Virus record (IMG/VR): IMGVR_UViG_3300032320_002249 | Location: 1 to 64,000 of that record | Source: a virus | Lineage: Duplodnaviria > Caudoviricetes | DNA length: 64,000 nt | Reading direction: 5' to 3' (one strand) | Shown here: one piece after another, positions 1 to 64,000 of the stretch | Numbering within the stretch: position 1 is the stretch's first letter | How the letters are laid out: every line of letters starts with the position of its first letter | Made by a program: the position numbers and the translations under genes | The notes under the pieces: generated by a model | Told to the model about the DNA's origin: nothing | Seen by the model: only the letters and a program-made list of their open reading frames with translations | Database searches by the model: none

Positions 1-60
1 CCCTCAAACCCCTCAAACCACTCAAGAAGATACTAATAATGTAATCTTTAAGTGAAGATT

Positions 61-85
61 AATCCCCCTAAAAGGGGATTTTTTT
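61..85 (+). terminator. Intrinsic terminator
   Basis: AATCCCC-ctaaa-GGGGATT hairpin followed by a T run. Confidence 0.7.
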
Positions 86-88
86 AAT

Positions 89-144
89 GGACAGTTTTTG
101 AACTGGCCTAGTCTATTATTCAACTTTCGATCCTTTGCTAGAAT
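89..144 (+). promoter_or_regulatory. Inverted-repeat promoter module (first copy)
   Basis: GGACAGTT-TTTG-AACTGGCC at 89-108, TAGAAT at 139-144. Confidence 0.65.
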
Positions 145-165
145 ACAGGAGAACTATTTAAACAA

Positions 166-369
166 ATGAGCATCGAACACTCTTTAGCAGTTGATCTTCA
201 ATATTTCAGGACTACATCTAGGTGGACACCTGAATTAGAAAAAGAATTAATCCTTCTGCATAAACAGAATACTCCACCCATCATTTTTACCTTTGCCCTA
301 AATGAAAATTCCGGGCAAACTAAACTTAGGATTCAAAAAGAAAACACTCGTTACTTCTATGGAAACTAA
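166..369 (+). CDS. Hypothetical protein
   Basis: ORF directly after the promoter module, AGGAG upstream. Confidence 0.55.
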   Translation: MSIEHSLAVDLQYFRTTSRWTPELEKELILLHKQNTPPIIFTFALNENSGQTKLRIQKENTRYFYGN

Positions 370-550
370 TTGTCTTACTCCCTCTCAAATTTCATCTTCC
401 GATAAAAAATCTTGCTTTGTTCTTACAAAAAATGAGGAGCTTTGGTATGGAGAATTCAAATTTGTTGATGGTAAAGAAAAGTTCATTTGGACTAAACTTC
501 CTCCTATTGAAGTGGAGCGAACCCCTAAAAAATACTTTGCTACGGATTAA
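359..550 (+). CDS. Hypothetical protein
   Basis: ATG at 359 overlaps the previous gene end; ends 2 nt before the next ATG. Confidence 0.5.
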   Translation: METNCLTPSQISSSDKKSCFVLTKNEELWYGEFKFVDGKEKFIWTKLPPIEVERTPKKYFATD

Positions 551-552
551 TC

Positions 553-1320
553 ATGTTTGACTTTTTCAAGGTAGGTGGAGCTGTTAGAGATCAATTTCTT
601 GGCGTACATTCGAAAGATGTAGATTTTTCGGTTGTATGCACTGATCCTAGTCTTCTAACAAGTTCTGCCGATCGTGTTTTTGTAGTTCTAAAAAACTTTC
701 TGAAAGAAACCGGCTTTAATGTATTTCTCTCTACTCCTGAATTTCTCACGATCAGGGCCAAGGTCCCAAAGGACCACCCGCTGCGGCAGCTGACGGACGT
801 TGCAGACTTTGTTCTGGCCAGGAGGGAGTCTAAGGAGTCGGATGGTCGCAGGCCCCTCTGGGTCTCTCCAGGGACCCTTATGGACGATCTGTCTAGGAGG
901 GACTTTACATGCAATGCGATGGCATTGGACACCGAGGGAAATCTTATTGATCCTTTCAACGGCAAGGAAGATTTGGAGAATAAGGTTCTAAGATTTGTTG
1001 GCGATCCTCTTGAAAGAATCAATGAGGATGGTCTGAGGGTTCTTAGAGCATTTAGGTTCTTCATTACAAAGGAACTTGATATTAAAGAAGACACTTTTAG
1101 AATTCTTACTTCTAGAAGTTCTATAGATATGGTAGAAAAAAATTCTATCGACAGAATTAGAGACGAGCTGAATAAAATGTTTATGTTCGACACTCTAAAG
1201 TCTGTTCAGTTGCTTTCTTCTCTGCCTTTGGATCTAAATAAGGCTATTTTTAGAAATGGCCTTTGGCTAACACCTACTAATAAAAAGAATACCAAGAAGA
1301 CTAACAAAAACAAAAAATAA
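553..1320 (+). CDS. cca: tRNA nucleotidyltransferase (CCA-adding / polyA polymerase family, class II)
   Basis: VGGAVRD, DVDF (DxD), DLSRRDFTCNAMA, DPFNG, EDGLRVLRAFRF motifs. Confidence 0.9.
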   Translation: MFDFFKVGGAVRDQFLGVHSKDVDFSVVCTDPSLLTSSADRVFVVLKNFLKETGFNVFLSTPEFLTIRAKVPKDHPLRQLTDVADFVLARRESKESDGRRPLWVSPGTLMDDLSRRDFTCNAMALDTEGNLIDPFNGKEDLENKVLRFVGDPLERINEDGLRVLRAFRFFITKELDIKEDTFRILTSRSSIDMVEKNSIDRIRDELNKMFMFDTLKSVQLLSSLPLDLNKAIFRNGLWLTPTNKKNTKKTNKNKK

Positions 1321-1514
1321 TGAAGAAACAAACATCAATTGATGATGACTTTCCATATGAAACCCTACCATGGAAGTTAATTTTTGACGACCGTGGTGCT
1401 GCAAAAAAATGCTTTTTTATGTGCGAAGAACACTTAAAAAAGCATATGGAAAGATACAAACTAAATAAAAAAAATTCTAAGGTATCTCATAAAGATGGTC
1501 TCACCCTCACCTAA
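1320..1514 (+). CDS. Small cyanophage-type hypothetical protein
   Basis: LPWKL...CFFMCEEHLKKH motif recognised from T4-like cyanophages. Confidence 0.65.
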   Translation: MKKQTSIDDDFPYETLPWKLIFDDRGAAKKCFFMCEEHLKKHMERYKLNKKNSKVSHKDGLTLT

Positions 1515-1647
1515 ACTGGACGCAACTACCCCCTGGTATGAATACCTTTCATACCAGGAGTGTTGTAGGAGTTTAAATGTAAAAGAAAGTCTTAGGAGAT
1601 TTATTTTTTATAACAATTATTACAAAACCGTTTTGAGGAAAAATTAA
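1495..1647 (+). CDS. Small hypothetical protein (50 aa, below ORF-track cutoff)
   Basis: Manual translation MVSPSPKLDATTPWYEYLSYQECCRSLNV...; fills the gap and abuts the next ATG. Confidence 0.55.
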   Translation: MVSPSPKLDATTPWYEYLSYQECCRSLNVKESLRRFIFYNNYYKTVLRKN

Positions 1648-1842
1648 ATGTACGAAAATTTAAATGAATTCGAAAGAGCTTTAGCTAAATTTGGAGATCA
1701 AGTTGCTATTGTAGCTGGTCTAGAAGTCAGCGGAAAAATTACACAAGAAGCTGCGTTTGATCAAATTAAATCTCTTTATAAAAACGTTAAAAAACTTTAC
1801 AAAAAGAACAAAGATTCTATTGAATCATTGGATAAAAACTAA
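1648..1842 (+). CDS. Small protein resembling a conserved cyanobacterial/cyanophage family
   Basis: LExxGKIxxExAxxQIKxLYK-type motif. Confidence 0.65.
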   Translation: MYENLNEFERALAKFGDQVAIVAGLEVSGKITQEAAFDQIKSLYKNVKKLYKKNKDSIESLDKN

Positions 1843-1863
1843 CATTTCAATATAAATACTAAA

Positions 1864-2043
1864 ATGGAAGATAGTTTGAAAGTAACTCAAAAAGAAGATG
1901 GATCTTTTGATATTTCCTGGGACAAAGATGATCCTACATGGTCTTTTTTGAATGAACTTCCCACTGCTTATGTGGAGGTGAAAATTATAGAATACATAAG
2001 AGAAGAAATTAATCAAAAAGAAAATAATGACCCATCCCAATAA
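1864..2043 (+). CDS. Small hypothetical protein (59 aa)
   Basis: Manual translation MEDSLKVTQKEDGSFDISWDKDDPTWSFLN. Confidence 0.55.
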   Translation: MEDSLKVTQKEDGSFDISWDKDDPTWSFLNELPTAYVEVKIIEYIREEINQKENNDPSQ

Positions 2044-2227
2044 CACTAAAAAATCATTAAATGATCGTGATTGGCAAGAATTAGAAAAATTGAGAAAAAA
2101 TATAACTTCAAATATTTCTCTGACTAATACTAATGACATGGAAAAATTTACTCATTTATTAGTAAGGAGCCTAGAGGGTAAAGGTAATTATCCTCACAAT
2201 TCAAAACAAGAACCAACCAATTATTAA
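2027..2227 (+). CDS. Hypothetical protein
   Basis: ORF in a tightly packed operon. Confidence 0.55.
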   Translation: MTHPNNTKKSLNDRDWQELEKLRKNITSNISLTNTNDMEKFTHLLVRSLEGKGNYPHNSKQEPTNY

Positions 2228-2231
2228 TTTT

Positions 2232-2444
2232 ATGGAAAACATCAATAAGCATATTGAGTATGATCGTAAGATTCTTGAGGATCCTACGACTTCACCACAA
2301 GCCCGTAGACATACTTCCGAAGAGCTATTGGCCCTAGAAACCTATCAAAAAAATCATCCAGAAGATACACATGATCCCACACCTCTTGAGCTTTATTGCG
2401 AAATGAATCCAAGTGCTCTTGAGTGTCGTGTTTATGATGATTGA
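2232..2444 (+). CDS. cp12: CP12 Calvin-cycle inhibitor (cyanophage type)
   Basis: C-terminal PTPLELYCEMNPSALECRVYDD with the CP12 cysteine pair and CRxYDD end. Confidence 0.9.
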   Translation: MENINKHIEYDRKILEDPTTSPQARRHTSEELLALETYQKNHPEDTHDPTPLELYCEMNPSALECRVYDD

Positions 2445-2458
2445 ATTGTAAAATAATT

Positions 2459-2932
2459 ATGACTAATGAAGTTGGAACTGAAGCCATAGAAAAGATTGAA
2501 CTTGTATTCAATCATATTAAAAATGTTCAGAGAAATTGCTATAAACTAGGCATTAAGTTAATGAAAAGAGGTGAGATTGAATTAGGTAGAACATTAATTT
2601 CTAATGGTCAGATCCACGATAATTCTAAATTTAAGGGAATTGAATTTGATCATCTTTTTAACGGTGATCCTCTTCTTCCAGAAGTTGTTAAGCACCATCA
2701 ATCAATCAATCCACATCATCCTGAATATTGGGGTGGAATTAAAAATATGCCAAAAGTTTATGTTGCGGAAATGGTGTGTGATTGGTATGCCCGTGCTACT
2801 GAATTTGGAACAGGAATTAGAGAATGGATAGATACTAAAGCCTTAGAAAAGTTTAGTTTTTCTAAAAAAGATTTGGTTTATGCTACCATTCAAGAAATGT
2901 TATCTCTATTATTAGATCCATCTTTTACCTGA
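2459..2932 (+). CDS. HD-like phosphohydrolase (DUF5662-like)
   Basis: HDNSK, HHxxxNPHHPEYW, EMVCDW motifs. Confidence 0.7.
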   Translation: MTNEVGTEAIEKIELVFNHIKNVQRNCYKLGIKLMKRGEIELGRTLISNGQIHDNSKFKGIEFDHLFNGDPLLPEVVKHHQSINPHHPEYWGGIKNMPKVYVAEMVCDWYARATEFGTGIREWIDTKALEKFSFSKKDLVYATIQEMLSLLLDPSFT

Positions 2933-3041
2933 GTGGACGATTAAAAAACTGGCCCATCTGTTCTTCAATTAGAACGGGTGGGCCTTATAATGTTTGGGCC
3001 GATCTCTATTTGTTCGGTGAAAATTTATTTTATTGATGATT

Positions 3042-3635
3042 ATGATTACCGCTTCTCAAGTAAAAAATCTTCGTGAAAAAACAGGCGCTGGTATGATGCA
3101 GTGCAAAGAGGCATTGACAGCAACTTCTGGCAATGAAGCAGAAGCTCTTATCTGGCTTCGTCAGAAGGGAATTGCTATTGCTGATGGAAAAGTTGGTCGC
3201 CCTACGACTGAAGGCACAATTGGATCTTATATTCACACTGGCGGACGTATTGGTGTGATGGTTGAGATTCTTTGTGAAACTGATTTTGTCGCACGTTCTG
3301 ATGAATTCCAAGAACTTGTAAGGAATATTGGTATGCAAATTGCTGCATGTCCCACTGTCGCATATGTTTCTATTGACCAAGTACCTGATAGTGTAGTTGA
3401 GGTCGAAACAAATATCGAAATGGGTAAGAACGATCTTTCAAATAAACCAGAAAATATTAGGGCTAAAATTGTAGAAGGTCGAATTGCCAAAAGGCTTAAA
3501 GAATTCTGTCTTATGGATCAAAACTACATTAAAGATGGTTCCGTCACTGTACAAGACTATATCAAAATGACCGCAGGAAAATTTGGCGAAAACATCAACG
3601 TCAAGAAATTCGTTCGCTTTAATCTTGGCGAATGA
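3042..3635 (+). CDS. tsf: Translation elongation factor Ts (short cyanobacterial-type)
   Basis: [44 protein letters not shown]-equivalent QIAA, GENIxVxxFVRF; about 197 aa. Confidence 0.95.
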
Positions 3636-3639
3636 GACC

Positions 3640-3699
3640 TGTGACAGTTTAAGAACCGTCACAATCTAGCTTGTCGAACTTTCTTTTCTAGCATATAGT
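3640..3699 (+). promoter_or_regulatory. Inverted-repeat promoter module
   Basis: TGTGACAGTT-TAAG-AACCGTCACA at 3640-3663, TATAGT at 3694. Confidence 0.75.
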
Positions 3700-3753
3700 A
3701 GGAACGTCAACAAGTTGAAACAGCAACTTTCTAAATCAACTAGGAGCTTAATT

Positions 3754-5271
3754 ATGGCAAACAAACTGATCGAAGCTATCAAAGAATCTTCCAATGTAAC
3801 TACTACTTGGAATGGTGCAAAGGCTTATGTTTCCACCAAAAATGCAAATCTTGACCTTTTCGGTAAAATTGGTTCTTCCCGTGGCGATGTAGCACAAATT
3901 AAAAAACTCTTTATCAATGCCTTCAAGGAGGATCCTGAGACTGCAACTCGTATTCTCTTCTATGGTCGTGATGTTCGTGGTGGTCAGGGAGAGCGTATGG
4001 TTTTCCGTACCCTTCTGAAGGAACTTGCTTCTATTGACAAGAATCTTGTTAAAAAGCTGGTTTCCACTGTTCCTCATTATGGACGTTGGGATGATCTCAT
4101 GATTTTGGAGGATACCCTTGCCTGGAGCACTGTTCTTGAGCATGTGAAGTTCCAACTGAAGCAAGATCTTGATACTGATATTGGCAAGCCTATTTCGCTT
4201 CTTGCTAAGTGGCTTCCTTCTATCAATGCATCTTCTAAGGTGTCGAAGCGTATTGGTCGTAAGATTGCAAGTTCTCTTGGTCTTACCGAAAAAATGTATC
4301 GTGTGACTCTTAGCGTACTGCGTAAGCAACTCGATATTCCTGAGCAAAAGATGTGTGCCCGAAACTGGGAAGAAATTGTCTATGACAAACTTCCTTCTCG
4401 CGCTGCACTCATGTACCGTAAGGCTTTCATGAAGCATGATAGCACTCGCTATCAAAAGTATGTGCAGGATGTTGCTGCAGGAAAGGCTAAAGTCAATGCT
4501 TCCACCTTGTATCCTTATGATATTGTGAAGCCTTTTATTAGTTCCGGTTACTATGGTCGCACCGCTTCCCAGAGCGCCACCGAAAAGAGTCTTCTTGATT
4601 CTCAGTGGAAGGCACTTCCTGACTACATGGAAGGAAATCCTTTCAATGGTCTGGTTCTGTGTGATGTATCCGGCTCTATGTATTCCTCTTATGGAAACAA
4701 GAGTGATCTACGTCCTATCGATGTATCTGTTTCACTGGCAATTTATATTGCCGAACGAAACACCGGACTTTGGAAAAACAACTTCCTTGCATTCGATTCT
4801 ATTCCTCGTCTTGCCCAAGTGCGCGGAAATACCATCGAAGAAAAGGTGAATAGTGTTAAGAATTCTACTAGCTATATGGGTAGTACCGACCTTCAGGCAG
4901 TTGTTAAGCTGATTCTTGATAGTGCAATCAGTAATAATCTGGCTCAAGAAGACCTTCCTGAGAACTTGATTATCATCTCTGATATGCAGTTCAATGGTTC
5001 TAATGCTGCTTGTAGAAACACCAACTTGGAAGCACTCAAGATCCAGTATCAAAATGCAGGATACCAAATTCCTAGCATCGTCTTCTGGAATGTAAATGCT
5101 GCGGCTAATGTTCCTATCAAGATCGATGATCGTGGAACCTGCCTGGTGTCTGGTTGTTCTCCTTCTATCATGAAGTCTATTCTTTCTCGTAGGGAATATA
5201 CTCCTCTTGATATGATGAATACTGCCATCTATGATGCTCGGTATGATCTAATCGGTGAAGCGTTCCGCTGA
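3754..5271 (+). CDS. DUF2828-like TROVE/vWA-domain protein
   Basis: RDVRGGQGER, GRWDDL, LAKWLPS, MIDAS-like DVSGS, ISDMQF, VFWNV, VSGCSPSI; AGGAG RBS at 3742. Confidence 0.8.
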   Translation: MANKLIEAIKESSNVTTTWNGAKAYVSTKNANLDLFGKIGSSRGDVAQIKKLFINAFKEDPETATRILFYGRDVRGGQGERMVFRTLLKELASIDKNLVKKLVSTVPHYGRWDDLMILEDTLAWSTVLEHVKFQLKQDLDTDIGKPISLLAKWLPSINASSKVSKRIGRKIASSLGLTEKMYRVTLSVLRKQLDIPEQKMCARNWEEIVYDKLPSRAALMYRKAFMKHDSTRYQKYVQDVAAGKAKVNASTLYPYDIVKPFISSGYYGRTASQSATEKSLLDSQWKALPDYMEGNPFNGLVLCDVSGSMYSSYGNKSDLRPIDVSVSLAIYIAERNTGLWKNNFLAFDSIPRLAQVRGNTIEEKVNSVKNSTSYMGSTDLQAVVKLILDSAISNNLAQEDLPENLIIISDMQFNGSNAACRNTNLEALKIQYQNAGYQIPSIVFWNVNAAANVPIKIDDRGTCLVSGCSPSIMKSILSRREYTPLDMMNTAIYDARYDLIGEAFR

Positions 5272-5277
5272 ACCTTT

Positions 5278-5298
5278 GGGGGAGGGGCAACCCTCCCC
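5278..5298 (+). terminator. GC-rich hairpin, probable terminator
   Basis: GGGGAGGG-gcaa-CCCTCCCC right after the stop codon. Confidence 0.55.
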
Positions 5299-5377
5299 GT
5301 CCAGTTTTTAATCTGTCACAACAAAACACTGTGACAAAAATCATCGTCTACACTAGCAAAGCTTTGAGGTCATCATT

Positions 5378-5707
5378 ATGAAATTCACCGATTTAAACTT
5401 CAACACTCATCGTCGTAAAGGTGGAATCTATGCAAAACACACTTTTCGAAATGGATTTGGAGTTGCCATTTACAGGTACACAAACACACTCATGAATGGT
5501 GTTATCGATGAGGGATCCTTGGGTTCTCTTGAGGGTCTTTTTGAGGCATATATCACCAAAAATGGTAAGGTTACCTTTGATACTCCTCTCGCAGACGATG
5601 TTCTTGGTCATCTGAATGAAGACCAAATCGAGGATCTTCTGAGCGTTGTTGAGGTTTTACACCCAGAAGAACACATTTTCATTCAGTCCACCCTTGTAAC
5701 TCCCTGA
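5378..5707 (+). CDS. Phage hypothetical protein
   Basis: ORF after a promoter module, GAGG RBS. Confidence 0.65.
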   Translation: MKFTDLNFNTHRRKGGIYAKHTFRNGFGVAIYRYTNTLMNGVIDEGSLGSLEGLFEAYITKNGKVTFDTPLADDVLGHLNEDQIEDLLSVVEVLHPEEHIFIQSTLVTP

Positions 5708-5722
5708 AATTAACTACTAACT

Positions 5723-5953
5723 ATGAAATTCATTTATCTTGTTGAAAACTTCGTACCTTTCCCTCAGTCCGAGGGTGGACTTTTCCAAGTAATTGCAAAA
5801 GATAACGAAGAATGCTTTGATCTTATTGCAGACTATGATGAAGATCAAAACGTTCAACACTATAATAAACTCAGAGAAAATATCTCTAAGTCTCCTTCAT
5901 TTGCTCTCCTAGATGAGGAGGAGTCAAGAATCGTAGGATACTTTGGTTTGTGA
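5723..5953 (+). CDS. Cyanophage-type hypothetical protein
   Basis: YLVENFVPFPQSExGG motif; acidic. Confidence 0.6.
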   Translation: MKFIYLVENFVPFPQSEGGLFQVIAKDNEECFDLIADYDEDQNVQHYNKLRENISKSPSFALLDEEESRIVGYFGL

Positions 5954-6129
5954 TGACTTTTCAAAACTCATTTTCCGAAGGAGTGACTGTAATTTATGAC
6001 CAAATACAAGGAACTATTAATTTTATTTGTTCCATTTACCTGACAATCACACTTACATCCACTTCTTCGCTTTTAGTTTATAAAGAAGATTGGTCAAAAA
6101 TTAAACTTCCAAAAGAATCAGAAACCTAA
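5953..6129 (+). CDS. Small hypothetical protein (58 aa)
   Basis: TGATG stop-start overlap; manual translation. Confidence 0.55.
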   Translation: MTFQNSFSEGVTVIYDQIQGTINFICSIYLTITLTSTSSLLVYKEDWSKIKLPKESET

Positions 6130-6295
6130 CTATGACGTATGTTATTTCTTATTTAAAAAAGAAAAATACTAAAAAAAATTATTACAAAACCGAGTCCGCT
6201 AAGTTTTATAAGTATGAAGATGCCGTATTCTGGCAAACTTTAAAAGAGCGAGAGGGTTGTTTAGATTTCAAAATTGTTCCTAGTTTTTAATCATC

Positions 6296-7981
6296 ATGTC
6301 ACTATCTTTCAAAGTACCAACTACAATTTATAAGGAAATTGCTGAGTATGACATTTCCAAACCTAAAGATTTAACAGCTCCCCCAAGAAACCCTGCTCCA
6401 GCCAGGGTTGTAAAACCTAAAAACTTTGGCACTCCTTATGACCTGTTGCCTACTAATATCATTTCTACTGAAGGTCAAAAAACCATTGTAGATAGAATTC
6501 ATACAAAAGTTTCTGTGATTCCCCGATCTCATCATAGAAAAGAAGATAGTATTGTTAATATTAGCAATAAACCAAAAGCAATCGTGGGATTTTTTGGGGT
6601 ATTTTGGTATTCATTTTGGATAATTGAAAATGATGAAAATTATTTGATGGGTCTTAAAATTTATGTAAGAAATATCGTCTCGTATAAAAATAATTCCGCT
6701 TTTTCGGAATTTCTTAGGTCTCTCAATATTAATATAGATGAAGTTGTTACTGAAGAAATTTTAAATGCAACTAAAAAACCAAAGGACATTGAATTCACCA
6801 AAAAAGTTAGTTTGGAGGACTTAAAAAAAGGAAAATACTATTCTACCTATAACTATTCTTATGGTGGTTCATCTTCTACTTTCAATACTGAGTTGATCCA
6901 ACATCTCAGAAAAAAAGTTCCAACTTGGAAAAATACTAATACTGCCTATTGGTATAGGGATAGTATTAGTAACTTAATGCATAGAATTTCAAATAATCCT
7001 TATAAAGAACTTTTTCAAAAACGATTAAGAAATGAACTGTTTGCAACACATCAAAAGTTTAAAGAAAATGAGTTAAATCTTGAAACTTTTTATGATTTGC
7101 TTGCAGACAAGTATAAAGAAAAATTCAATACTCCTTATGTTAGAAAAGTAATTAATGAATCCATTGATTCTATTAATCGCTATTATAATAATCCGGCTAA
7201 CGAATCTCAGGATACCTTTAATAATCACATCAATGACCTAATTTATAGGATCAATTTTGTAGCTAAGATTTTAGAAGTTTATGACAATCTTTCAGTAGAT
7301 CAGATTAATTCCTTATTTTCAGTTAGTTTTATTGATACTGCTCGTAGACCCCTTAGTTTCGAGGTTCCATTCAACGGAAAAATTAAAGAATGGCTCAATA
7401 AAAACGTTCCGTTCAAATCAGCATTTAATATGATAAAAACGGATTGTCATCTGTTTAGGGATAGTATTTCTATGCTAGGAACAGTTCTATCTAAAAAACC
7501 AGATCTAAAATATGAAGAGAGGTATAGGGTCAACACCTTCCATGATTACATCATGGCAGAACAGTGGAAGTTGAACAATAAGGATGGCCCCCTTCCTCAA
7601 TACCTTATTCCACAGCCCATTAAAATCAATAATGATTGGACGTTTTTCCAACCAAGTTCTATTCACCAACTGGCCCTATGGGGGAGAGAGGCAAGGAACT
7701 GTGTGGGTGGTACATACTACATTAATGGTATCAAAGACAAAAGGCACTTCATTGTTTTGGCGATGAAGAATCATGTTCCAACCTTTACAATTCAATTGGT
7801 TCTTAGGGGAGCTAACTTAGAAGTTTCTCAAATTAAGAAGTCTTCTAATGCTGCTCTTAATAATCAAGAAATGAAAGAGTATGAAAATCTGTTTTCTAAT
7901 CTGATGAAAGTCAGGGAAGAACAGATTAAGCAAGAAGAACTAAATAAAGTTGAAGCCCAAGTTGCTGTTGAGGGGGCCTGA
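6296..7981 (+). CDS. PcfJ-like domain protein
   Basis: C-terminal QPxSxxQLxxWGxxxRNCVGxxYxxxI...FIVL...FTIQL pattern. Confidence 0.7.
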   Translation: MSLSFKVPTTIYKEIAEYDISKPKDLTAPPRNPAPARVVKPKNFGTPYDLLPTNIISTEGQKTIVDRIHTKVSVIPRSHHRKEDSIVNISNKPKAIVGFFGVFWYSFWIIENDENYLMGLKIYVRNIVSYKNNSAFSEFLRSLNINIDEVVTEEILNATKKPKDIEFTKKVSLEDLKKGKYYSTYNYSYGGSSSTFNTELIQHLRKKVPTWKNTNTAYWYRDSISNLMHRISNNPYKELFQKRLRNELFATHQKFKENELNLETFYDLLADKYKEKFNTPYVRKVINESIDSINRYYNNPANESQDTFNNHINDLIYRINFVAKILEVYDNLSVDQINSLFSVSFIDTARRPLSFEVPFNGKIKEWLNKNVPFKSAFNMIKTDCHLFRDSISMLGTVLSKKPDLKYEERYRVNTFHDYIMAEQWKLNNKDGPLPQYLIPQPIKINNDWTFFQPSSIHQLALWGREARNCVGGTYYINGIKDKRHFIVLAMKNHVPTFTIQLVLRGANLEVSQIKKSSNAALNNQEMKEYENLFSNLMKVREEQIKQEELNKVEAQVAVEGA

Positions 7982-7995
7982 GGTCCCCTCTTTTT
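7970..7995 (+). terminator. Intrinsic terminator
   Basis: GAGGGGGCC-tga-GGTCCCCTC followed by a T run. Confidence 0.65.
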
Positions 7996-8116
7996 CTTAT
8001 GAATACATCAAACTATAAAAGTGCCTTAATTTTTTCTATTGTTATTATTTTAGATTTGTTATTAATAGCAGCAATTTTAATTCATAGTAAATTACAAATT
8101 GTTACTTTTTTAAAAA

Positions 8117-8317
8117 ATGTTCTTAACAACTAAAATAGAATACATTATATTTTATTTTATAATGACTATAATTTCTGCCTTTAGTCTTTATAGGGCAAAT
8201 CCGTATGATAAAAATAATTATATCAGCCCAATATACTTTCTTTTTGCCTTAATTTGGCCTGTGTTTATTATTATGAGCTTTCTTTCTCTAATCTTTAGAG
8301 TCTTATTTACCTTGTAG
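8117..8317 (+). CDS. Small membrane protein
   Basis: Two hydrophobic stretches, LIWP motif. Confidence 0.5.
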   Translation: MFLTTKIEYIIFYFIMTIISAFSLYRANPYDKNNYISPIYFLFALIWPVFIIMSFLSLIFRVLFTL

Positions 8318-8374
8318 TAGACGGTTTGAAAACTGTCTACTTTTTAATCTGAAGGTCGATGTATGCCTTATAAT
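8317..8374 (+). promoter_or_regulatory. Inverted-repeat promoter module
   Basis: GTAGACGGTT-TGAA-AACTGTCTAC at 8317-8340, TATAAT at 8369. Confidence 0.75.
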
Positions 8375-8396
8375 GGATCATCTTCTTCCAAAGACC

Positions 8397-8870
8397 ATGA
8401 CTAACGAGAATAAAAAAACTATTAAGAAAGGTGAACTTCTTAATACAATGATTGTGTTGGCTACAAATAGTCACAGTGGTCAATTTGATCGTGGTGGTAA
8501 TCCGTATATCCTCCATGCATTGAAAGTTATGCACTATCTTCGCACGGATGATGAGGAACTTCAGTGTATTGCAATTGGACATGATCTAATTGAGGATACT
8601 GATGTAACCTATGTTCAACTAAAAGAACTTGGATTTACCGATAGAATCATTAACGGTATTAAGGCACTCACCAAACAGAGAGGACAATCTTATGATGAGT
8701 ATAAGAAACAGGTTCTTTCTAGTGGAGATGCAATGAAAGTTAAAAAATGTGATTTGCGTCATAATAGTGATATTCGTAGGCTAAAGGGTGTTAGTGAAAA
8801 AGATATTGCCAGAACCTTTAAATACCATCAATTTTATCTTGAGATAGAACAACATGAAAATCAACAATGA
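8397..8870 (+). CDS. HD-domain (p)ppGpp-hydrolase-like protein (small alarmone hydrolase family)
   Basis: HxGQxDRGGxPYIxH, GHDLIEDT, ALTK, VKxCDxxHN motifs. Confidence 0.8.
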   Translation: MTNENKKTIKKGELLNTMIVLATNSHSGQFDRGGNPYILHALKVMHYLRTDDEELQCIAIGHDLIEDTDVTYVQLKELGFTDRIINGIKALTKQRGQSYDEYKKQVLSSGDAMKVKKCDLRHNSDIRRLKGVSEKDIARTFKYHQFYLEIEQHENQQ

Positions 8871-9435
8871 AAGAAAACTTATTTTGTTTAATGGCCCCAG
8901 ACACTCTGGTAAAGATACTGCTTCGATTTATTGTCATCAAAAATATGGAGCCCATCATTTCAAGTTTAGTTATCCTATGAAAGCCGGAATCAAAACCATG
9001 TTTTCATTAAGTGATGAACAAGTCGATTATCTTGAAACAATCAAAACAGAACCATCTGAATTATTGTTTGGCAAAAGTTATGTCGAATGTCAGATTTCAT
9101 TGAGCGAAGAATGGTTCAAGGTTAAATGGAATAATAAAATCTTTGGTATGCTTGCAGTCAATTACCTAAAAGGTCAAATAAACAAAAACCCAGAGCAAAA
9201 CTTTTATGTTTGCAGCGACAGTGGTTTCTCTTCCGAAGCATATCCAGTTGCCGATTTGTTTGGAGCTGAAAATGTGCTATTAGTTAAAATTCAACGACCA
9301 GGAAAAACTTTTGATGGGGACAGTAGATCCTACATTGAATTAGATAACATTAAAACCATAGAACTGCAAAATGATAAAACAGAAGAAGAATATAAAAAAG
9401 CCATTGATAATGTAGTCAACTTTTGGATTAAATAA
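8854..9435 (+). CDS. Deoxynucleoside monophosphate kinase-like P-loop kinase
   Basis: Walker A NGPRHSGKDT, FSYPMK, CSDSGF, DSR. Confidence 0.75.
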   Translation: MKINNERKLILFNGPRHSGKDTASIYCHQKYGAHHFKFSYPMKAGIKTMFSLSDEQVDYLETIKTEPSELLFGKSYVECQISLSEEWFKVKWNNKIFGMLAVNYLKGQINKNPEQNFYVCSDSGFSSEAYPVADLFGAENVLLVKIQRPGKTFDGDSRSYIELDNIKTIELQNDKTEEEYKKAIDNVVNFWIK

Positions 9436-9529
9436 ATGAAACTCAGGCATTACATTTCTTGCTTTTTTCTCGGCTTTTTGTCCGGTCCAGTAATTATTAT
9501 TATTGTTCAATACCTAAACTCTCGTTGAA

Positions 9530-10306
9530 ATGAAAGTAAAAATTCTCAGTGACCTTCATATTGAAGACTGCTCTGCATGTCAGGTATATCCTGTAGGAAC
9601 TGGGGATGTACTTATTCTTGCGGGGGACATTCTCAATGCAAAGCACTTCAAAACAGATGGATACAAAAAAGAAGTCTATAACAACTTCTTAAATTCTTGT
9701 AGCGACAATTACGAAAAAGTCATTTATGTAATGGGTAATCATGAGTATTATGGTTATAATTATGAATCAACTCCTTCGGTAATTAAGCAAAATCTTCCTA
9801 AAAATATTTTCCTATTAAATAATGAGATTTTGCATCACAATGGATGGCATTTTATAGGACTTACCTTTTGGACAAACTTTAATAATGAAAATCCAATAGA
9901 AATGTTTGATGCTCAAAGAATAATGAATGATTACAGGTCTATTAGAATTGGATCTAATTATAGAAAGCTAAATCCTTCCGATACCCTGAAGGCTCATAAA
10001 AGTAGCATGAATTTCTTGAAAAGTGCCTTGCAACTAGCAGGAGATAATGTGTTCGTTGTGAGCCACCATGCTCCTAGTAATAGATCAATTCCTGAGGTCT
10101 TTAAGGACTCTGATATTAATGGTGCATATTGCAATAATCTTGATGAGTTTATAATGGATAATCCAAAAATCAAATATTGGATTCATGGTCATTGTCACAA
10201 CTTCTTTGATTATTCTATTGAGCAATGTAGAGTTCTCTGTAATCCTTATGGTTATCCTGGGCAAAATACCAGATTCTCTGAAAATCTTGAATTGATGCTC
10301 TCTTAA
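9530..10306 (+). CDS. Calcineurin-like metallophosphoesterase
   Basis: SDLH, AGD, GNHE, HHAP, HGHxH motifs. Confidence 0.9.
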   Translation: MKVKILSDLHIEDCSACQVYPVGTGDVLILAGDILNAKHFKTDGYKKEVYNNFLNSCSDNYEKVIYVMGNHEYYGYNYESTPSVIKQNLPKNIFLLNNEILHHNGWHFIGLTFWTNFNNENPIEMFDAQRIMNDYRSIRIGSNYRKLNPSDTLKAHKSSMNFLKSALQLAGDNVFVVSHHAPSNRSIPEVFKDSDINGAYCNNLDEFIMDNPKIKYWIHGHCHNFFDYSIEQCRVLCNPYGYPGQNTRFSENLELMLS

Positions 10307-10639
10307 TTGAGCCAGTTTTTAAAGTGTCCCAGTCTTCTTGCAAGGTTGGGATTTTTGACTTATAGTAGGATAGTTCCAAATTGAACCTCTAATGAATTTT
10401 ATTGTTAGTATAATTCTTCAAATTCCAGCGGCTGTTTTAATGCAGAATGGTGTTGCTGCATTGTTCAACATTTCTGTGTGGTGGTCTCTCCTTATTACTA
10501 TTGCTGTTCTTATTTCCTATGATCTGGGTGAAAAACTTAGAGATGAATGACTTTTGAGGACAGCTTCTAAAGTGGCACAAGACCTCTGGACCTGAGCCCT
10601 CAACTGTCTTATAATGACCATGTTAACACGAAAACACCA

Positions 10640-10957
10640 ATGAAACCCATTCTTGCTATTTTTGGTGGTGTGCTTACTATTGGTGCTCTGACCTGGGGCA
10701 TTGCATACCATGAAATCATCTTTACCTCTGTCTTTGCTCCTATGCGTGAAGATGTTCGGAGGAATACTTTCGAGCGTTCTAAGTCATTCCGTACTGGAGC
10801 AGTTCAAGAACTGCAAAATATGCAGTTTGAATACATTAAGGCATCGCCCGAACATAAAAAAGCACTTGCCGATGTGATTCGTCATCGTGCTGCAGAAGTT
10901 CCTGCCGATGCAATGCCTTCCGACCTTCAATCCTTTATTTCTAATCTTCCCCAATGA
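10640..10957 (+). CDS. Membrane-anchored protein
   Basis: N-terminal hydrophobic helix; follows a promoter module. Confidence 0.7.
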   Translation: MKPILAIFGGVLTIGALTWGIAYHEIIFTSVFAPMREDVRRNTFERSKSFRTGAVQELQNMQFEYIKASPEHKKALADVIRHRAAEVPADAMPSDLQSFISNLPQ

Positions 10958-11451
10958 AAACTATTATCTCTACCGCCACGATTGCCCTTCTTGGGCTGTC
11001 TTTGACTGGTTGTATTGAGTATGTTCCTTCTTCTGATGATGTTCAGCGATCACAACAAGAACGAATCTTGAAAGAGGGGTCGGCTCAAACTGGTATGCCT
11101 GCGATCAAAAACTTCCGTGAACGTAAGTTGATGAAGCAGATTATTGAGATGCGAGATCAAGATGGCCTGGTAACTTATACTTACACTGTTCCAGAAACTA
11201 CTGGTCGTCCTGTATTTCTGTGTAACTCCATTGGGTATGGTCTTCCTGCTGCTACCCAATATACTAATCCAGAAAAAGTTGAAGAAAGTTCTTTGGGTAA
11301 TACCTCTATTCCTCAGGCAGATCCAAATGGTCTTTTCTCTCCTTCCAGTGCAGAAGGTACTTGGGTAATGTGCTCTGATCCAAGTGGAAATGGTAAAACC
11401 CGACCTATTTATGTTGAGCCTCGTATCATTGTTTCCCCTTTCAAACTGTGA
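10954..11451 (+). CDS. Putative lipoprotein
   Basis: Signal peptide with lipobox LTG-C; ATGA overlap with the upstream gene. Confidence 0.75.
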   Translation: MKTIISTATIALLGLSLTGCIEYVPSSDDVQRSQQERILKEGSAQTGMPAIKNFRERKLMKQIIEMRDQDGLVTYTYTVPETTGRPVFLCNSIGYGLPAATQYTNPEKVEESSLGNTSIPQADPNGLFSPSSAEGTWVMCSDPSGNGKTRPIYVEPRIIVSPFKL

Positions 11452-11455
11452 TGTA

Positions 11456-11662
11456 ATGTCTAACAACTCTTCTTCATCATCATCTGGTGGCATTGGATTT
11501 ACTGGATTGCTTACCATTCTTTTTATCGGTTTGAAACTGACTGGATATATCACCTGGCCCTGGATTTGGGTCTTGTCTCCTATTTGGATCAGTTTGCTGA
11601 TTGTGCTTGGTCTTGTTGTTATTGTTTTTGGTGGTCTTCTTATTGGCCAGATGTTCAAATGA
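11456..11662 (+). CDS. Small two-helix membrane protein
   Basis: GIGFTGLLTILFIGLKLTGYITWPWIWVLSPIW, a common phage membrane family. Confidence 0.7.
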   Translation: MSNNSSSSSSGGIGFTGLLTILFIGLKLTGYITWPWIWVLSPIWISLLIVLGLVVIVFGGLLIGQMFK

Positions 11663-11895
11663 AATTCCTAAAAAATTCTTCACCTGATCAAATACTTTTT
11701 CTTGGAGTAATTTTTTTCGGTTGTTTACTAATTGCTTCACCTACTGTATTAATTCCACTTGGCAGGATTATTGAAGTTCATTATGAGAATCAACTGTATC
11801 AAAATGATCGTAAAGAATATAAAAGTTGTTTAGAAAAAGTAGATCCCAATTACATTCGGGAATACTGTGGTGATTATCCAAGGCGTCCTCTTTAA
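11659..11895 (+). CDS. Membrane-anchored hypothetical protein
   Basis: ATGA overlap, N-terminal TM segment. Confidence 0.6.
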   Translation: MKFLKNSSPDQILFLGVIFFGCLLIASPTVLIPLGRIIEVHYENQLYQNDRKEYKSCLEKVDPNYIREYCGDYPRRPL

Positions 11896-11896
11896 T

Positions 11897-12094
11897 ATGA
11901 AAAACTCTAAAGGATTTACTCTTGTTGAACTGATAATTGTAGTTGCTATTTTTGGCATTCTCGCTGCTATTGTAGTGAATATTGCTAATGGCAGCTCTAT
12001 TTTTCCATCTAAACAATCATGTATGAACGCTGGAGGCAAGTGGTCTGAAGGCATTCAATACGGACGCATTACTCAACTCTGTACTTACAACTAA
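11897..12094 (+). CDS. Type IV prepilin-like protein
   Basis: Class III signal MKNSKG|FTLVELIIVVAIFGILAAIV with E+5; two C-terminal cysteines. Confidence 0.85.
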   Translation: MKNSKGFTLVELIIVVAIFGILAAIVVNIANGSSIFPSKQSCMNAGGKWSEGIQYGRITQLCTYN

Positions 12095-12212
12095 TTATGA
12101 CTCCTAAAAATTCTATTGGTAAAGAAAAGGCAATTGAACTCTACAACTCTAATTGGTGGGAAGGACTTTCTTATATGGATTTCCTTCCTGGCGGTCTGAC
12201 TGGTAACAACTG

Positions 12213-12449
12213 ATGAAATACCGTATTGTTCGTCGCAACAAATCACCCTTTAGGGATTATGTATCTTCTTATGACTATTATTATGCTCAGATGAAATTAT
12301 TTGGGCGATGGATTGATTGTCGCCTGAACCCTTTCATTGATGTAGATAACACTTATGATGTTAATTTATCTAGTGTAGAGAGTTGGGTTAATAGGCAAAT
12401 TAACGGTAAACAACCCATTGAAGAAGAAGTCGTAAAAACTTATGAATAA
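12213..12449 (+). CDS. Hypothetical protein
   Basis: YRIV...YYAQxK...W pattern, loosely like the 14808 and 15052 ORFs. Confidence 0.6.
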   Translation: MKYRIVRRNKSPFRDYVSSYDYYYAQMKLFGRWIDCRLNPFIDVDNTYDVNLSSVESWVNRQINGKQPIEEEVVKTYE

Positions 12450-12469
12450 AAATCAATAATAATTAAATT

Positions 12470-12991
12470 ATGTCAAACAAAAAAACATTCAACAAAGGCG
12501 ATATTGTAATTTCTACTAATTCCTCCGCACATCGCCCGGCAAAATATTTAGGAAGTTATTCTTCTTGGGGAGGATATTATTGCGAATACCTTCATAACAA
12601 TAGAACCACTTACCTCACAGACATTAAACTTTATCAAGGAGACAACCAAATGACTCAACCTAATCAATCGATCCTTTACAGCTTCACTAATGACCAAGGT
12701 GAAGTGACCTATGGCACTTATCTGGCCACTAACCAGGCAAATCAGATGGTCATTGAAGAAAAAGGAACTGGAAAGCTCTATGCTCTCCCTAAGGAGGCCC
12801 TGGAGGAAGTTGTTCCCTACACCTACCGCACTCACCGAGATGTTCATTTTCAGGGTGACAAAGGTTCTGTAGAAGTGGGCGATTTCCTTATGGACAATAA
12901 CGGAAATACTCATCGCGTGCTTTCTCTTGACACTAAAGCCCGAAATGTTAATCGGTTTAAGGGTGTAAAACTGTTAGTTAAGGAAATGTGA
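12470..12991 (+). CDS. Hypothetical protein
   Basis: Long ORF followed by a terminator. Confidence 0.7.
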   Translation: MSNKKTFNKGDIVISTNSSAHRPAKYLGSYSSWGGYYCEYLHNNRTTYLTDIKLYQGDNQMTQPNQSILYSFTNDQGEVTYGTYLATNQANQMVIEEKGTGKLYALPKEALEEVVPYTYRTHRDVHFQGDKGSVEVGDFLMDNNGNTHRVLSLDTKARNVNRFKGVKLLVKEM

Positions 12992-12998
12992 TTTACTA

Positions 12999-13028
12999 TA
13001 GTCTTCGTTAGACTGAAGACTAATTTTT
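12999..13028 (+). terminator. Intrinsic terminator
   Basis: TAGTCTTC-N8-GAAGACTA followed by a T run. Confidence 0.6.
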
Positions 13029-13113
13029 ACTAAGGCGACAGTTCATAAACTGTCCCCTATTTTATTGCTTTGCGGTTCTTGGTGCTATTATTTAATAAAT
13101 AGCCCAAAGAACA

Positions 13114-13242
13114 ATGACCACCCCCAACTGGCAGAAAAACTCTGGAAAACAGAAAAAGACCAAGGGTTGCTGTAAAAACCGGATTAAATCGAGGAAGCAA
13201 GCCCTCCAGGCTCTTTTGAACAAGTTATCCCAGAAAAGTTAA
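13114..13242 (+). CDS. Small basic cyanophage-type peptide (42 aa)
   Basis: MTTPNWQ start, K/R-rich; follows a promoter module. Confidence 0.55.
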   Translation: MTTPNWQKNSGKQKKTKGCCKNRIKSRKQALQALLNKLSQKS

Positions 13243-13275
13243 CTGTTAAACCTTAATTCCGTTAGAACTATTAAA

Positions 13276-14151
13276 ATGCCTAAAATTAAAGCCCCAATGC
13301 TTGCAGGAAATTATGATCCAGAAAAAGCAAAATTTCCCTATCTAGCAACTCCAAAGATTGATGGAATTAGATTCTTAATGGTCGATGGAGTTGCACTTTC
13401 TAGAAAGTTCAAGCCTATTCGCAATGAGTACATTCAAAGTCTTCTATCTGACAATCTTCCTGATGGGATTGATGGAGAGCTAACTTCTGGGGACACCTTT
13501 CAATCGTCAACTTCTGCGATTATGAAAATCAAGGGAGAACCAAAATTCAAAGCCTGGATTTTTGATTATGTAAATCCTAAAGAAGATATTAAGCCATATT
13601 ATCTTCGGATGCTTGAATTGTCTGACTTAAAACTTAATAAATTGCCTTTTGATCATGAAATTCTATTAGGCACAAATGTAAAAGAAGAAACTCAACTTTT
13701 AGAAGTAGATAAAATCTATCTTGATAATGGATATGAAGGAACGATGTTGAGGGATCCTAAGGGAACCTATAAGTTCGGACGTTCCACTGTAAAAGAAGGA
13801 ATCCTTCTTAAGGTTAAGCATTTTGTAGATGACGAAGGAATCCTTATTGATATTGTAGAAAAATACAGTAATCAAAATGAGGCTGAGGTAGATGCATTAG
13901 GATACACCAAAAGATCCTCTTCTCTTGCTGGTATGGTTCCTATGAATACCACTGGAGCCCTGATTGTAAGGACGGGTGAAAAAGAATTAAAAATTGGAAG
14001 TGGACTCGATGATGATCTACGAAATGAAATCTGGAAAAATAAAGAAAAGTATCTTAACCAACTGGTAAAATATAAGTATTTCCCACAAGGAGTTAAGGAC
14101 CTTCCACGGCATCCTGTATTCATTGGATTTCGTGACCGTGATGACATGTGA
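13276..14151 (+). CDS. lig: ATP-dependent DNA ligase (minimal form)
   Basis: Motif I KIDG, IDGE, FD, EGxMLR, LLKVK, C-terminal PRHPVF. Confidence 0.92.
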   Translation: MPKIKAPMLAGNYDPEKAKFPYLATPKIDGIRFLMVDGVALSRKFKPIRNEYIQSLLSDNLPDGIDGELTSGDTFQSSTSAIMKIKGEPKFKAWIFDYVNPKEDIKPYYLRMLELSDLKLNKLPFDHEILLGTNVKEETQLLEVDKIYLDNGYEGTMLRDPKGTYKFGRSTVKEGILLKVKHFVDDEGILIDIVEKYSNQNEAEVDALGYTKRSSSLAGMVPMNTTGALIVRTGEKELKIGSGLDDDLRNEIWKNKEKYLNQLVKYKYFPQGVKDLPRHPVFIGFRDRDDM

Positions 14152-14229
14152 CAGCTAACAAACTGGCACACTAGCCAACTCTCCATCGAAATCTTCCCCT
14201 TATAATAGTCCTGTACCAAAATTCTTATT

Positions 14230-14583
14230 ATGGACCCTAAAGTTAAAGAAATGTGGCTCAATGCCCTTCGGTCTGGCGAATACAGTCAGACGCAAGGACA
14301 CCTCAAAACACCTTATGGTTTTTGTTGCCTTGGTGTTTTGTGTGACCTTTATTCTAAAGAAATTGGTGACACGGAATGGGAAAAAAGTGAATACTATGAG
14401 TCAGGTGCTACAGCGGAGTATTTTGAAGGTAAACAAGAGTTTTTGCCAGAATCCGTAGTAAATTGGGCAGGATTTGTTTGTGAAGATCCAACAATTCCTT
14501 CGGAACAAAAAAAACTATCTGAACTGAATGATGAGGGTATGTCCTTCAAAGAAATTGCAGATCTTATTGAAACGCATCTTTGA
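14230..14583 (+). CDS. Phage hypothetical protein
   Basis: WxxALRSGxYxQ...CCLGVLC...LNDxGxSFxEIAD pattern. Confidence 0.7.
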   Translation: MDPKVKEMWLNALRSGEYSQTQGHLKTPYGFCCLGVLCDLYSKEIGDTEWEKSEYYESGATAEYFEGKQEFLPESVVNWAGFVCEDPTIPSEQKKLSELNDEGMSFKEIADLIETHL

Positions 14584-14801
14584 CTTCTAAAATGGATTAC
14601 TTTTTTATCAATTCCAACTACGGACACATCCATTTCGGCTCCTTTTATCTTGGCTGGAATAATATTGCAAAACCCACCTCACCGCCTGACTATGGCGATG
14701 AAACCTTTGAAATTTCATTCAGGAATCTTTATATTGGATGTTATTCAAATGGAAGATGGCATGGTGGAATTTTAGATGAAAACGGTTGCCTCTCTGATTG
14801 A
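14580..14801 (+). CDS. Hypothetical protein
   Basis: ORF in a packed operon. Confidence 0.5.
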   Translation: MTSKMDYFFINSNYGHIHFGSFYLGWNNIAKPTSPPDYGDETFEISFRNLYIGCYSNGRWHGGILDENGCLSD

Positions 14802-14807
14802 ACTACC

Positions 14808-15046
14808 ATGAACAACTTTAGAATCAAAAAACGCGGTGACGTATTTTACGCAGAAAAACGATTTCTTAGGATTTTTTGGACTTCTATTTATAAAACGGTC
14901 TACGAATTACCTAAACCATATTATAGCAAAGATAGAGCCCTTGATGCCATAAAAACATACATTAAATTAAAAAAAAAGAAGAAAAATCAGAATTTTGGTA
15001 CTATAGTTTTTCTGATTTTGAATCAAACGACTCCCTTTCGGATTAA
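14808..15046 (+). pseudogene. Hypothetical gene, paralog of 15052, frameshifted at an A9 run
   Basis: Adding one A at 14969-14977 gives the C-terminus WYYSFSDFE, matching WYYSPCDFE of the paralog, and a stop at 15046. Confidence 0.6.
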
Positions 15047-15051
15047 AACTT

Positions 15052-15312
15052 ATGAACAACTTTAGAATCAAAATGCGTAGAACTTCAACTCGTGATTTAT
15101 TTTACGCAGAAGAACTAACTTTTGGATTTTTATGGAATTCTATTTTTGTTGAGTGGGACCCTTTTGGCGAAACTCTAGTTCCTAAAACATTTTATTCCAG
15201 AGAAGCGGCCTTTGATGCCCTAAAAAATTATATTAAATCACAAAAAAAAGAAAAACAAAAACCTGTATGCTCTTATTACAGTTGGTACTATAGTCCCTGT
15301 GATTTTGAATAA
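15052..15312 (+). CDS. Hypothetical protein (MNNFRIK paralog)
   Basis: Shares the MNNFRIK, FYAE and AxDAxKxYIK motifs with the upstream gene. Confidence 0.7.
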   Translation: MNNFRIKMRRTSTRDLFYAEELTFGFLWNSIFVEWDPFGETLVPKTFYSREAAFDALKNYIKSQKKEKQKPVCSYYSWYYSPCDFE

Positions 15313-15314
15313 AA

Positions 15315-15992
15315 ATGAAGATCATATCATCATTCAAAGATTGCTATGACTGGGTTCCTACCATGTATGGTGGTGGGGACCCCGGGTTAGTTTATGTAAG
15401 GAATAGTATTCCTGGAGGAGAACACGGATTTATTAGAGTAGAATATAATTCATATATTAGTTTATTCTCTCGTTATGAATTAGAAGGCTATTGTTTTAAA
15501 ACCCTATTCTTTTGTGGGAAATTGCTTCCTTTAATCACCACAAATATTAGAGATAATATCGATTATAAACTCTTCGTTAGAAACTATTCTCAATTTAAAG
15601 AAGTAGAACAAAAAGTTCAAAACAATACAACTTTTTGGAGAGATCATCTAAGACTTTACCTCAGAAATCAACTTGATATTCCTTATAAAGATCTTAAAGT
15701 TGATAGTCATGCCGTAAGTATAGCCAAACAAATTCAGCAACCAGTATTTGTTATTCAATCAATACATTCATTCAATAAAAAATATATGGTTGTAATACAA
15801 GATAAGATTCCAAACCTATCAGAAATTGGCTTTGCCTCATATCTTTCACCTCAGTTAATCTATCAGGAAATTGAGCACTTTATGGGAAATGTCATCAAGG
15901 AATCCCCAGATTCATGCCCACCTGTTCAAGTTTCGGATAAGCAACGTATTATTCAAAAGGGATTTGATTTAAAACGATCTTTTAGACATTGA
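15315..15992 (+). CDS. Phage hypothetical protein
   Basis: MKIISxFKDxYD start and I..KGFDLKxSFR end. Confidence 0.7.
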   Translation: MKIISSFKDCYDWVPTMYGGGDPGLVYVRNSIPGGEHGFIRVEYNSYISLFSRYELEGYCFKTLFFCGKLLPLITTNIRDNIDYKLFVRNYSQFKEVEQKVQNNTTFWRDHLRLYLRNQLDIPYKDLKVDSHAVSIAKQIQQPVFVIQSIHSFNKKYMVVIQDKIPNLSEIGFASYLSPQLIYQEIEHFMGNVIKESPDSCPPVQVSDKQRIIQKGFDLKRSFRH

Positions 15993-16078
15993 AGCTGTGC
16001 CAGTTTAAGAAGCGTCCCTCCAGGGACGCTTTTTTGTTGAGCTGTGATAGCATTGGTATGCAATAAAAGGAATTACTT

Positions 16079-17154
16079 ATGGGATGCTGGTTTAAAACTT
16101 GCGGGCTCACTCAGATGCACATTTATGGTGGAGAACCTGTTTATGTTTTTCTGCTAAAAAAACCAAAATATAAAAATGTTTCTTACTCCAATTTTCTTTA
16201 TGATCCTTTGCTGTTTCCTTTTGATAGTATCTATGATGAATATGGCGGTGGGAAACAAAGTACAGGAATTGCGTTTGAACTAATTATCAAACATCTTAAA
16301 GAATGTCTTGTTGAAATGCCTTTGGGGGAAAACGAATACCATGATATTGAGGTAAAGAGAGATGCCTTTGATGAGGATCTTTTCTTTAATTCAATAAAAG
16401 AAGATAGGCTGTTCATAAACACAAAACATGATGAAAATATTCCAGTAAATTTCGTCATGATGAAAAAAATGCAGTAGACAAAATTCTTGAAGATTATGTC
16501 ATTGATGATTACAGACAAAAAGTTAAATATGCGGATATTATCAATGACCTAGATTCTTATATTGAAACTAAGTTACAATGTATTCAACAAAGTAATGGTT
16601 ATTTTTATGATCCGTTTATTGAAAATAATCTAGTATATGATTATTTTGATGGTATTATGTATTCTATTTCACTTTTTAGCTCTTTTGATCCAATTGATTT
16701 TCGCAATCTTGTGCGAACATATCTGACAGAAGGAAAAATTGAAGAAGCAAAAGAAATCATGAAGCGAGTTATCATGGGGGTTGTAATTAATATTTTTATG
16801 GATAGTATTAGAAAATGCTGGCATCCTGGTGGATTTGAAGGTAGTCAGAGTTCAGACTTGAATTCTTATAAACTTCTCATTGATACTATGAATGAAAACA
16901 TGGTCATTGAAGAGTATGAATGTGAGAAAATGTCAGAAGAAGAAGTATTCAAATTGGCAGAAAATCCTAACACTTCCCAAAGAATTTTAGATGAACTTGC
17001 TGATGACACTAGCCCTACTATTCGTGGAGCGGTTGCATGGCATAACAATACTTCCCAGGAAACTCTTAGGAGGCTTTCTGATGATGTAGATTCATACGTT
17101 AGAAATTATACAAAAGCAAACCCTAACTTTTTGAAAGGAGAATCTTCTACATGA
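16079..17154 (+). pseudogene. Phage hypothetical protein fused to C-terminal LRV repeats, split by a frameshift at an A7 run
   Basis: The -1 frame is open from 16468 into the ATG at 16657; one extra A at 16463-16469 joins the two ORFs. Confidence 0.7.
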
Positions 17155-17498
17155 ATTACTTTGAAATTTCTAAACAAGCCTTAGACCCAACTACTCCGGC
17201 AGATGTTCTTTCTGCCATCTCTAATCATGGGGAATGGACTATTCGTGAAAAAGTTGCATGTAATCCAAATGCACCACCAGAAACCTTGATGATTCTTTCT
17301 AATGAGGATTGGATTATTCGCGGAGTCGTTGTGCGTAATCCAAATGCACCACACGAAATTCTTAAAAATCTCGCTGGTGATGATGTTTGGTATGTTCGGG
17401 CTTACGTTAGTCGCAGGCCAAATATCACAGAAGAATTAATTATTCTTTCTAAGGCCGCCTCATTGATTCAAAATCTGGAAAAATGGACGGTTCATTAA
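17151..17498 (+). CDS. LRV/HEAT-like repeat protein
   Basis: NPNAPxExL..L..D..W.VR repeats; TEELIILSKA cap. Confidence 0.85.
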   Translation: MNYFEISKQALDPTTPADVLSAISNHGEWTIREKVACNPNAPPETLMILSNEDWIIRGVVVRNPNAPHEILKNLAGDDVWYVRAYVSRRPNITEELIILSKAASLIQNLEKWTVH

Positions 17499-17573
17499 GT
17501 GGCACAGCAACCCACACCCACTCTCAAAGCCCTGTTAAATTAAGAGAGTCCAAAACACACCACAACTTTTATT

Positions 17574-17834
17574 ATGACCACCGCTATTGAGACCCTGCCC
17601 ATCCATGACCCCAGTGCTGAAGTGCCGATTCCTGGTCCCGGTGCTGCCGCTCCAACCGCTCCCGCTATTCGTGGACGCAAACCCGCTCGCACTGTGCGAG
17701 ATTATCAGGGCTGGAAGATTTCTCCTGGAGATAACAACCTTTGGGACATTTCAAACGAGTCTGATACGTTTTCTGGTTATGCTACTATTAATGACGCCCA
17801 AAGGGCAGTGCGAGCCAAAAAGCGGGCCACATGA
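17574..17834 (+). CDS. Hypothetical protein, Pro/Ala-rich N-terminus
   Basis: Own promoter module at 17484-17541 and terminator at 17843-17868. Confidence 0.65.
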   Translation: MTTAIETLPIHDPSAEVPIPGPGAAAPTAPAIRGRKPARTVRDYQGWKISPGDNNLWDISNESDTFSGYATINDAQRAVRAKKRAT

Positions 17835-17842
17835 ATCAGCCG

Positions 17843-17868
17843 AAAGCCATCTTAATGATGGCTTTTTT
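17843..17868 (+). terminator. Intrinsic terminator
   Basis: AAAGCCATC-ttaat-GATGGCTTT followed by a T run. Confidence 0.7.
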
Positions 17869-17891
17869 AATTACCAATTTTTCTAATACTT

Positions 17892-18236
17892 ATGAACTTG
17901 TGTCTCGATCAAAAATTAGAATTAGTACAAAATCCCAATACTTCTCCAGAAGTACTTGAGGAACTTTCTAGGGATGAGTATTATAGTGTTCGTTATCGTG
18001 TTGCAAGCCACCCCAATACACCACCAGATGTTCTTATGGAATTTGCTGGTGGTAAATTTGCACTTCATCGTTTCCCTGTTGCATTAAACCCAAACGCGCC
18101 AGTGGAAATCCTTATGAATCTTGCTATTGATGATGATTGGTACGTTCGTCGAAATGTCATGAGAAACCCTAATGCAACAGAAGACATTATTATGCTAGCA
18201 AAGGCAACTGATTTTATTCTTGTTGGTCATTGGTGA
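17892..18236 (+). CDS. LRV/HEAT-like repeat protein
   Basis: Three 26-aa repeats plus NPNATEDIIMLAKATDFI cap. Confidence 0.88.
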   Translation: MNLCLDQKLELVQNPNTSPEVLEELSRDEYYSVRYRVASHPNTPPDVLMEFAGGKFALHRFPVALNPNAPVEILMNLAIDDDWYVRRNVMRNPNATEDIIMLAKATDFILVGHW

Positions 18237-18269
18237 AGCTGTAAAGGATCGATATTATTGTTAATACTT

Positions 18270-18689
18270 ATGAACTTGAGTCTGAATGAAAAATTAGAAT
18301 TAGCAGACGATCACAATACTGCTCCAGAAGTTCTTAGAGAACTTTCTGGGGATACATCTACTAATATTCGTTGTCTTGTTGCATCTAACAGAAACACCCC
18401 AGTTGATGTATTTACAGTTCTTGTAGATGATAATGATTTGGTTCGTTATCATATCGCAAGGAACCCTTGTGCTCCAAAAGAGGTTCTTAGCAAACTTGCT
18501 GAGAATAAAGATATTATAGTTCGTCGTGTTGTTTCAAGTAATAAAAATACCTCATTAGATAGTTTGATGAGATTAGCTAATGATTCTGATATTTTTGTTG
18601 TCTGTCTTGCTGAAAGAAACCCAAATGCAACAGAAGATGTTATTATGTTGGCCAAAGCCACTTCTTTTATTTTAAGTTTTAAAACCTGA
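18270..18689 (+). CDS. LRV/HEAT-like repeat protein
   Basis: Same start context (taatacttATGaacttg) as 17892; cap ATEDVIMLAKATSFI. Confidence 0.88.
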   Translation: MNLSLNEKLELADDHNTAPEVLRELSGDTSTNIRCLVASNRNTPVDVFTVLVDDNDLVRYHIARNPCAPKEVLSKLAENKDIIVRRVVSSNKNTSLDSLMRLANDSDIFVVCLAERNPNATEDVIMLAKATSFILSFKT

Positions 18690-18690
18690 T

Positions 18691-19395
18691 ATGTCCACTA
18701 GAAAAATTTACTACGTTGATTGCTATGAAAACTTGTATGGAGATTATCTTCTCCATAGAGAAAGAGATTTTTTTAGTGATGATTTCATTTATACTAAATG
18801 TCCTGTTTTTAACCACAAAACGAATAGAACCTTCGTGGGTTGCTCTCCTATTGATTTCAAGTTAGAATATAATCCACTTACAAATGCAATTGCATCAGAT
18901 AACAATGACATATTAATTTTTGATCAGGAACACTTGAGTTCTCAGCTTCCAGTAGTTCAATTAAAAGTTCCATCCCTGTTATTCTTCACTGAAGAAGAAA
19001 ATGTATGGTTTGAGTACAGAGATCATCCATTGACTGCCTTGAATAATAATTTCATTGGGGTAGGAGGATGGTTCAATCTTTCAACCTGGCCAAGAAATTC
19101 TATCAATGCCTTCACTATTGTTGATGTAAACAAACCAGTCATAATTGAAAAAGATGATCCTCTTTTTAGGGTATCATTTTACACCCAGAACTTTGATGAT
19201 GGCATTATTTTAGAAAAAATAAAAGATCCCACAGAAACAAGTAGGATTTTAAAAGAATATTTTGAGTATAGAGAAACAAACGCTTCTAATGTTGTAAAAA
19301 ACATTTTAGATTCTAAGAACACTACATTTAGTTGGAAGAAAGCCTTATTTTCTTCTATTGGAATCAATAAATGTCCTTTTAAGTTTTTTCATTGA
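18691..19395 (+). CDS. Cyanophage-type hypothetical protein
   Basis: CP at the N-terminus, GWFNLSTWPR, C-terminal KCPF. Confidence 0.7.
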   Translation: MSTRKIYYVDCYENLYGDYLLHRERDFFSDDFIYTKCPVFNHKTNRTFVGCSPIDFKLEYNPLTNAIASDNNDILIFDQEHLSSQLPVVQLKVPSLLFFTEEENVWFEYRDHPLTALNNNFIGVGGWFNLSTWPRNSINAFTIVDVNKPVIIEKDDPLFRVSFYTQNFDDGIILEKIKDPTETSRILKEYFEYRETNASNVVKNILDSKNTTFSWKKALFSSIGINKCPFKFFH

Positions 19396-19479
19396 CTGTG
19401 CCAGCTCAATAAGTGGCACACCTTAACCGGACAACCCATTTCCTTTGCTGTATTATAAAGAGGTCCAAACGAAATTACT

Positions 19480-20346
19480 ATGGCTGTTACTTCCCCCGTT
19501 CAATTTACAAAAGATTTTGAGAAGGATTTTTCTAGTATCATCAAGTACGTTTCAGGGTACAAAGAAAGTCAAAACAAAGATTTTTTCAATAAGCCTTATT
19601 TCAAGACTTATTTCAAATCTAAGAATATTTCTGAAGTCGTTCCATTTTTTGAGATCGTTAATTTTATCAACAATTACCTCGTCCTGAGTAAGGTTTGGGA
19701 AGACGTTGATATTAATCATTATCAAACATATCACCGCATCATGGAGCTGTTTTCGTTCCGTTATATGGATAATGAGGCATCTAGGGAGTGGCTTACTAAG
19801 GAGATCAGTTCTAAGACCTTCTTCAACATGATCGTTCAGGCATACAAAAAAACCAGCTATTCTCAAACTGATCAATATTTTAGGGACACTTTTAGCCAGC
19901 TGCAAAAGCTGTATAAAAAGAACGCAACAATCACTCGTCCTAAGCGTTGGCGACTTCTAGATTTTCATGATCATGTTTCTTTCCTTTTCCTGGAAAGCAC
20001 GATTGATAACAAAGATCATGATAACGAGTTTCTTCCAAGCCCAGTGACTACTAATGATGGTTGGAATATTCGTCAACCTAAGGATACCCTTGAGCTTGCC
20101 CTTTGGGGTAAGAAAGTTCACAACTGCGTTCTTTCCTATGAAGATGCTATCGAAAAGAAGCAGAGTGCCATCATTCTCATCGAACAAAATGAGGCACCTA
20201 AATTCACCGTGGAACTTGACTATGAAAAACTGAAGAAAAAGAAGATTCATATCAAGCAAGTGGTTGGTATGAGCAACAGTTCACTTTCTTCAGAAGAACG
20301 CAATCAGTGTGACAGCATTCTCACTAATATTCTGATCAAAGCCTGA
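19480..20346 (+). CDS. PcfJ-like domain protein (second paralog)
   Basis: QPKDTLELALWGKKVHNCVxxY...FTVEL...QVVG; own promoter module at 19397-19455. Confidence 0.7.
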   Translation: MAVTSPVQFTKDFEKDFSSIIKYVSGYKESQNKDFFNKPYFKTYFKSKNISEVVPFFEIVNFINNYLVLSKVWEDVDINHYQTYHRIMELFSFRYMDNEASREWLTKEISSKTFFNMIVQAYKKTSYSQTDQYFRDTFSQLQKLYKKNATITRPKRWRLLDFHDHVSFLFLESTIDNKDHDNEFLPSPVTTNDGWNIRQPKDTLELALWGKKVHNCVLSYEDAIEKKQSAIILIEQNEAPKFTVELDYEKLKKKKIHIKQVVGMSNSSLSSEERNQCDSILTNILIKA

Positions 20347-20351
20347 GTAAC

Positions 20352-20375
20352 AAAGCCTCCTTTCTGGAGGCTTTT
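20352..20375 (+). terminator. Intrinsic terminator
   Basis: AAAGCCTCC-tttct-GGAGGCTTT-T. Confidence 0.7.
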
Positions 20376-20399
20376 ACTTTCTCTATAATATGGTATCAC

Positions 20400-20855
20400 A
20401 TGAACCACGATTATAACAAAAAGCTTGAAATAGCCTCAGACCCAAATACATCACCAAAAATCCTCAGGCAACTTGCTTGCGATGATGACCCCTACATTCG
20501 CTATCTAGCTGTAAGGAACCCCAATACACCCGTCGATGTTCTTATTGAACTTTCTAATGATGATGATAGATGGGTTCGGATTGAAATTGCACGAAAAATC
20601 AATGTACCTCTCGATATTCTAAAAAAACTCTCTAGTGATAGTGATGTGTCTGTTCGGGATACTCTTGCTACAAATCCAAACATAACTGCTGAGATTCTTA
20701 TGATTCTTGCAAAGGGTGGGGATTATTGGGTTCTAAAAAGTGTTATAAAACACTCAAGAGCTACAGAAGAGGTTATTGTTTTAGTAAAGGCTATTGAATT
20801 TATTAAAGGATGGTCTGTTTGGAACTATTGTAAAAATGAATTGGAATTATTTTGA
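20400..20855 (+). CDS. LRV/HEAT-like repeat protein
   Basis: Four repeats; cap ATEEVIVLVKAIEFI. Confidence 0.88.
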   Translation: MNHDYNKKLEIASDPNTSPKILRQLACDDDPYIRYLAVRNPNTPVDVLIELSNDDDRWVRIEIARKINVPLDILKKLSSDSDVSVRDTLATNPNITAEILMILAKGGDYWVLKSVIKHSRATEEVIVLVKAIEFIKGWSVWNYCKNELELF

Positions 20856-21114
20856 CAAAAAAATTGAATTAGCAAGAAGTTTAGATACCCCAGCAAGAGT
20901 TCTTATTAAACTTTCTAAGGATTCTGAATCCTTGGTTCGTACTTATGTTGCAGACAATCCAAATACACCTTTAGAAGCTCTTAGGATTCTTGCTACAGAT
21001 TCTCTTCCATCTATTCGCTACTGGGTTGGAAGAAACCCAAATGCAACAGAAGAAATTATTATGCTAGTAAATGCCACTAATTTTATTTCAGGGTTAAAAA
21101 ACGGTATCAAATGA
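20836..21114 (+). CDS. LRV/HEAT-like repeat protein
   Basis: Start trimmed to MNWNYFDKKIELA; cap ATEEIIMLVNATNFI. Confidence 0.85.
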   Translation: MNWNYFDKKIELARSLDTPARVLIKLSKDSESLVRTYVADNPNTPLEALRILATDSLPSIRYWVGRNPNATEEIIMLVNATNFISGLKNGIK

Positions 21115-21461
21115 ACCCAATTTTTCTAAGCAAAAAAATTAGATTAGCAAAAAGTTTAGATACACCTGTAGAGGTTCTTATTGAACTTGCTGGTGATGAA
21201 TGTGCATGGGTTCGGTACTGGGTTGCACTAAACAATAATGCACCTATGGATGTTCTAAAAAAACTTTTTAGTGATAATAATGTATCCGTTCGGGATGCCA
21301 TTGCTTCAAATCCCAATATAACACCCGAGATTCTTATGATTCTTGCAAAGGATGGGGATTATTTGACTCGCCTTAATGTTATGCATCATCCGAAAGCTAC
21401 AGAAGAGATTATTGTTTTAGTAAAGGCTATTAATTTTATTAAAGAAATGCGCCAATTCTAA
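21111..21461 (+). CDS. LRV/HEAT-like repeat protein
   Basis: ATGA overlap; cap ATEEIIVLVKAINFI. Confidence 0.88.
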   Translation: MNPIFLSKKIRLAKSLDTPVEVLIELAGDECAWVRYWVALNNNAPMDVLKKLFSDNNVSVRDAIASNPNITPEILMILAKDGDYLTRLNVMHHPKATEEIIVLVKAINFIKEMRQF

Positions 21462-21535
21462 AAGTGGCACAGGGGCTTTGTGGTGCCCATGAAACGGTGC
21501 TATGATTAAGAGGTAGTCAAACCTTTCTATTACTC

Positions 21536-21832
21536 ATGCCTCTCACAATCGATGCTCCTAATGTTGTCGATAAATCATCTGAAGTTGTTAAAAAGCCAGC
21601 ACCTCGTTATCGGGTTCTGCTTCATAATGATGATCACAATTTTCCAGAATATGTTGCTCTTTGTTTGATGGAAGTTGCCCAACTGAGCGAGCAAGAAGCT
21701 ATCCATGTTATGTTTACTGCTCATACTACTGGAGTTGGTCTTGTTAAGATCTGCGACATTGAGCCAGCAGAATTTTATTGTGAGGGTCTTAAATCCAAGG
21801 GTCTCACAAGCACAATCGAACCTGAAGAGTGA
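21536..21832 (+). CDS. clpS: ATP-dependent Clp protease adaptor ClpS (cyanobacterial-type)
   Basis: YRVLLHNDDxN, AHxxG, ExAEFYCEGLKSKGLTSTIEPEE. Confidence 0.92.
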   Translation: MPLTIDAPNVVDKSSEVVKKPAPRYRVLLHNDDHNFPEYVALCLMEVAQLSEQEAIHVMFTAHTTGVGLVKICDIEPAEFYCEGLKSKGLTSTIEPEE

Positions 21833-21837
21833 GTATT

Positions 21838-22023
21838 ATGGAACTTACCACTAGTCAGAAATTTGAAATTGCGAAGTTCAACATGATTATCGACCAATGC
21901 GATGACATTGAAAAACTGAGAGAAATTTCAAAGCAATTGCTGACTGCCTGGATGACCCAGCGAGCTGCAACTCAACATTCAATTAAAAGTACCTTAGCTA
22001 CTTACAAATCTTTTGGAGAATAA
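21838..22023 (+). CDS. NblA-like small helical protein
   Basis: LTTSQKFE resembles the NblA L(S/T)xEQxF motif; about 60 aa, two predicted helices; divergent. Confidence 0.5.
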   Translation: MELTTSQKFEIAKFNMIIDQCDDIEKLREISKQLLTAWMTQRAATQHSIKSTLATYKSFGE

Positions 22024-22031
22024 AGTTTCTA

Positions 22032-22421
22032 ATGAATGTTCTTCAGAATTACAAGAACACTAAAAATCGAACTGTGCAAGAATTTTTAGATCTTTGTTCA
22101 GTTTGTACAGATCCCAACACCTCTTCTAAAATTCTTACCACTCTCGCAGAGGATGTAGATTTTAATATTCGTTCTAAGGTAGCAGCTCATGCTAACACTC
22201 CTACTAGTGTTCTTAGGGAACTTGCTTATGATTATGCAGAAGTTGTTTGTTACTCTGTAGCTTGTAATCCTAACACTCCACAAGAGGCTCTTTATTTACT
22301 TTCATCCCATTCAAATTTTTGGATTCGTGGTGCCGTGGTAAACAACCCAAATGCAACAGAAGAGATTATTATGCTAGCAAAGGCAACTGGATTTATTGAG
22401 AATAGATTTCAATTTACCTAA
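22032..22421 (+). CDS. LRV/HEAT-like repeat protein
   Basis: Repeats plus cap ATEEIIMLAKATGFI. Confidence 0.88.
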   Translation: MNVLQNYKNTKNRTVQEFLDLCSVCTDPNTSSKILTTLAEDVDFNIRSKVAAHANTPTSVLRELAYDYAEVVCYSVACNPNTPQEALYLLSSHSNFWIRGAVVNNPNATEEIIMLAKATGFIENRFQFT

Positions 22422-22450
22422 TTCTTTAGAAAACTTTACCTCTGCAACTC

Positions 22451-22942
22451 ATGAATCCTTTTCACGACAAAGAGTACAAAATTGCATACCTCAAGGCCCG
22501 TGCTTATGACAGTCGTACAGAAGTTCGTTTGCAGGTTGCAAAAAATAAACTCACTCCACCCGAATTTCTTACCTTCCTTGCTGGGGATCAAGATGGATAT
22601 GTTCGTATGGAGGTTGCGAGAAATCCAAATGCACCAGCAGAAGCTCTTATGATTCTTATTTTTTCTAAAAATAGCATGGGTTCGATTTATTGGAGAGTTG
22701 CAAAACATCCCAATGCCACTCCACAAATATTATCTATATTGTCCGATTATGATGGACCTGTTGTTCACGGTGTTGTTGCAAGCAATCCAAATACACCAGC
22801 AGAAGTTCTTATGAAACTTGCTGGGAACCGTGTCTCATTGGTTCGTACTCATGTTATAAACAACACAAATGCAACAGAAGAGATTATTATGACGGCAAAA
22901 GGAACCTCATTTATTATTAAAAATGGACTATACAACTCTTAA
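22451..22942 (+). CDS. LRV/HEAT-like repeat protein
   Basis: Repeats plus cap ATEEIIMTAKGTSFI. Confidence 0.88.
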   Translation: MNPFHDKEYKIAYLKARAYDSRTEVRLQVAKNKLTPPEFLTFLAGDQDGYVRMEVARNPNAPAEALMILIFSKNSMGSIYWRVAKHPNATPQILSILSDYDGPVVHGVVASNPNTPAEVLMKLAGNRVSLVRTHVINNTNATEEIIMTAKGTSFIIKNGLYNS

Positions 22943-23267
22943 AGAAAAAATAAAATTAGCTGGAAACCCTAGTACACCAAAAGAAATACTCAAGATACTT
23001 TCTTTGCATCAATCTTGGTTTGTTCGTTCTGCAGTTGCAGGTAATCCCAATACAGACCCAGAGGTACTTAAGGTACTATCTGGTGATATTGATTTGGATG
23101 TTCTCTGTAAAGTTGCTAGCAATCCTAGCACACCGCTAGATGTTCTTATGAAATTTGCAATGTATAGATCCCCCTGGATGAGGGATAGTGTTATAGAGAA
23201 CCCCAAAGCTACAGAAGAACTTATCATTCTAGCAAAGGCCACAGAATTTATTCTAAGAAACCACTAG
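22923..23267 (+). CDS. LRV/HEAT-like repeat protein
   Basis: Repeats plus cap ATEELIILAKATEFI. Confidence 0.88.
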   Translation: MDYTTLKEKIKLAGNPSTPKEILKILSLHQSWFVRSAVAGNPNTDPEVLKVLSGDIDLDVLCKVASNPSTPLDVLMKFAMYRSPWMRDSVIENPKATEELIILAKATEFILRNH

Positions 23268-23276
23268 CATTTTAAA

Positions 23277-23462
23277 ATGAATCACGGTTCCATTCAAAAA
23301 ATCAGGGCAGCACGAAACCCGTACACACCACAAGAAAAACTTGTAGAACTCGCTGGGGATGATTTTTGGCTTGTTCGTTTTTGGGTTTTAGAAAACCCAT
23401 CAGCCCCGGATGATGCTATCATATTGGCAAAGGCTATCGATTTTGTTTCTCGTCATCTATGA
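23277..23462 (+). CDS. LRV/HEAT-like single-repeat protein
   Basis: One repeat plus cap APDDAIILAKAIDFV. Confidence 0.8.
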   Translation: MNHGSIQKIRAARNPYTPQEKLVELAGDDFWLVRFWVLENPSAPDDAIILAKAIDFVSRHL

Positions 23463-23872
23463 ATCACTCTAAAAAAATAGAGGCAGCCAAGGATCCTAAC
23501 ACTCCGCCAAGGACTCTTAAAAAACTTTCTAATGATAAATCTTTAGAGGTTAGGCTTGCCGTTATCCAAAATCCAAATACTCCATGTGATATTCTCATAA
23601 AATTAGCTCAAACTCATCACCCTAGCATTCGATTACATCTTGTAAGAAGGCCCACCCTACCCAAGCAGGTTTTTAAGATTCTTTATACGAGTGAATGTTC
23701 ATTCATTCGTGAATATGTTGCAAAGCATCCCAACGCGCCGGCTGATGTTCTTATTAGCCTTGCTGGCGATGAAAACGGGGATGTTCGTCGGTGGGTTTTG
23801 AAAAACCCAAATGCGCCTGAGGATGCTATCGTGCTAGCCAAGGCTATTAATTTTGTGTGGTGTATGACATAG
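23459..23872 (+). CDS. LRV/HEAT-like repeat protein
   Basis: Repeats plus cap APEDAIVLAKAINFV. Confidence 0.88.
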   Translation: MNHSKKIEAAKDPNTPPRTLKKLSNDKSLEVRLAVIQNPNTPCDILIKLAQTHHPSIRLHLVRRPTLPKQVFKILYTSECSFIREYVAKHPNAPADVLISLAGDENGDVRRWVLKNPNAPEDAIVLAKAINFVWCMT

Positions 23873-23989
23873 ATTAATAATAATATAGAGGTATCTTTCT
23901 AAACAGAAGGACACCTCATTAAGTGGCACATTGCCTTTGCCGCCTGTCGGTTTATTCTAGTATAATAAGGGTAACCTGCATTTTTAGTC

Positions 23990-24292
23990 TTGACCATGAG
24001 TAAAAATCCTTTAATTATTATGGCCAAGGATCCAAATACACCACCAGAGGTTCTTAGAGATCTTTCTAAGATATTTGAGTATATTATTAGAGGATTTGTA
24101 GCACAAAACCCAAGCACACCCACCGATGTTCTTAAAAAACTTGCAGAAGATGATCTTAGTCATGTCCGTTATTGTATCATGAGAAATTCAAATGCAACAG
24201 AAGACATTATTATGCTAGCAAAAGCAGTTACATTTATTCGGGAACACCAAGTTTCATTTATTCTGAATCAGAGGAGAAAAAAATGCAATTGA
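23990..24292 (+). CDS. LRV/HEAT-like repeat protein
   Basis: After a promoter module at 23908-23966; cap ATEDIIMLAKAVTFI. Confidence 0.85.
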   Translation: MTMSKNPLIIMAKDPNTPPEVLRDLSKIFEYIIRGFVAQNPSTPTDVLKKLAEDDLSHVRYCIMRNSNATEDIIMLAKAVTFIREHQVSFILNQRRKKCN

Positions 24293-24555
24293 GTGGTTAC
24301 GATAAAATTCAAATCGCACAAAAGCCAAGCACCTCACAAGAAACACTTGCAATTCTTGCTTGTGATGATGACCCTGATGTTCGCTATTTTGTAGCAAAAG
24401 ATCCAAATACACCCCAAGATGTTCTCTTAAGACTTTCTACAGATAATGATTGGATGGTCCGTTATTGTATCATGAGAAATTCAAATGCAACAGAAGACAT
24501 TATTATGCTAGCAAAAGCAACTGATTTTATTGTTAATGAGATGTGGAAATCATGA
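24283..24555 (+). CDS. LRV/HEAT-like repeat protein
   Basis: GAGGAG RBS before the ATG at 24283; cap ATEDIIMLAKATDFI. Confidence 0.85.
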   Translation: MQLSGYDKIQIAQKPSTSQETLAILACDDDPDVRYFVAKDPNTPQDVLLRLSTDNDWMVRYCIMRNSNATEDIIMLAKATDFIVNEMWKS

Positions 24556-24935
24556 ACCGGGCAGAAAAAGAAAGGTTGGCAGCATGGAAGGCTGCCAAAT
24601 ACACTACATCATCAAAGGTTCTTAGGGAACTATCTAAACATGAATGTGAGGAAGTTCGTGCTAATGTTGCATTCAATCCTAATACACCACAGGATATACT
24701 TACAGAACTTTCTAAAGACATTGACCTTCGTATTCTTTATTGGTTAGCCCGTAATACTAAAACTACATCAGAGTTACTTATGAAAATTGCTAGTAAGGCA
24801 CCACCCTGTAGTAGTATTTCTTCGGCTATTTTACACAATCCAAATGCAACAGAAGACATTATTATGCTAGTAAGGGCAACTGATTTTATTGTTAACAGTT
24901 ATTATGAGAGTAAAGGTCACCGAATTTATTCTTAA
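24552..24935 (+). CDS. LRV/HEAT-like repeat protein
   Basis: ATGA overlap; cap ATEDIIMLVRATDFI. Confidence 0.85.
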   Translation: MNRAEKERLAAWKAAKYTTSSKVLRELSKHECEEVRANVAFNPNTPQDILTELSKDIDLRILYWLARNTKTTSELLMKIASKAPPCSSISSAILHNPNATEDIIMLVRATDFIVNSYYESKGHRIYS

Positions 24936-24937
24936 CC

Positions 24938-25358
24938 ATGAATTATACCAAAAAAAATAAGACTAGCTAACAATCCAAATACATCACCTGAGATGTTATC
25001 ACGTCTCTCTAAGGATCATAATCTTTGGGTTCGTTGTCATATTGCAAGGAATCCCAATACACCAACAAATGATCTCATAAAACTTACCAGGGATACCTCT
25101 CCCACAGTTCGACTGTGCCTTGCACATAGGGCCAATTTAACAACTGAGATTCTTTGTATTCTTAGTAAAGATTTTTCCTGGGACGTTAGAAGGGCAGTAT
25201 CCTTTAATCCTAATACACCATTAGATATTCTTATGGAACTTGCTAGAGATAGTAGTAGTCTAGTTCGTGGCAAGGTTATAAACAATCCCAAGGCCCCGGA
25301 AGATGCTATCATACTAGCCAGGGCCATTAATTTTATTATATCTATGAGGTTCTTATGA
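24938..25358 (+). CDS. LRV/HEAT-like repeat protein, N-terminus out of frame at an A8 run
   Basis: Removing one A at 24950-24957 yields MNYTKKIRLANNPNTSPEML...; cap APEDAIILARAINFI. Confidence 0.75.
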
Positions 25359-25795
25359 GCTACTATGATGAGAAATTTATTCAAAGGGTGATGCTAGCTA
25401 GGAATCCAAATACATCGCCTGATGTGTTATTAAGTCTTTCTAGAGATATTACCATTCATATTCGATGTGATGTTGTAACTAATCCTTCTGTCACAACGGA
25501 AATCCTAGAAATCCTTAGTAAGGATACTTCTTGGCTTGTTCGGGCTGTAGTCGCCAATACCACCAAAACACCTCCAGGCATTCTTAGGAAACTTGCTGGA
25601 GATGCAGCTGAGCGTGTAAGGTGTATGGTTGCCTCTAATCCTAGTACCCCACCTGATGTTATTATGACCCTTGCTGGGGATGGGGATTGGTGGGTAAGGA
25701 ATGGTGTCATATTGAACCCCAAGGCCACAGAGGATGTTATAATGTTAACCAGGGCCATTGGTTTTATTGGATCTATTAAAAACATTACACCATGA
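25355..25795 (+). CDS. LRV/HEAT-like repeat protein
   Basis: Four repeats plus cap ATEDVIMLTRAIGFI. Confidence 0.88.
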   Translation: MSYYDEKFIQRVMLARNPNTSPDVLLSLSRDITIHIRCDVVTNPSVTTEILEILSKDTSWLVRAVVANTTKTPPGILRKLAGDAAERVRCMVASNPSTPPDVIMTLAGDGDWWVRNGVILNPKATEDVIMLTRAIGFIGSIKNITP

Positions 25796-26292
25796 ATTAT
25801 CTTGACAAATATAAAATTGCTGGTGATCCAAATACCTCACCCGAGACCTTATCAATTCTTGCTAGGGATGATAATTCTAGTGTTCGTTATAAGGTAGCAG
25901 GTAATCCTAATTGTCCACCAAAAATCCTAGAAATTCTTAGTGAGGATCTCGATAATTCGGTTCGGACAAGGGTTGCATTTAACAAGAATACACCCCAGAA
26001 AATTCTGGAAATTCTTAGTAAGGAGAGTGATTACTGGATTCTAAGAACAGTAGCACAAAATCCCAATAATTCCTTGGACACCCTTAGGAAACTTTCTAGG
26101 TCAAATTATAGATGGATCAGATCTTTAGTTGCCTCTAATCCTAGTACCCCACCTGATGTTCTTATGACCCTTGCTGGGGATGAGGATGAACTGGTTCGTC
26201 GTTGGATCGGACGCAACCCAAGTGCCCCGGAGGATGCTATCATACTGGTCAGGGCCATTAGTTTCATGGAGGACCTAATGTATGGATTATAG
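25792..26292 (+). CDS. LRV/HEAT-like repeat protein
   Basis: Five 26-aa repeats plus cap APEDAIILVRAISFM. Confidence 0.88.
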   Translation: MNYLDKYKIAGDPNTSPETLSILARDDNSSVRYKVAGNPNCPPKILEILSEDLDNSVRTRVAFNKNTPQKILEILSKESDYWILRTVAQNPNNSLDTLRKLSRSNYRWIRSLVASNPSTPPDVLMTLAGDEDELVRRWIGRNPSAPEDAIILVRAISFMEDLMYGL

Positions 26293-26773
26293 TTATTTGT
26301 TAGATCTCGCTAAGGATCCCAGAACCTCACCAGAGGTTCTATTAAATCTTGCTCATTCGGTATATTGGGTTGTCAGGAAATATGTTGCAGATAACCCAAA
26401 ATGTCCCCCCGAGGCCCTATCAATTCTTGCTGGGGATGAGAATGTTAGTGTTCGCAGTTCCGTGGCATATAATACCAGAACCCCACTAGAGGACCTTAGG
26501 AGGCTTGCAAAGGATGGTCGCTCGGCGGTTAGGCTAGAAGTAGCCAATAACACCAAAACCCCTCCAGAGGCCCTTAGGGAGCTTGCTGGGGATTTCTATG
26601 AGTCTGTCAAAAATTATGTTGCCCAAAACCCCAATACTCCACCGGATGTTCTTATGGAATTTGCTGGTGGTAAATCTACATTTCATCGTAGGGCAATTGT
26701 AAGAAACCCAAATGCCACGGAGGATGCTATCATGTTAGCAAAGGCCCTTGATTTTATTCAATATTATGGATAG
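26282..26773 (+). CDS. LRV/HEAT-like repeat protein
   Basis: Five repeats plus cap ATEDAIMLAKALDFI. Confidence 0.88.
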   Translation: MDYSYLLDLAKDPRTSPEVLLNLAHSVYWVVRKYVADNPKCPPEALSILAGDENVSVRSSVAYNTRTPLEDLRRLAKDGRSAVRLEVANNTKTPPEALRELAGDFYESVKNYVAQNPNTPPDVLMEFAGGKSTFHRRAIVRNPNATEDAIMLAKALDFIQYYG

Positions 26774-27179
26774 TGTAAAATTTGATCTCGCAAGGAATCC
26801 TAATACAACCCCAGAAACTCTTAGGGAGCTTGCTGGAGACAAGGAACCTTATGTTAGGGAATTAGTTGCAAATAACCCAAATTGTCCCCCAGAGGTCCTA
26901 TCAATTCTTGCTGGTGATAAAGATTATCATGTGAGATATAATGTCGCTAGGAATATTAATACTCCTCCAGATTCTCTTAGGGAGCTTGCTTGTGATAAAG
27001 ATGTTTCTGTCAGGAATTATGTTGCCCAAAACCCCAATACTCCACCGGATGTTCTTATGGAGCTTGCTGGTGATAAATTTCCTCTTGTAAGATATGAAGT
27101 TCGGCACAATCCAAAGTCCCCGGAGGATGCTATCATGTTATCAATGGCCCTTGATTTTGTTCTTTATGAATTATCTTGA
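26766..27179 (+). CDS. LRV/HEAT-like repeat protein
   Basis: Four repeats plus cap SPEDAIMLSMALDFV. Confidence 0.88.
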   Translation: MDSVKFDLARNPNTTPETLRELAGDKEPYVRELVANNPNCPPEVLSILAGDKDYHVRYNVARNINTPPDSLRELACDKDVSVRNYVAQNPNTPPDVLMELAGDKFPLVRYEVRHNPKSPEDAIMLSMALDFVLYELS

Positions 27180-27422
27180 AAAATGATTTTGGCAAACAGT
27201 CCAGATACTCTACCAGAAACTCTAGGCATCCTTTCTATGGATTCTGATTCTGTTATTCGTCATTTGGTTGCACTAAATCCTTCTACTCCACCTGAGGCTC
27301 TTAGAGAACTTGCTTCTGATCTTCTTTCTCAGGTTCGTGATGGGGTTCTATACAATCCTAATGTTACCGAAGAAATTATACTTTTATCTAAGGGAATCGC
27401 ATTCATTTTAAAAAATAAATAG
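27166..27422 (+). CDS. LRV/HEAT-like repeat protein, possible N-terminal frameshift at an A5 run
   Basis: One extra A gives MNYLEKMILA, like paralog MNYLDKYKIA; in-frame ATG at 27183 otherwise; cap VTEEIILLSKGIAFI. Confidence 0.75.
27415..27421 (+). promoter_or_regulatory. T4-type late promoter
   Basis: ATAAATA 26 nt upstream of the 27447 ATG. Confidence 0.55.
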
Positions 27423-27446
27423 TAATTATTAGAGACACTTGCACCG

Positions 27447-29132
27447 ATGGTTACTTATTCAGAGTTTATACAAATTGCAGAGAGATATTATCAACCAGAT
27501 GAACCTCTACAATCAGGAAAAACCCCATATGGTAAGGCAGTTTCTTCTACCTATAGACAGAAAGGAGAATTCAAAAGATCCTCTCCAGATAAGAAAACCC
27601 CGGATGCAGAGTCTCGTATTGAAAGGCAACGTCGTAACACTTACTCAAAAGTAAAACACGGGGCAGATAATCCTAATTTTAATTTAACCCCTGATTCTAA
27701 TTATGATGTGAAAGGAAAAGGAGGCGATAATCTAGAAGTGACAGATACTAAACGTGGATATTCAATGCAATTATCTAGGTTAAATTCTACTGTTATGGGT
27801 AAGCCCGAATATGATGTTACATGGACCAACAAAAATAGAAGAAGAGATGGAGCTAATCCTGGAAAATCCAGAAGGGTAGTTAGGGATATTACTCGTATGT
27901 GGAAGCAACAGGTGTCGCCTCGTCTTCCTTATAATTCTGTATTATCAAACTATCCCCAATTTAATGATACAAGTGACAGAAATACAAGAGCTAAGTTTTA
28001 TTCAAAGTATGCTGGATTCGGTGATATGGCTGACTTTGATAGTGCCCAATATGCAAAGGTAGAAAGAGAACCCTCATCCCGCCAAGCCGCAAAAGGAGTA
28101 TTACGAACTAAACCTATAGATGCCCGTGCTGCAGAAGATAGTATAGTGGATCTTAGTAGTAAGATTCGCGCAAGATTAGATGCTACAAGACAGCATAAGC
28201 CAATTCCACGCCAAACAGAACCCCGTAAAATTGCACCTGCCAAACCATCGAGACCATCTATTATTTCACCTCCAATTAGATCATCAGTTCAACGTTTTAG
28301 ACCAATAACACCAAAACTTCGTGGAAGACTTGCCCTGGCTGGAGCTGCCCTTACTGGTGCCGGGGCCTTGTATGATTTAATGAGGTCTAAAAGAAAAAAG
28401 CCATTCGGTGAAAGTGTAGTATTGAGAGCCCTTAGATCTGCTAGAAATATTAGAAGATTATCTTCCTTGCTACCTGGACCTAGATCTACTGGTTATAAAA
28501 AACAACTTACAGTAGGTCCAAGTAAAAGTATTGTAGGTCTAGAACGCCAAAGAAAAGATAGTTCAACTAGGGCCGCATTTCGTAGGGCTGGAATGAATAG
28601 ATCTCAGGAAGGTGGTAATAGAATAAGATTTAATTCTACAGATGAAAAGAATAAATTCTCTAAAACCGCTATATCTTCATATCCATCCCAATCCTCGTAT
28701 GCCCTAGATATGATTCCTGATAAAGTAAAGGAAAGAATGTATGGTAATGGAGTGAGATCAACTCAAGAAAGATCCTTATATTTAAGAAGATTAAGAAGAC
28801 AACTTGGAGGAAGTCGTACTAGAAGAGGTGTTCATAATGTAGATATTTTACCTAGGGGTAGTTATATGAAAAATGATCCAAAAGAGTTAGTTAGTAGGGG
28901 AAAGGAGTACAATAGGGTTGTTAGGGAACTACCCCAGGAAGTGAAAAATGTAGGTGGAAATAGGGGGGATAAGATTGTAGGAAAGGCATCTGAGGTCATG
29001 ATTGGAGCAACTGATACTGAGAAAGGAAGAAGAAAAAGAAGGGATTTATATTCAAGAGCACTCGGAGCAAGTTCCTGGGATCCAATTACAAGAGTTCAGG
29101 TTGCTAGTATAAGAGAAGAATTGATGTATTAA
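27447..29132 (+). CDS. Basic putative head-internal protein with a capsid-targeting sequence
   Basis: N-terminus MVTYSEFIQIAE resembles the T4 IP CTS MKTYQEFIAE; Arg/Lys-rich; late promoter upstream. Confidence 0.6.
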   Translation: MVTYSEFIQIAERYYQPDEPLQSGKTPYGKAVSSTYRQKGEFKRSSPDKKTPDAESRIERQRRNTYSKVKHGADNPNFNLTPDSNYDVKGKGGDNLEVTDTKRGYSMQLSRLNSTVMGKPEYDVTWTNKNRRRDGANPGKSRRVVRDITRMWKQQVSPRLPYNSVLSNYPQFNDTSDRNTRAKFYSKYAGFGDMADFDSAQYAKVEREPSSRQAAKGVLRTKPIDARAAEDSIVDLSSKIRARLDATRQHKPIPRQTEPRKIAPAKPSRPSIISPPIRSSVQRFRPITPKLRGRLALAGAALTGAGALYDLMRSKRKKPFGESVVLRALRSARNIRRLSSLLPGPRSTGYKKQLTVGPSKSIVGLERQRKDSSTRAAFRRAGMNRSQEGGNRIRFNSTDEKNKFSKTAISSYPSQSSYALDMIPDKVKERMYGNGVRSTQERSLYLRRLRRQLGGSRTRRGVHNVDILPRGSYMKNDPKELVSRGKEYNRVVRELPQEVKNVGGNRGDKIVGKASEVMIGATDTEKGRRKRRDLYSRALGASSWDPITRVQVASIREELMY

Positions 29133-29204
29133 AAAATGTATTAAAAAATATAATGCTGTGTTTTTGTTAGGACGTTAAATGATAAAAAAATCTTATGTGA
29201 ATAG

Positions 29205-29480
29205 ACTTATAATGATCTTATAAACATACCTATAATAGCCTTATAATGTCTAAATGATCTTATAAACATAGCCTTATAATAGCCTTATAATTCCCTTATA
29301 AACATACCCTTATAATAGCCTTATAATGCCTAAATGATCTTATAAACATATAAACATACCTATAATAGCCTTATAATATCCTTATAAACATAGCCTTATA
29401 ATAGCCTTATAATAGCCTTATAATTCCCTTATAAACATACCCTTATAATGTCCTTATAATGCCTAAATGATCTTATAAAC
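29205..29480. repeat. Degenerate tandem repeat of (C)TTATAA-centred 11-13 nt units
   Basis: 22 TATAA cores counted in about 275 bp; no ORF. Confidence 0.9.
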
Positions 29481-29987
29481 CCCTCTGGGACTTGTGGACT
29501 AAGCCCGCAAGAACTCACACGGGCCTCTATAACACACCCAGGCCCGCGAAAATTTCTACCAGGGACACTTAAAAAACTGGCATAAGGCCCATACATACCT
29601 CATAGGTTTCTCCTATAATAACGACTTGGACACAGAGGACTTATGGATTTCGAGGCATATACCACTGAAGGCTACGAATATAATGACCCCGGAGATCTCG
29701 ATGGGGATTATATGAATCTCGACGATCTTCTACAAGAAGAACTAGAGGATCGTGCATTTTATATCAACGAACGCATGTTAGTATCATGAATATTCCAAGG
29801 AAACAGCATAAGGTCGTCATTCTAGATGTTGAGTCTTATGATGACCTTCATCTAGATCAGCTAGATTGGCACAAACTTCTAAATCTAGAAGGAAGCGAAC
29901 AGGTTTCTGTAAAGATAAAGGAACCTTATGAAAGCCTTCTTCATAATTGACCAAAATCTCGACTAGGCCCACCCTTACCTTATAATT

Positions 29988-30305
29988 ATGGACTACCATC
30001 AAATTAATCAGATTAACGAGAAAATCAAAGATCTTCAAAAAGAACTCGACAGTCTCATTGAGAAAAAGAAAACTTTAGAGGATAGCTTTATTCCCGAAGG
30101 GTTTAATCCAGTATGTGCTGAAAAGTGTGTTAATGGAAAAAATTGCCTTAGATTGGCATTTAGATGGAGTAGTACCCCACAAGGAGATGAATATTGGCGA
30201 CAACGAACATATGCCCCTACTCTTGATCCTCTAGATACAATCATCATTCTAAAATGGATTGTAAACTATTATAAGGCCAAGGCCGGCTGTGGGTGCCAAA
30301 AATAA
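29988..30305 (+). CDS. Coiled-coil plus FxWxxTPQGxxYW family protein
   Basis: Motif shared with 30375 and 39445. Confidence 0.7.
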   Translation: MDYHQINQINEKIKDLQKELDSLIEKKKTLEDSFIPEGFNPVCAEKCVNGKNCLRLAFRWSSTPQGDEYWRQRTYAPTLDPLDTIIILKWIVNYYKAKAGCGCQK

Positions 30306-30374
30306 TACTGTCCACCCAAATCTCGACTAGGCCCAGGCACACCTTATAATAAGAAACGTCACCCACAGCATCTC

Positions 30375-30701
30375 ATGAACATTCTAGAAATCAACAAAGA
30401 AATTAAAGCGTGCGAAAATAAACTCGTATCTCTCAAGGAACAACGTCAGAGATGTTTCGAGTCTGTTGATTTTTATCCTCCAGATACGGTGGTTTTAAAA
30501 TTTGATCCCCCCGACATTCTTAGGATTCTTTCTGGTTCTTTAGATATTCAACATCTTAACTCTTGTTTTGACTGGAGTATAACCCCACAAGGATACCAAT
30601 ATTGGGATGGGGTCTCAATGGAGAAAACTCTTTCTAATGAGAATCGGCTAATTCTGCTCAATTGGATAACGAATTATTACCGTAAGAACCCGACAGTTTG
30701 A
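30375..30701 (+). CDS. Coiled-coil plus FxWxxTPQGxxYW family protein
   Basis: Paralog motif; same upstream AAATCTCGACTAGGCCCA...TATAAT module as 29988. Confidence 0.7.
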   Translation: MNILEINKEIKACENKLVSLKEQRQRCFESVDFYPPDTVVLKFDPPDILRILSGSLDIQHLNSCFDWSITPQGYQYWDGVSMEKTLSNENRLILLNWITNYYRKNPTV

Positions 30702-30773
30702 GAACTGTCCACCAGGGCTCCCTAGTAGGGGGCCTTTCTTGTTACCTTATAAGGGTCCCGCCAAGTCACCCAC

Positions 30774-31469
30774 ATGGATCGCAAGGCGCTTTACGAAAAA
30801 ATTCATGCAATGCTCCGACTCCAGGAGAGCACCAACTTTGAGGGAGAGGCCGCTGCGGCAGCCGCCCTCATTGATAAGCTCTGTCGGCAGTATGGTGTTA
30901 CCCTTGATGACATTCTTACCCCAGAGGTCATTGAAGAAGTCTTTGCAGTACAGAAGAAACTCAACAATGCAGAGTTCATGTTGTTTACTGCAGTGGGACG
31001 ATTCTATGATGCTGCACCTATTCTGAGGAAAGTTAACGTCTCTGGACAACGGGCTCAGCAGAAATTCGTCTGCGTGGGCACCGAGGCCCAGCAGATTCAG
31101 ACTAAGCTCTATTACGAATATCTCCATGAGGTTATGGAGAGGGAGTGCAAAAAGGCCCTTACTGCGGAGAAACTGCTTGCCGAGATCCAGGGCAAGACCT
31201 TCCTTGCATATGGTTTTAGCACAAATTTCAAAAAGGCATTTGTCGAAAAGGTCGAATCTCGTCTTAATGAGATCAAAAAGGCCCAGGGGGATCATCCCCA
31301 TAAGAACTACACCCTGGCGGTCTATAAGAAGATGAAGCTGGGAACTATCAAGTCCACTTATAAGATGGGTGCTGGTGCCATGGCTGGGGCACAGGTAGGG
31401 GCCTCTGTGGGGCTTTCTAAGCAGGCTAGTGGGGCTGCCAGCACTCCTATGCTGTCAGGGTCCTTCTAG
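30774..31469 (+). CDS. DUF2786-like domain protein
   Basis: KIxxxL...xxEAxAAxxxxxKLxxxYG N-terminal pattern. Confidence 0.7.
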   Translation: MDRKALYEKIHAMLRLQESTNFEGEAAAAAALIDKLCRQYGVTLDDILTPEVIEEVFAVQKKLNNAEFMLFTAVGRFYDAAPILRKVNVSGQRAQQKFVCVGTEAQQIQTKLYYEYLHEVMERECKKALTAEKLLAEIQGKTFLAYGFSTNFKKAFVEKVESRLNEIKKAQGDHPHKNYTLAVYKKMKLGTIKSTYKMGAGAMAGAQVGASVGLSKQASGAASTPMLSGSF

Positions 31470-31567
31470 GGGCTTCTGGGTGCCGGTTCAACAACTGGCA
31501 CCCTATCCGGTCCACCCGGCATCCCTGGTTCTTATAGTTTGATTGTTCAACCATTTAACACACACCC

Positions 31568-31876
31568 ATGACTGTTCTCGATTACACCAAGCTGAGTGAG
31601 GATGCTGCTCAGATGGTCATGACTGCTGCTGAAGAGGCCGCATCTATTCTGGATGACATTTATGATCGGGACACCGAATCCCGTGATAATGCTGTCCAGG
31701 AACTCTGTGATGAGGCAGGTATCGCCAATGATCCTGAAGTGAATGGTGATGAGATCAATGATCTTATCATCGAAAACGAGGATACCCTGCGCGTCAACTA
31801 CATCAATGATACCTATGGTGAGGGGGTTGATAATCCTCTTGCTGAGGGTGAACTTGAGGAAGGGGACGAAGACTGA
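31568..31876 (+). CDS. Highly acidic small protein
   Basis: 32 Asp/Glu versus 4 Lys/Arg in 102 aa; own promoter module at 31479-31538. Confidence 0.75.
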   Translation: MTVLDYTKLSEDAAQMVMTAAEEAASILDDIYDRDTESRDNAVQELCDEAGIANDPEVNGDEINDLIIENEDTLRVNYINDTYGEGVDNPLAEGELEEGDED

Positions 31877-31954
31877 TCTGGCACACTTCTAGGGGATCTG
31901 GGCTTCCGGGTCCCCTATTCTTCTAGAAGCCCCTACAACGTTTTTAAACCACCT

Positions 31955-32455
31955 ATGGCTACCAACTACCGCAGGCTGTCCGTTGATCTTCTGAACTGGC
32001 TTGCAGCCGCCCCTGAGGGGGATCGGCGGGCCTATCGGATCACTTCAGAGTTCGCCATTCGTCATCCCAACTTCTTTGGCGAATTCATCAAGAACGATAA
32101 TTACCTCGACTTCCTCCATTCTATGTTGAGGAGTAATTCTCTCTGTGAGGGTAATACCATTGCTATTCGCCTGGTCAAGAAGCACCGGAAAGAGATGGTG
32201 ATTATCTATAAGGATCTCATCAAGAATACCCAGGTTCTCATCAAGAATACCCAGGCTCCTCCTACTCACCGGCATTTGAACTGGCTTTGGTCAGACCTTA
32301 TAAACACCGAACTTCATAAACTCATTGCAGAAGATACTGGCCGCCTCAATAAAATCCGTTATATTAAACGGGTCAGAGAATTGTCCGGCCTGGGACTGCG
32401 TGATGCTAAGGGCATTGTGGATCGCCTGTATGATACTGCTTTTAGGGGGGATTGA
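31955..32455 (+). CDS. Protein with a C-terminal ribosomal L7/L12 CTD-like segment
   Basis: KIRYIKRVRELSGLGLRDAKGIVD versus the L12 consensus KIxVIKxVRxxTGLGLKEAKxLVE. Confidence 0.7.
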   Translation: MATNYRRLSVDLLNWLAAAPEGDRRAYRITSEFAIRHPNFFGEFIKNDNYLDFLHSMLRSNSLCEGNTIAIRLVKKHRKEMVIIYKDLIKNTQVLIKNTQAPPTHRHLNWLWSDLINTELHKLIAEDTGRLNKIRYIKRVRELSGLGLRDAKGIVDRLYDTAFRGD

Positions 32456-32562
32456 CAGACCTGGCCTTCTGTGACTAGAATAGCTATGTCTGGCGCAACC
32501 GGGTCGTATAAGAACCCTTAAGGAACTTATAGGACCCTTACAAATCTTTAGGAGGCAAACTA

Positions 32563-32871
32563 ATGCAATCTGTTCAATTCAATCATATTGACCAAATGAT
32601 TATCCAACAGATCGTTATGGTCAATATCCGAAAGGACATTGATTATACCGTTAATCAGATCAAGGAATTCCTTTCTGACAGGTTTCCTAATGTCCTGTTT
32701 CAAGTCATTGTTGAGGATAAGGGATCCAATAGGTCCCTTCATATTAAGAGTGACGCCCGACTTGATAATGTCGTGTTCCACCACAATCGTCCCAATGATG
32801 ATCGATCTGTAGAAGAAAAGGCCGCAGAACTTGAGGTTACTGTAGATTATTACATGATGGAGTTCCAGTAA
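32563..32871 (+). CDS. Cyanophage-type hypothetical protein
   Basis: GGAGG RBS; C-terminal AAELEVTVDYYMMEF. Confidence 0.65.
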   Translation: MQSVQFNHIDQMIIQQIVMVNIRKDIDYTVNQIKEFLSDRFPNVLFQVIVEDKGSNRSLHIKSDARLDNVVFHHNRPNDDRSVEEKAAELEVTVDYYMMEFQ

Positions 32872-32873
32872 TT

Positions 32874-33002
32874 ATGTCAATGTATTATGATGATGAGCAA
32901 TATTATGATGATGACTATGAGGAACAAAATCTAGACGATGAATCAGAGGAAGTTACTCTAGATGAATTCGTCAAAAAACTTAATGGTCAATATGACTTTT
33001 GA
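32874..33002 (+). CDS. Very acidic 42-aa peptide
   Basis: Manual translation MSMYYDDEQYYDDDYEEQNLDDESEEVTLDEFVKKLNGQYDF. Confidence 0.5.
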   Translation: MSMYYDDEQYYDDDYEEQNLDDESEEVTLDEFVKKLNGQYDF

Positions 33003-33081
33003 GGACAGTTCATCAAGTGTCCACTGATCATTCCACCATCCCACTTTCCCCACTATCATAAAGAAGTCTTAAATCAGACCT

Positions 33082-33330
33082 ATGACCCAAGAACAGTACG
33101 AGCAAGCATGTCTGCTTCAAAAGCGAATCAAACATGCCCAAAATTCCATCGAACGGCTCAAAGATACGAATCCTAATATCCCTCCCTCTGCGGATATTAT
33201 TGTTTTTTCGAGTGGTCAAAAGCTCACTGAACATAATGAGCTTTTTGGAAAGAATGTATTCTTCCAAGCTCTCCTAGATTTTTATATCTCCCAGCGAGAT
33301 AAGGCCCAAGAAGAATTCGAGGCTCTTTGA
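33082..33330 (+). CDS. Hypothetical protein
   Basis: Follows a promoter module at 33001-33059. Confidence 0.65.
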   Translation: MTQEQYEQACLLQKRIKHAQNSIERLKDTNPNIPPSADIIVFSSGQKLTEHNELFGKNVFFQALLDFYISQRDKAQEEFEAL

Positions 33331-33500
33331 TAACCATGCCTGACACATACACTTTCATCGGAGACGGGGTTACCTATCTTGGCGGCATTGCCGTTGTAGC
33401 TACACCTCTCTTTCTGATCTTTCTCTGGACCTACTTCTGGAAAACCAATCCTGACCGACGAAATTAAAATGAACATTCTTCAAAGGATCTTCAATCGAGA

Positions 33501-33540
33501 AGAACAACAAGAACAACAAGAACAACAAGAACAAGAAGAG
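33501..33540 (+). repeat. GAACAACAA short tandem repeat (poly-EQQ) in a small ORF
   Basis: Three full 9-nt units plus partial units. Confidence 0.7.
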
Positions 33541-33866
33541 TCTCCTGTTTCTAACGAACAGGAAGATGAATCATTTCCTTATATGGAACCCCTGTGTGAC
33601 ATTTGAGGATACCGGGCCTATACTCTAGGCCCATTTCCATTTTTAACTTATAGGAGAACTAATATGATTACTAAGCAAAGTGCTATGCGTAAACTGAATG
33701 ATGCTGAGAATTCTAGTGAGATTCTAGAAGCCCTGGACAACATCAAAGAAAAACATACTACAGTCAAGACTCAAAAGCCTTCTGTGCCAGTTGAGAAAGT
33801 GGCAACCACCTGAGGCACCCCAGAAATCTCGACTAGTATAATGGGAATGCTATACAGCTTCTTATC

Positions 33867-34055
33867 ATGAGAACTGCATTTGTTTCCCCCAAGTCCAAAA
33901 AAGCAAAGAATAGGTTCATCAACATGATGGATTCTATTGATGAAGTTATCGTTGAACAGATGACTTCCACCAAGGCATTTGTTACTTCTCTCAATAAGAA
34001 GTACCATTGCTGGATCAATCTTGTCAATGATAATGATTGGTCTATTGACTTCTGA
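33867..34055 (+). CDS. Cyanophage-type hypothetical protein
   Basis: VxPKSKKAKNRFxNxM...W...NDxxW motif. Confidence 0.7.
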   Translation: MRTAFVSPKSKKAKNRFINMMDSIDEVIVEQMTSTKAFVTSLNKKYHCWINLVNDNDWSIDF

Positions 34056-34120
34056 GTGGACGGTTGGCTGAGTGTCCCATAAGGACTTTACAGACCGATC
34101 CATCCAGGGTATCTTATAAA

Positions 34121-34200
34121 GGTCCGCCTGGACCGTGGACAATTACAAGTGAAATGAGTATGACTCTCACCTAGGAACCCCTAACCGGGTTCCTTTTTTT
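34121..34200 (+). ncRNA. Candidate ~80-nt small RNA
   Basis: Own promoter module (IR 34056-34079, TATCTT at 34110), two internal hairpins, intrinsic terminator, no ORF over 6 aa. Confidence 0.5.
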
Positions 34201-34325
34201 GTCTAGGCACCAGTGGACGGTTGCCTGAGTGTCCATGGTTCTCACACCAGTCCCCGGAAAGGTCGTATCTTATGTGCATCGGAGGGAAACACGTCACAAC
34301 CTCCGCTCAAACCACTTCAACTCTC

Positions 34326-34847
34326 ATGGCTACCACTCCCGCTACCGTTGTCGTCAAGTCCAAGAAAGTTCGTCGTCCTGCAATGAGCACCCTCATCAAG
34401 GCACTCGAAAAGCTCGAACCGACTATCAAGGTTTCGGAAATCTCCAAGCTCTCCGATGAACGTGCCGCCGAAGTCGTGGCCCGTTTCAAGAATGTTACCA
34501 CTGAGAAGAAGAAGGAAGCCTGCCTCCTCACCTTCTTTAAGGAGGAACTGAACACTCAATTGAAGGGAGGGGCAATGTTCATTGAAATGCTCTATACCTG
34601 CAAGACTGAGAAAACCAACTATGCCCGTCTTCGTCCCGTCTACCGGGATCTGGTTGGCCGTGGTGAACTTCCGGACTGGGCTCGCCGTCGTGAACTTCTG
34701 CTCGCTACTTCTGCGATCTGGCGTTATACCTTCAATGGTCATAGTGCCTCTCATAAGTTCACCATTGATGCAATGATGGAATGTACTGATTGCTGTGCTT
34801 ATGTGCAGAAAATGGTGGCCCGTCTGAAGAAAGAAGGGCTCTGGTGA
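34326..34847 (+). CDS. Hypothetical protein
   Basis: Start trimmed to the ATG after the promoter module at 34213-34271. Confidence 0.7.
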   Translation: MATTPATVVVKSKKVRRPAMSTLIKALEKLEPTIKVSEISKLSDERAAEVVARFKNVTTEKKKEACLLTFFKEELNTQLKGGAMFIEMLYTCKTEKTNYARLRPVYRDLVGRGELPDWARRRELLLATSAIWRYTFNGHSASHKFTIDAMMECTDCCAYVQKMVARLKKEGLW

Positions 34848-34928
34848 GCCACTTCCTAAAGTGACACAAGGGGGATCCACAAGGGGTCCCCTTCCTCTAT
34901 AATACATACATCTTCGAAATTCAATTTT

Positions 34929-35393
34929 ATGTCTGTTCTTCCTGTTACCGATTTTCGTACCTACTTCCTGGATCGCATCTTTACTGATGTGATTGAAGGA
35001 AAGATCACCTATCAGAAGGCCGTCAGTATTGTCAATGAGTCTGGCATCATTTTCTCGACTAGGGAAGAGGCGCAAACTGTTCTCAATAGTATCTCGCAAT
35101 CTCCTTCTCGTCCTGCACAAACTTATGCGGATCTGACCAAACAAAAACCTGTTGAAGATAACAGTGTTGTCACCAGAAATTATGATATGGAGAGTTCAAG
35201 TGCGGTGAGTCGCATTATGGTTGATCCTACTCGTTCTCGGGCAGAGATCACTTATAGGGGCAATAATCGCACCTATTCTTATACCTGTCCTGGCAATGCG
35301 CGAGTGATTCGTGATGCTGTCCGAGATGGTATTGAAAGCCCTGGTGCCTATGTGCATAACCTGCGTTCCAGCCGTCTGATCGTCCCTGAGTGA
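34929..35393 (+). CDS. Protein with a C-terminal KTSC-like domain
   Basis: ESSSAVSRI...ITY...TYSY...SPGAY pattern. Confidence 0.55.
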   Translation: MSVLPVTDFRTYFLDRIFTDVIEGKITYQKAVSIVNESGIIFSTREEAQTVLNSISQSPSRPAQTYADLTKQKPVEDNSVVTRNYDMESSSAVSRIMVDPTRSRAEITYRGNNRTYSYTCPGNARVIRDAVRDGIESPGAYVHNLRSSRLIVPE

Positions 35394-35462
35394 CACTTGT
35401 TGGACTGTCCACTAGGGACTGGTGATTGTCGATCCTGGCCCCTAGTATTGGATGGTCCTCTT

Positions 35463-35536
35463 GGGGGTGTATCCCAATAGGCAGAGGAAGCGCACTTAAA
35501 ATGCGTTCAGTGTGGGTTCGAATCCCGCGGCCCCTA
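35463..35536 (+). tRNA. trnL: tRNA-Leu(UAA), short variable loop, no encoded CCA
   Basis: Anticodon stem GCGCA/TGCGT with loop CTTAAAA; T-arm GTGGG-TTCGAAT-CCCGC; T8A9; A73. Confidence 0.85.
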
Positions 35537-35554
35537 TTCCCACAATTAACTTCA

Positions 35555-35806
35555 ATGACCTACTACACTATTCACGACAAGTTTATTGTTGAGGCAAGAA
35601 ATGAAGATGGAACACTCTGCTCTTATGAAGAGGAAACAAAGCGGTTTAATGCCCATCCTTTCCTGAAGAGAAAGCAGTATTTTACGCTTGATGAGCTTGT
35701 ATATTGGACAAGTTATGGTGAAGGGAGAAATACTCCCATGGGGCAGGATAAAGCCTTTGAGTTTCTTAGGTCTATCGGTCTGCCTGCTCGTTACAAGTAT
35801 TGGTGA
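35555..35806 (+). CDS. Hypothetical protein
   Basis: Start placed after the tRNA; the track start of 35426 runs through the tRNA. Confidence 0.6.
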   Translation: MTYYTIHDKFIVEARNEDGTLCSYEEETKRFNAHPFLKRKQYFTLDELVYWTSYGEGRNTPMGQDKAFEFLRSIGLPARYKYW

Positions 35807-35884
35807 CCATAAGGAAAGCTAATCGGTCGGGGCTTGCCAGTCCCCCCGGTTGGACCCTATAATTCTTTCAGTCGCAACCAAACG

Positions 35885-36547
35885 ATGTTCGTCCGGTTCA
35901 TTCCCGCCAGCGGAAACTCCAAGACAGGCCCGATCCCAGTCTCCTACACTGAGCGGGAATCCTGCCCGTCTACCTGCCCGTTCTACAACAAGGGCTGCTA
36001 TGCCAAGTATGGTCCCACTGGTATGTGGTGGCGCAAGGTTCGGGACCTTGGCGCGGCCTGGGATAAGTTCTGTAAACAGGTTAAGAAACTGCCTAAGGCT
36101 CAACTCTGGCGCCACAATGTTGCTGGGGATCTGCCTCATAAGAATGGCGAAATCTCCTACATGATGCTTCGCCAGCTCATTATGGCCAATAAAGGAAAGC
36201 GTGGTTTCACCTACACTCACCATGAGCTGCATGAGCACAATCGGGTGTGTCTGGAGAACGCTAATCTTATGGGGTTCACGGTTAATGTCAGCTGCGAGTC
36301 TATCGAACAGGCTGACCGGGTTATGACAGACTACAAACTGCCTGCAGTTGCAGTAGTCAATTCCACTAAGATTGAGCGGTTCTACACTACTGAGAGCGGT
36401 CGGAAAGTTATCACTTGCCCGGCGGTTCTTCACGAAGATGTTACCTGCTCAACCTGTGGTATCTGCCAGAACGCCAAACGTGATACGATTGTAGCCTTCC
36501 CGGCCCATGGCATCGCTACTAAGACGGTGAACACAATCGTCTCCTGA
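35885..36547 (+). CDS. Cys-rich phage protein (gp88/DUF7227-like)
   Basis: NSKTG, CPxxCP, GCYA, RHNVAGD, YTH, CPA, CxxCxxC, FPAHG. Confidence 0.7.
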   Translation: MFVRFIPASGNSKTGPIPVSYTERESCPSTCPFYNKGCYAKYGPTGMWWRKVRDLGAAWDKFCKQVKKLPKAQLWRHNVAGDLPHKNGEISYMMLRQLIMANKGKRGFTYTHHELHEHNRVCLENANLMGFTVNVSCESIEQADRVMTDYKLPAVAVVNSTKIERFYTTESGRKVITCPAVLHEDVTCSTCGICQNAKRDTIVAFPAHGIATKTVNTIVS

Positions 36548-36622
36548 TTCTGTAGTTCAGGGGACCCTAATCGGTCCCCCATTCCTTCCAAAATCTCGAC
36601 TAAATCACACGCAAAAATCATC

Positions 36623-37099
36623 ATGTCTGTTGTTGAATTTTCTCAGTATTCTGTCATCAAGGTTCTTCCTCAGTATGACAATCCCGATAAGATCATTCAA
36701 TTCATTCACCAAAAGATCAATTCTACCAATTGTCTCGATGATCTGTTTGATGAAGACAAACAGGAATTCATTGATAATTACATTCTTTACATTTATCCCA
36801 CCTGGCAAGAACACTATGATGACGTAGATGATTATAGGGAAATGAATAATACCTATTCCTTCCAATCTTCTCCTGACATGTATCTGATTCTGCATGAACC
36901 GGAGAAAGATTACTATAATGTTGAAATCTATAATAAAATCAATACCATTCTTCAGGAGATTCAGGTAGGTCTTAGAGAGGAGAATTGGGTTACTCTCACA
37001 TCCCGCTCAAGCATTGGCGGCACTAATTACTATGATCCAGATGGTAAGTTTGTAGATGTTCATAATCTGTATTCTCAGTATAAGCGTATGACAGCCTGA
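36623..37099 (+). CDS. Acidic hypothetical protein
   Basis: C-terminal GTxYYxxDGK motif shared with 37180. Confidence 0.7.
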   Translation: MSVVEFSQYSVIKVLPQYDNPDKIIQFIHQKINSTNCLDDLFDEDKQEFIDNYILYIYPTWQEHYDDVDDYREMNNTYSFQSSPDMYLILHEPEKDYYNVEIYNKINTILQEIQVGLREENWVTLTSRSSIGGTNYYDPDGKFVDVHNLYSQYKRMTA

Positions 37100-37179
37100 C
37101 AACTGGCACAAGGGGCACTCTGGATTCTTCTAGGGTGCCTTATTCTTATCTCATGCGAACCTTCCCGCACAATCCCACC

Positions 37180-37605
37180 ATGAGCACAACTCTTCCCTCC
37201 GAGTATTCTGCTGTTGCTACCTGCACAATCCCAGAAGGTACACCAACTGCCGAGAGTGTTGCAATGGCAGTTTATGACTTTATTGTAAATCATCCTGAGA
37301 TTAAGATTCCAGAATATACTGAAGAGTTTAATTCTGATGAGTTTTATGAGGAGTTGCTTCCTTATCTTCAAGTTGAAGATAATCTCCTTGTAATCTCTTA
37401 TGACGGGTCTTCTCCAGAAAACGGTAATTGGAGAGACCAGATGTTTAATTTCCTGGTGAATCATTTTGTCACACTTCAGACTTCCGATTACATGATGGTT
37501 GTTTGGCAGACTGGAGATAACTACGGAACTGATTACTATGGGAAAGACGGGAAGATTGATATTGAAGAAGCTATTAAGTTCTATCTGAAGCATAAGAACA
37601 ACTAA
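37180..37605 (+). CDS. Acidic hypothetical protein
   Basis: Paralog motif GTDYYGKDGKID. Confidence 0.7.
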   Translation: MSTTLPSEYSAVATCTIPEGTPTAESVAMAVYDFIVNHPEIKIPEYTEEFNSDEFYEELLPYLQVEDNLLVISYDGSSPENGNWRDQMFNFLVNHFVTLQTSDYMMVVWQTGDNYGTDYYGKDGKIDIEEAIKFYLKHKNN

Positions 37606-37670
37606 TCAATCGGAGGGGTGCCAGTGGTGCCTCTCCGTGCTACAGTTCTCACAGATCACAGGAACCACCT

Positions 37671-37892
37671 ATGGCACTCACTCCTGAACAACACGACGAA
37701 CTGGCTGAGATCTATGCGAATCGTGTTGTAGATAACATGGATGCTAAATCCATGGAAAAACTTCTTTTTGATATGCTTCTTGATTCTTATTCCAGTCAGT
37801 CAGAATGGGAACTCGAAGAGCTTATTCTGGCGACTGATGGTCAAGAATACTATGATGGCCTGGTTCAGTCCGTTACCAATGAGGAAGGCTGA
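37671..37892 (+). CDS. Acidic cyanophage-type small protein
   Basis: L.E.YA..VVD.MD...L pattern; AGGA RBS. Confidence 0.7.
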   Translation: MALTPEQHDELAEIYANRVVDNMDAKSMEKLLFDMLLDSYSSQSEWELEELILATDGQEYYDGLVQSVTNEEG

Positions 37893-38459
37893 TGACACTC
37901 ACTCGCTGGAAAGTCACTCTGATTATTGACATTGAGGAAGGATCCCATCCACGAAAGTTCGTTACCGAATCAATCAATATGGGATTGCATCAGGAAGAAG
38001 ATCTAGTAGATTATCATTTCGAGGAAGTTCCTTCCGATTTTTCCTATCCCAACTAACATGAATTCAGAAACCACAGTTATTGCCAAGGTTGATGACATTA
38101 GTATTGAACAAGATCATGAAAATGGTCTTTGCCACATCATTGATGGAGAAAATGCTATCCGTTTGAGTCTTGAGTACCACCAACTTGAAAGACTGGCTAG
38201 TCAAATCATCAAACCATAATTCTGCGCCCGACAACCCACTCAATTCTGAAATGACTGAATCCAACGCTCTTTTTTACCTTCTCATTTCTCAGATGTATCT
38301 GATGATTGCGAATAAAAATAACCCTGCTTTTCTTTCGCTGTTAGCATGTTTCTGGATTGTGCTTTCTATCGTTGCTTCGGCCACCTGACCAACTGGCACA
38401 AGGGGCACTCTGGAGTCTTCTAGGGTGCCCTACAGTTCTCACAGGTTCACCAAAACGTC

Positions 38460-39092
38460 ATGAATCCACCTCTTTCCTGCGAAATCCCTTTTTCTGGGTT
38501 TTACAATAGTGAGCATGATGCCGCTATTGATCAAGTAACGGATTATTTGTGGGAAGATCTGGATGATACTCTTTTTCAGACTTTCCATAAAAATGTTAAT
38601 TGGCAGAGGGTCAATGATCTTTATGCTAGGGGCTATGTGAAATGGCTTGCAGAAGCCCTCAATACTACCCTGGAGTTTGAGGAATTGCTGTCCCCTAGGG
38701 ACTACAATTTCACAACAGATCGCATCTTCGCTAAGGTCGGATATGGGTTTGTCTTCAGAATGCTCAGTGAGGTTCAGTGCAAAAAACTAGACGAGGTTAT
38801 TGAGGAACGATTCACCAATCGTCCTGGTTTTATATCTCACTATCCCAATAATATTTCTGAATGGCCAAGGCTCATTTCTGAGTGGGACTATAACCATCTT
38901 GGAACTGTCATGGTAGCCTACATGAGAGATAATGAACTTCGGGATACTGATTATGCTGAGTATGCCCTGGAAAAGGATTCTTCTACGGGCTATCTGAAAG
39001 ATTTGATTCTTTCTTGCGCCAATGTTAAGGCTAAGAAAGCCTTTGAGGAAGCAGACTATCTTCCTCTGCGAGAGGAACCTGTGACAGTCTGA
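38460..39092 (+). CDS. Phage hypothetical protein
   Basis: FSGFYNS, SPRxYNFxTDRIF, RFTxRxGFIS motifs. Confidence 0.75.
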   Translation: MNPPLSCEIPFSGFYNSEHDAAIDQVTDYLWEDLDDTLFQTFHKNVNWQRVNDLYARGYVKWLAEALNTTLEFEELLSPRDYNFTTDRIFAKVGYGFVFRMLSEVQCKKLDEVIEERFTNRPGFISHYPNNISEWPRLISEWDYNHLGTVMVAYMRDNELRDTDYAEYALEKDSSTGYLKDLILSCANVKAKKAFEEADYLPLREEPVTV

Positions 39093-39164
39093 TAACCGGC
39101 ACAAGGGGCACTCTGGATTCTTCTAGGGTGCTCTATACTACACTCAGTTACCCAAAGGACTCTC

Positions 39165-39359
39165 ATGAAAACCGTTGCAGAATTGGTAAAAGAACTCCTG
39201 GAACTTCCTCAGGATCTCATTGTGATGGCATTAGATAACATGGGACCCACCACAATCGGATCTTGTCGCACTTATACAGTGACACAAAATGATGAAGACG
39301 ATTCTGGTTCATGTGATGGGCTGGTAGGCAGAGAGATTGTGGTGATTCATATTGATTGA
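39165..39359 (+). CDS. Hypothetical protein
   Basis: MKTVxELxxxLxxLPQD start; cassette gene. Confidence 0.65.
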   Translation: MKTVAELVKELLELPQDLIVMALDNMGPTTIGSCRTYTVTQNDEDDSGSCDGLVGREIVVIHID

Positions 39360-39444
39360 TGTGACACCCTGACAACTGGTACACAAGGCGCTATGGATTC
39401 TTCTAGGGTGCCCTATACTACATTCAGTCAACCAAAAGACTCTC

Positions 39445-39981
39445 ATGCCTGATCTTTCTCAGTACCTCGGCAAAAAGGTCGAGGTTGTTCTTCGTTCTGG
39501 TTATGTATTCACTGGAGAGATTCTCCGAAATGGGACCCCTTATAGTAAATATCCCTTCATGTTTAGGGGAAATACTTATACGAAAACCGGAAACTTTTGG
39601 GACAATCAGAGCATGTCTCACTATGATATTATTTCCATCAAGTCCATTGACGATAAGGATTCTTGTGAAGAAATGAAGCAAGAGCTTCAAGAACTGCGTC
39701 AGAAAGTGTCAGCTCTTCAGCAAGAAATCGACACTCTGAAGAACGCAAAACCGACTATTCCTCATGGCTTTTCACGCAAGGATTGCCTGAAACTTCTGGA
39801 TGGCGAGACTTCTCGATTAACTGTATGTTATGCGTTCCGTTGGGACAAAACTCCACAGGGATACCAATACTGGCAATCTCTTACTGACGACGTTGAAAAG
39901 GGGAAGAGTCTTCCTAAAGAGGCACTGGACTACATCAAAGACATGGTGATTCTCTCTTATCGACAAGAACAGGGAGAGTGA
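39445..39981 (+). CDS. Mosaic protein: DLSxY domain + coiled coil + TPQGxxYW domain
   Basis: N-terminus like 40591, C-terminus like 29988 and 30375. Confidence 0.75.
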   Translation: MPDLSQYLGKKVEVVLRSGYVFTGEILRNGTPYSKYPFMFRGNTYTKTGNFWDNQSMSHYDIISIKSIDDKDSCEEMKQELQELRQKVSALQQEIDTLKNAKPTIPHGFSRKDCLKLLDGETSRLTVCYAFRWDKTPQGYQYWQSLTDDVEKGKSLPKEALDYIKDMVILSYRQEQGE

Positions 39982-40065
39982 TCTAGACACTTCATTCACT
40001 GGCACAAGGGGCCTTGAACTCTCCCAAGGCCCTGCAATACTTGATTTGTACCCGAGAGGTTCTCA

Positions 40066-40515
40066 ATGGCAAGTCTTCAGCTGACCCGCACCATGCTCCA
40101 ATACAATCTTGCAGAGGCTCGTAAGCACGATCCTTCCAACAATCTTTCCTGCCTTGAAAGGCTGCAAGAACTCTATGATGAGTGCAACGGCATTTATCGA
40201 GAAATGGGAGTGGTTGATTATAGCATCAAGGTCTTCATTCCCTTCAAGGTGCGGATGCAAGAGCACCAGGCTGATACCTATCTAGATGAGGCCACAAACT
40301 ACTGGGAACAACTTGGTCCTCTTCAGGTTCAACGTAGGAATCGCAAAGGTGCTAAGCATGGTGGCGATCGGATTGTGACTGTCGAGGGTTACATTCTGCG
40401 TCGGGTTGATACTCATGGTGTTACTCGTTGGTATTCCAATGACTTCAACTGGCACTATAAGAGCTTCAAGGAGTTTCGTGCCATCCTGAAAAACTACTTT
40501 GGGGCGACAGTCTGA
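40066..40515 (+). CDS. Hypothetical protein
   Basis: Cassette gene, GAGG RBS. Confidence 0.7.
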   Translation: MASLQLTRTMLQYNLAEARKHDPSNNLSCLERLQELYDECNGIYREMGVVDYSIKVFIPFKVRMQEHQADTYLDEATNYWEQLGPLQVQRRNRKGAKHGGDRIVTVEGYILRRVDTHGVTRWYSNDFNWHYKSFKEFRAILKNYFGATV

Positions 40516-40590
40516 GAACTGGCACAAGGGGCCTTGAGTAATCCCCAAGGCCCTGTCATACTACATTCAGTCCATCATTCTTCTCTTCTC

Positions 40591-41094
40591 ATGAATTCCG
40601 ATTATCATTGCTCTTGCCCCATTGATCTTTCTCGTTACCTTTACAACAAGAAGGTTAAGATGACTTTTCGAAATGGCGATACTCATGTTGATACGATTGT
40701 TTCGAATACTTCTGGTAGTTTCCAAGAGACACATCCATATCGTTTGTCAAAACGGGAATACAGTTATAGAAAAGATGGATCATATCACGCTCAGGTTGGT
40801 GAGGTTTTTCCCTACGACATTGTAAAAATTGAGCTTGTTGATCAGCCCAAGTATCATCACCTTGAAAAACAGGTGAAGGAAATGCAGAGGCAAATTGAGG
40901 TGACTCAAGCCGAGATTCAGCGTCTCAAGAATGAGGAAGAAAACACTCTTGCGGAGTATTCGGGTTATAGAGTAGTGAAGGAAAACCAAGGGGCTGTGAG
41001 TGGTTCAGTGGTTTTTTATCGCCCGAACGGTGATCGATGTGATCGTCTCCCCTATCATGTGATGATGCAGCTGGCCAAGCAAATGTCCAGCTGA
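40591..41094 (+). CDS. DLSxY domain plus coiled-coil protein
   Basis: Start trimmed past the promoter module. Confidence 0.7.
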   Translation: MNSDYHCSCPIDLSRYLYNKKVKMTFRNGDTHVDTIVSNTSGSFQETHPYRLSKREYSYRKDGSYHAQVGEVFPYDIVKIELVDQPKYHHLEKQVKEMQRQIEVTQAEIQRLKNEEENTLAEYSGYRVVKENQGAVSGSVVFYRPNGDRCDRLPYHVMMQLAKQMSS

Positions 41095-41160
41095 TCAACT
41101 GGCACAAGGGGCCTTGAGTAACTCCCAAGGTCCTGTCATACTACGTTTGTTCCTGGAGCA

Positions 41161-41557
41161 GTGCTCATGAAAAACACCAACGGCGAACCTGTCCTTTCCG
41201 CTGCAAGTGTTCGGGTTTATCGCAATCATCGGGAGAACTGCTGGAGCATCCAGCGCAAGACTTCCAAAGGTTGGAGAGTGTGGCTGCGCTGGGACTATGT
41301 TGTTCTTGACAATGTTGATTTCATTGTCAACAAGGCAGGACAAGATCGTGTCCGAAAAGAGAACAAAAAGTATGTTCATGCCTTTGCCCAAGGTACTCTC
41401 ATGGCGAACACCTTGGGACCGAGAGAGAATGATTCGGGTGAATTATAATCCTTATGATACCGATTTCTTCCAAACTCGTCATGGTGATCTACATAAAGCA
41501 CAACGAGTTTGGTTGACAAATGAGGGTGAAGTTTTCTGCGAGGGTATCACAAAATAG
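41161..41557 (+). pseudogene. Phage hypothetical gene split by a frameshift near 41395-41430
   Basis: VRVYRN...VHAF in one frame and RVNYNPY...F in the +1 frame; recalled as one protein in other phages. Confidence 0.55.
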
Positions 41558-41637
41558 ACACCTTCACAACTGTCACAAGAGGCACTCTGGAGACTTATAG
41601 GGTGCCCTATCCTAAGAGAGTCGATCCCCCAGGAACC

Positions 41638-41793
41638 ATGAAAACGATCTATGTGACCATCAAGGTTCAGATTGAGTCTGATGCTGATGCCCATGAGACC
41701 ATCCAGGAATGTGACTACTCCATGACAGGAGAGGGTATCCTTGGAACGGAGATCATCTCAGTAACAGACGAACACGATGTTTCTGTCTTCTGA
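41638..41793 (+). CDS. Small hypothetical protein
   Basis: AGGA RBS; cassette gene. Confidence 0.55.
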   Translation: MKTIYVTIKVQIESDADAHETIQECDYSMTGEGILGTEIISVTDEHDVSVF

Positions 41794-42133
41794 GGACGGT
41801 TTCTGAACTGGCACAGGGACATCCAGTGTGGTGTCCCAGCTGCTAGGATTACCTCAGTTCACACGATCCAGTGATGACCACCACTGACTACAGCTGGGCA
41901 GAGAACGCCATGCGCTGCTCTGCTGTTCGGGCACAGTCCCTGGTGCCTTATGAGGCACAATCCTGGGCACACTACAGACTGCAGCGGGAGCGTGATACCC
42001 TGCGGGCCTTGATTGATCTGCATGTTCGCCTACACCCCTGCTGAGTTCATGGACGGTCGCTGAACTGGCACAAGGGGCCTTGAGTAACCCCCAAGGCCCA
42101 TCTATTCTGAATCTGTTCTTGAGGAATCAAACG

Positions 42134-42796
42134 ATGGTGAAGTTCATCCTTCGGATTGAAGAGCACGAAGAGTATGGCGGTTTGGGTATTGTTTTCAATA
42201 CCGGCCGGGACTATTTTCAGCCTGCTCTCGATGGTGACATTCTTGCCCATGACATTCTGGAGCATCCTGTTACTCCACATTCCAATGGTTACATTGACGA
42301 ATTGATGGCTTTTGGAGGTATTATTGCAGGGAGAATTACGACTGGTTGGATGACAAGATACGGCAGAAGAGCTACTACTAATTGGATTGTTGATGATGTA
42401 AGATCTCTAGCAGATGCTGCCCTAAATGCTGAAGATAACGTCTGCCCAGAGATTTGCACAAGTTATCTGCAAGATAGCGACCTGATGGATGTGATCAAAA
42501 CGAACGTTCATAAGGGACTTTTGGACGCAGTGAATGAATACGAAGACGAAGACTATACACGCATCCCAGCAGAGTACGATTATGATCTGGAATCTATTGT
42601 CGGTTGGATCTGTCGTGGTTACCAACTATACAGAAAAAGGTTCGGAAACAACGTTTATGATGTATCCAATCACCTCTTTGATAAGATCTCGCTAGTATGC
42701 AATGACTGGTTGAAAGTTGCAGAAGAGGGAGACTTTGCCGAACTCATTATCAACTTTTCCAGCCTCAATGCAGAATTGATCCGCGAAGAGGTTTGA
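42134..42796 (+). CDS. Acidic hypothetical protein
   Basis: GAGG RBS; start trimmed past the promoter module. Confidence 0.7.
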   Translation: MVKFILRIEEHEEYGGLGIVFNTGRDYFQPALDGDILAHDILEHPVTPHSNGYIDELMAFGGIIAGRITTGWMTRYGRRATTNWIVDDVRSLADAALNAEDNVCPEICTSYLQDSDLMDVIKTNVHKGLLDAVNEYEDEDYTRIPAEYDYDLESIVGWICRGYQLYRKRFGNNVYDVSNHLFDKISLVCNDWLKVAEEGDFAELIINFSSLNAELIREEV

Positions 42797-42857
42797 CAAC
42801 TCGGGAGATCTAGTCTAGGATTAGGTCTCCCACTCTCCCCGCAATTCTTCAATCTCG

Positions 42858-43055
42858 ATGGACTCTCAACAATTTCTCTATGAAACTTATCGCAAGTTTC
42901 AACAAGACAATAAGCACCAAAGAATGGGTCAGTTTTACTACAACCAGTTCAGGGATCAGTTTCCTAACATAGAAGTTCCTGAGGAAGCTGATTGTTACTA
43001 TGATGACAAAAAGCTAGTGATTTTCTGTATCTTTGTTGGAAACCAGACACTCTGA
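42858..43055 (+). CDS. Hypothetical protein
   Basis: RxGQFYYN motif; stop lies inside the next IR module. Confidence 0.6.
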   Translation: MDSQQFLYETYRKFQQDNKHQRMGQFYYNQFRDQFPNIEVPEEADCYYDDKKLVIFCIFVGNQTL

Positions 43056-43126
43056 CAACTGGCACAAGGGGCCTTGATCTACTGGCAAGGCCCTGCAAGG
43101 ATAGGTTATCCCAAAGGAGGTTCCTC

Positions 43127-43357
43127 ATACCCATCAAACACATTCTCGCTTCCTGTATTTCTTGTGCTGATGATAAAGGCACAATTTCCTATGGGTTAGC
43201 TCTTACTCTTGTGGAGCACTATAACCTGACCGATCAATTCCAAACCGAATTCGGTATAGCTGGAGACTGGGAAGATGTAGTGGATGATTCACCTATTGGG
43301 CTTGACCTGGGAGAGTTAATTTTGTGGATTTCTGATCGTACCACTCTCAACCGATAA
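43127..43357 (+). CDS. Hypothetical protein with an ATA start (not in ORF track)
   Basis: AAAGGAGG SD 6 nt before ATA; 76 codons open; fills the cassette exactly. Confidence 0.55.
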   Translation: MPIKHILASCISCADDKGTISYGLALTLVEHYNLTDQFQTEFGIAGDWEDVVDDSPIGLDLGELILWISDRTTLNR

Positions 43358-43435
43358 GCAACACTTATCATTCAGGGGTTGACAGGATCAGCCCCATGCC
43401 CTATTCTAAGGAAGTCAACCAAGGGAGGTTTCCCA

Positions 43436-43558
43436 ATGACCAGTTTCCATTTTCGTTCTGTCTGCGATCTCCAGACTCGCCGCCTCATGTGGATCAATGA
43501 GGAAGGCAAGATTGCAGAAGCCTGGGAGTGGGCTGCAATCTGCCGTAGGATGTCCTGA
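43436..43558 (+). CDS. Small peptide (40 aa)
   Basis: Strong SD; manual translation MTSFHFRSVCDLQTRRLMWI... Confidence 0.6.
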   Translation: MTSFHFRSVCDLQTRRLMWINEEGKIAEAWEWAAICRRMS

Positions 43559-43616
43559 ATCATCTCCGGGGGATGCTACAATCATCCCCTATTCCTCATT
43601 CCTTCGCTATCTGATC

Positions 43617-43967
43617 ATGGCAGTTTATCTCAACACCTACGAAACCTGGGAAGCCTATGGCGGCCCTGAGGAAGGTGGATGGTGGTATGAGTGTGGTTCT
43701 CCAGTTCAGTCTCTCCTAATCTCTCACGATGATTATGAGGAATGGATGGAAAACGCAACCGATGAGTTGCTTTCTATGCGTGAAAAAGCAACCTATAACT
43801 ACACCCAAGGCCAGGCCCCCACTCCAATCAAGAATGGTATGGGAGGTTATACTTTCGTCCTGGGTAGTGATACCCCTTCAACCTACCAACGGGATAACAG
43901 CTTTAATTCATGCTTCGAGGAGCATTTTGCAGAGCCTTATCCTAAGGAAAGGCCCCACTACTGCTGA
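43617..43967 (+). CDS. Phage hypothetical protein
   Basis: AYGGPEEGGWWY motif and C-terminal PHYC. Confidence 0.7.
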   Translation: MAVYLNTYETWEAYGGPEEGGWWYECGSPVQSLLISHDDYEEWMENATDELLSMREKATYNYTQGQAPTPIKNGMGGYTFVLGSDTPSTYQRDNSFNSCFEEHFAEPYPKERPHYC

Positions 43968-44000
43968 TTCATTCAATCCACAAATACAGGAAGTTTCCTC

Positions 44001-44489
44001 ATGCTTACCGGATCCAGTCTCCTCTCTATTCATTCTCTCGATCTTCCCCTTAAAGAAAAGACTATCAGGGCTGGATACGGCCCCCGTCCCAATAGAAAAA
44101 CACCACAGTACACTAGGTATTATGAGAACATCCTAAGAGCAGAAGTGCAACGGGATGCAGAGTTGACAGAAGGAAATACAATTGACATGCAAATAGTCAA
44201 TGCAATTCGAAACAAAAACACTACAACTATTGGAAACAGCAAGATTATAGTAAATGGAGAAACCGTCAAGGTACATCTCTATTTTGATGAGATTGCCGTT
44301 ATCTCATACAAAACCAGGAAAGTTCAGGTCTATAGTGTGAACAAGTCCAAGACTATCAAGACCAGGCTAAACCGAATTCTGATGCACTTCACCGGGACTA
44401 AGCTATTCCAAAAAGACCAAAAGTGGTTTATCTCCTCAGCCCTGGAATTACATCCGTTTGATTTTATTATGGAAGTTCCCATGATCTGA
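44001..44489 (+). CDS. Phage hypothetical protein
   Basis: KTRLNxIL...FQKxxxWF motif. Confidence 0.7.
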   Translation: MLTGSSLLSIHSLDLPLKEKTIRAGYGPRPNRKTPQYTRYYENILRAEVQRDAELTEGNTIDMQIVNAIRNKNTTTIGNSKIIVNGETVKVHLYFDEIAVISYKTRKVQVYSVNKSKTIKTRLNRILMHFTGTKLFQKDQKWFISSALELHPFDFIMEVPMI

Positions 44490-44576
44490 CCCATAAGCAA
44501 CACTGATCGTTCAGGGGGTTGACTGGTTCCGGTTTATCCCCTATTCTAAGAGAGTCAACCAAAGGGAGGTTTCCCC

Positions 44577-44939
44577 GTGATCCGCGACGAAGACTACAAA
44601 AAGTATCAGGTTGGTGATCGTACCTTTCCGGGTAAGTTTGCCCCTTATGCTTGGGTTCCTGTTCAATTCTCCGCACGGTACATCTACTGGCTCAATGAGA
44701 TGTTTATGGGAGGGATGATTAACCTTCCATTCAATTATCTTCTCTGCCTGGGTGATTATGCTACCACGATGGATAGCGATGGCGAATACAAGTATGTGGC
44801 AGGTTGGAACAAAAAGGCTATTCTTATGAAGGCCCTGAGTGATGAGGAAGCCAAAGAGTATCAGGAGGCAATTGATGCAGAGGCAGCCTACTTTGCCCAT
44901 CAGGAAATGAGAGCCGAACAAGGATGGTATGATTATTGA
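44577..44939 (+). CDS. Hypothetical protein
   Basis: GTG start after a strong SD in the sigma70 module. Confidence 0.7.
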   Translation: MIRDEDYKKYQVGDRTFPGKFAPYAWVPVQFSARYIYWLNEMFMGGMINLPFNYLLCLGDYATTMDSDGEYKYVAGWNKKAILMKALSDEEAKEYQEAIDAEAAYFAHQEMRAEQGWYDY

Positions 44940-45111
44940 TTAGATCGAGGCCCCTTAATCTAGGGGCCTTTTCTTATGAAATCTCGAAGAGATACTATCA
45001 GATTATCTTATAGGTCTCAATCATCTCATAAGAACTACTAATCAATCAACACTTGACAAAATCACAAATCCTGGTTATTGTATAAGAGTAAACCACAAAG
45101 GAAGGTTTCCA

Positions 45112-45372
45112 ATGGCTGCTGACATCGTTCTGCTCACTAATTCTACCAAAGAGGTTGGTAAGTATATCGTTTATCACGAATGGGATACGGTTCTTGAATG
45201 TGGGGAAATTGACCAATCTACATTTGATACTTTTAAGAAAGCTATTGAAGGTAGATTGTATTATCATGCACTTGTCTGTCATTGTAAAGGCGAAATGGAT
45301 GAGGTTGATAAACAGCTGGAGTCTGATTATGAAGAATACAAGAAAGAGTGGGGCAATACTTATAGCGAATGA
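45112..45372 (+). CDS. Acidic hypothetical protein
   Basis: Cassette gene with SD. Confidence 0.65.
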   Translation: MAADIVLLTNSTKEVGKYIVYHEWDTVLECGEIDQSTFDTFKKAIEGRLYYHALVCHCKGEMDEVDKQLESDYEEYKKEWGNTYSE

Positions 45373-45459
45373 CCCATAAGCAACGCTGATCGTTCTGGGG
45401 GTTGACCTGATCCGGTTGATCCCCTATTCTGTAGAAGTCAACCAAAGGGAGGTTCCCCG

Positions 45460-45774
45460 ATGTTCACCGCACACGATTACACCAAAGAACTCTGTAAAGT
45501 TCTGGAGGATAACTACACTTCCTACAATAATGGGAAGGGTGGTTATACTTTCACAATCGAAGAGGGTAAGAAATACCTCAAAGTTATCATGCACACTGAG
45601 AGAGGGAGCGGCTCAGTTCATTGTTTCGTTGACAAGAATACAGGCGAAGTCTACAAGCCCCAGTCATGGAAAGGTCCTGCAAAGATCGTTCGTTTCTGTC
45701 TACTCAATGAAGAATCCCGCAAAGAGTGTTTTGAGCGGGCAGACTGGGCCGGCGGATACCTCTATCTGAGATAG
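45460..45774 (+). CDS. T4-like phage hypothetical protein
   Basis: KKYxKV...SVHCFVDKxTGxVYKPxSWKxPAKxVR motif. Confidence 0.75.
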   Translation: MFTAHDYTKELCKVLEDNYTSYNNGKGGYTFTIEEGKKYLKVIMHTERGSGSVHCFVDKNTGEVYKPQSWKGPAKIVRFCLLNEESRKECFERADWAGGYLYLR

Positions 45775-45854
45775 TTACAGAATGTTAAGCGGACCCCTCC
45801 GGGTCCGCTCGTTCCATGCTAGGATTCCAGAGTCAACCACAGGGAGGTTCCCCG

Positions 45855-46289
45855 ATGCGTATCCACACCACCAGCAACTATCTCAACCACTGCAAGTTGC
45901 AGATGGATTCCATCTTCCGGTCGGCAATACATCACATGCCGACTGCTATTGAACTCCGCGAAGAGTTCAATAAAGTGTATTCGTCGGATCAGTTCACTCG
46001 GATGCCTGATTGGGCTAAGAGTTCTGTGAGACAGCATCACAAACAAATCCTGCAAAGGATCTACCGGGAGCACACAATGCAGCTTTATGTTCTCCCGAAC
46101 GGTGATAAAGTTATCACTCAAGGGGCCTGGGATTCGTTTCCCGAAGAGGTGAGAGAATCTGCCCGGACTGGTGGTAAGTTGCCTCTCAAGTTCTTTTGGT
46201 GTGAAATAAAAGAAACCTGCACCCAGAATGGTGTAGTCACCCGTACTTCGACTCCCACCGATAAAGTCTATTATGAATCGGTGGAATGA
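45855..46289 (+). CDS. Hypothetical protein
   Basis: AGGGAGG SD before the ATG at 45855. Confidence 0.7.
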   Translation: MRIHTTSNYLNHCKLQMDSIFRSAIHHMPTAIELREEFNKVYSSDQFTRMPDWAKSSVRQHHKQILQRIYREHTMQLYVLPNGDKVITQGAWDSFPEEVRESARTGGKLPLKFFWCEIKETCTQNGVVTRTSTPTDKVYYESVE

Positions 46290-46458
46290 GTAGACCGAGG
46301 CCCCTTAATCTAGGGGCCTTTTCTTTATAGAATCTCGAAGAGATACTATCAGATAATCTTATAGGTCTCAATCATCTCATAAGAAATCTCAATCAATCAA
46401 CACTTGACAATCTCTCAATTCTCAATTATTCTAAGATAGTCAACAAAGGGGTTTCCTA

Positions 46459-46713
46459 ATGTTTCAGCTTCGATTCTATTGTTTGGATCCTGACGGAACA
46501 CTTGACTATGTTGTAGATGGTGAATACATTGCCATAGAACATGCACAATACCGGGTAGAACATTCTGGAAGTATGTGGTACTTCTATCCGTTCCCGGTTG
46601 TCTTTGTTGATGGCAAGTTTCACTCTGTTCTTTATACTCCATCGGAGGCATCTTGTGTTAACCTTATGTCTGACGGTTTGTCTATCAAGAATCGTTTGGA
46701 GGCTCTTAGATAA
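46459..46713 (+). CDS. Hypothetical protein
   Basis: WYFYPF motif; cassette gene. Confidence 0.65.
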   Translation: MFQLRFYCLDPDGTLDYVVDGEYIAIEHAQYRVEHSGSMWYFYPFPVVFVDGKFHSVLYTPSEASCVNLMSDGLSIKNRLEALR

Positions 46714-46793
46714 GCAACACTGATCGTTCTGGGGGTTGACCTGATCCGGTTGATCCCCTATTCTAAGAAAGTCAATCAAAGGGAGGTTCCCTA

Positions 46794-46919
46794 ATGTCGT
46801 TTCCGTTTCTTGATGATAAGCAAGTCGAAGAATTGGAGCAATTCGGTATGGTTGAATGGACTGAAGAACTACAGGAAAGGATCAAAGATCACTACAAGAT
46901 TGTGGAAGAGAAAGAATAA
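46794..46919 (+). CDS. Small acidic peptide (41 aa)
   Basis: Strong SD followed by a terminator. Confidence 0.55.
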   Translation: MSFPFLDDKQVEELEQFGMVEWTEELQERIKDHYKIVEEKE

Positions 46920-47088
46920 TCAACTGCCCCCCCAATCTAGGGGGCTTTCTTTATAGAATCTCGAAGAGATCCTATCAGATAATCTTATGAGTCTTCATTC
47001 ATCTCATAAGAAATCTCAATCAATCAACACTTGACAGGATCTCAACGATCCCCTATTCTGTAGAAGTCAAGCAAAGGGAGGTTCCCTG

Positions 47089-47298
47089 ATGTCTGCTCAA
47101 GGTCATGCAACAGCTGGAGACTTTAGCAGCTGGCAAGCACAAGCTAAGCAAATGACAGCAGCACAGCTACACTGGACGATCGAAGATTGCCGAAAGGCAA
47201 TGTGTGCCATGAGTGGCTGGAATCCGGTGAGGGAAGGATACTATAAAGACCAAATGCTAACCTATGCAGACGAGGCAAGACGCCGCAGGTCAGTATAA
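47089..47298 (+). CDS. Hypothetical protein
   Basis: GYYxDQxxTY motif; cassette gene. Confidence 0.65.
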   Translation: MSAQGHATAGDFSSWQAQAKQMTAAQLHWTIEDCRKAMCAMSGWNPVREGYYKDQMLTYADEARRRRSV

Positions 47299-47438
47299 GA
47301 AACGGCCCCCAACTCTGGGGCCTTTCTTTATACTTTGGGATTCTCAGGAAGTCTTAAGGTTTCAGGTCTCGCACCGGGCCTCCCGGTGCCCTATACTGTG
47401 GAGGTCCCCACCGCCCCGGCAGGTTGCCGGGTAACACC

Positions 47439-48041
47439 ATGGCCCAGACCTTCACCGTCACCAGCCGCCGCGATGGCACCACCAGCTTTGATTCCGACCT
47501 GAGCGACGCTCAGGTTCAGGCGGCACTTGCGGCCGTGCGCGGCGACTTCGCCGCTTCCCTGCTGCGGCAGTGGGGCCGCCTGAGCACGGCTCAGCTGGCG
47601 TGGGCTCACAAGCTGGCGTTGCAGGTCACGGCGCCGGCTGCTGCGCCGGCTGGCGATTCTCAGCTGGCGGGGCTGTTCGCTCCGTTCGATCATGCCCGCC
47701 AGGGTGGCAGGAAGCGTCTGGCGATTCGGACGCCAGACGCTATCCTAAAGCCCAGTAAGTGCGGGGATTATCTGTACGTCTCAGATCCAAACAATACCGA
47801 GCCCGGTTATTACGGGTCGCAGCCCCGATACCTTGGCAAGGTGAGCCGCCAGGGTGTAACGAACTGCTCTGCAGAGGTTGCAGATAACCTTCGCCTGATT
47901 GCAGCAGACCCGCTATCGGCGGCGGTGGCCTACGGTAGGCTCACAGGATCCTGCAGCATCTGCGCTAGAACGTTGACCGATCCGGTCAGTATTGAGAGGG
48001 GGATCGGTCCCATCTGCGCTGATAATTATGGGTTGCTTTGA
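47439..48041 (+). CDS. DUF6011-like zinc-finger protein
   Basis: C-terminal GxCxxCxRxLTDPxSIERGIGPxC. Confidence 0.8.
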   Translation: MAQTFTVTSRRDGTTSFDSDLSDAQVQAALAAVRGDFAASLLRQWGRLSTAQLAWAHKLALQVTAPAAAPAGDSQLAGLFAPFDHARQGGRKRLAIRTPDAILKPSKCGDYLYVSDPNNTEPGYYGSQPRYLGKVSRQGVTNCSAEVADNLRLIAADPLSAAVAYGRLTGSCSICARTLTDPVSIERGIGPICADNYGLL

Positions 48042-48185
48042 GTAGCCTATCGGCCCCCAATCCGGGGGCCTTTCTTTATGTTTTCGCCCCTGCTGGCAGG
48101 ATTCTCACCATCTTTTAAGGTTTCGGGGCTGGCAAGCCCCCCCCCGTGCCTTATACTGTATAAGTCAACCAACGGGACACCCCCC

Positions 48186-48527
48186 ATGGCTCGCAAGATC
48201 ATCCCCACCGCTCCCCAGGCCGTCGCTGACGCGGCAGAGGCTTACCGCGTCGCGCTGGAAGTGTTTGACGCGGCAGAGGCCGCGAAGGTTGCCGCTGCTG
48301 CAGCCCTGCTGCAGGCTATGCAGGCTGCAGCCCTGACTAGCGCCCGTGCCGAGGCCGGCACGGTTTCGGTTATCCCTGGTCGCACAAGTATTAAGATCGT
48401 TGATGATGCTTTGGAAGCTGAAATCGAGGCCAAGAAAGCAAGAATCGCGGCAATTATTGTCGCCGCAGTAAAGAAAGGGAAGGCGAAAGAATCGCAGGGT
48501 TCGCCCTACGTTAAGATGAACCGCTGA
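48186..48527 (+). CDS. Ala-rich helical hypothetical protein
   Basis: Start trimmed past the TATACT promoter; GC-rich. Confidence 0.65.
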   Translation: MARKIIPTAPQAVADAAEAYRVALEVFDAAEAAKVAAAAALLQAMQAAALTSARAEAGTVSVIPGRTSIKIVDDALEAEIEAKKARIAAIIVAAVKKGKAKESQGSPYVKMNR

Positions 48528-48559
48528 ACATAACCGGGGGAGGGCAATCCTCCCCTATT

Positions 48560-48671
48560 CTTATACCTATCAAGATCGCTGATAGGTATAAGGCAGACCC
48601 ATCAGCGATGCTGATCGATCAGCAATGCTGATCTGTCAGTGTCTGACAGATAAGCGGCCCTTATGGGCCGC
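48560..48671. repeat. Cluster of perfect inverted repeats
   Basis: 13-7-13 IR at 48560-48592; GCTGATCGATCAGC at 48610-48623; 9-3-9 IR at 48631-48651; 7-4-7 IR at 48654-48671. Confidence 0.9.
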
Positions 48672-48920
48672 GCCCTGCGGGGCCATGCCCATATAAAAAC
48701 TAAAGGGTCCTCCTAAGCTATATGCGGACCAGAGCGAGCTTTAAATATAACGAATAATAAAAAAATTTTTCAAGAACAAAATATATAAAAACCAATGGAT
48801 CCCCCAAGATATAAAAGTAAATATTGACTGTATAATATAAATCAAAACAAAAATTTCCCCAGGTAAAAAATTTCCCCCAGGATTCGCATATATAATACGA
48901 AATTTACCATTAACCAGATA

Positions 48921-49094
48921 ATGAAAAAAAAGAATAGATTTACCTCTACCTTGCAATCCGACCCGATTTCTGGTGAAATTTTTATTGCCATACCAGAAAA
49001 AATTCTAAATGATTTGGAGTGGTATGAGGACACCGAGATAGAAATAGAAATAGAAGCAGGCGATCTAATTATAAAAGAAAGCAAAAATGGATGA
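48921..49094 (+). CDS. AbrB/MazE-like small protein (57 aa, not in ORF track)
   Basis: IxIPExIxxxLxW.....IEIExxxGxLII swapped-hairpin pattern. Confidence 0.55.
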   Translation: MKKKNRFTSTLQSDPISGEIFIAIPEKILNDLEWYEDTEIEIEIEAGDLIIKESKNG

Positions 49095-49299
49095 GAAAGA
49101 AAAAATTTATCACATTTATCTAAGAAATAAATGTATATTTTTCAACCTTAGTAGAGATCAATTTAAACACATATGGGAATCCTATAAAAGACTTCTTAAA
49201 ATAAATCCCAGGCCCTTTGAGGATAGTGATTTAACCTATGAAGAGATTCCATTTGACAAAACTGACCTCTATACATATTATAGTACAGGAAACATTTGA
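49087..49299 (+). CDS. Cyanophage-type hypothetical protein
   Basis: YHIY....CI...L...F motif. Confidence 0.65.
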   Translation: MDEKEKIYHIYLRNKCIFFNLSRDQFKHIWESYKRLLKINPRPFEDSDLTYEEIPFDKTDLYTYYSTGNI

Positions 49300-49308
49300 A
49301 TTAAATTT

Positions 49309-50199
49309 ATGGCTAAAGGATTTACTGTTAAAACAGCTGAACAACCTGCTCCAAAATTAGAGTGGGACTATGAAAGTATTAAAAAAAGAATGCGTGGTAA
49401 GGTAATTGTATTCTGTTTACCAGGAAGAGGATGTTCATATACTTTTATGAAGGCATTTGTACAATTATGCTTTGACCTTGTGAATAATCAGATGGGATTT
49501 GTTATTTCCCAGGATTATTCATCAATGGTCAATTTTGCTCGTTGTAAGTGTCTAGGGGCTAATGTTCTCAATGGACCGGATCAACTACCTTTCGATGGTA
49601 AAATAAACTATGACTATCAAATGTGGATTGATAGTGACATTGTATTCAATACCGAAAAATTCTGGCAACTATGCGACCTTGCAATTCCAGAAGATGCAGT
49701 TACATATGAACAAAAGCCTCATCTGAATGAGAATGGTGAACAACTCTATACCACTGATCAAAATGGAAACACTGTTCCTGCGATTCAACTCATTCAGCAC
49801 ATTGACAATACAAAGACCAATCCTATTGCATCTGGATGGTATTGTACTGAGGATGGTATGACAACCTCATGTGCTCATTGGAGAACCGAGGAAGAATTTA
49901 GAAAGAACAGGGGTGTTATGAATCATGAGACCCTTGAATCAATTGAAAAGAGAAGAAAGCCCTTTTCGGTTGATTATGTTGGATTTGGTTGGGTTTTGAT
50001 TCAGAAGGGTGTTTTTGAGCATCCAGAGATGAAATACCCCTGGTTTGCACCCCAGATGCAGGTATTTGAAAGTGGTGAAGTTCAGGATATGTGTGGAGAA
50101 GATGTTTCATTCTGTCTTGAGGCTAAGAAGAAATGTGGATTCGATATTCTTGTCGATCCTAGAATTAGAGTTGGACACGAAAAGACCAGAATCATCTGA
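49309..50199 (+). CDS. Glycosyltransferase family A-like cyanophage protein
   Basis: WIDSDIVF (DxD), GFGWVLI, GEDVSFC, VGH. Confidence 0.75.
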   Translation: MAKGFTVKTAEQPAPKLEWDYESIKKRMRGKVIVFCLPGRGCSYTFMKAFVQLCFDLVNNQMGFVISQDYSSMVNFARCKCLGANVLNGPDQLPFDGKINYDYQMWIDSDIVFNTEKFWQLCDLAIPEDAVTYEQKPHLNENGEQLYTTDQNGNTVPAIQLIQHIDNTKTNPIASGWYCTEDGMTTSCAHWRTEEEFRKNRGVMNHETLESIEKRRKPFSVDYVGFGWVLIQKGVFEHPEMKYPWFAPQMQVFESGEVQDMCGEDVSFCLEAKKKCGFDILVDPRIRVGHEKTRII

Positions 50200-50393
50200 T
50201 GGCCTATACAATACTCTATGAGAACCAGACCCTTGCTTCTAACCTATCTAAAGACGAGTGCTTTGATAGGTTAGAAGACCTGGCCCAGGAATACTATAAG
50301 GATAAGAAATGGGATCCTTCTAAAATTGGGGTTAGGTGGACACCTGATGAACTGTCCACAGATGGGGGTCCGGTCCCTGACCAGGGATTATAA
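50199..50393 (+). CDS. Cyanophage-type hypothetical protein
   Basis: TGATG overlap; acidic. Confidence 0.6.
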   Translation: MAYTILYENQTLASNLSKDECFDRLEDLAQEYYKDKKWDPSKIGVRWTPDELSTDGGPVPDQGL

Positions 50394-50422
50394 TGATCAG
50401 GTAAACATTGAGATTACTCATC

Positions 50423-50566
50423 ATGGCAGGTCGCAAATCTTTCACCGCTAAGGTTGAAATTGTTTCTATTCCTAAAAAGTCCCGTCAGGGTCTTGGCAAG
50501 CACACTCATTATGGGTCTACTTCCCGTAATGGTCGTAAGAAAAAATATCGCGGACAAGGACACTAA
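50423..50566 (+). CDS. Small basic cyanophage-type peptide (47 aa)
   Basis: PKKSRQGxGxH...SRNxxxKxYRGQG motif; manual translation. Confidence 0.7.
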   Translation: MAGRKSFTAKVEIVSIPKKSRQGLGKHTHYGSTSRNGRKKKYRGQGH

Positions 50567-51163
50567 ATGAATCTATCGGTATCAGCAGAATTTCACGGAA
50601 TACATCCAGAGGACTTATTCATTTATAATAAGCTCCAACTATCATGTCTACTGGAGTATAACTGTGGTCCTGCTGGTGCCGAGGTTCCTAGTCCTGGTCA
50701 CTACATAATAAGACCCGCAATTAATTTTCTTGGAATGGGAAGATATTCTAGGATAGATTATCTAGAAAAAAGCACCGAACATCTTCATCCAGGTGAGTTT
50801 TGGTGTGAGATCTTTACAGGAGATCATTTATCAATAGATTATCAAAACAAAATTCCAGCATTGTCTGTCCTTGGTCACAGAGATCCCCAATCACCACTCT
50901 ACAAGTGGTCTAAATGGGAAAAAACAGACAAAACAATCGAATTTCCAAAAATTCTAAACAATCTCAAGGGCAACTATGAGTGGATAAATTGCGAATTTAT
51001 AGGAAATAACCTGATTGAGGTTCACTGTAGACAAAATCCCGATTTTCGCTATGGAAATAATACTGCAATTCCTAGTTGGGGCGATGAGAACCTAGAAATA
51101 AATCAGGGTTACAAGTTCGTTAGGGATCCAGACTACCTGAGAGAAGGATTCTGGATTAAATAA
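50567..51163 (+). CDS. Phage hypothetical protein, possibly ATP-grasp-like
   Basis: YIIRPxxNxxGMG, FWCE, H.S.DY, INxEFI, IEVH pattern. Confidence 0.6.
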   Translation: MNLSVSAEFHGIHPEDLFIYNKLQLSCLLEYNCGPAGAEVPSPGHYIIRPAINFLGMGRYSRIDYLEKSTEHLHPGEFWCEIFTGDHLSIDYQNKIPALSVLGHRDPQSPLYKWSKWEKTDKTIEFPKILNNLKGNYEWINCEFIGNNLIEVHCRQNPDFRYGNNTAIPSWGDENLEINQGYKFVRDPDYLREGFWIK

Positions 51164-51190
51164 ATATAATGTTATCGGAGATTTTATGAA

Positions 51191-51532
51191 TTGGAAAACT
51201 TTTCAATGGGGCGACACCTTCTTCTAGAGGTGTACGGAGTAGAATTTAATTTACTTAATGAAGAATTACCTCTTATCAATGTCATAACCAGGGCAATTAT
51301 AAGAGCAAATATGACAATCCTAAACATATATTGTCATAAATTTAACCCACAGGGTCTTACTATTGTAATAGCACTTTCGGAAAGTCATTTTTCATGCCAC
51401 ACCTGGCCAGAAAAAGGAACCATTGCCGTTGATGCCTATACTTGCGGGGAGGGCCAACCAGAATTAATCATTGAGGACCTTTTAAACTACTTTAAGTCTA
51501 AACAATATAATATAAGGGAAATTTCTCGATAA
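51191..51532 (+). CDS. speD: S-adenosylmethionine decarboxylase proenzyme
   Basis: GRHLLLE, LSE|SH self-cleavage site, HTWPE, DxYTCG. Confidence 0.92.
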   Translation: MENFSMGRHLLLEVYGVEFNLLNEELPLINVITRAIIRANMTILNIYCHKFNPQGLTIVIALSESHFSCHTWPEKGTIAVDAYTCGEGQPELIIEDLLNYFKSKQYNIREISR

Positions 51533-51598
51533 CATACCGTGTGCGATAGAACCGCACAAAAATAAAAGTTCTGTTTTTTAACTAAAACAGGAGACACA

Positions 51599-51793
51599 AT
51601 GGCTAAATCACCCGTAGATAGAGATAGGGACTTCATGTATCAAAACTGGGGAACTACCCGTCTTGTTACAGACTATGTTCCAGAACAACCAAAAAAGAAA
51701 CAAATCATCCAGGAAATCATGCATGATGACCTAGAAGACAAGGAAATGCTTAGAGAAGATTGGAATTACGGTATCGAACCTTCTTATAAGTAA
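51599..51793 (+). CDS. Cyanophage-type hypothetical protein
   Basis: MAxSPVDR...WGTxxLVTDY motif; AGGAG RBS. Confidence 0.7.
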   Translation: MAKSPVDRDRDFMYQNWGTTRLVTDYVPEQPKKKQIIQEIMHDDLEDKEMLREDWNYGIEPSYK

Positions 51794-51809
51794 ATAAAAT
51801 ACTCTATCT

Positions 51810-51843
51810 GCCCCTTACCAGGGGCTTTTTTGTATCATAAATA
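51810..51843 (+). terminator. Terminator followed by a late promoter
   Basis: GCCCC-ttacca-GGGGC-T6 at 51810-51831; ATAAATA at 51837-51843. Confidence 0.7.
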
Positions 51844-51864
51844 AGTTGAGATATACATATATTA

Positions 51865-52266
51865 ATGTCAGTAACTAGAATATCTCGTTCATTCAAAGAT
51901 ATAAGCCTTTCCTTTGTTCCTCATCCAGTAACAAAGGACATTGGTGTATTGAGGAATGAGAATGCTATTATGAGATCCGTTAGAAATATTATAGAAACAT
52001 CCTTTACTGAGAGATTTTTTAATAGTATTTTTGGTTCTGCAGTAAAGTCAACAATTTTTGAAAATGCAGATGTTGACAATGCTAATGCCCTAGAAAGTCA
52101 AATTTATTATGCAATAAGAAACTATGAGCCAAGGGTTACCAACATTAATGTTTTTGTAAATCCTGAGCCAGATCGAAATGCATATGACATAACTATAAAT
52201 TATGAAATAGTCGGACAGGACTTACCGTTTCAACAATTTACATTTATATTAGAGGCCACAAGGTAA
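51865..52266 (+). CDS. gp25: Baseplate wedge subunit gp25
   Basis: FKDI..SF..HP, SVRNI..T...ERFF...FGS, NYEPRV. Confidence 0.92.
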   Translation: MSVTRISRSFKDISLSFVPHPVTKDIGVLRNENAIMRSVRNIIETSFTERFFNSIFGSAVKSTIFENADVDNANALESQIYYAIRNYEPRVTNINVFVNPEPDRNAYDITINYEIVGQDLPFQQFTFILEATR

Positions 52267-52267
52267 C

Positions 52268-54169
52268 ATGCCTTTTACTAAATTCACTAATCTAGACTTT
52301 GATCAGATAAAAACCTCCATAAAAGATTATCTCAGAGCAAATTCCACCTTTACGGATTTTGACTTTGAGGGATCTAATTTTTCTGTACTGATCGATACCC
52401 TTGCCTATAATACCTACATAACAGCATTTAACTCTAACATGATAGTTAATGAGTCCTTTTTGGACTCGGCAACCCTAAGAGAGAATGTTGTTTCCCTTGC
52501 AAGGCAAATTGGATATGTTCCAAGATCCAGAACCGCAGCAAAGGCAAATGTGAGCTTTAATATAGAAACCAACTCATCCGCAAAGTATTTGACCCTAAAA
52601 GCCGGTCTGGTTTGTGTTGGTCAGAATGATAACTCGGCATATATGTTCTCTGCAATAGAAAACATAACTGCCCCAGTAAATCAGGAAACTAATATTGCCC
52701 AATTTACAAATATTGAATTATATCAGGGAACCCTTTTAAAGAAACAATTTGTTGTAAATGGTTCCATAGATCAAAGATTTATTTTAGAAAACCCACACAT
52801 AGATGCCTCTACTATTATAGTAAAAGTAAAGGAATCCGCAGATCCTGCAGAAGGTATTGAATATCAAAAAATAGATAATATTCTCAACATAAATTCCACT
52901 TCCAGAACATATTTGATTCAGGAAATAAAGGATGAAAAGTATGAAATAATTTTTGGGGATGGGTACTTTGGTAAGAAATTAGAAAACGGGGCTATCATCA
53001 CCGTAACCTATCTTATTACAGATGGAGAAGATGGTAACGGGGCGGCTAATTTTACATATATTGGAAGTCTAGAGAATAATATAGTCCCAACAAGTCCTAT
53101 AACAATCACAACAAATCAATCAGCAATGAATGGTGGTGAAATTGAATCAATTGATTCTGTTAAGTACTTTGCCCCAAGATTGTATTCTTCTCAATATAGG
53201 GCCGTTACCACTAGGGACTATGAGGCAGTAATACAACAAATCTACCCAAACACCGAATCGGTTTCCGTATTTGGAGGAGAAGAATTATCTCCACCTGAGT
53301 ATGGAACCGTACTTATAAGCATCAAACCAAAGAACGGAACCTTTGTCTCAGAGTTTGATAAGCAACAAATTCTTTCAAAACTAAAAAATTATTCCATAAC
53401 TGGTATCAATAAGAAAATTGTTGATCTCAAAATTCTTTATGTTGAATTAGATTCTTCCGTTTATTATAATTCTAGTAAGGTCTCGAATGAGAATGATCTA
53501 AAGACCCAGGTTATTAACTCATTGAATCTATATTCCTCTTCATTAAATATTAATAAATTTGGCGGTAGATTTAAATATAGTAAGGTATTACAAATTATTG
53601 ATAATGTAGATGATGGAATCACATCTAATATAACAAAAGTAAGGATGAGAAGAGATCTTCTTGCCCTATTGAACACTTCTGCCCAATATGAGATTTGTTT
53701 TGGCAATGAATTCCACTTTAAGGCAGCAGGATATAATATAAAAAGCACTGGATTTACAATTCAAAATAGTACAGAACTAGTATATTTGACTGATACCCCT
53801 GATAAGGATTCTAGTGGAAACTTACTAGGAAATAAAATGGGAACCATATCAATAGTTACCCCAGTATCGGGAACCTCAGATGTTAGGGTTCTAATAAAAT
53901 CGGCAGGTAGAGTTGACTATGCTTCTGGTGAGGTTACCTTAAATACTATTTCTATAACATCTACAGAACTTCCTAATAATATTATAGAAATACAAGCATA
54001 TCCAGAATCTAATGATGTGATAGGTCTCAAGGATCTTTATTTAAGCTTTGACATCTCAAAGAGCACTATAAATATGGTTAAAGATACTATTTCATCTGGA
54101 GAACAGATTTCTGGAGTTGGCTATCTAACAACTTCAAGTTATTCAAATGGTAAATTAAAGAGAGGATAA
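52268..54169 (+). CDS. gp6: Baseplate wedge subunit gp6
   Basis: LDFDQIK, DFDFEGSN, ESFLDSATLRENVVSLA, RAVTxxDYE, GxVxISIKP. Confidence 0.95.
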   Translation: MPFTKFTNLDFDQIKTSIKDYLRANSTFTDFDFEGSNFSVLIDTLAYNTYITAFNSNMIVNESFLDSATLRENVVSLARQIGYVPRSRTAAKANVSFNIETNSSAKYLTLKAGLVCVGQNDNSAYMFSAIENITAPVNQETNIAQFTNIELYQGTLLKKQFVVNGSIDQRFILENPHIDASTIIVKVKESADPAEGIEYQKIDNILNINSTSRTYLIQEIKDEKYEIIFGDGYFGKKLENGAIITVTYLITDGEDGNGAANFTYIGSLENNIVPTSPITITTNQSAMNGGEIESIDSVKYFAPRLYSSQYRAVTTRDYEAVIQQIYPNTESVSVFGGEELSPPEYGTVLISIKPKNGTFVSEFDKQQILSKLKNYSITGINKKIVDLKILYVELDSSVYYNSSKVSNENDLKTQVINSLNLYSSSLNINKFGGRFKYSKVLQIIDNVDDGITSNITKVRMRRDLLALLNTSAQYEICFGNEFHFKAAGYNIKSTGFTIQNSTELVYLTDTPDKDSSGNLLGNKMGTISIVTPVSGTSDVRVLIKSAGRVDYASGEVTLNTISITSTELPNNIIEIQAYPESNDVIGLKDLYLSFDISKSTINMVKDTISSGEQISGVGYLTTSSYSNGKLKRG

Positions 54170-54171
54170 AA

Positions 54172-57100
54172 ATGATCTCAACTGGGTTTGAACAAAAAGT
54201 AAAAATTCAACAAATAATAGAAAGTCAATTTCCAGAATTTGTAGTAACAGAGAGTCCAAATGCTGTTGAATTTTTAAGGCAATATTATATTTCCCAGGAG
54301 TATCAGAGTGGTCCAATTGATCTTGCCGATAATTTAGATCAGTACTTAAAACTAGACAATATAACACCAGAAGTTATTATTGGAGAAACAGTTTTATCCC
54401 AGTCAATAACAAGTTCTTCTAGTGTAATTCAGGTTGGAACAACAAAAGGATTTCCAAATGAATACGGATTGTTAAAAATAGATGATGAGATTATAACTTA
54501 TACAGGAATAACCACTAATACATTTACAGGATGTATTAGGGGATTCAGTGGCATTTCAAGCTATAAGTCTCCATCAAATCCAGGAGAATTAGTATTTGAG
54601 AGCACCGAGGCATCAGCTCACTCTCAAAATAGTAAAGTTTATAATTTAAGCTCCTTATTCTTAAAAGAATTTTACAAAAAAATTAAATATACTCTTACTC
54701 CAGGGTTTGAAAACATCGACTTAGTACCTCAATTGAATGTAAACACATTCATTAAAGAGTCAAAGAGTTTTTATCGTTCAAAAGGGACCGAAGAATCCTT
54801 TAAAATTCTTTTCAGAGTTCTCTTTGGAATTGATCCAAAGGTAGTAGATTTAGAGCAATTCTTAATAAAGCCATCATCTGCCGGGTATTTAAGAAGAAAT
54901 ATTCTTTTTGCAGAAAGAATCTCTGGAGATCCTGCAAAATTGGCAGGTCAAACACTATATAAATCAAATAATTTATCTGCCCAGGTAACTATTTCTGAGG
55001 TGGAAATTTTAACAAGAAATAATAAAACCTATTATAAGCTATATGCCTTCATAGGATATGATGGCGAAGAATCCTTGTCGCAAGAATTTTCTGCAACAGG
55101 AAAAACAAAGGTTGTTCAGTCTGTTTCTTCTAATTCATCCACAATTACTGTTGATTCCACTATAGGATTTGCCTATTCTGGAAAAATTTCTTATGGTTTA
55201 ACCATAATCTCATACACCTCAAAAAGTTTAAATCAATTTTTTGGATGTTCAGGAATACCTACCCTTGGATTGAATACTGCAGACACCCTAATATCAACAG
55301 ATACTGCTTTTGGTTATGAAAATGGGGACATAACAAAGAAAGTAGAATTGCGTCTTTGTTCTGTAATTTCTAAATTTGTTCCAACCTTAAATAACTATCT
55401 TTTTAACGAAAATGATGAGATAAAAATAAAAAATTTAGGTAAATCCTTGTATGATTCTGGTGAAAGTGACTATGATAAGGTCTTCTCTTCTTCTTGGATA
55501 TACAATACTTGCAATAGATTTTTTATCAAATCTATAAACGGTTCTTCCTTTACATTATACAATCCATTAGAAAAGTATGACTTAACTATAGGAGATCGTG
55601 TTGACATAGTTTCTAGAGGATCTACCCAAATTATCGTAGAAAATGCCCTAGTTTCTTCAATATCACCAGACAAGTTAGTAGTTGGACTTACATATTCTGT
55701 TAATGCGGTTTTTGCAACAGAACAAGAATATGACATAAGAAGAAAGCATGTATTTGCCAGCAGCTCTGGTGAACCTATTTTGCAAGGAAACTCAACTGTA
55801 TCTGCAAATATTCAAAATGTCTATCTTGACAATGAAAACTTTTATGTTGCATCTAATTCTTTACCATCTTCTGAAATAACAACAAATGTTTCAAAAGTAG
55901 TTTTTGATAATGAATTAGACTATCAAATTATAGACTCTAAAATAATTTGCGAAAATCCTATTCCATTTTTAAGTGGAGATAGGGTGTATTATACTCATAC
56001 AGGAACACCTATAAATGGTTTGGCAGAAGGATTTTATTATGTTTATGTTGTAGATTCTTACAAAAAAGAGCTTAGACTTTATTATTCTAATTTATTGATT
56101 GGATCTAGCAATTATATCTCTATCTCAAAAAATTCCAATGGGGTTCATTCCTTCAAACTATACAATCAAAAAAATAATTATATTGCCCCACAAAAGTTAT
56201 TAAAGAAGTTCTCTAGAACTCAAAATATTAAGAATAGTATAACACCAGATACAACTCCAGGTACTATTGGAATGATGATTGATGGCGTTGAAATATTAAA
56301 CTATAAATCTAATGATAAAGTTTACTATGGACCTCTTGATAAAATCAATGTAATAAATGGTGGAAGTGGCTATGACATTATTAGTCCTCCAATTATAGAA
56401 ATTGGCGGACCTTCTGTAGGAAATACTGCATACTGTCAACCAATCTTAAGAGGAAATATTAAAAATGTATTGGTAGATCCTCAGAATTTTGATATAGAAA
56501 AAGTTCTTTCAATTTCCGTGACTGGTGGAAACGGATCTAGTGCAATTTTAGATGCAATTGTTGACAAACAATATAGAGAAGTATCTTTTGATGCTAGAAT
56601 AACCAGTGCTGGTGGTGGAGTGGGAGTAACTTCCGAAGCTACCCCAACAAGTGATGAAGAGACAATCACATTTTTAGAAGACCATAATTTTAGAAACGGC
56701 GAAGCAATTGTTTATAATTCTAATGGAAATGTTCCTCTTGGAGTATCTACATTCAAGGGATCAAATTCAATAGAAAATAATAATTTAGTAAACGGGGTAG
56801 TATATTACTCTTCTTTTGTTAATAGCAAAACAATAAAATTATACCCAACAGAAGAAGATTACATTGCAGGAATCAATACTGTAGGATTTAGTACATTTAA
56901 CACTAGAGGAATTCATAAATTTAGAACTTTTCTACCAAAAAATAGACTAAAAGATATAAAAGTAGTAAATCCTGGCTTTAATTATGAAAATAGATTGTTG
57001 AGAGTGTCGCCATCTGGCATTTCAACAACAAACAATTTAATTGAATACAAGAATCATGGATTTAGTTCCGGTGAAAAGGTCATCTATTCATCAACTGGAA

Positions 57101-60100
57101 CCATTGCGTCTCCACTTGTCAATCAAAATGAATACATCATCATCAAAATAAGTGATGATGCATTTAGAGTTTGCAGTGGCCTCGATAATTATATAAGAAA
57201 TGACTATGTAAAACTATCTTCAATAGGTTCGGGCTATCATACATTCAAATATCCTGAAATTCAGGTAAATGTTCTTGTTCAGCACGAAAACGGAGTGGGA
57301 ATAATTACCGCTACACCGATTGTTAGAGGTGAAATTGTAGGTGCTTATTTGTATGTAGGTGGTAGTAACTACGGATCAGTTAATATAAACACCCATAAAA
57401 AGCCAACTATTACCGTAAAAAGAGGTAAAAATGCCCAATTAAAGGCAAATATAATAGGTGGAAAGATAGTAGATGTTCAAATACTCAATAAGGGTCAGGA
57501 CTATTATACTATTCCAGATCTAGTTGTGGAAGGTGCTGGAAGTGGTGCAAAATTAAGGGCTGTAATAAATCAAGGAAAGATTGAAAACATTATTATTATA
57601 GATTCTGGTGCATATTACGATAGTAATACTAAAATAACCTTAGTTGAACCTGGAATTGGTGTAAAATTAGACCCAGAAGTAAGATCCTTAACTGTAAATT
57701 ACTGTTATAACAATAATGGCGATATTTTACAAGATAGCGATGAGAATTTAAAGTATAATAGATTATCATATGATGTTGATTTATTCAATGAAAGTCCTAA
57801 TTCTCATTCTAGTATAATAGGATGGGCTTATGATGGGAATCCAATTTACGGACCATATGGATATTCTACAGCATTTTCAACATTACAATTAAAAAAATTA
57901 AATTCTGGATATACTTTAGACTCATCTTCTGTGACCAACAGACCATCAAACTATCCAGACGGATTTTTTGTAGAAGATTATAAATTCGTTGGGGGCGACT
58001 TAGATGAATATAATGGTAGATATTGCGTAACCCCAGAATTTAAAAATGGTGTTTATGCATATTTTGCTGCTATTGATAGTCAAAATCAGCCAATTTTCCC
58101 ATATTTTATAGGAAACAAGTACCGTTCTAACCTTATAAATCAAGCTGGCTTGAATCAAGAATTTAATTTTGTAAATTCTGATTTGATACGAAATACTCAT
58201 CCTTATGGGGTAGACAATGAATATGAGTACAATGAGTTTATTCAAGAAACTAATAAATTTATTGCTCAAAATTCTACAATTAAATCTACTTCTACAGGCT
58301 CTATAGACAATATTAAAATTGTTTCTAGAGGAGATAATTATAAAGTCGGAGACCTAATAAAATTCGAAGATATATCTTCTGGATCAGCTAGTGCTTATGT
58401 TTCTTATGTAAATGGTAAGGAAGTTGAAAAAATAGAAACAACTGCGAAAATCTATGATAATTCCGTTTTAATATGGAAGCCTGATGGAATTTTTGTAAGA
58501 ACATCTACTCCTCATTTATTCAATGATAATGATCGCATTATTGTTTCTGGAGTATCTACTTATATTCCAAAACTAACAAAATATCAAAAAATAAACAATA
58601 AAACCGAGTCTACTATATTATTAAAGAACGTATCTAGCTCAGCGGGTACTACGGACATTTATGTGTCTTCTATTCTACCTTCAGTATCAGCTGGTTCTTC
58701 AATCAAGTTAGAGAATGAAGTGGCAACTGTTTTAGCCGTATATCCAGAAAAATCTGTAATGAGAATTCAAAGATACTCTGGAGCAGTAGGACATACTACT
58801 TCATCTCAGGTAACTCTTTTAAATGATTCTTTTACTATTCCATTAACAACAAAAAGTTTTACTTCCTACTTAGATTCAACAGTATATTTTAATCCATTTA
58901 ATTCTGTAGGATTTGGAACAACTGTAGGAATTTCATCAAGTTTAATTTATTCTATTGGTGAATCACAGAGTAATATTTCTGTTCCACATGGTAGCATATA
59001 TATTCCTAATCACCAATTTAACAACAATGAGAAAGTTGCTTTAACTATTCCAGTTGGAGGAACCCTAGTTGTATATGAAGAAGGTAAGGGCCAATACAAC
59101 ATTCCAAATACATTGTATGTTACAAATAAATCTAAAGATTTTATAGGAATAAAAACAACAGTTTCTGGTAATGAAGTATTCTTTGCAAGTAGTTCTTTAA
59201 ATTCTAATTTATATAAATTAAAAACAGATAGAACCAAGGTATATGGAACTGTTGAACAATTATACAGTACCATCACCACCATTGAATCCCATCAATTACA
59301 AAAAAATGATGTTATTAAATTAGAAGTAAATCCAAATACCACCGTGGGTATTGGAACTTCTACAAAAATTAATCTATCATATAACTCAACATTAGATAAA
59401 ATATTAGCAAATAAGGTTTATTTTAGTAATTCTGGAGTTTCTACTTCATCTAATTCTATTAATATTCCTAACCATCAGTTTAATTCGGGAGATAAGGTTT
59501 ACTATAATTCCGATAATACTGTAATGTCTGGAGTTTCTACCGGGGTTTATTATGTGTATGTTTCAAGTGAAAATCTCATAAAATTGTGTAAAACCTATGT
59601 AGATTCAGCATCTATTCCTACAAATGAGGTATCTTTATTATCCCAAGGAGGCTCATTGCAGCATTTGACATTGGTATCACCTAGAATCAATGTATTTGGA
59701 AAAAATAGTCTGAAGTTCGATCTTAGCGATGCTAGTCTTGCTAATAAAGAATTAAAGTTCTTCCTAGATAGAGAGTATAAAAACGAATTTGTATCGGTAG
59801 GATCATCTTCTAGTACTAATATCTTGAGTATTGGAACTATAGGTGTTAGCAATAATGCATCTGTTACTGTTTTATATAATGAAAATAATCCACCTGTACT
59901 TTACTATACTCTTAAAAAGTCGGATGGCTCTCTAGTTAGAGATATAGATTTAATAGATTACAACGAAATTTGCTATGAGAAAAGTTTTTATAATGGTTTT
60001 TACGATGTATTAAGTACTACAACAAATACTTTCTCTATCAATTTGTTGAATTATCCAGAATCATTTAACTACAATTCTACAAATTCTGAGATTACATATT

Positions 60101-63100
60101 CAACAAAGTCATTGATTGCAACTGGTGGAATTAGTGACACCATGTTCACAAGTAAAGGCTATAACTATAACAAAATACCTAAAATAGTATCCGTAGCGTC
60201 CACTCAGGGAAGTGGAGCAGAATTGATTGCGGAGTCGAAGTCTATTGGAAAGATACAAAAAGTAGCTATTTCTGATCCAGGTTATGATTTTGCTTCTGAT
60301 AGTACTCTAAAGCCAGAGGCACTTCTTCCATATGTTATAGAGTATTATAAATCTAATGAAGTTACCGATATTACCATCATAGATGGTGGTAAAAATTATG
60401 CATATGCACCTTCAATAGTTCTTTATGATAAAAATACTAATGAGGTAATAGCTTCAAACTATTTTACTACAAATATTTCTGGTAGTTCGATAAATTCTGT
60501 GACTTTAAATGGAACTCTAAGGGGTCTTTCATCAACAAATTATGAAGTATTTGCCGTAAACAATAGTAATGGAGTTGTGATAGAGTCTGCAACCCTTCAA
60601 GGAAACAATGTAACAGTAGAATGTAAGATAAGAACTCCTATTAATGGTTATACTACCGAGCCTTTTGATGTTAATGACAAGATTTTTGTCGAGGGATTCC
60701 CTGCTGGCAGTGGTTTCAATTCTGCTGACAATGATTATCAATTCTTTACAGTTGTATCATATACAAATGCGGGCACTCAGAACGACAGATACCTTACATA
60801 TGAGGTTCCTTCTGGAATTAATTACATACCTGTTGGGGTTACCACAAATACTAATTCTTATGCATCAGCTATAAACTACCAAAAATATCCAAAATTTAAA
60901 GTAGTTCAAAATTCTAGTTTAATAGAATTGGGTGAGAAATTAATTCTATCAAAAAATAATGAATTTATAACAACTGATCTAGAAGTAGTAGAGGTTGGTT
61001 CTAATTTTGTAAAGGTATTAGGAAATTATAAGCTTTCTTTAGGCGATAAAATTTCTACCAACATTAATGGTAGCGAATTCACCGTAAAAAATATTCTTAT
61101 AAATGAAGGTTATTATGAATTAGGATATTATGTCAATAAAAATCTTGGATGGAGCGACAACATAGGATTTTTAAATGATGAGACTCAGGTATTACCTGAT
61201 AATGATTACTATCAGAATCTTTCATATACTATTAAGAGTCCAATAAAATTTAATGACTTCATAGGTCCAGTAAATTCATTAGTACACCCATCTGGAACTA
61301 AGAATTTTGCTGATGTTGGAATAGAAACTTCTAAGGCATTATCAAATACTGCTATAGATTCTATCGTTGTTTCTAGATATGATATTATAGAAAATAGTAG
61401 AGTTGATACTCTTTATAATTATGATTTTGTTTATGATTTTAATGTAGAAAATAATAAATCAAAATATCTAGAATTTGTAAATAGAAGACTTACTGATTAC
61501 ATTGATTGTAAAACAAATAAAGTAATTATTATAGATGACATAAGCCCTAACTTTAATGGAATCACAACTCATTTTGCATTAACAGAAAAGGGTGACCCTA
61601 TTACTGGAATTAGAACTGATAATACTTTAATCGCTATAAATGGTGTAACACAATATCCACTTTCTTATAGTGCAATAAATTATAATTTAACCAGTGCTGT
61701 AAATAATTCCATTAGATACTTGTCAGTTTCAGGAATTTCTTCGGTTTATTCAAATAGTATTTTAAAAATAGACAATGAGTATGTCCAAGTGACTTCAGTT
61801 GGCGTTGGAACTACTACAAATGGACCTATTTCTGAGACTGGAGACTATTATGATACTCTGCCATCTGGTAAATATTATCTATTTGAGGTAGATAGAGGAT
61901 TTTTTGGATCTACTGCCGCATCCCATTTAATAAATTCTTCTGTTAGAGTTTATAATGGAAATTATAACATAGTAAACAGTACAATATATTTTAGCAGTCC
62001 TCCAGCAGGTTCTTCTTCTGGCGAGATCGGTGAAACTGGAATAAAATATCCAAATGCCGTTTTTGATGGAAGAGTTTATCAACAATTTAGCTATAACAAC
62101 AACTTAATATATGATGATATATCATATAAATTTGATGGTATCACCGATACATTTACTATAACCAAAAATGGAACAAATGTAACAGGAATTACTACTGGAA
62201 ATGGTCTAGTTTTCATTAATGGAATATTCCAGAATCCAACTACCTCAAACAATTCTGATAATTCTTACAATTTTATAGAAAATGCAGGAATATCTAGTAT
62301 AGTTTTTAGTGGTGCAGTAAATCCGGAAACATCTACCAAGTATGTTTCTAGTTCTGATGTAAATAGAAATCAATTGCCTAAGGGTGGCATAATCGTGTCC
62401 TTTGGATTTACTGGTGGTTTGGGGTATGCTCCTTTGGTTGGTGCATCCGTAACCGCAGTGACCTCTGGCGGCGCCATAGTGGCGGTTGGATTGGGTTCTA
62501 CGGACATTCTAGGCTCTGGATACAATGCGCCTGCTGCAGTCGCTGTGAGAGACCTTGGAGGAAATGGTGCCGGGGCTGTCATTACTACCAATGTTGGTTT
62601 AGGAGGAACCCTATCATTCAATATAAGCAATGGTGGCTCTAATTATGTCAGACCTATTTTAGATATTTCTGCACCTTCATATTCACTATTACCTGTTACA
62701 GGAATATCAAGAAAAGGTGTTGGATTAACTACTCAAACCGGGTTGGGACTATTGCTCAATGTAGAAGTTGAGGCATCAAATGAGGTTGGTATAGGTTCCA
62801 CCTTATTTGCTGTTAAGAACATAGATATAGCGAGACCTGGATATGCATTTAAAGCCGGTGATGTATTCAGACCAGTTGGATTAGTTACTGCTAAAGGATT
62901 AAATAGTCCAATTGAAGAATTAAAATTAACAGTTTTAAGCACTTATAATGATAATTTTGCATCCTGGCAATTTGGTGAACTTGATTATATTGATTCTATT
63001 AAATCAAAGCAAAATGGAGTAAGAAAACGTTTCCCTCTTTATTACAAGGAAGAACTATTGAGCTTTGAAACCGATAATCCAGAAATAGATCTTTCTGCAG

Positions 63101-64000
63101 TATTAGTGATTTTCATTAACGGTGTTTTACAGACACCTAATAAAAATTATACATTTAAGGGCGGAACATCTTTTAACTTTATATCTGCACCATCTTCAAA
63201 TGATATTGTTGATATATTCTTCTATAAAGGTACATCTGGCGTTGATTCTATTTTAGCAAATGGATCATCTGATGTAAAAATAGGAGATGAGGTGAAGGTA
63301 AAAGCTAACCCAGATATTTTAGGAACTATTGAGCAAAGCAATAGAACAATTTATGAATATAGCTCCAAGAGTATTGAAACCAATTTATACTACGGGGCCG
63401 GAATTGATAGTGAAAATCCTAAACCAATTGATTACATTAAACAAAAAGTTGATACTACAATTAATGGAGAACTTGTCTATAAATCAAGAGATTCTCTAGA
63501 AGGATTAATATTCCCAACTGCTAGAATAATTAAAAATTTCAATTCTGCAGATACTATTTTATATGTTGATAATGCAAGCATATTTGCATATGATGAATTG
63601 GCACCTTCTACCCAAGAATTTGATTGTTTTATAACTAATTCAGTAGAACCAGTTGCAGCAGGTTTTTCTGCTGTAGTGTCTGCTGCTGGAACTATTCAGT
63701 CTATTCTTGTATTGAATGGTGGTTCTGGTTATTCTGGAGTTTCTACATCTGTTAAAATTTCTAAGCCAAAATTAATTGGCGTGGGAATTGGAACCACTGC
63801 AACTGCTACTGCAACTATTGTTAATGGTTCTATTACCAATGTTTCCATAAACAATCCAGGATTTGGTTACACTACATCTATTCTACCACAAGTAATAGCA
63901 TCAAAGTCCTCTGGAAAATACTCTAGTATAAAAAATGCTAATGTTGTCAAATCATACACTGGAATAGTTACTGCAATAGAACCATCGACAGGTATTGGCG
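54172..64000 (+). CDS. gp7: Baseplate wedge initiator gp7-like giant protein (partial, runs off the window end)
   Basis: MISTGFEQKVKIQQIIESQFPEF start after gp6; spot checks found the frame open to 64000 and the ORF track lists no stop; FYRSKGT, GWAYDGNPIYGP, LPDNDYYQxxSY, HPSG motifs. Confidence 0.9.
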   Translation, partial: MISTGFEQKVKIQQIIESQFPEFVVTESPNAVEFLRQYYISQEYQSGPIDLADNLDQYLKLDNITPEVIIGETVLSQSITSSSSVIQVGTTKGFPNEYGLLKIDDEIITYTGITTNTFTGCIRGFSGISSYKSPSNPGELVFESTEASAHSQNSKVYNLSSLFLKEFYKKIKYTLTPGFENIDLVPQLNVNTFIKESKSFYRSKGTEESFKILFRVLFGIDPKVVDLEQFLIKPSSAGYLRRNILFAERISGDPAKLAGQTLYKSNNLSAQVTISEVEILTRNNKTYYKLYAFIGYDGEESLSQEFSATGKTKVVQSVSSNSSTITVDSTIGFAYSGKISYGLTIISYTSKSLNQFFGCSGIPTLGLNTADTLISTDTAFGYENGDITKKVELRLCSVISKFVPTLNNYLFNENDEIKIKNLGKSLYDSGESDYDKVFSSSWIYNTCNRFFIKSINGSSFTLYNPLEKYDLTIGDRVDIVSRGSTQIIVENALVSSISPDKLVVGLTYSVNAVFATEQEYDIRRKHVFASSSGEPILQGNSTVSANIQNVYLDNENFYVASNSLPSSEITTNVSKVVFDNELDYQIIDSKIICENPIPFLSGDRVYYTHTGTPINGLAEGFYYVYVVDSYKKELRLYYSNLLIGSSNYISISKNSNGVHSFKLYNQKNNYIAPQKLLKKFSRTQNIKNSITPDTTPGTIGMMIDGVEILNYKSNDKVYYGPLDKINVINGGSGYDIISPPIIEIGGPSVGNTAYCQPILRGNIKNVLVDPQNFDIEKVLSISVTGGNGSSAILDAIVDKQYREVSFDARITSAGGGVGVTSEATPTSDEETITFLEDHNFRNGEAIVYNSNGNVPLGVSTFKGSNSIENNNLVNGVVYYSSFVNSKTIKLYPTEEDYIAGINTVGFSTFNTRGIHKFRTFLPKNRLKDIKVVNPGFNYENRLLRVSPSGISTTNNLIEYKNHGFSSGEKVIYSSTGTIASPLVNQNEYIIIKISDDAFRVCSGLDNYIRNDYVKLSSIGSGYHTFKYPEIQVNVLVQHENGVGIITATPIVRGEIVGAYLYVGGSNYGSVNINTHKKPTITVKRGKNAQLKANIIGGKIVDVQILNKGQDYYTIPDLVVEGAGSGAKLRAVINQGKIENIIIIDSGAYYDSNTKITLVEPGIGVKLDPEVRSLTVNYCYNNNGDILQDSDENLKYNRLSYDVDLFNESPNSHSSIIGWAYDGNPIYGPYGYSTAFSTLQLKKLNSGYTLDSSSVTNRPSNYPDGFFVEDYKFVGGDLDEYNGRYCVTPEFKNGVYAYFAAIDSQNQPIFPYFIGNKYRSNLINQAGLNQEFNFVNSDLIRNTHPYGVDNEYEYNEFIQETNKFIAQNSTIKSTSTGSIDNIKIVSRGDNYKVGDLIKFEDISSGSASAYVSYVNGKEVEKIETTAKIYDNSVLIWKPDGIFVRTSTPHLFNDNDRIIVSGVSTYIPKLTKYQKINNKTESTILLKNVSSSAGTTDIYVSSILPSVSAGSSIKLENEVATVLAVYPEKSVMRIQRYSGAVGHTTSSQVTLLNDSFTIPLTTKSFTSYLDSTVYFNPFNSVGFGTTVGISSSLIYSIGESQSNISVPHGSIYIPNHQFNNNEKVALTIPVGGTLVVYEEGKGQYNIPNTLYVTNKSKDFIGIKTTVSGNEVFFASSSLNSNLYKLKTDRTKVYGTVEQLYSTITTIESHQLQKNDVIKLEVNPNTTVGIGTSTKINLSYNSTLDKILANKVYFSNSGVSTSSNSINIPNHQFNSGDKVYYNSDNTVMSGVSTGVYYVYVSSENLIKLCKTYVDSASIPTNEVSLLSQGGSLQHLTLVSPRINVFGKNSLKFDLSDASLANKELKFFLDREYKNEFVSVGSSSSTNILSIGTIGVSNNASVTVLYNENNPPVLYYTLKKSDGSLVRDIDLIDYNEICYEKSFYNGFYDVLSTTTNTFSINLLNYPESFNYNSTNSEITYSTKSLIATGGISDTMFTSKGYNYNKIPKIVSVASTQGSGAELIAESKSIGKIQKVAISDPGYDFASDSTLKPEALLPYVIEYYKSNEVTDITIIDGGKNYAYAPSIVLYDKNTNEVIASNYFTTNISGSSINSVTLNGTLRGLSSTNYEVFAVNNSNGVVIESATLQGNNVTVECKIRTPINGYTTEPFDVNDKIFVEGFPAGSGFNSADNDYQFFTVVSYTNAGTQNDRYLTYEVPSGINYIPVGVTTNTNSYASAINYQKYPKFKVVQNSSLIELGEKLILSKNNEFITTDLEVVEVGSNFVKVLGNYKLSLGDKISTNINGSEFTVKNILINEGYYELGYYVNKNLGWSDNIGFLNDETQVLPDNDYYQNLSYTIKSPIKFNDFIGPVNSLVHPSGTKNFADVGIETSKALSNTAIDSIVVSRYDIIENSRVDTLYNYDFVYDFNVENNKSKYLEFVNRRLTDYIDCKTNKVIIIDDISPNFNGITTHFALTEKGDPITGIRTDNTLIAINGVTQYPLSYSAINYNLTSAVNNSIRYLSVSGISSVYSNSILKIDNEYVQVTSVGVGTTTNGPISETGDYYDTLPSGKYYLFEVDRGFFGSTAASHLINSSVRVYNGNYNIVNSTIYFSSPPAGSSSGEIGETGIKYPNAVFDGRVYQQFSYNNNLIYDDISYKFDGITDTFTITKNGTNVTGITTGNGLVFINGIFQNPTTSNNSDNSYNFIENAGISSIVFSGAVNPETSTKYVSSSDVNRNQLPKGGIIVSFGFTGGLGYAPLVGASVTAVTSGGAIVAVGLGSTDILGSGYNAPAAVAVRDLGGNGAGAVITTNVGLGGTLSFNISNGGSNYVRPILDISAPSYSLLPVTGISRKGVGLTTQTGLGLLLNVEVEASNEVGIGSTLFAVKNIDIARPGYAFKAGDVFRPVGLVTAKGLNSPIEELKLTVLSTYNDNFASWQFGELDYIDSIKSKQNGVRKRFPLYYKEELLSFETDNPEIDLSAVLVIFINGVLQTPNKNYTFKGGTSFNFISAPSSNDIVDIFFYKGTSGVDSILANGSSDVKIGDEVKVKANPDILGTIEQSNRTIYEYSSKSIETNLYYGAGIDSENPKPIDYIKQKVDTTINGELVYKSRDSLEGLIFPTARIIKNFNSADTILYVDNASIFAYDELAPSTQEFDCFITNSVEPVAAGFSAVVSAAGTIQSILVLNGGSGYSGVSTSVKISKPKLIGVGIGTTATATATIVNGSITNVSINNPGFGYTTSILPQVIASKSSGKYSSIKNANVVKSYTGIVTAIEPSTGIG

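Follow-up and report, generated by a model that had tools for sequence, protein, structure and literature searches.

Positive selection on a predicted surface stripe in a tandem array of LRV-repeat genes from a T4-like picocyanophage

To our knowledge, the counter-defense proteins known from phages are mostly unrelated one-offs. The internal proteins of T4 are variable inhibitors that carry a constant tag, and the unit of alphaRep, an engineered family of repeat binders, is 31 aa long. The variable surface of alphaRep (positions 18, 19, 22, 23, 26, and 30) is its binding face (PMC3754942; PDB 3LTJ, 4JW2, and 7Z0G). Paralog sets offer further precedents, namely the HEAT, LRR, and ankyrin immunity proteins and polyimmunity loci of bacteria (PMC3482391), the anti-toxin gene tifA, which T4 amplifies by recombination against toxIN (10.1101/2022.04.14.488369), and the ∼35 Zn-ribbon genes of Bacillus phage G, which arose by lineage-specific expansion (PMC7824862). 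As for the repeat itself, the LRV protein of Azotobacter vinelandii (1LRV; PF01816 and PF25591) is a single cellular protein of 244 aa.

The window that we analyzed, 64,000 nt of the IMG/VR record IMGVR_UViG_3300032320_002249, belongs to an 88.85-kb contig representing a 41% complete genome. Within 10.8 kb (16657–27422), it contains 21 ORFs with LRV repeats (PF01816), all on the + strand (Table 1); + strand ORFs and Pfam LRV matches thus bear out the 21 repeat genes of a preliminary description. All 29 LRV matches in the contig lie within 17014–27320, and LRV genes occupy 74% (∼8 kb) of the array span, which is interrupted by five unrelated genes (at 17574, 18691, 19480, 21536, and 21838). The 20 standalone genes encode proteins of 61–166 aa, with a pairwise identity of 31–66% (median, 43%), and comprise 63 units with a period of 26 aa, one to five per gene, in agreement with the earlier counts. 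Net charge across the paralogs ranges from −7 to +7, most proteins being neutral or acidic. The 16657 ORF, previously considered a fusion, is instead the 3′ half of a gene apparently split by a frameshift; its sister-phage counterpart is a single 346-aa ORF with A8 in place of the A7 run at 16463. A second gene of the 21 is apparently frameshifted at an A run (24950), and frameshifted copies are found in the sister phage as well. The C-cap that had been assigned to every gene is present in 20 and missing from the 16657 ORF, while the N-cap, also described as general, is loose and was lost from the frameshifted 24993 ORF. The many ATGA overlaps reported between genes amount to six junctions, another five overlapping by 8–20 nt instead, and the five variable segments quoted earlier are all present in the translations. 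An independent ENA assembly matches this DNA identically over 20 kb, as does a Logan contig over 4.9 kb.

Table 1. Array genes, interrupting genes, and promoter-associated motifs (window positions)
Feature	Position	Strand	Remarks
PHROG 5960-like gene with LRV units attached, without C-helix	16079..17154	+	A7 run at 16463 separates ORF 16079-16477 from ORF 16657-17154 (A01)
A02, 3 units	17151..17498	+	ortholog of B02
Phage-wide promoter-associated motif, then -10-like box	17497..17506	+	
A03, 3 units	17892..18236	+	
A04, 4 units	18270..18689	+	ortholog of B03 (90% nt)
Phage-wide promoter-associated motif	19411..19420	+	
PcfJ-like gene	19480..20346	+	near LRV genes in sister phage
A05, 4 units	20400..20855	+	
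A06, 2 units	20836..21114	+	
A07, 3 units	21111..21461	+	same clade as A05 and B06
Phage-wide promoter-associated motif	21462..21471	+	heads ClpS to A12
ClpS adaptor	21536..21832	+	inside array; also adjoins LRV genes in sister phage
NblA-like 61-aa protein	21838..22023	+	multicopy homologs in picocyanobacteria; no Pfam NblA match
A08, 3 units	22032..22421	+	
A09, 4 units	22451..22942	+	
A10, 3 units	22923..23267	+	
A11, 1 unit (61 aa)	23277..23462	+	
A12, 4 units	23459..23872	+	
Phage-wide promoter-associated motif and TATAAT box	23921..23966	+	heads nine-gene run A13-A21
A13, 2 units	23996..24292	+	ortholog of B12
A14, 2 units	24283..24555	+	mosaic: unit 1 nearest B13, last unit nearest B16
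A15, 2 regular units and 1 with insertion	24552..24935	+	
A16, frameshift at A8 run (24950) after ATG 24938	24938..25358	+	ORF 24993-25358: 3 units and C-helix, N-cap lost
A17, 4 units	25355..25795	+	
A18, 5 units	25792..26292	+	model pLDDT 97.6
A19, 5 units	26282..26773	+	
A20, 4 units	26766..27179	+	
A21, 2 units	27183..27422	+	

Judging from its genes, the carrier (phage A) is a large T4-like picocyanophage. Its portal is of the T4 type and nearest to those of cyanomyoviruses (72% to S-SRM01), its gene neighbors are shared with Synechococcus phages B3/B23, and the best matches of its ClpS (63–67%) are in cyanobacterial genomes of 2.3–2.7 Mb. A sister phage (phage B) has its own set of 21, with ∼5 orthologs in the window array, and lineage-specific LRV clades have support of 92 and 100. 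A third T4-like phage (phage C) contains at least eight LRV genes, which end in another constant tail and show selection of the same kind, and further T4-like relatives have one or two copies. Larger contigs are available for phage A (101.5 kb) and phage C (244 kb). In one two-copy relative, the PcfJ-like gene is flanked by the LRV genes. More broadly, LRV proteins on the same scaffold are common in tailed phages (BFVD/UniProt and ESM Atlas viral clusters), mostly single-copy, usually with one or two copies versus 21 here, and with a tail specific to each lineage. The novelty therefore resides in expansion and selection, not in the fold. No relatives emerged from IMG/VR pattern scans that used the LRV family, its C-helix, ClpS, and the 18691 gene, and a JGI metagenome scan gave one match, weak and spurious. 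The only LRV gene from isolated phages was a weak one, that of Moorella phage MTATph1, and no LRV gene was found in isolated cyanophages by BLAST, whose low-complexity filter cuts sensitivity. A profile search of 1.84 billion sequences was dominated by long cellular LRV proteins, which often reach 500–2,200 aa; one cellular LRV gene adjoins three NuiA inhibitors. Known defense families gave no match of note to the array. Literature searches on LRV in phages, cyanophage HEAT paralogs, and selected phage repeat families, covering few subscription papers, found no description, in line with the earlier statement that no phage system of this architecture was known.

The array proteins are members of the LRV family. 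All 10 proteins tested reach the Pfam LRV gathering cutoff (21.7–85 bits vs. 21.6), HEAT_2 stays below its cutoff in all 10, and HEAT exceeds its own in only one. The 1LRV structure was matched by profile (E 3e-12) and is also among the Foldseek matches to the predicted model of A18, which DSSP describes as an all-helical solenoid with two short helices per unit and no strands. Although repeat family and fold are the same, 1LRV is one protein, whereas the phage proteins are encoded by 20 separate genes with a constant tail and a history of positive selection. The alphaRep binders are among the close solved folds (TM 0.70; range, 0.62–0.71) and share with the phage proteins a layout of N-cap, n units, and C-cap, as well as variable helix-2 residues that form two neighboring pairs, with a further residue one turn later. 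However, alphaRep is engineered from a HEAT-like unit, while the array is natural, built from a 26-aa LRV unit and diversified by selection; its proteins would work like alphaRep without being members of the PBS-lyase/alphaRep HEAT-like group.

Selection on these proteins is purifying on the scaffold and positive on an aromatic-rich stripe. Seven of the 26 unit positions (16–19, 22, 23, and 26) are hypervariable, with helical periodicity and a per-position entropy of 3.4–4.0 bits versus 0.4–2.4 at the scaffold, and the seven-residue codes of all 131 units are distinct. Together with the DSSP assignment of the model, this periodicity suggests that the variable positions lie on one helix face and form a surface stripe. 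W, Y, and F account for 25% of residues at these positions versus 9.5% in 2,347 cellular LRV units (p 5e-13), and for 4/252 on the outer face. The Nei-Gojobori dN/dS of the variable positions is ∼3. By codon likelihood, in sets of 9–15 unit pairs picked by synteny or scaffold identity, and with multinucleotide changes (from which single-step models can inflate dN/dS) in 54 of 103 changed codons, the ratio at variable positions is 3.6 for ortholog units (p 7e-5) and 6.4 for paralog units (p 2e-6), as opposed to 0.3–0.4 for the scaffold. A replication in phage C, with positions fixed in advance, gave 2.9 (p 1e-4). Block swapping was rejected as an artifactual cause, since the excess persists (2.9–4.7) when synonymous sites from within that block serve as the reference. 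Scattered or neutral variation, named earlier as a refutation, is excluded. The original idea of diversified binders is well supported: variation is restricted to seven of the 26 positions and is rich in aromatics, three independent sets each gave a dN/dS well over 1, and alphaRep is among the close solved folds of the model. The array has the appearance of an antibody-like panel because the presumed binding face evolves ∼3–6 times faster than neutral.

The best explanation, which we regard as evenly balanced between true and false, is that the array would be a birth-and-death repertoire of small intracellular binders blocking strain-variable host proteins, probably defense factors. Copy number among T4-like phages is 1–2, at least 8, or 21; duplications are lineage-specific, units have been gained and lost, and some copies are frameshifted. 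By analogy with alphaRep structures, and given the helical periodicity, we infer that each paralog differs in specificity and that the stripe is the binding surface. Since net charge and unit number range widely, a single shared biochemical role is not assured. More tentatively, the binders would engage host proteins that vary among picocyanobacterial strains, most likely defense sensors or toxins (nothing points to the phycobiliproteins suggested earlier), and stoichiometric blocking of these would widen host range. The repertoire would grow by recombination-driven amplification, followed by point mutation and unit shuffling. It may also be, as a similarly weaker part of the proposal, that the LRV proteins are made early from host-type promoters; no T4 late promoter is present in the array, the late-promoter consensus occurring solely at 1851 and 54067.

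While the N-termini of the array proteins differ, 20 genes share a conserved C-terminal helix. In this helix, 8 of positions 2–12 are at least 78% hydrophobic, and these lie on every side of the wheel. This all-round hydrophobicity suggests that, besides capping the solenoid, the helix probably makes a second contact shared by the paralogs, which may be a self/paralog dimer or a common partner. A DNA-level role for the conserved block was rejected, since its silent sites vary and its dN/dS is 0.53. Identity with the T4 internal proteins was likewise rejected in view of the missing late promoter and the differing N-termini; those proteins have other folds, whereas the array lacks a constant N-terminal targeting peptide and has its constant part at the C terminus. 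Homogeneous polyimmunity loci resemble the array in that they are tandem sets of coupled, paralogous genes for one binder fold, lack a cognate toxin, and differ in content among relatives, but they are bacterial, are directed against interbacterial toxins, and do not name LRV, while a role of the phage array against toxins is putative. The tifA case is alike in the T4-like phage and the recombination-driven tandem copies of a small gene, although those copies are identical and raise dosage, whereas the array copies have diverged into distinct surfaces. The Zn-ribbon set is similarly a large paralog set in one phage, with a different fold.

If one scaffold has indeed been expanded at least twice, separately, to ∼20 specificities shaped by measurable positive selection, this would represent a general, evolvable counter-defense strategy, and the widespread LRV family would gain a role. 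A bolder version, which we consider possible but doubtful, is that T4-like cyanophages repeatedly evolved a hard-wired antibody-like system, in which dozens of variable LRV "receptors," each for a different host defense or regulatory protein, share an effector (a dimer partner or Clp protease) via one helix. Such a system would be to prokaryotic viruses what ankyrin/F-box adaptors are to poxviruses, and it would supply ready baits for cyanobacterial defense proteins. The 49 natural variants (21 + 20 + 8) could serve as direct baits for picocyanobacterial proteins in the phage arms race, and the preselected 26-aa binder scaffold could be used in protein engineering.

Several other functions have to be weighed. 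The LRV proteins could be substrate receptors for proteolysis, like the poxvirus proteins, with the repeats picking host proteins and the C-helix docking on a shared Clp component (ClpS of the phage, its NblA-like protein, or the ClpC of the host). A common Clp dock would fit a helix hydrophobic on all sides, as would ClpS inside the array in phages A and B, the JAB and ThiF genes near the sister-phage array, and the NblA-like gene of phage A, as NblA binds ClpC (PMC12695635). We nevertheless deem this unlikely: the NblA-like gene is absent from this place, next to ClpS, in the sister phage; the ClpS linkage may reflect shared ancestry only, and ClpS is uncalled in 30 kb of phage C and in 12.5 kb of L138, both with other tails on their LRV genes. 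Slightly less likely still is that all paralogs follow the alleles of a single host target, or of a few, as a host-range panel instead of binding many unrelated proteins; while the aromatic bias at 18/19/22 common to paralogs, the closely alike units of phage C, and the positive selection still acting on orthologs speak for it, the variation in unit number and charge and the unique surface codes point to epitopes of different size and chemistry. Positive selection reveals conflict but not the opponent, which could also be a rival phage or mobile element, the proteins of which would be targeted in superinfection exclusion or interference. The cellular LRV gene beside the NuiA inhibitors sits among immunity genes, and five picocyanobacterial genomes searched gave no LRV match, yet no membrane anchor or signal is seen in the LRV proteins, and amplification against host defense has a direct T4 precedent, making such targets quite improbable. 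Binding of nucleic acids or small molecules (a PPR/PUF-like code or signaling-nucleotide sponges) has still less to recommend it: AlkD is an example of DNA binding by HEAT-like repeats, and the invariant Arg21 next to W/Y residues could stack on bases, but most paralogs are neutral or acidic, members of one or two units lack the length for a sequence code, and a ligand that is small and fixed would give no drive to diversify.

Neutral or selfish tandem expansion by repeat-mediated recombination, with no separate functions, would fit the frameshifted copies in both phages and the widely varying copy number, and cellular LRV repeats are variable at the identical positions. It is contradicted by three sets in which dN/dS significantly exceeds 1 and by purifying selection on the scaffold, and ∼8 kb have been retained despite a capsid-limited genome size; we judge it very improbable. 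Diversity-generating retroelements also focus variation on the surface of a fixed scaffold, but the array has no adenine bias (adenine plays no part in 70 of 170 changes), its diversity is hard-coded in many genes, and silent A and T sites beside variable codons stay fixed. No reverse transcriptase (RVT_1) was found in the contig, which covers 41% of the genome. Even though codons 20, 21, 24, and 25 of phage C are near-frozen, silent sites included (dS 0.09), between codons with dN ∼1, the chance that a dedicated hypermutation system of this kind writes the variable codons is close to negligible, and duplication, point mutation, and recombination suffice for the diversity. Linkage within a unit shows no decay with distance in the window array (p 0.5) and decays in phage C (p 0.002) and phage B (p 0.016).

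The LRV repeat is present in 21 ORFs, all on the + strand, which form the tandem set recognized in the preliminary description, and all 29 LRV matches in the 88.85-kb contig, searched in full, lie inside this array. All ten proteins tested reach the Pfam LRV cut-off. The 20 standalone genes comprise 63 units of 26 aa (one to five each); their products show a median identity of 43% and all end in the same C-terminal helix, the conserved cap described earlier. The supposed fusion, in contrast, is the 3' half of a gene split at an A7 run, which is an intact 346-aa ORF in a relative. Likewise, coupling by ATGA overlap is seen at six junctions, whereas five others overlap by 8-20 nt. Five non-LRV genes interrupt the run. 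A second ORF has lost its start through an A8 run, and the last LRV copy of the sister phage is also frameshifted, giving three such genes across the two phages, two of them at A7/A8 runs, which might reflect phase variation or decay. An ENA assembly, possibly built from the same reads, is identical over 20 kb, both A runs included.

The protein encoded at 25792 was modeled by AlphaFold2 (pLDDT 97.6) with one short and one 9-residue helix per unit and a last helix of 19 residues. Foldseek matched this model to 1LRV, a cellular LRV protein and the sole match in a sequence search of the PDB, and to the engineered alphaRep binders (TM 0.62-0.71). Across 131 units from the window and sister phages, positions 16-19, 22, 23, and 26 have an entropy of 3.4-4.0 bits, and the seven-position code is unique in every unit. 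These positions, which comprise the loop and initial turn of the second helix together with i+4 and i+7/8, would form one face of the solenoid in the model. The corresponding variegated surface of alphaRep is its binding site (PMC3754942). Since the same positions also vary in cellular LRV proteins, variability alone is a property of the scaffold; the phage units differ in their chemistry, with W/Y/F making up 25% of residues at positions 18, 19, 22, and 23 of the window's units. The share is 9.5% across 2,347 units of cellular proteins (p 5e-13), and the phage's other exposed face has such residues at just 4 of 252 sites.

At the seven positions, nine syntenic orthologue unit pairs show a dN of 0.42 against a dS of 0.11 in the same codons. 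Codon likelihood dN/dS there is 3.6 in these pairs (p 7e-5) and 6.4 in ten paralogue pairs (p 2e-6); the scaffold (0.3-0.4) and outer face (0.4-0.7) are conserved, so the claimed contrast between variable residues and framework holds. Ratios are 2.9-4.7 when synonymous sites of the same block serve as reference, and 2.9 (p 1e-4) in phage C, a third T4-like phage that played no part in choosing the positions. All these ratios come from few pairs, picked by similarity, with frequent multi-nucleotide changes. In the C-terminal helix, dN/dS is 0.53, indicating purifying selection, while silent sites vary freely; constraint therefore acts on the protein. At eight of its positions 2-12, hydrophobic residues make up 78% or more, and these positions are distributed around the helical wheel, accompanied by one conserved Lys, while equivalent exposed positions of internal units are 17-40% hydrophobic. 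Because the free side of a mere cap would be polar, this helix probably makes a second contact common to the paralogs.

Selection and the aromatic face make it very probable, judging from sequence, that the paralogs are diversified binders. The further claim that they bind and block host proteins varying between strains is a more even call, though it is the leading reading, with defence factors as the best guess. The nearest functional precedents are immunity proteins built of helical repeats and polyimmunity loci arranged in tandem (PMC3482391), and one cellular LRV gene adjoins three NuiA inhibitor genes. That the paralogs instead act as Clp adaptors seems improbable. While ClpS lies inside the array in both phages and the window's array holds an NblA-like gene, with 4-5 homologues in two picocyanobacterial genomes, consistent with the several nblA genes reported in marine Synechococcus (PMC12695635), this gene lacks a Pfam NblA match and does not adjoin ClpS in the sister phage. 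The LRV fold, LRV genes in phages, and phage gene expansions are already known, which narrows the claim of an undescribed system; for a phage repertoire of many LRV genes under positive selection, no description was found in the literature searched.

As for the origin of this diversity, a diversity-generating retroelement is rejected on present evidence, because substitutions lack adenine bias, silent A and T sites adjoining variable codons remain fixed, and the contig (41% complete, its first 64 kb being the window) contains no reverse transcriptase. Duplication, gain or loss of units, point mutation, and recombination would suffice. Within units, linkage falls off with distance in the sister phage and phage C, whereas no decay is detectable in the units of the window. 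In T4, recombination at microhomologies amplifies a counter-defence gene (10.1101/2022.04.14.488369).

The sister phage (ENA 80-kb and JGI 36-kb contigs) carries a fusion gene and 20 genes with the window's tail. A tree of last unit plus tail recovers about five orthologue pairs, differing in unit number, a clade of seven restricted to the window (A11, A12, A16-A20; support 92), and another confined to the sister phage (support 100); A14 is a mosaic. A further population is known from fragments. Phage C (244-kb contig) has at least eight paralogs within a 30-kb stretch, and each of them ends in one invariant helix unlike that tail. L138, a nearer relative by gene content, has two LRV genes with a third tail type, either side of a PcfJ-like gene, and single copies occur in unrelated phages. 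Since tails differ, expansion from one or two copies probably occurred at least twice, an estimate made from tails rather than a rooted tree.

Downstream, the phage has T4-type genes for neck, terminase, sheath, and portal. The host is probably a picocyanobacterium, because the portal is 72% identical to that of Synechococcus phage S-SRM01, two array neighbours match Synechococcus phages B3/B23, and the best ClpS matches (63-67%) among the 251 genomes searched are in cyanobacterial genomes of 2.3-2.7 Mb. Five picocyanobacterial genomes searched gave no LRV match. A phage-wide, promoter-associated motif (17 matches, 3.3 expected; 10570-43066) marks the borders of cassettes, where it frequently overlaps the preceding stop codon, and the sister phage has the same cassettes rearranged. 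Because copies within the array precede -10-like boxes and the array has no T4 late promoter, it would be expressed early and intracellularly; matches to generic sigma-70 promoters do not exceed chance frequency.

Coordinates of features in the window and in other contigs
Sequence	Position	Feature
Window	553-1320	Gene resembling CCA-adding/poly(A) polymerase
Window	3042-3635	EF-Ts, short form, full-length (TIGR00116 above cut-off), carried by a cyanophage
Window	3715-5271	518-aa ORF, TROVE/Ro-type by eye; no NCBIfam match
Window	6296-7981	561-aa ORF, role unexplained
Window	16463	A7 run
Window	16657-27422	LRV array; split-gene ORF at 16657
Window	17497	Motif, then -10-like box
Window	19411	Motif, then -10-like box
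Window	21462	Motif, then -10-like box
Window	23921	Motif, then -10-like box
Window	24950	A8 run
Window	24993	ORF without start
Window	27447-29132	561-aa ORF directly after array, role unexplained; strongly basic, no PHROG match
Window	31955-32455	166-aa ORF; weak similarity to ribosomal L7/L12 C-terminal region
Sister phage, L013	4904-7743	Prok-JAB, 329-aa unknown, ThiF consecutively between LRV genes
Sister phage, L010	about 13149-13180	Frameshift in last LRV copy
Sister phage, L010	13520-13965	Low-complexity A/T tandem repeat ending contigs just past array
Prophage-like, L129/L130	10001-10633	Single LRV gene adjoining YqaJ exonuclease
Calothrix, L133	4001-11063	Cellular LRV gene (1,373 aa), then three NuiA nuclease-inhibitor genes

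The polymerase-like and TROVE/Ro-like genes could form an RNA-repair set. The three consecutive sister-phage genes correspond to a ubiquitin-like conjugation set, none of which is seen in the window's array. Several long cellular LRV proteins contain a WGR domain. The 210-aa family of the prophage-like gene falls into many distinct clusters, which suggests allelic rather than paralogous diversification.

What the first reader, a model, noticed from the sequence alone, without database searches (positions are those of the whole stretch)
21448..23872. ClpS and an NblA-like gene head an LRV operon: possible phage-directed protein degradation system
Seen: one promoter module (21448-21506) is followed by clpS, an NblA-like gene and five LRV genes with no obvious terminator between them. 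All standalone LRV proteins keep the same amphipathic C-terminal helix. Established: ClpS and NblA are substrate adaptors for ClpC/ClpP, NblA drives phycobilisome degradation, and NblB/CpcE/F are HEAT-repeat proteins. Inference: variable repeats select substrates and the constant cap recruits a shared partner such as a Clp component, analogous to poxvirus ankyrin/F-box proteins. An alternative is a phycobilisome-dismantling module. The NblA call is moderate only.
Basis: inference. Interest (0 to 1): 0.8.

Follow-up and report, generated by a model that had tools for sequence, protein, structure and literature searches.

The report
Cyanophage ClpS-NblA operon with capped binders
An uncultured T4-like cyanophage carries, in one tightly packed early gene block, its own copies of two adaptors of the host ClpC protease (ClpS and an NblA-like protein), and related phages keep clpS next to small proteins that share a C-terminal helix, which hints at, but does not prove, a phage system for directing host protein breakdown.

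Summary
A recurrent palindrome-plus-TATGAT module (21448-21506) precedes clpS, a 61-64 aa gene and five LRV genes. Gene gaps run from -20 to +29 nt, and no credible terminator occurs before the next module at 23921.

clpS is certain. It belongs to a virus-only clade in which the pocket 'gatekeeper' Met is replaced by Pro, Gly or Ala. That Met is present in 80 of 80 cyanobacterial ClpS.

The NblA call is upgraded. The gene belongs to a multi-copy small-protein family of picocyanobacteria and cyanophages that links to classical NblA by profile-profile comparison, fold and literature. Pfam NblA itself does not hit it.

The five LRV genes are part of a 21-gene array (16657-27422). Twenty of these end in the same helix, which is conserved at protein level.

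New result: in eight related phage lineages clpS always sits beside LRV or cap-bearing genes, often with stop/start overlap. In one 140-kb contig all such genes lie within about 2 kb of clpS, and some carry the cap without LRV repeats.

This supports a genetic ClpS-cap link. Binding and degradation remain untested: the complex predictor was not available.

The NblA-like gene accompanies clpS in only two lineages.

The parts
21448..21471 (.). 10-4-10 inverted repeat, a copy of a genome-wide operator-like palindrome. The TAA stop of the upstream LRV gene lies in its spacer.
   Evidence: 8 of 10 arm positions are complementary. The motif is over-represented: 28 matches against 9.35 expected.
21501..21506 (+). 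-10-like hexamer TATGAT, about 30 nt after the palindrome. It is a putative early promoter (inferred).
21536..21832 (+). clpS, 98 aa. It is a cyanobacterial-type ClpS of a virus-only clade. The pocket gatekeeper Met is replaced by Pro37.
   Evidence: Pfam ClpS 5.2e-17. PDB AtCLPS1 1.7e-13. Alignments A1 and A6. Tree. Gatekeeper counts.
21829..22023 (+). nblA-like gene, 61 aa from ATG 21838. It is probably 64 aa from GTG 21829, which overlaps the clpS stop as GTGA.
22032..22421 (+). LRV gene, 129 aa, ending in the cap.
   Evidence: Pfam LRV 2.2e-8. Cap shown in A3.
22451..22942 (+). LRV gene, 163 aa, ending in the cap.
   Evidence: Pfam LRV 2.5e-15. Cap.
22923..23267 (+). LRV gene, 114 aa, ending in the cap. 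It overlaps the previous gene by 20 nt.
   Evidence: Pfam LRV 1.5e-11. AlphaFold2 pLDDT 96.5, with the cap as helix 98-113. Foldseek best rows alphaRep and 1LRV, E about 0.1, not significant.
23277..23462 (+). Minimal LRV gene, 61 aa: one repeat plus the cap.
   Evidence: Pfam LRV 4.1e-7. Cap.
23459..23872 (+). LRV gene, 137 aa, ending in the cap. Its ATG overlaps the previous stop (ATGA).
   Evidence: Pfam LRV 6.5e-19. Cap.
23921..23966 (+). Next module: the right arm AAGTGGCAC, then TTGCCG-18-TATAAT. It marks the start of the following LRV transcription unit.
16657..27422 (+). The whole array of 21 LRV genes in which the clpS unit is embedded. Twenty of the genes carry the cap.

Best explanation
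This is an early host-takeover transcription unit of an uncultured T4-like cyanophage of picocyanobacteria. It reprogrammes the host ClpC-ClpP protease.

Two of its genes are cyanobacterial-type adaptors of ClpC.
- The ClpS keeps the alpha-amino-binding residues and the conserved C-terminal half. It has lost the pocket gatekeeper Met, so its N-degron range is probably altered or widened.
- The NblA is of the divergent picocyanobacterial type. It should direct phycobilisome and other proteins to ClpC.

The downstream LRV genes are phage-specific. They are small HEAT-like solenoids with a fixed framework, hypervariable surface positions and a constant C-terminal helix. Their genetic coupling to clpS across related phages suggests they work with ClpS. 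The most likely roles are target-selecting partners or modulators, comparable to the plant ClpF-ClpS1 binary adaptor.

Shown: gene identities, operon-like layout, the pocket change, the cap and its protein-level constraint, and the conserved clpS-cap linkage.

Inferred: promoter activity, ClpC docking, altered specificity, and any physical link between cap proteins and ClpS or ClpC.
For: ClpS:
- Pfam 61.8 bits.
- 63-69% identical to picocyanobacterial ClpS.
- The viral clade is monophyletic at 100/96 with a long stem.
- N31, D33 and H63 align with C. crescentus N47, D49 and H79.
- The gatekeeper is Met in 80 of 80 cyanobacterial genome loci and 107 of 109 other metagenomic hits. It is Pro in 10 and Gly in 1 of the 11 phage-clade proteins, Pro in L124, and Ala in L125-L129.

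NblA:
- 127 relatives.
- 2-5 copies per picocyanobacterial genome.
- All three listed Pfam NblA sub-threshold hits in those genomes fall on the same ORFs.
- 2 of 52 family members hit Pfam NblA, best 1.7e-6.
- hhalign against 15 classical NblA: 92%, E 5.7e-7.
- AlphaFold2 gives a helix-loop-helix with pLDDT 92.
- 1OJH and 2Q8V rank 8 and 12 of 48,161 chains (Z 5.6 and 5.5, aligned over 52 of 52 and 51 of 53 residues).
- PMC12695635 reports divergent, multi-copy picocyanobacterial NblAs.

Linkage:
- An LRV or cap gene lies within one gene of clpS in the window, L004, L006, L121, contig WYyZ27vL, L124, L125 and L126.
- The clpS stop overlaps the next start in the window, L004, WYyZ27vL, L125 and L126.
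- In the 140.6-kb contig G012, the only LRV gene matching Pfam LRV and all three small cap proteins lie at 117.4-118.9 kb around clpS.

Cap and repeats:
- 43% of identical cap residues use different codons, so the constraint acts on the protein.
- Hypervariable repeat positions are 10, 14, 16-19, 22-23 and 26.
- Five host genomes contain no capped LRV.
Against: - No binding or activity data exist.
- All eight lineages are related phages, so conserved neighbourhood is partly inherited.
- In the window and in G011 LRV genes are so numerous that adjacency alone means little.
- The cap differs between lineages: NPNATEEIIMLAKATxFI, NPNCPEYIKTYLVARDFI and NPNTPQYIKDLFKFKEYL. The ClpS C-terminal half is conserved, which argues against a conserved docking site on ClpS or ClpC.
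- Cross-lineage cap homology is not statistically significant: E 0.25 at best.
- AlphaFold2 packs the cap as the terminal helix of the solenoid.
- Pfam NblA does not hit the small gene even at E 10.
- A classical-NblA HMM gives E 2, and Foldseek finds nothing.
Confidence: 0.55

Rival explanations
1. Co-location without a functional link. clpS and nblA are host-like auxiliary genes dropped by cassette-type recombination at the promoter modules into a hyperplastic early region already filled with LRV genes. The cap is only the structural C-terminal capping helix of the solenoid. The LRV proteins do something unrelated, such as anti-defence decoys or other host-factor binders.
For: - The LRV array extends far beyond this unit, under at least three other modules.
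- Stops fall inside the palindrome spacer, a cassette-like architecture.
- The gene after clpS varies between lineages: nblA-like, LRV, PcfJ-like, or an unknown ORF.
- The cap is predicted as an integral terminal helix at pLDDT 94-98.
- The cap's polar residues differ between lineages.
- Designed alphaRep binders, the top structural match, also have constant caps.
Against: - In G012 the only LRV and cap genes in 140 kb flank clpS.
- In G013 and G014 six of the seven small cap proteins start at the clpS stop and run on within about 1.6 kb; the seventh, weakest match lies about 3.5 kb downstream.
- Stop/start overlaps with clpS occur in five lineages.
- The cap occurs on non-LRV proteins, where it cannot be a solenoid cap.
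Confidence: 0.3
2. Phage ClpS acts mainly as a blocker rather than a deliverer. By occupying the ClpC N-domain with an altered pocket, it shuts off host adaptor traffic and protects phage proteins from ClpCP. The cap proteins may be protected clients or are unrelated. This is not exclusive of the best explanation.
For: - ClpS is known to inhibit degradation of other ClpA substrates (established knowledge, recalled).
- The pocket is remodelled in every viral lineage, while the C-terminal half is conserved with the host.
- Host clpS is reported as induced during P-SSP7 infection of Prochlorococcus (PMC7885011).
Against: - The alpha-amino-binding residues N31, D33 and H63 are retained, which suggests substrates are still bound.
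- Co-encoding NblA, which needs active ClpC, argues against a general block.
Confidence: 0.15
3. Phycobilisome-dismantling module. The LRV proteins act like NblB or CpcE/F HEAT-repeat proteins on phycobiliproteins, working with NblA.
For: - An NblA-like gene lies in the same unit.
- The LRV fold is HEAT-like.
- Weak Pfam HEAT and HEAT_2 hits occur in some LRV proteins.
Against: - No hit to the phycobilisome-lyase HEAT-like family at E up to 1.
- The nblA-like gene is absent from six of eight clpS-LRV lineages.
- Twenty-one hypervariable paralogues are hard to reconcile with a handful of conserved phycobiliprotein targets.
- Five host genomes contain no capped LRV homologues.
Confidence: 0.05

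Closest known systems
Cyanobacterial and plastid ClpS1, N-recognin adaptor of ClpC (nearest solved structure: Arabidopsis CLPS1, PDB 7D34)
   Same: The full ClpS domain, the N/D/H alpha-amino-binding residues, an N-terminal extension of about 20 residues, and a C-terminal half nearly identical to host ClpS.
   Different: It is virus-encoded and belongs to a monophyletic viral clade on a long branch. The gatekeeper Met is replaced by Pro, Gly or Ala in every viral sequence. There is a one-residue deletion after the first helix.
Phage-encoded ClpS of jumbo phages (Iyer et al. 2021, PMC7824862)
   Same: A phage carries its own ClpS, presumed to feed targets to the host Clp unfoldase.
   Different: Those are distant sequences: only 3 GenBank phage records match, at 32-34% identity. 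They are not cyanobacterial-type. No LRV-type matches (A4 profile) lie around the other IMG/VR viral ClpS loci; the window's cap profile was also run on them and gave only two insignificant rows (E 0.21).
Cyanophage and picocyanobacterial NblA (Nadel et al. 2025, PMC12695635)
   Same: A small helix-loop-helix protein of about 60 aa. The family is multi-copy in picocyanobacteria and also occurs in cyanophages. It is divergent from the Pfam profile, exactly as the paper describes.
   Different: It is a host-like (picocyanobacterial) type in a T4-like phage, whereas the T7-like phage NblAs resemble classical ones. It is translationally coupled to clpS. Identity with the published picocyanobacterial NblA profile could not be checked directly.
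ClpF-ClpS1 binary adaptor of chloroplasts (recalled from Nishimura et al. 2015, not read here)
   Same: It is a precedent for a second protein that partners ClpS1 in selecting ClpC substrates.
   Different: There is no sequence relation. The partnership here is only inferred from gene linkage.
Poxvirus ankyrin/PRANC (F-box-like) receptor families, and designed alphaRep binders
   Same: A variable helical-repeat surface plus a constant C-terminal element, expanded as many paralogues in one viral genome. AlphaRep is the top structural match.
   Different: The repeat type and the C-terminal element differ. No partner of the cap is known. In alphaRep the cap is purely structural.

Membership tests
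ClpS (PF02617) | ClpS domain above the curated score | tested here: met
   61.8 bits against a cut-off of 23, E 5.2e-17. The genome search gives 4.2e-18.
ClpS (PF02617) | Residues that bind the substrate alpha-amino group (C. crescentus N47, D49, H79) | tested here: met
   N31, D33 and H63 align to them in the HMMER alignment with 3DNJ and 3G1B. N31 and H63 are invariant in A1 and A6. D33 is Asn, Pro or Glu in some sequences (viral P0004-P0007, L121 and L124; picocyanobacterial ClpS have Pro).
ClpS (PF02617) | Hydrophobic-pocket gatekeeper Met (C. crescentus M53, E. coli M40) | tested here: not met
   Pro37 in the window. In viral sequences the residue is Pro, Gly or Ala. It is Met in 80 of 80 cyanobacterial loci.
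ClpS (PF02617) | Docking on the ClpA/ClpC N-domain | not testable with these tools
Only conservation of the C-terminal half with host ClpS is seen.
NblA (PF04485) | Match to the Pfam NblA profile | tested here: not met
   No hit at E up to 1 or up to 10 in the genome search. A classical-NblA HMM gives E 2.
NblA (PF04485) | Remote homology to classical NblA through its own family | tested here: met
   hhalign of A2 against 15 classical NblA gives probability 92.3% and E 5.7e-7, confident over the N-terminal 26 columns. 2 of 52 family members hit PF04485, best 1.7e-6. All three listed sub-threshold Pfam hits in host genomes coincide with family members.
NblA (PF04485) | Helix-loop-helix of about 60 aa | tested here: met
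   AlphaFold2 pLDDT 92.3, with helices 5-20 and 24-60. 1OJH_A scores Z 5.6 and 2Q8V_A Z 5.5 over their whole chains, but tied with unrelated hairpins.
NblA (PF04485) | Dimer that binds phycobiliproteins and ClpC | not testable with these tools
LRV repeat proteins (PF01816, PF25591) | Tandem repeats of about 26 aa above the Pfam cut-off, forming an alpha/alpha solenoid | tested here: met
   All five genes exceed the cut-off. 61 repeat units share the framework NPNTP..L..LA.D....VR..VA. AlphaFold2 pLDDT 96.5. 1LRV ranks second in Foldseek (E 0.11, above the 0.001 significance line).
Phycobilisome-lyase HEAT proteins (NblB, CpcE/F; PF03130) | HEAT_PBS repeats | tested here: not met
   PF03130 is absent from all hit lists at E up to 1. 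Only generic HEAT and HEAT_2 hits below their cut-offs appear.
Viral receptor families with a constant recruitment module (ankyrin/PRANC type) | A constant C-terminal element that is portable between different N-terminal domains | tested here: inconclusive
   In L125 and L126, non-LRV proteins of 52-72 aa end in the same genome-specific motif as the LRV proteins there, for example AYEKFEHL against AYEKYGHL. The HMM support for the LRV caps is only E 0.25.
Viral receptor families with a constant recruitment module (ankyrin/PRANC type) | The constant element binds a component of the degradation machinery | not testable with these tools

The most novel reading that the evidence does not exclude
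The cap-bearing proteins, both LRV and non-LRV, form a phage-encoded family of interchangeable substrate receptors. They dock through their C-terminal helix on the phage's own remodelled ClpS, or on the ClpC N-domain. Chosen host proteins are thereby delivered to ClpC-ClpP. This would be a bacterial-virus counterpart of the F-box/PRANC receptor families, with cap and ClpS co-evolving within each phage lineage.
Probability: 0.17. Interest if true: 0.9.

Novelty: new variant of a known kind. Interest (0 to 1): 0.68.

Why it matters
- Cyanophage NblA was recently shown to speed infection and lower ocean light harvesting. Here a phage pairs an NblA-type gene with its own ClpS, the other adaptor of the same host unfoldase. 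The ClpS pocket is changed at the residue known to set N-degron specificity.
- No paper in the searched library reports a cyanophage-encoded ClpS.
- The conserved clpS-cap gene module gives a concrete, testable handle on how a phage might choose host proteins for destruction.
- The LRV array is a natural library of small, well-folded binders.
- If the cap proves to be a recruitment helix, it would be a new principle of targeted proteolysis in bacterial viruses.
- If not, the module still defines a new cyanophage auxiliary gene, clpS, and a new phage protein family.

Tried and rejected
- DNA search of GenBank phages with the locus: no match.
- tblastn of the NblA-like protein in GenBank phages: no match.
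- Word-indexed protein search for the NblA-like protein: only itself. The exhaustive search was needed.
- PDB sequence search for the NblA-like protein: nothing meaningful for the single sequence. With the family profile, 1OJH and 3CS5 reach only E 0.76-1.
- Foldseek on the NblA-like model: no match.
- L001 from the first locus scan was a short-motif false lead, a tail-fibre region with no ClpS.
- Scan of IMG/VR for the window-type cap: no relatives beyond the window's own record.
- The window-cap HMM finds nothing significant in other lineages.
- LRV114 has only one other relative in the word-indexed database.
- ThiF and JAB genes, seen near clpS in relatives, are absent from this 88.8-kb fragment.
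- 'relatives' mode is not available for a virus record.
- The A2 alignment was too diverse for a locus scan.
- The small cap proteins match no Pfam or informative PHROG family.
- A sigma-54 reading of TGGCAC was considered and dropped. The spacing to TTGC does not fit, and (from general knowledge, not tested here) cyanobacteria lack sigma-54.
Full report
**Context.** The window is the first 64 kb of an 88,850-bp IMG/VR virus record estimated at 41% complete. It encodes a T4-type baseplate wedge gp6 followed by a giant ORF of more than 3,200 aa. It also encodes DNA ligase, a CCA-adding-type nucleotidyltransferase and EF-Ts. Nearly all genes are on the + strand and G+C is 30-50%. Nearly identical DNA occurs in a few lake and aquatic metagenome assemblies.

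**Observation.**
- Positions 21448-21471 form a 10-4-10 inverted repeat with 8 of 10 arm positions complementary. TATGAT follows at 21501-21506.
- The right-arm word is strongly over-represented: 28 matches against 9.35 expected, reached by 0 of 100 shuffles.
- Fifteen exact copies are listed in the record; nearly all lie about 30 nt before a -10-like hexamer. Copies at 17497, 19411, 21462 and 23921 cut the LRV region into units.
- Between 21462 and 23921 lie clpS, the small gene and five LRV genes, with gaps of 5, 8, 29, -20, 9 and -4 nt. No convincing terminator occurs there.
- The description is therefore correct. However, the five LRV genes are a slice of a 21-gene array spanning 16657-27422.

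**ClpS.**
- The 98-aa product is an unambiguous ClpS.
- Its best cellular relatives are picocyanobacterial ClpS at 63-69% identity. The best solved relative is plastid CLPS1.
- Eleven metagenomic proteins at 64-100% identity form a clade with it (100/96 support, stem length 0.39). This clade is separate from both the picocyanobacterial and the other cyanobacterial ClpS groups. Their contigs are phage-like.
- IMG/VR adds four more distant viral loci at 59-62% identity.
- The alpha-amino-binding residues are kept. The C-terminal half is almost identical to host ClpS.
- The position aligned with C. crescentus Met53 differs. That residue is replaced by Ala in the mutant structures 3G1B and 3G3P. 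Here it is Pro in 10 and Gly in 1 of the 11 clade members, Pro in L124, and Ala in L125-L129. It is Met in 80 of 80 cyanobacterial genome loci and in 107 of 109 other top hits.
- From recalled literature, this Met restricts N-degron specificity. Its consistent loss suggests an altered substrate range. That step is an inference.

**NblA-like gene.**
- Pfam NblA does not match it, nor do PDB sequences.
- An exhaustive HMMER search found 127 relatives of 55-100 aa at 35-56% identity. Their consensus is LSLxQQFEIERFxRxID...LRxIAKQLLxAWxxQKAAT.
- Members are unnamed proteins of Synechococcus/Cyanobium-type genomes. One lies in another cyanophage-like contig beside MazG, dCMP deaminase and ribonucleotide reductase genes.
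- Five picocyanobacterial genomes hold 2-5 copies each. All three listed sub-threshold hits of Pfam NblA in those genomes fall on these same ORFs.
- Two of 52 members pass Pfam NblA at up to 1.7e-6.
- A profile-profile comparison with 15 classical NblAs taken from five other cyanobacteria gives 92% probability and E 5.7e-7. The confident part is the N-terminal helix.
- AlphaFold2 predicts a helix-loop-helix with pLDDT 92.
- NblA structures 1OJH and 2Q8V are among the 12 best of 48,161 chains and are aligned over their whole length, but they are tied with unrelated hairpins.
- This matches the published statement that picocyanobacterial NblAs are multi-copy, highly divergent and sub-significant against general profiles (PMC12695635).
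- I therefore accept the gene as NblA-like, with about 0.8 confidence.
- A GTG at 21829 overlaps the clpS stop (GTGA). It yields an N-terminus (MSIMELT...) that fits the family better.

**LRV genes and the cap.**
- Sixty-one repeat units share a fixed framework. Positions 10, 14, 16-19, 22-23 and 26 are hypervariable, with entropy above 3.1 bits.
- Twenty genes end in A[TP]E[ED]xI[IMV]Lx[KR]AxxF[IV]. The motif is found nowhere else in the record.
- 43% of identical cap residues use different codons. The conservation therefore acts on the protein, not on the DNA.
- The 114-aa member folds with pLDDT 96.5 into alternating short helices ending in a 16-residue cap helix.
- It most resembles designed alphaRep binders, 1LRV and PP2A HEAT repeats.
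- Five host genomes contain no capped LRV. GenBank phages contain essentially none.

**Neighbourhoods elsewhere.**
- L004 (ClpS 68% identical): LRV genes lie on both sides, and the next LRV start overlaps the clpS stop.
- Contig WYyZ27vL (83%): the same overlap with an LRV_2 gene.
- L006 (76%): seven LRV genes and an LRV-PcfJ fusion lie upstream.
- L121 (76%): a 68-aa LRV-like gene lies directly upstream of clpS. An NblA-like gene (E 2e-11) lies 0.8 kb upstream and a PcfJ-like gene downstream.
- L124, L125 and L126 (59-62%): an LRV gene ends 40-70 nt before clpS.
- In L125 and L126 clpS is followed, with ATGA overlap, by runs of 52-72-aa proteins without LRV repeats. These end in ...EExI(I/L)FSxAxAK(F/Y)QHL(I/V). 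The LRV proteins of the same contigs carry the same local variant (AYEKYGHL, ANRKYGHL).
- In the 140.6-kb contig G012, the only LRV gene matching Pfam LRV and all three small cap proteins lie within 117.4-118.9 kb, around clpS at 117.78-118.07 kb. Two weaker LRV-like ORFs extend the cluster to about 119.5 kb.
- In G013 and G014 six of the seven small cap proteins lie within about 1.6 kb downstream of clpS; the seventh, weakest match lies about 3.5 kb downstream.
- G011 instead has about 80 LRV repeat matches spread over 80 kb.
- More distant viral ClpS loci (27-49% identity, including L128/L129) gave no LRV-type match with the A4 profile; the window's cap profile gave only two insignificant rows there (E 0.21).
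- The NblA-like gene is near clpS only in the window lineage and in L121.

**Reading.**
- The clpS-cap gene pair looks like the conserved core. LRV expansion and nblA acquisition look lineage-specific.
- This raises the odds that cap proteins work with ClpS. I put any functional tie at about 0.55-0.6.
- What the evidence does not show is how. The cap varies between lineages and could be structural in LRV proteins. Cross-lineage cap homology rests on position and within-genome similarity, not on significant scores.
- I put the specific receptor model, in which the cap docks on ClpS or ClpC, at about 0.17.

**Known context.** Phage ClpS has been noted in jumbo phages (PMC7824862). Host clpS is reported as induced in P-SSP7-infected Prochlorococcus (PMC7885011). 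Searches found no paper describing a cyanophage clpS or phage LRV arrays.

Noticed in passing
window 3033-3635: A full-length EF-Ts gene in the phage (Pfam EF_TS, E 4.1e-34). At 31955-32455 a 166-aa protein carries a ribosomal L7/L12 C-terminal-like piece (E 3.1e-6). These are translation-factor-like auxiliary genes.
   Followed up: partly
window 10570-43057 (15 exact copies listed): A genome-wide palindrome, GTGCCAGCT-N4-AAGTGGCAC type, lies about 30 nt upstream of -10-like hexamers. Upstream gene stops often fall in its spacer, for example TAA at 21459-21461. It looks like an operator for a dimeric regulator and possibly a cassette junction.
   Followed up: partly
window 19480-20346 and 6296-7981; L006:3918-5198; L121:3278-4135: PcfJ-like proteins recur near clpS. 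One lies 1.2 kb upstream in the window and one directly downstream in L121. In L006 the PcfJ-like domain is fused to three LRV repeats in a 426-aa protein.
   Followed up: partly
L004:17647-20294 and contig WYyZ27vL: Relatives of this phage encode ThiF (E1-like) and Prok-JAB proteins a few kb from clpS, a second protein-modification or proteolysis theme. Neither is found in the 88.8-kb record of the window.
   Followed up: partly
window 29188-29480: A dense tandem array of CTTATAAT/CCTTATAAAC-type units, giving many overlapping -10-like hexamers, lies just after the LRV array and the 561-aa ORF (27447-29132, no Pfam or PHROG match).
   Followed up: no
window 20352-20374: The only strong intrinsic-terminator-like hairpin in the region (9-bp stem with 5 G-C pairs, then a T-rich tail) sits right after the PcfJ-like gene, inside what otherwise looks like one unit.
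   Followed up: no
L124 record (G011, 125 kb): This related phage has about 80 LRV repeat matches in dozens of genes spread over 18-100 kb. The LRV expansion is far larger than in the window.
   Followed up: no
window 3715-5271: A 518-aa protein with DUF2828 and DUF7788 domains (E 1e-39 to 3e-43) lies in the early region.
   Followed up: no
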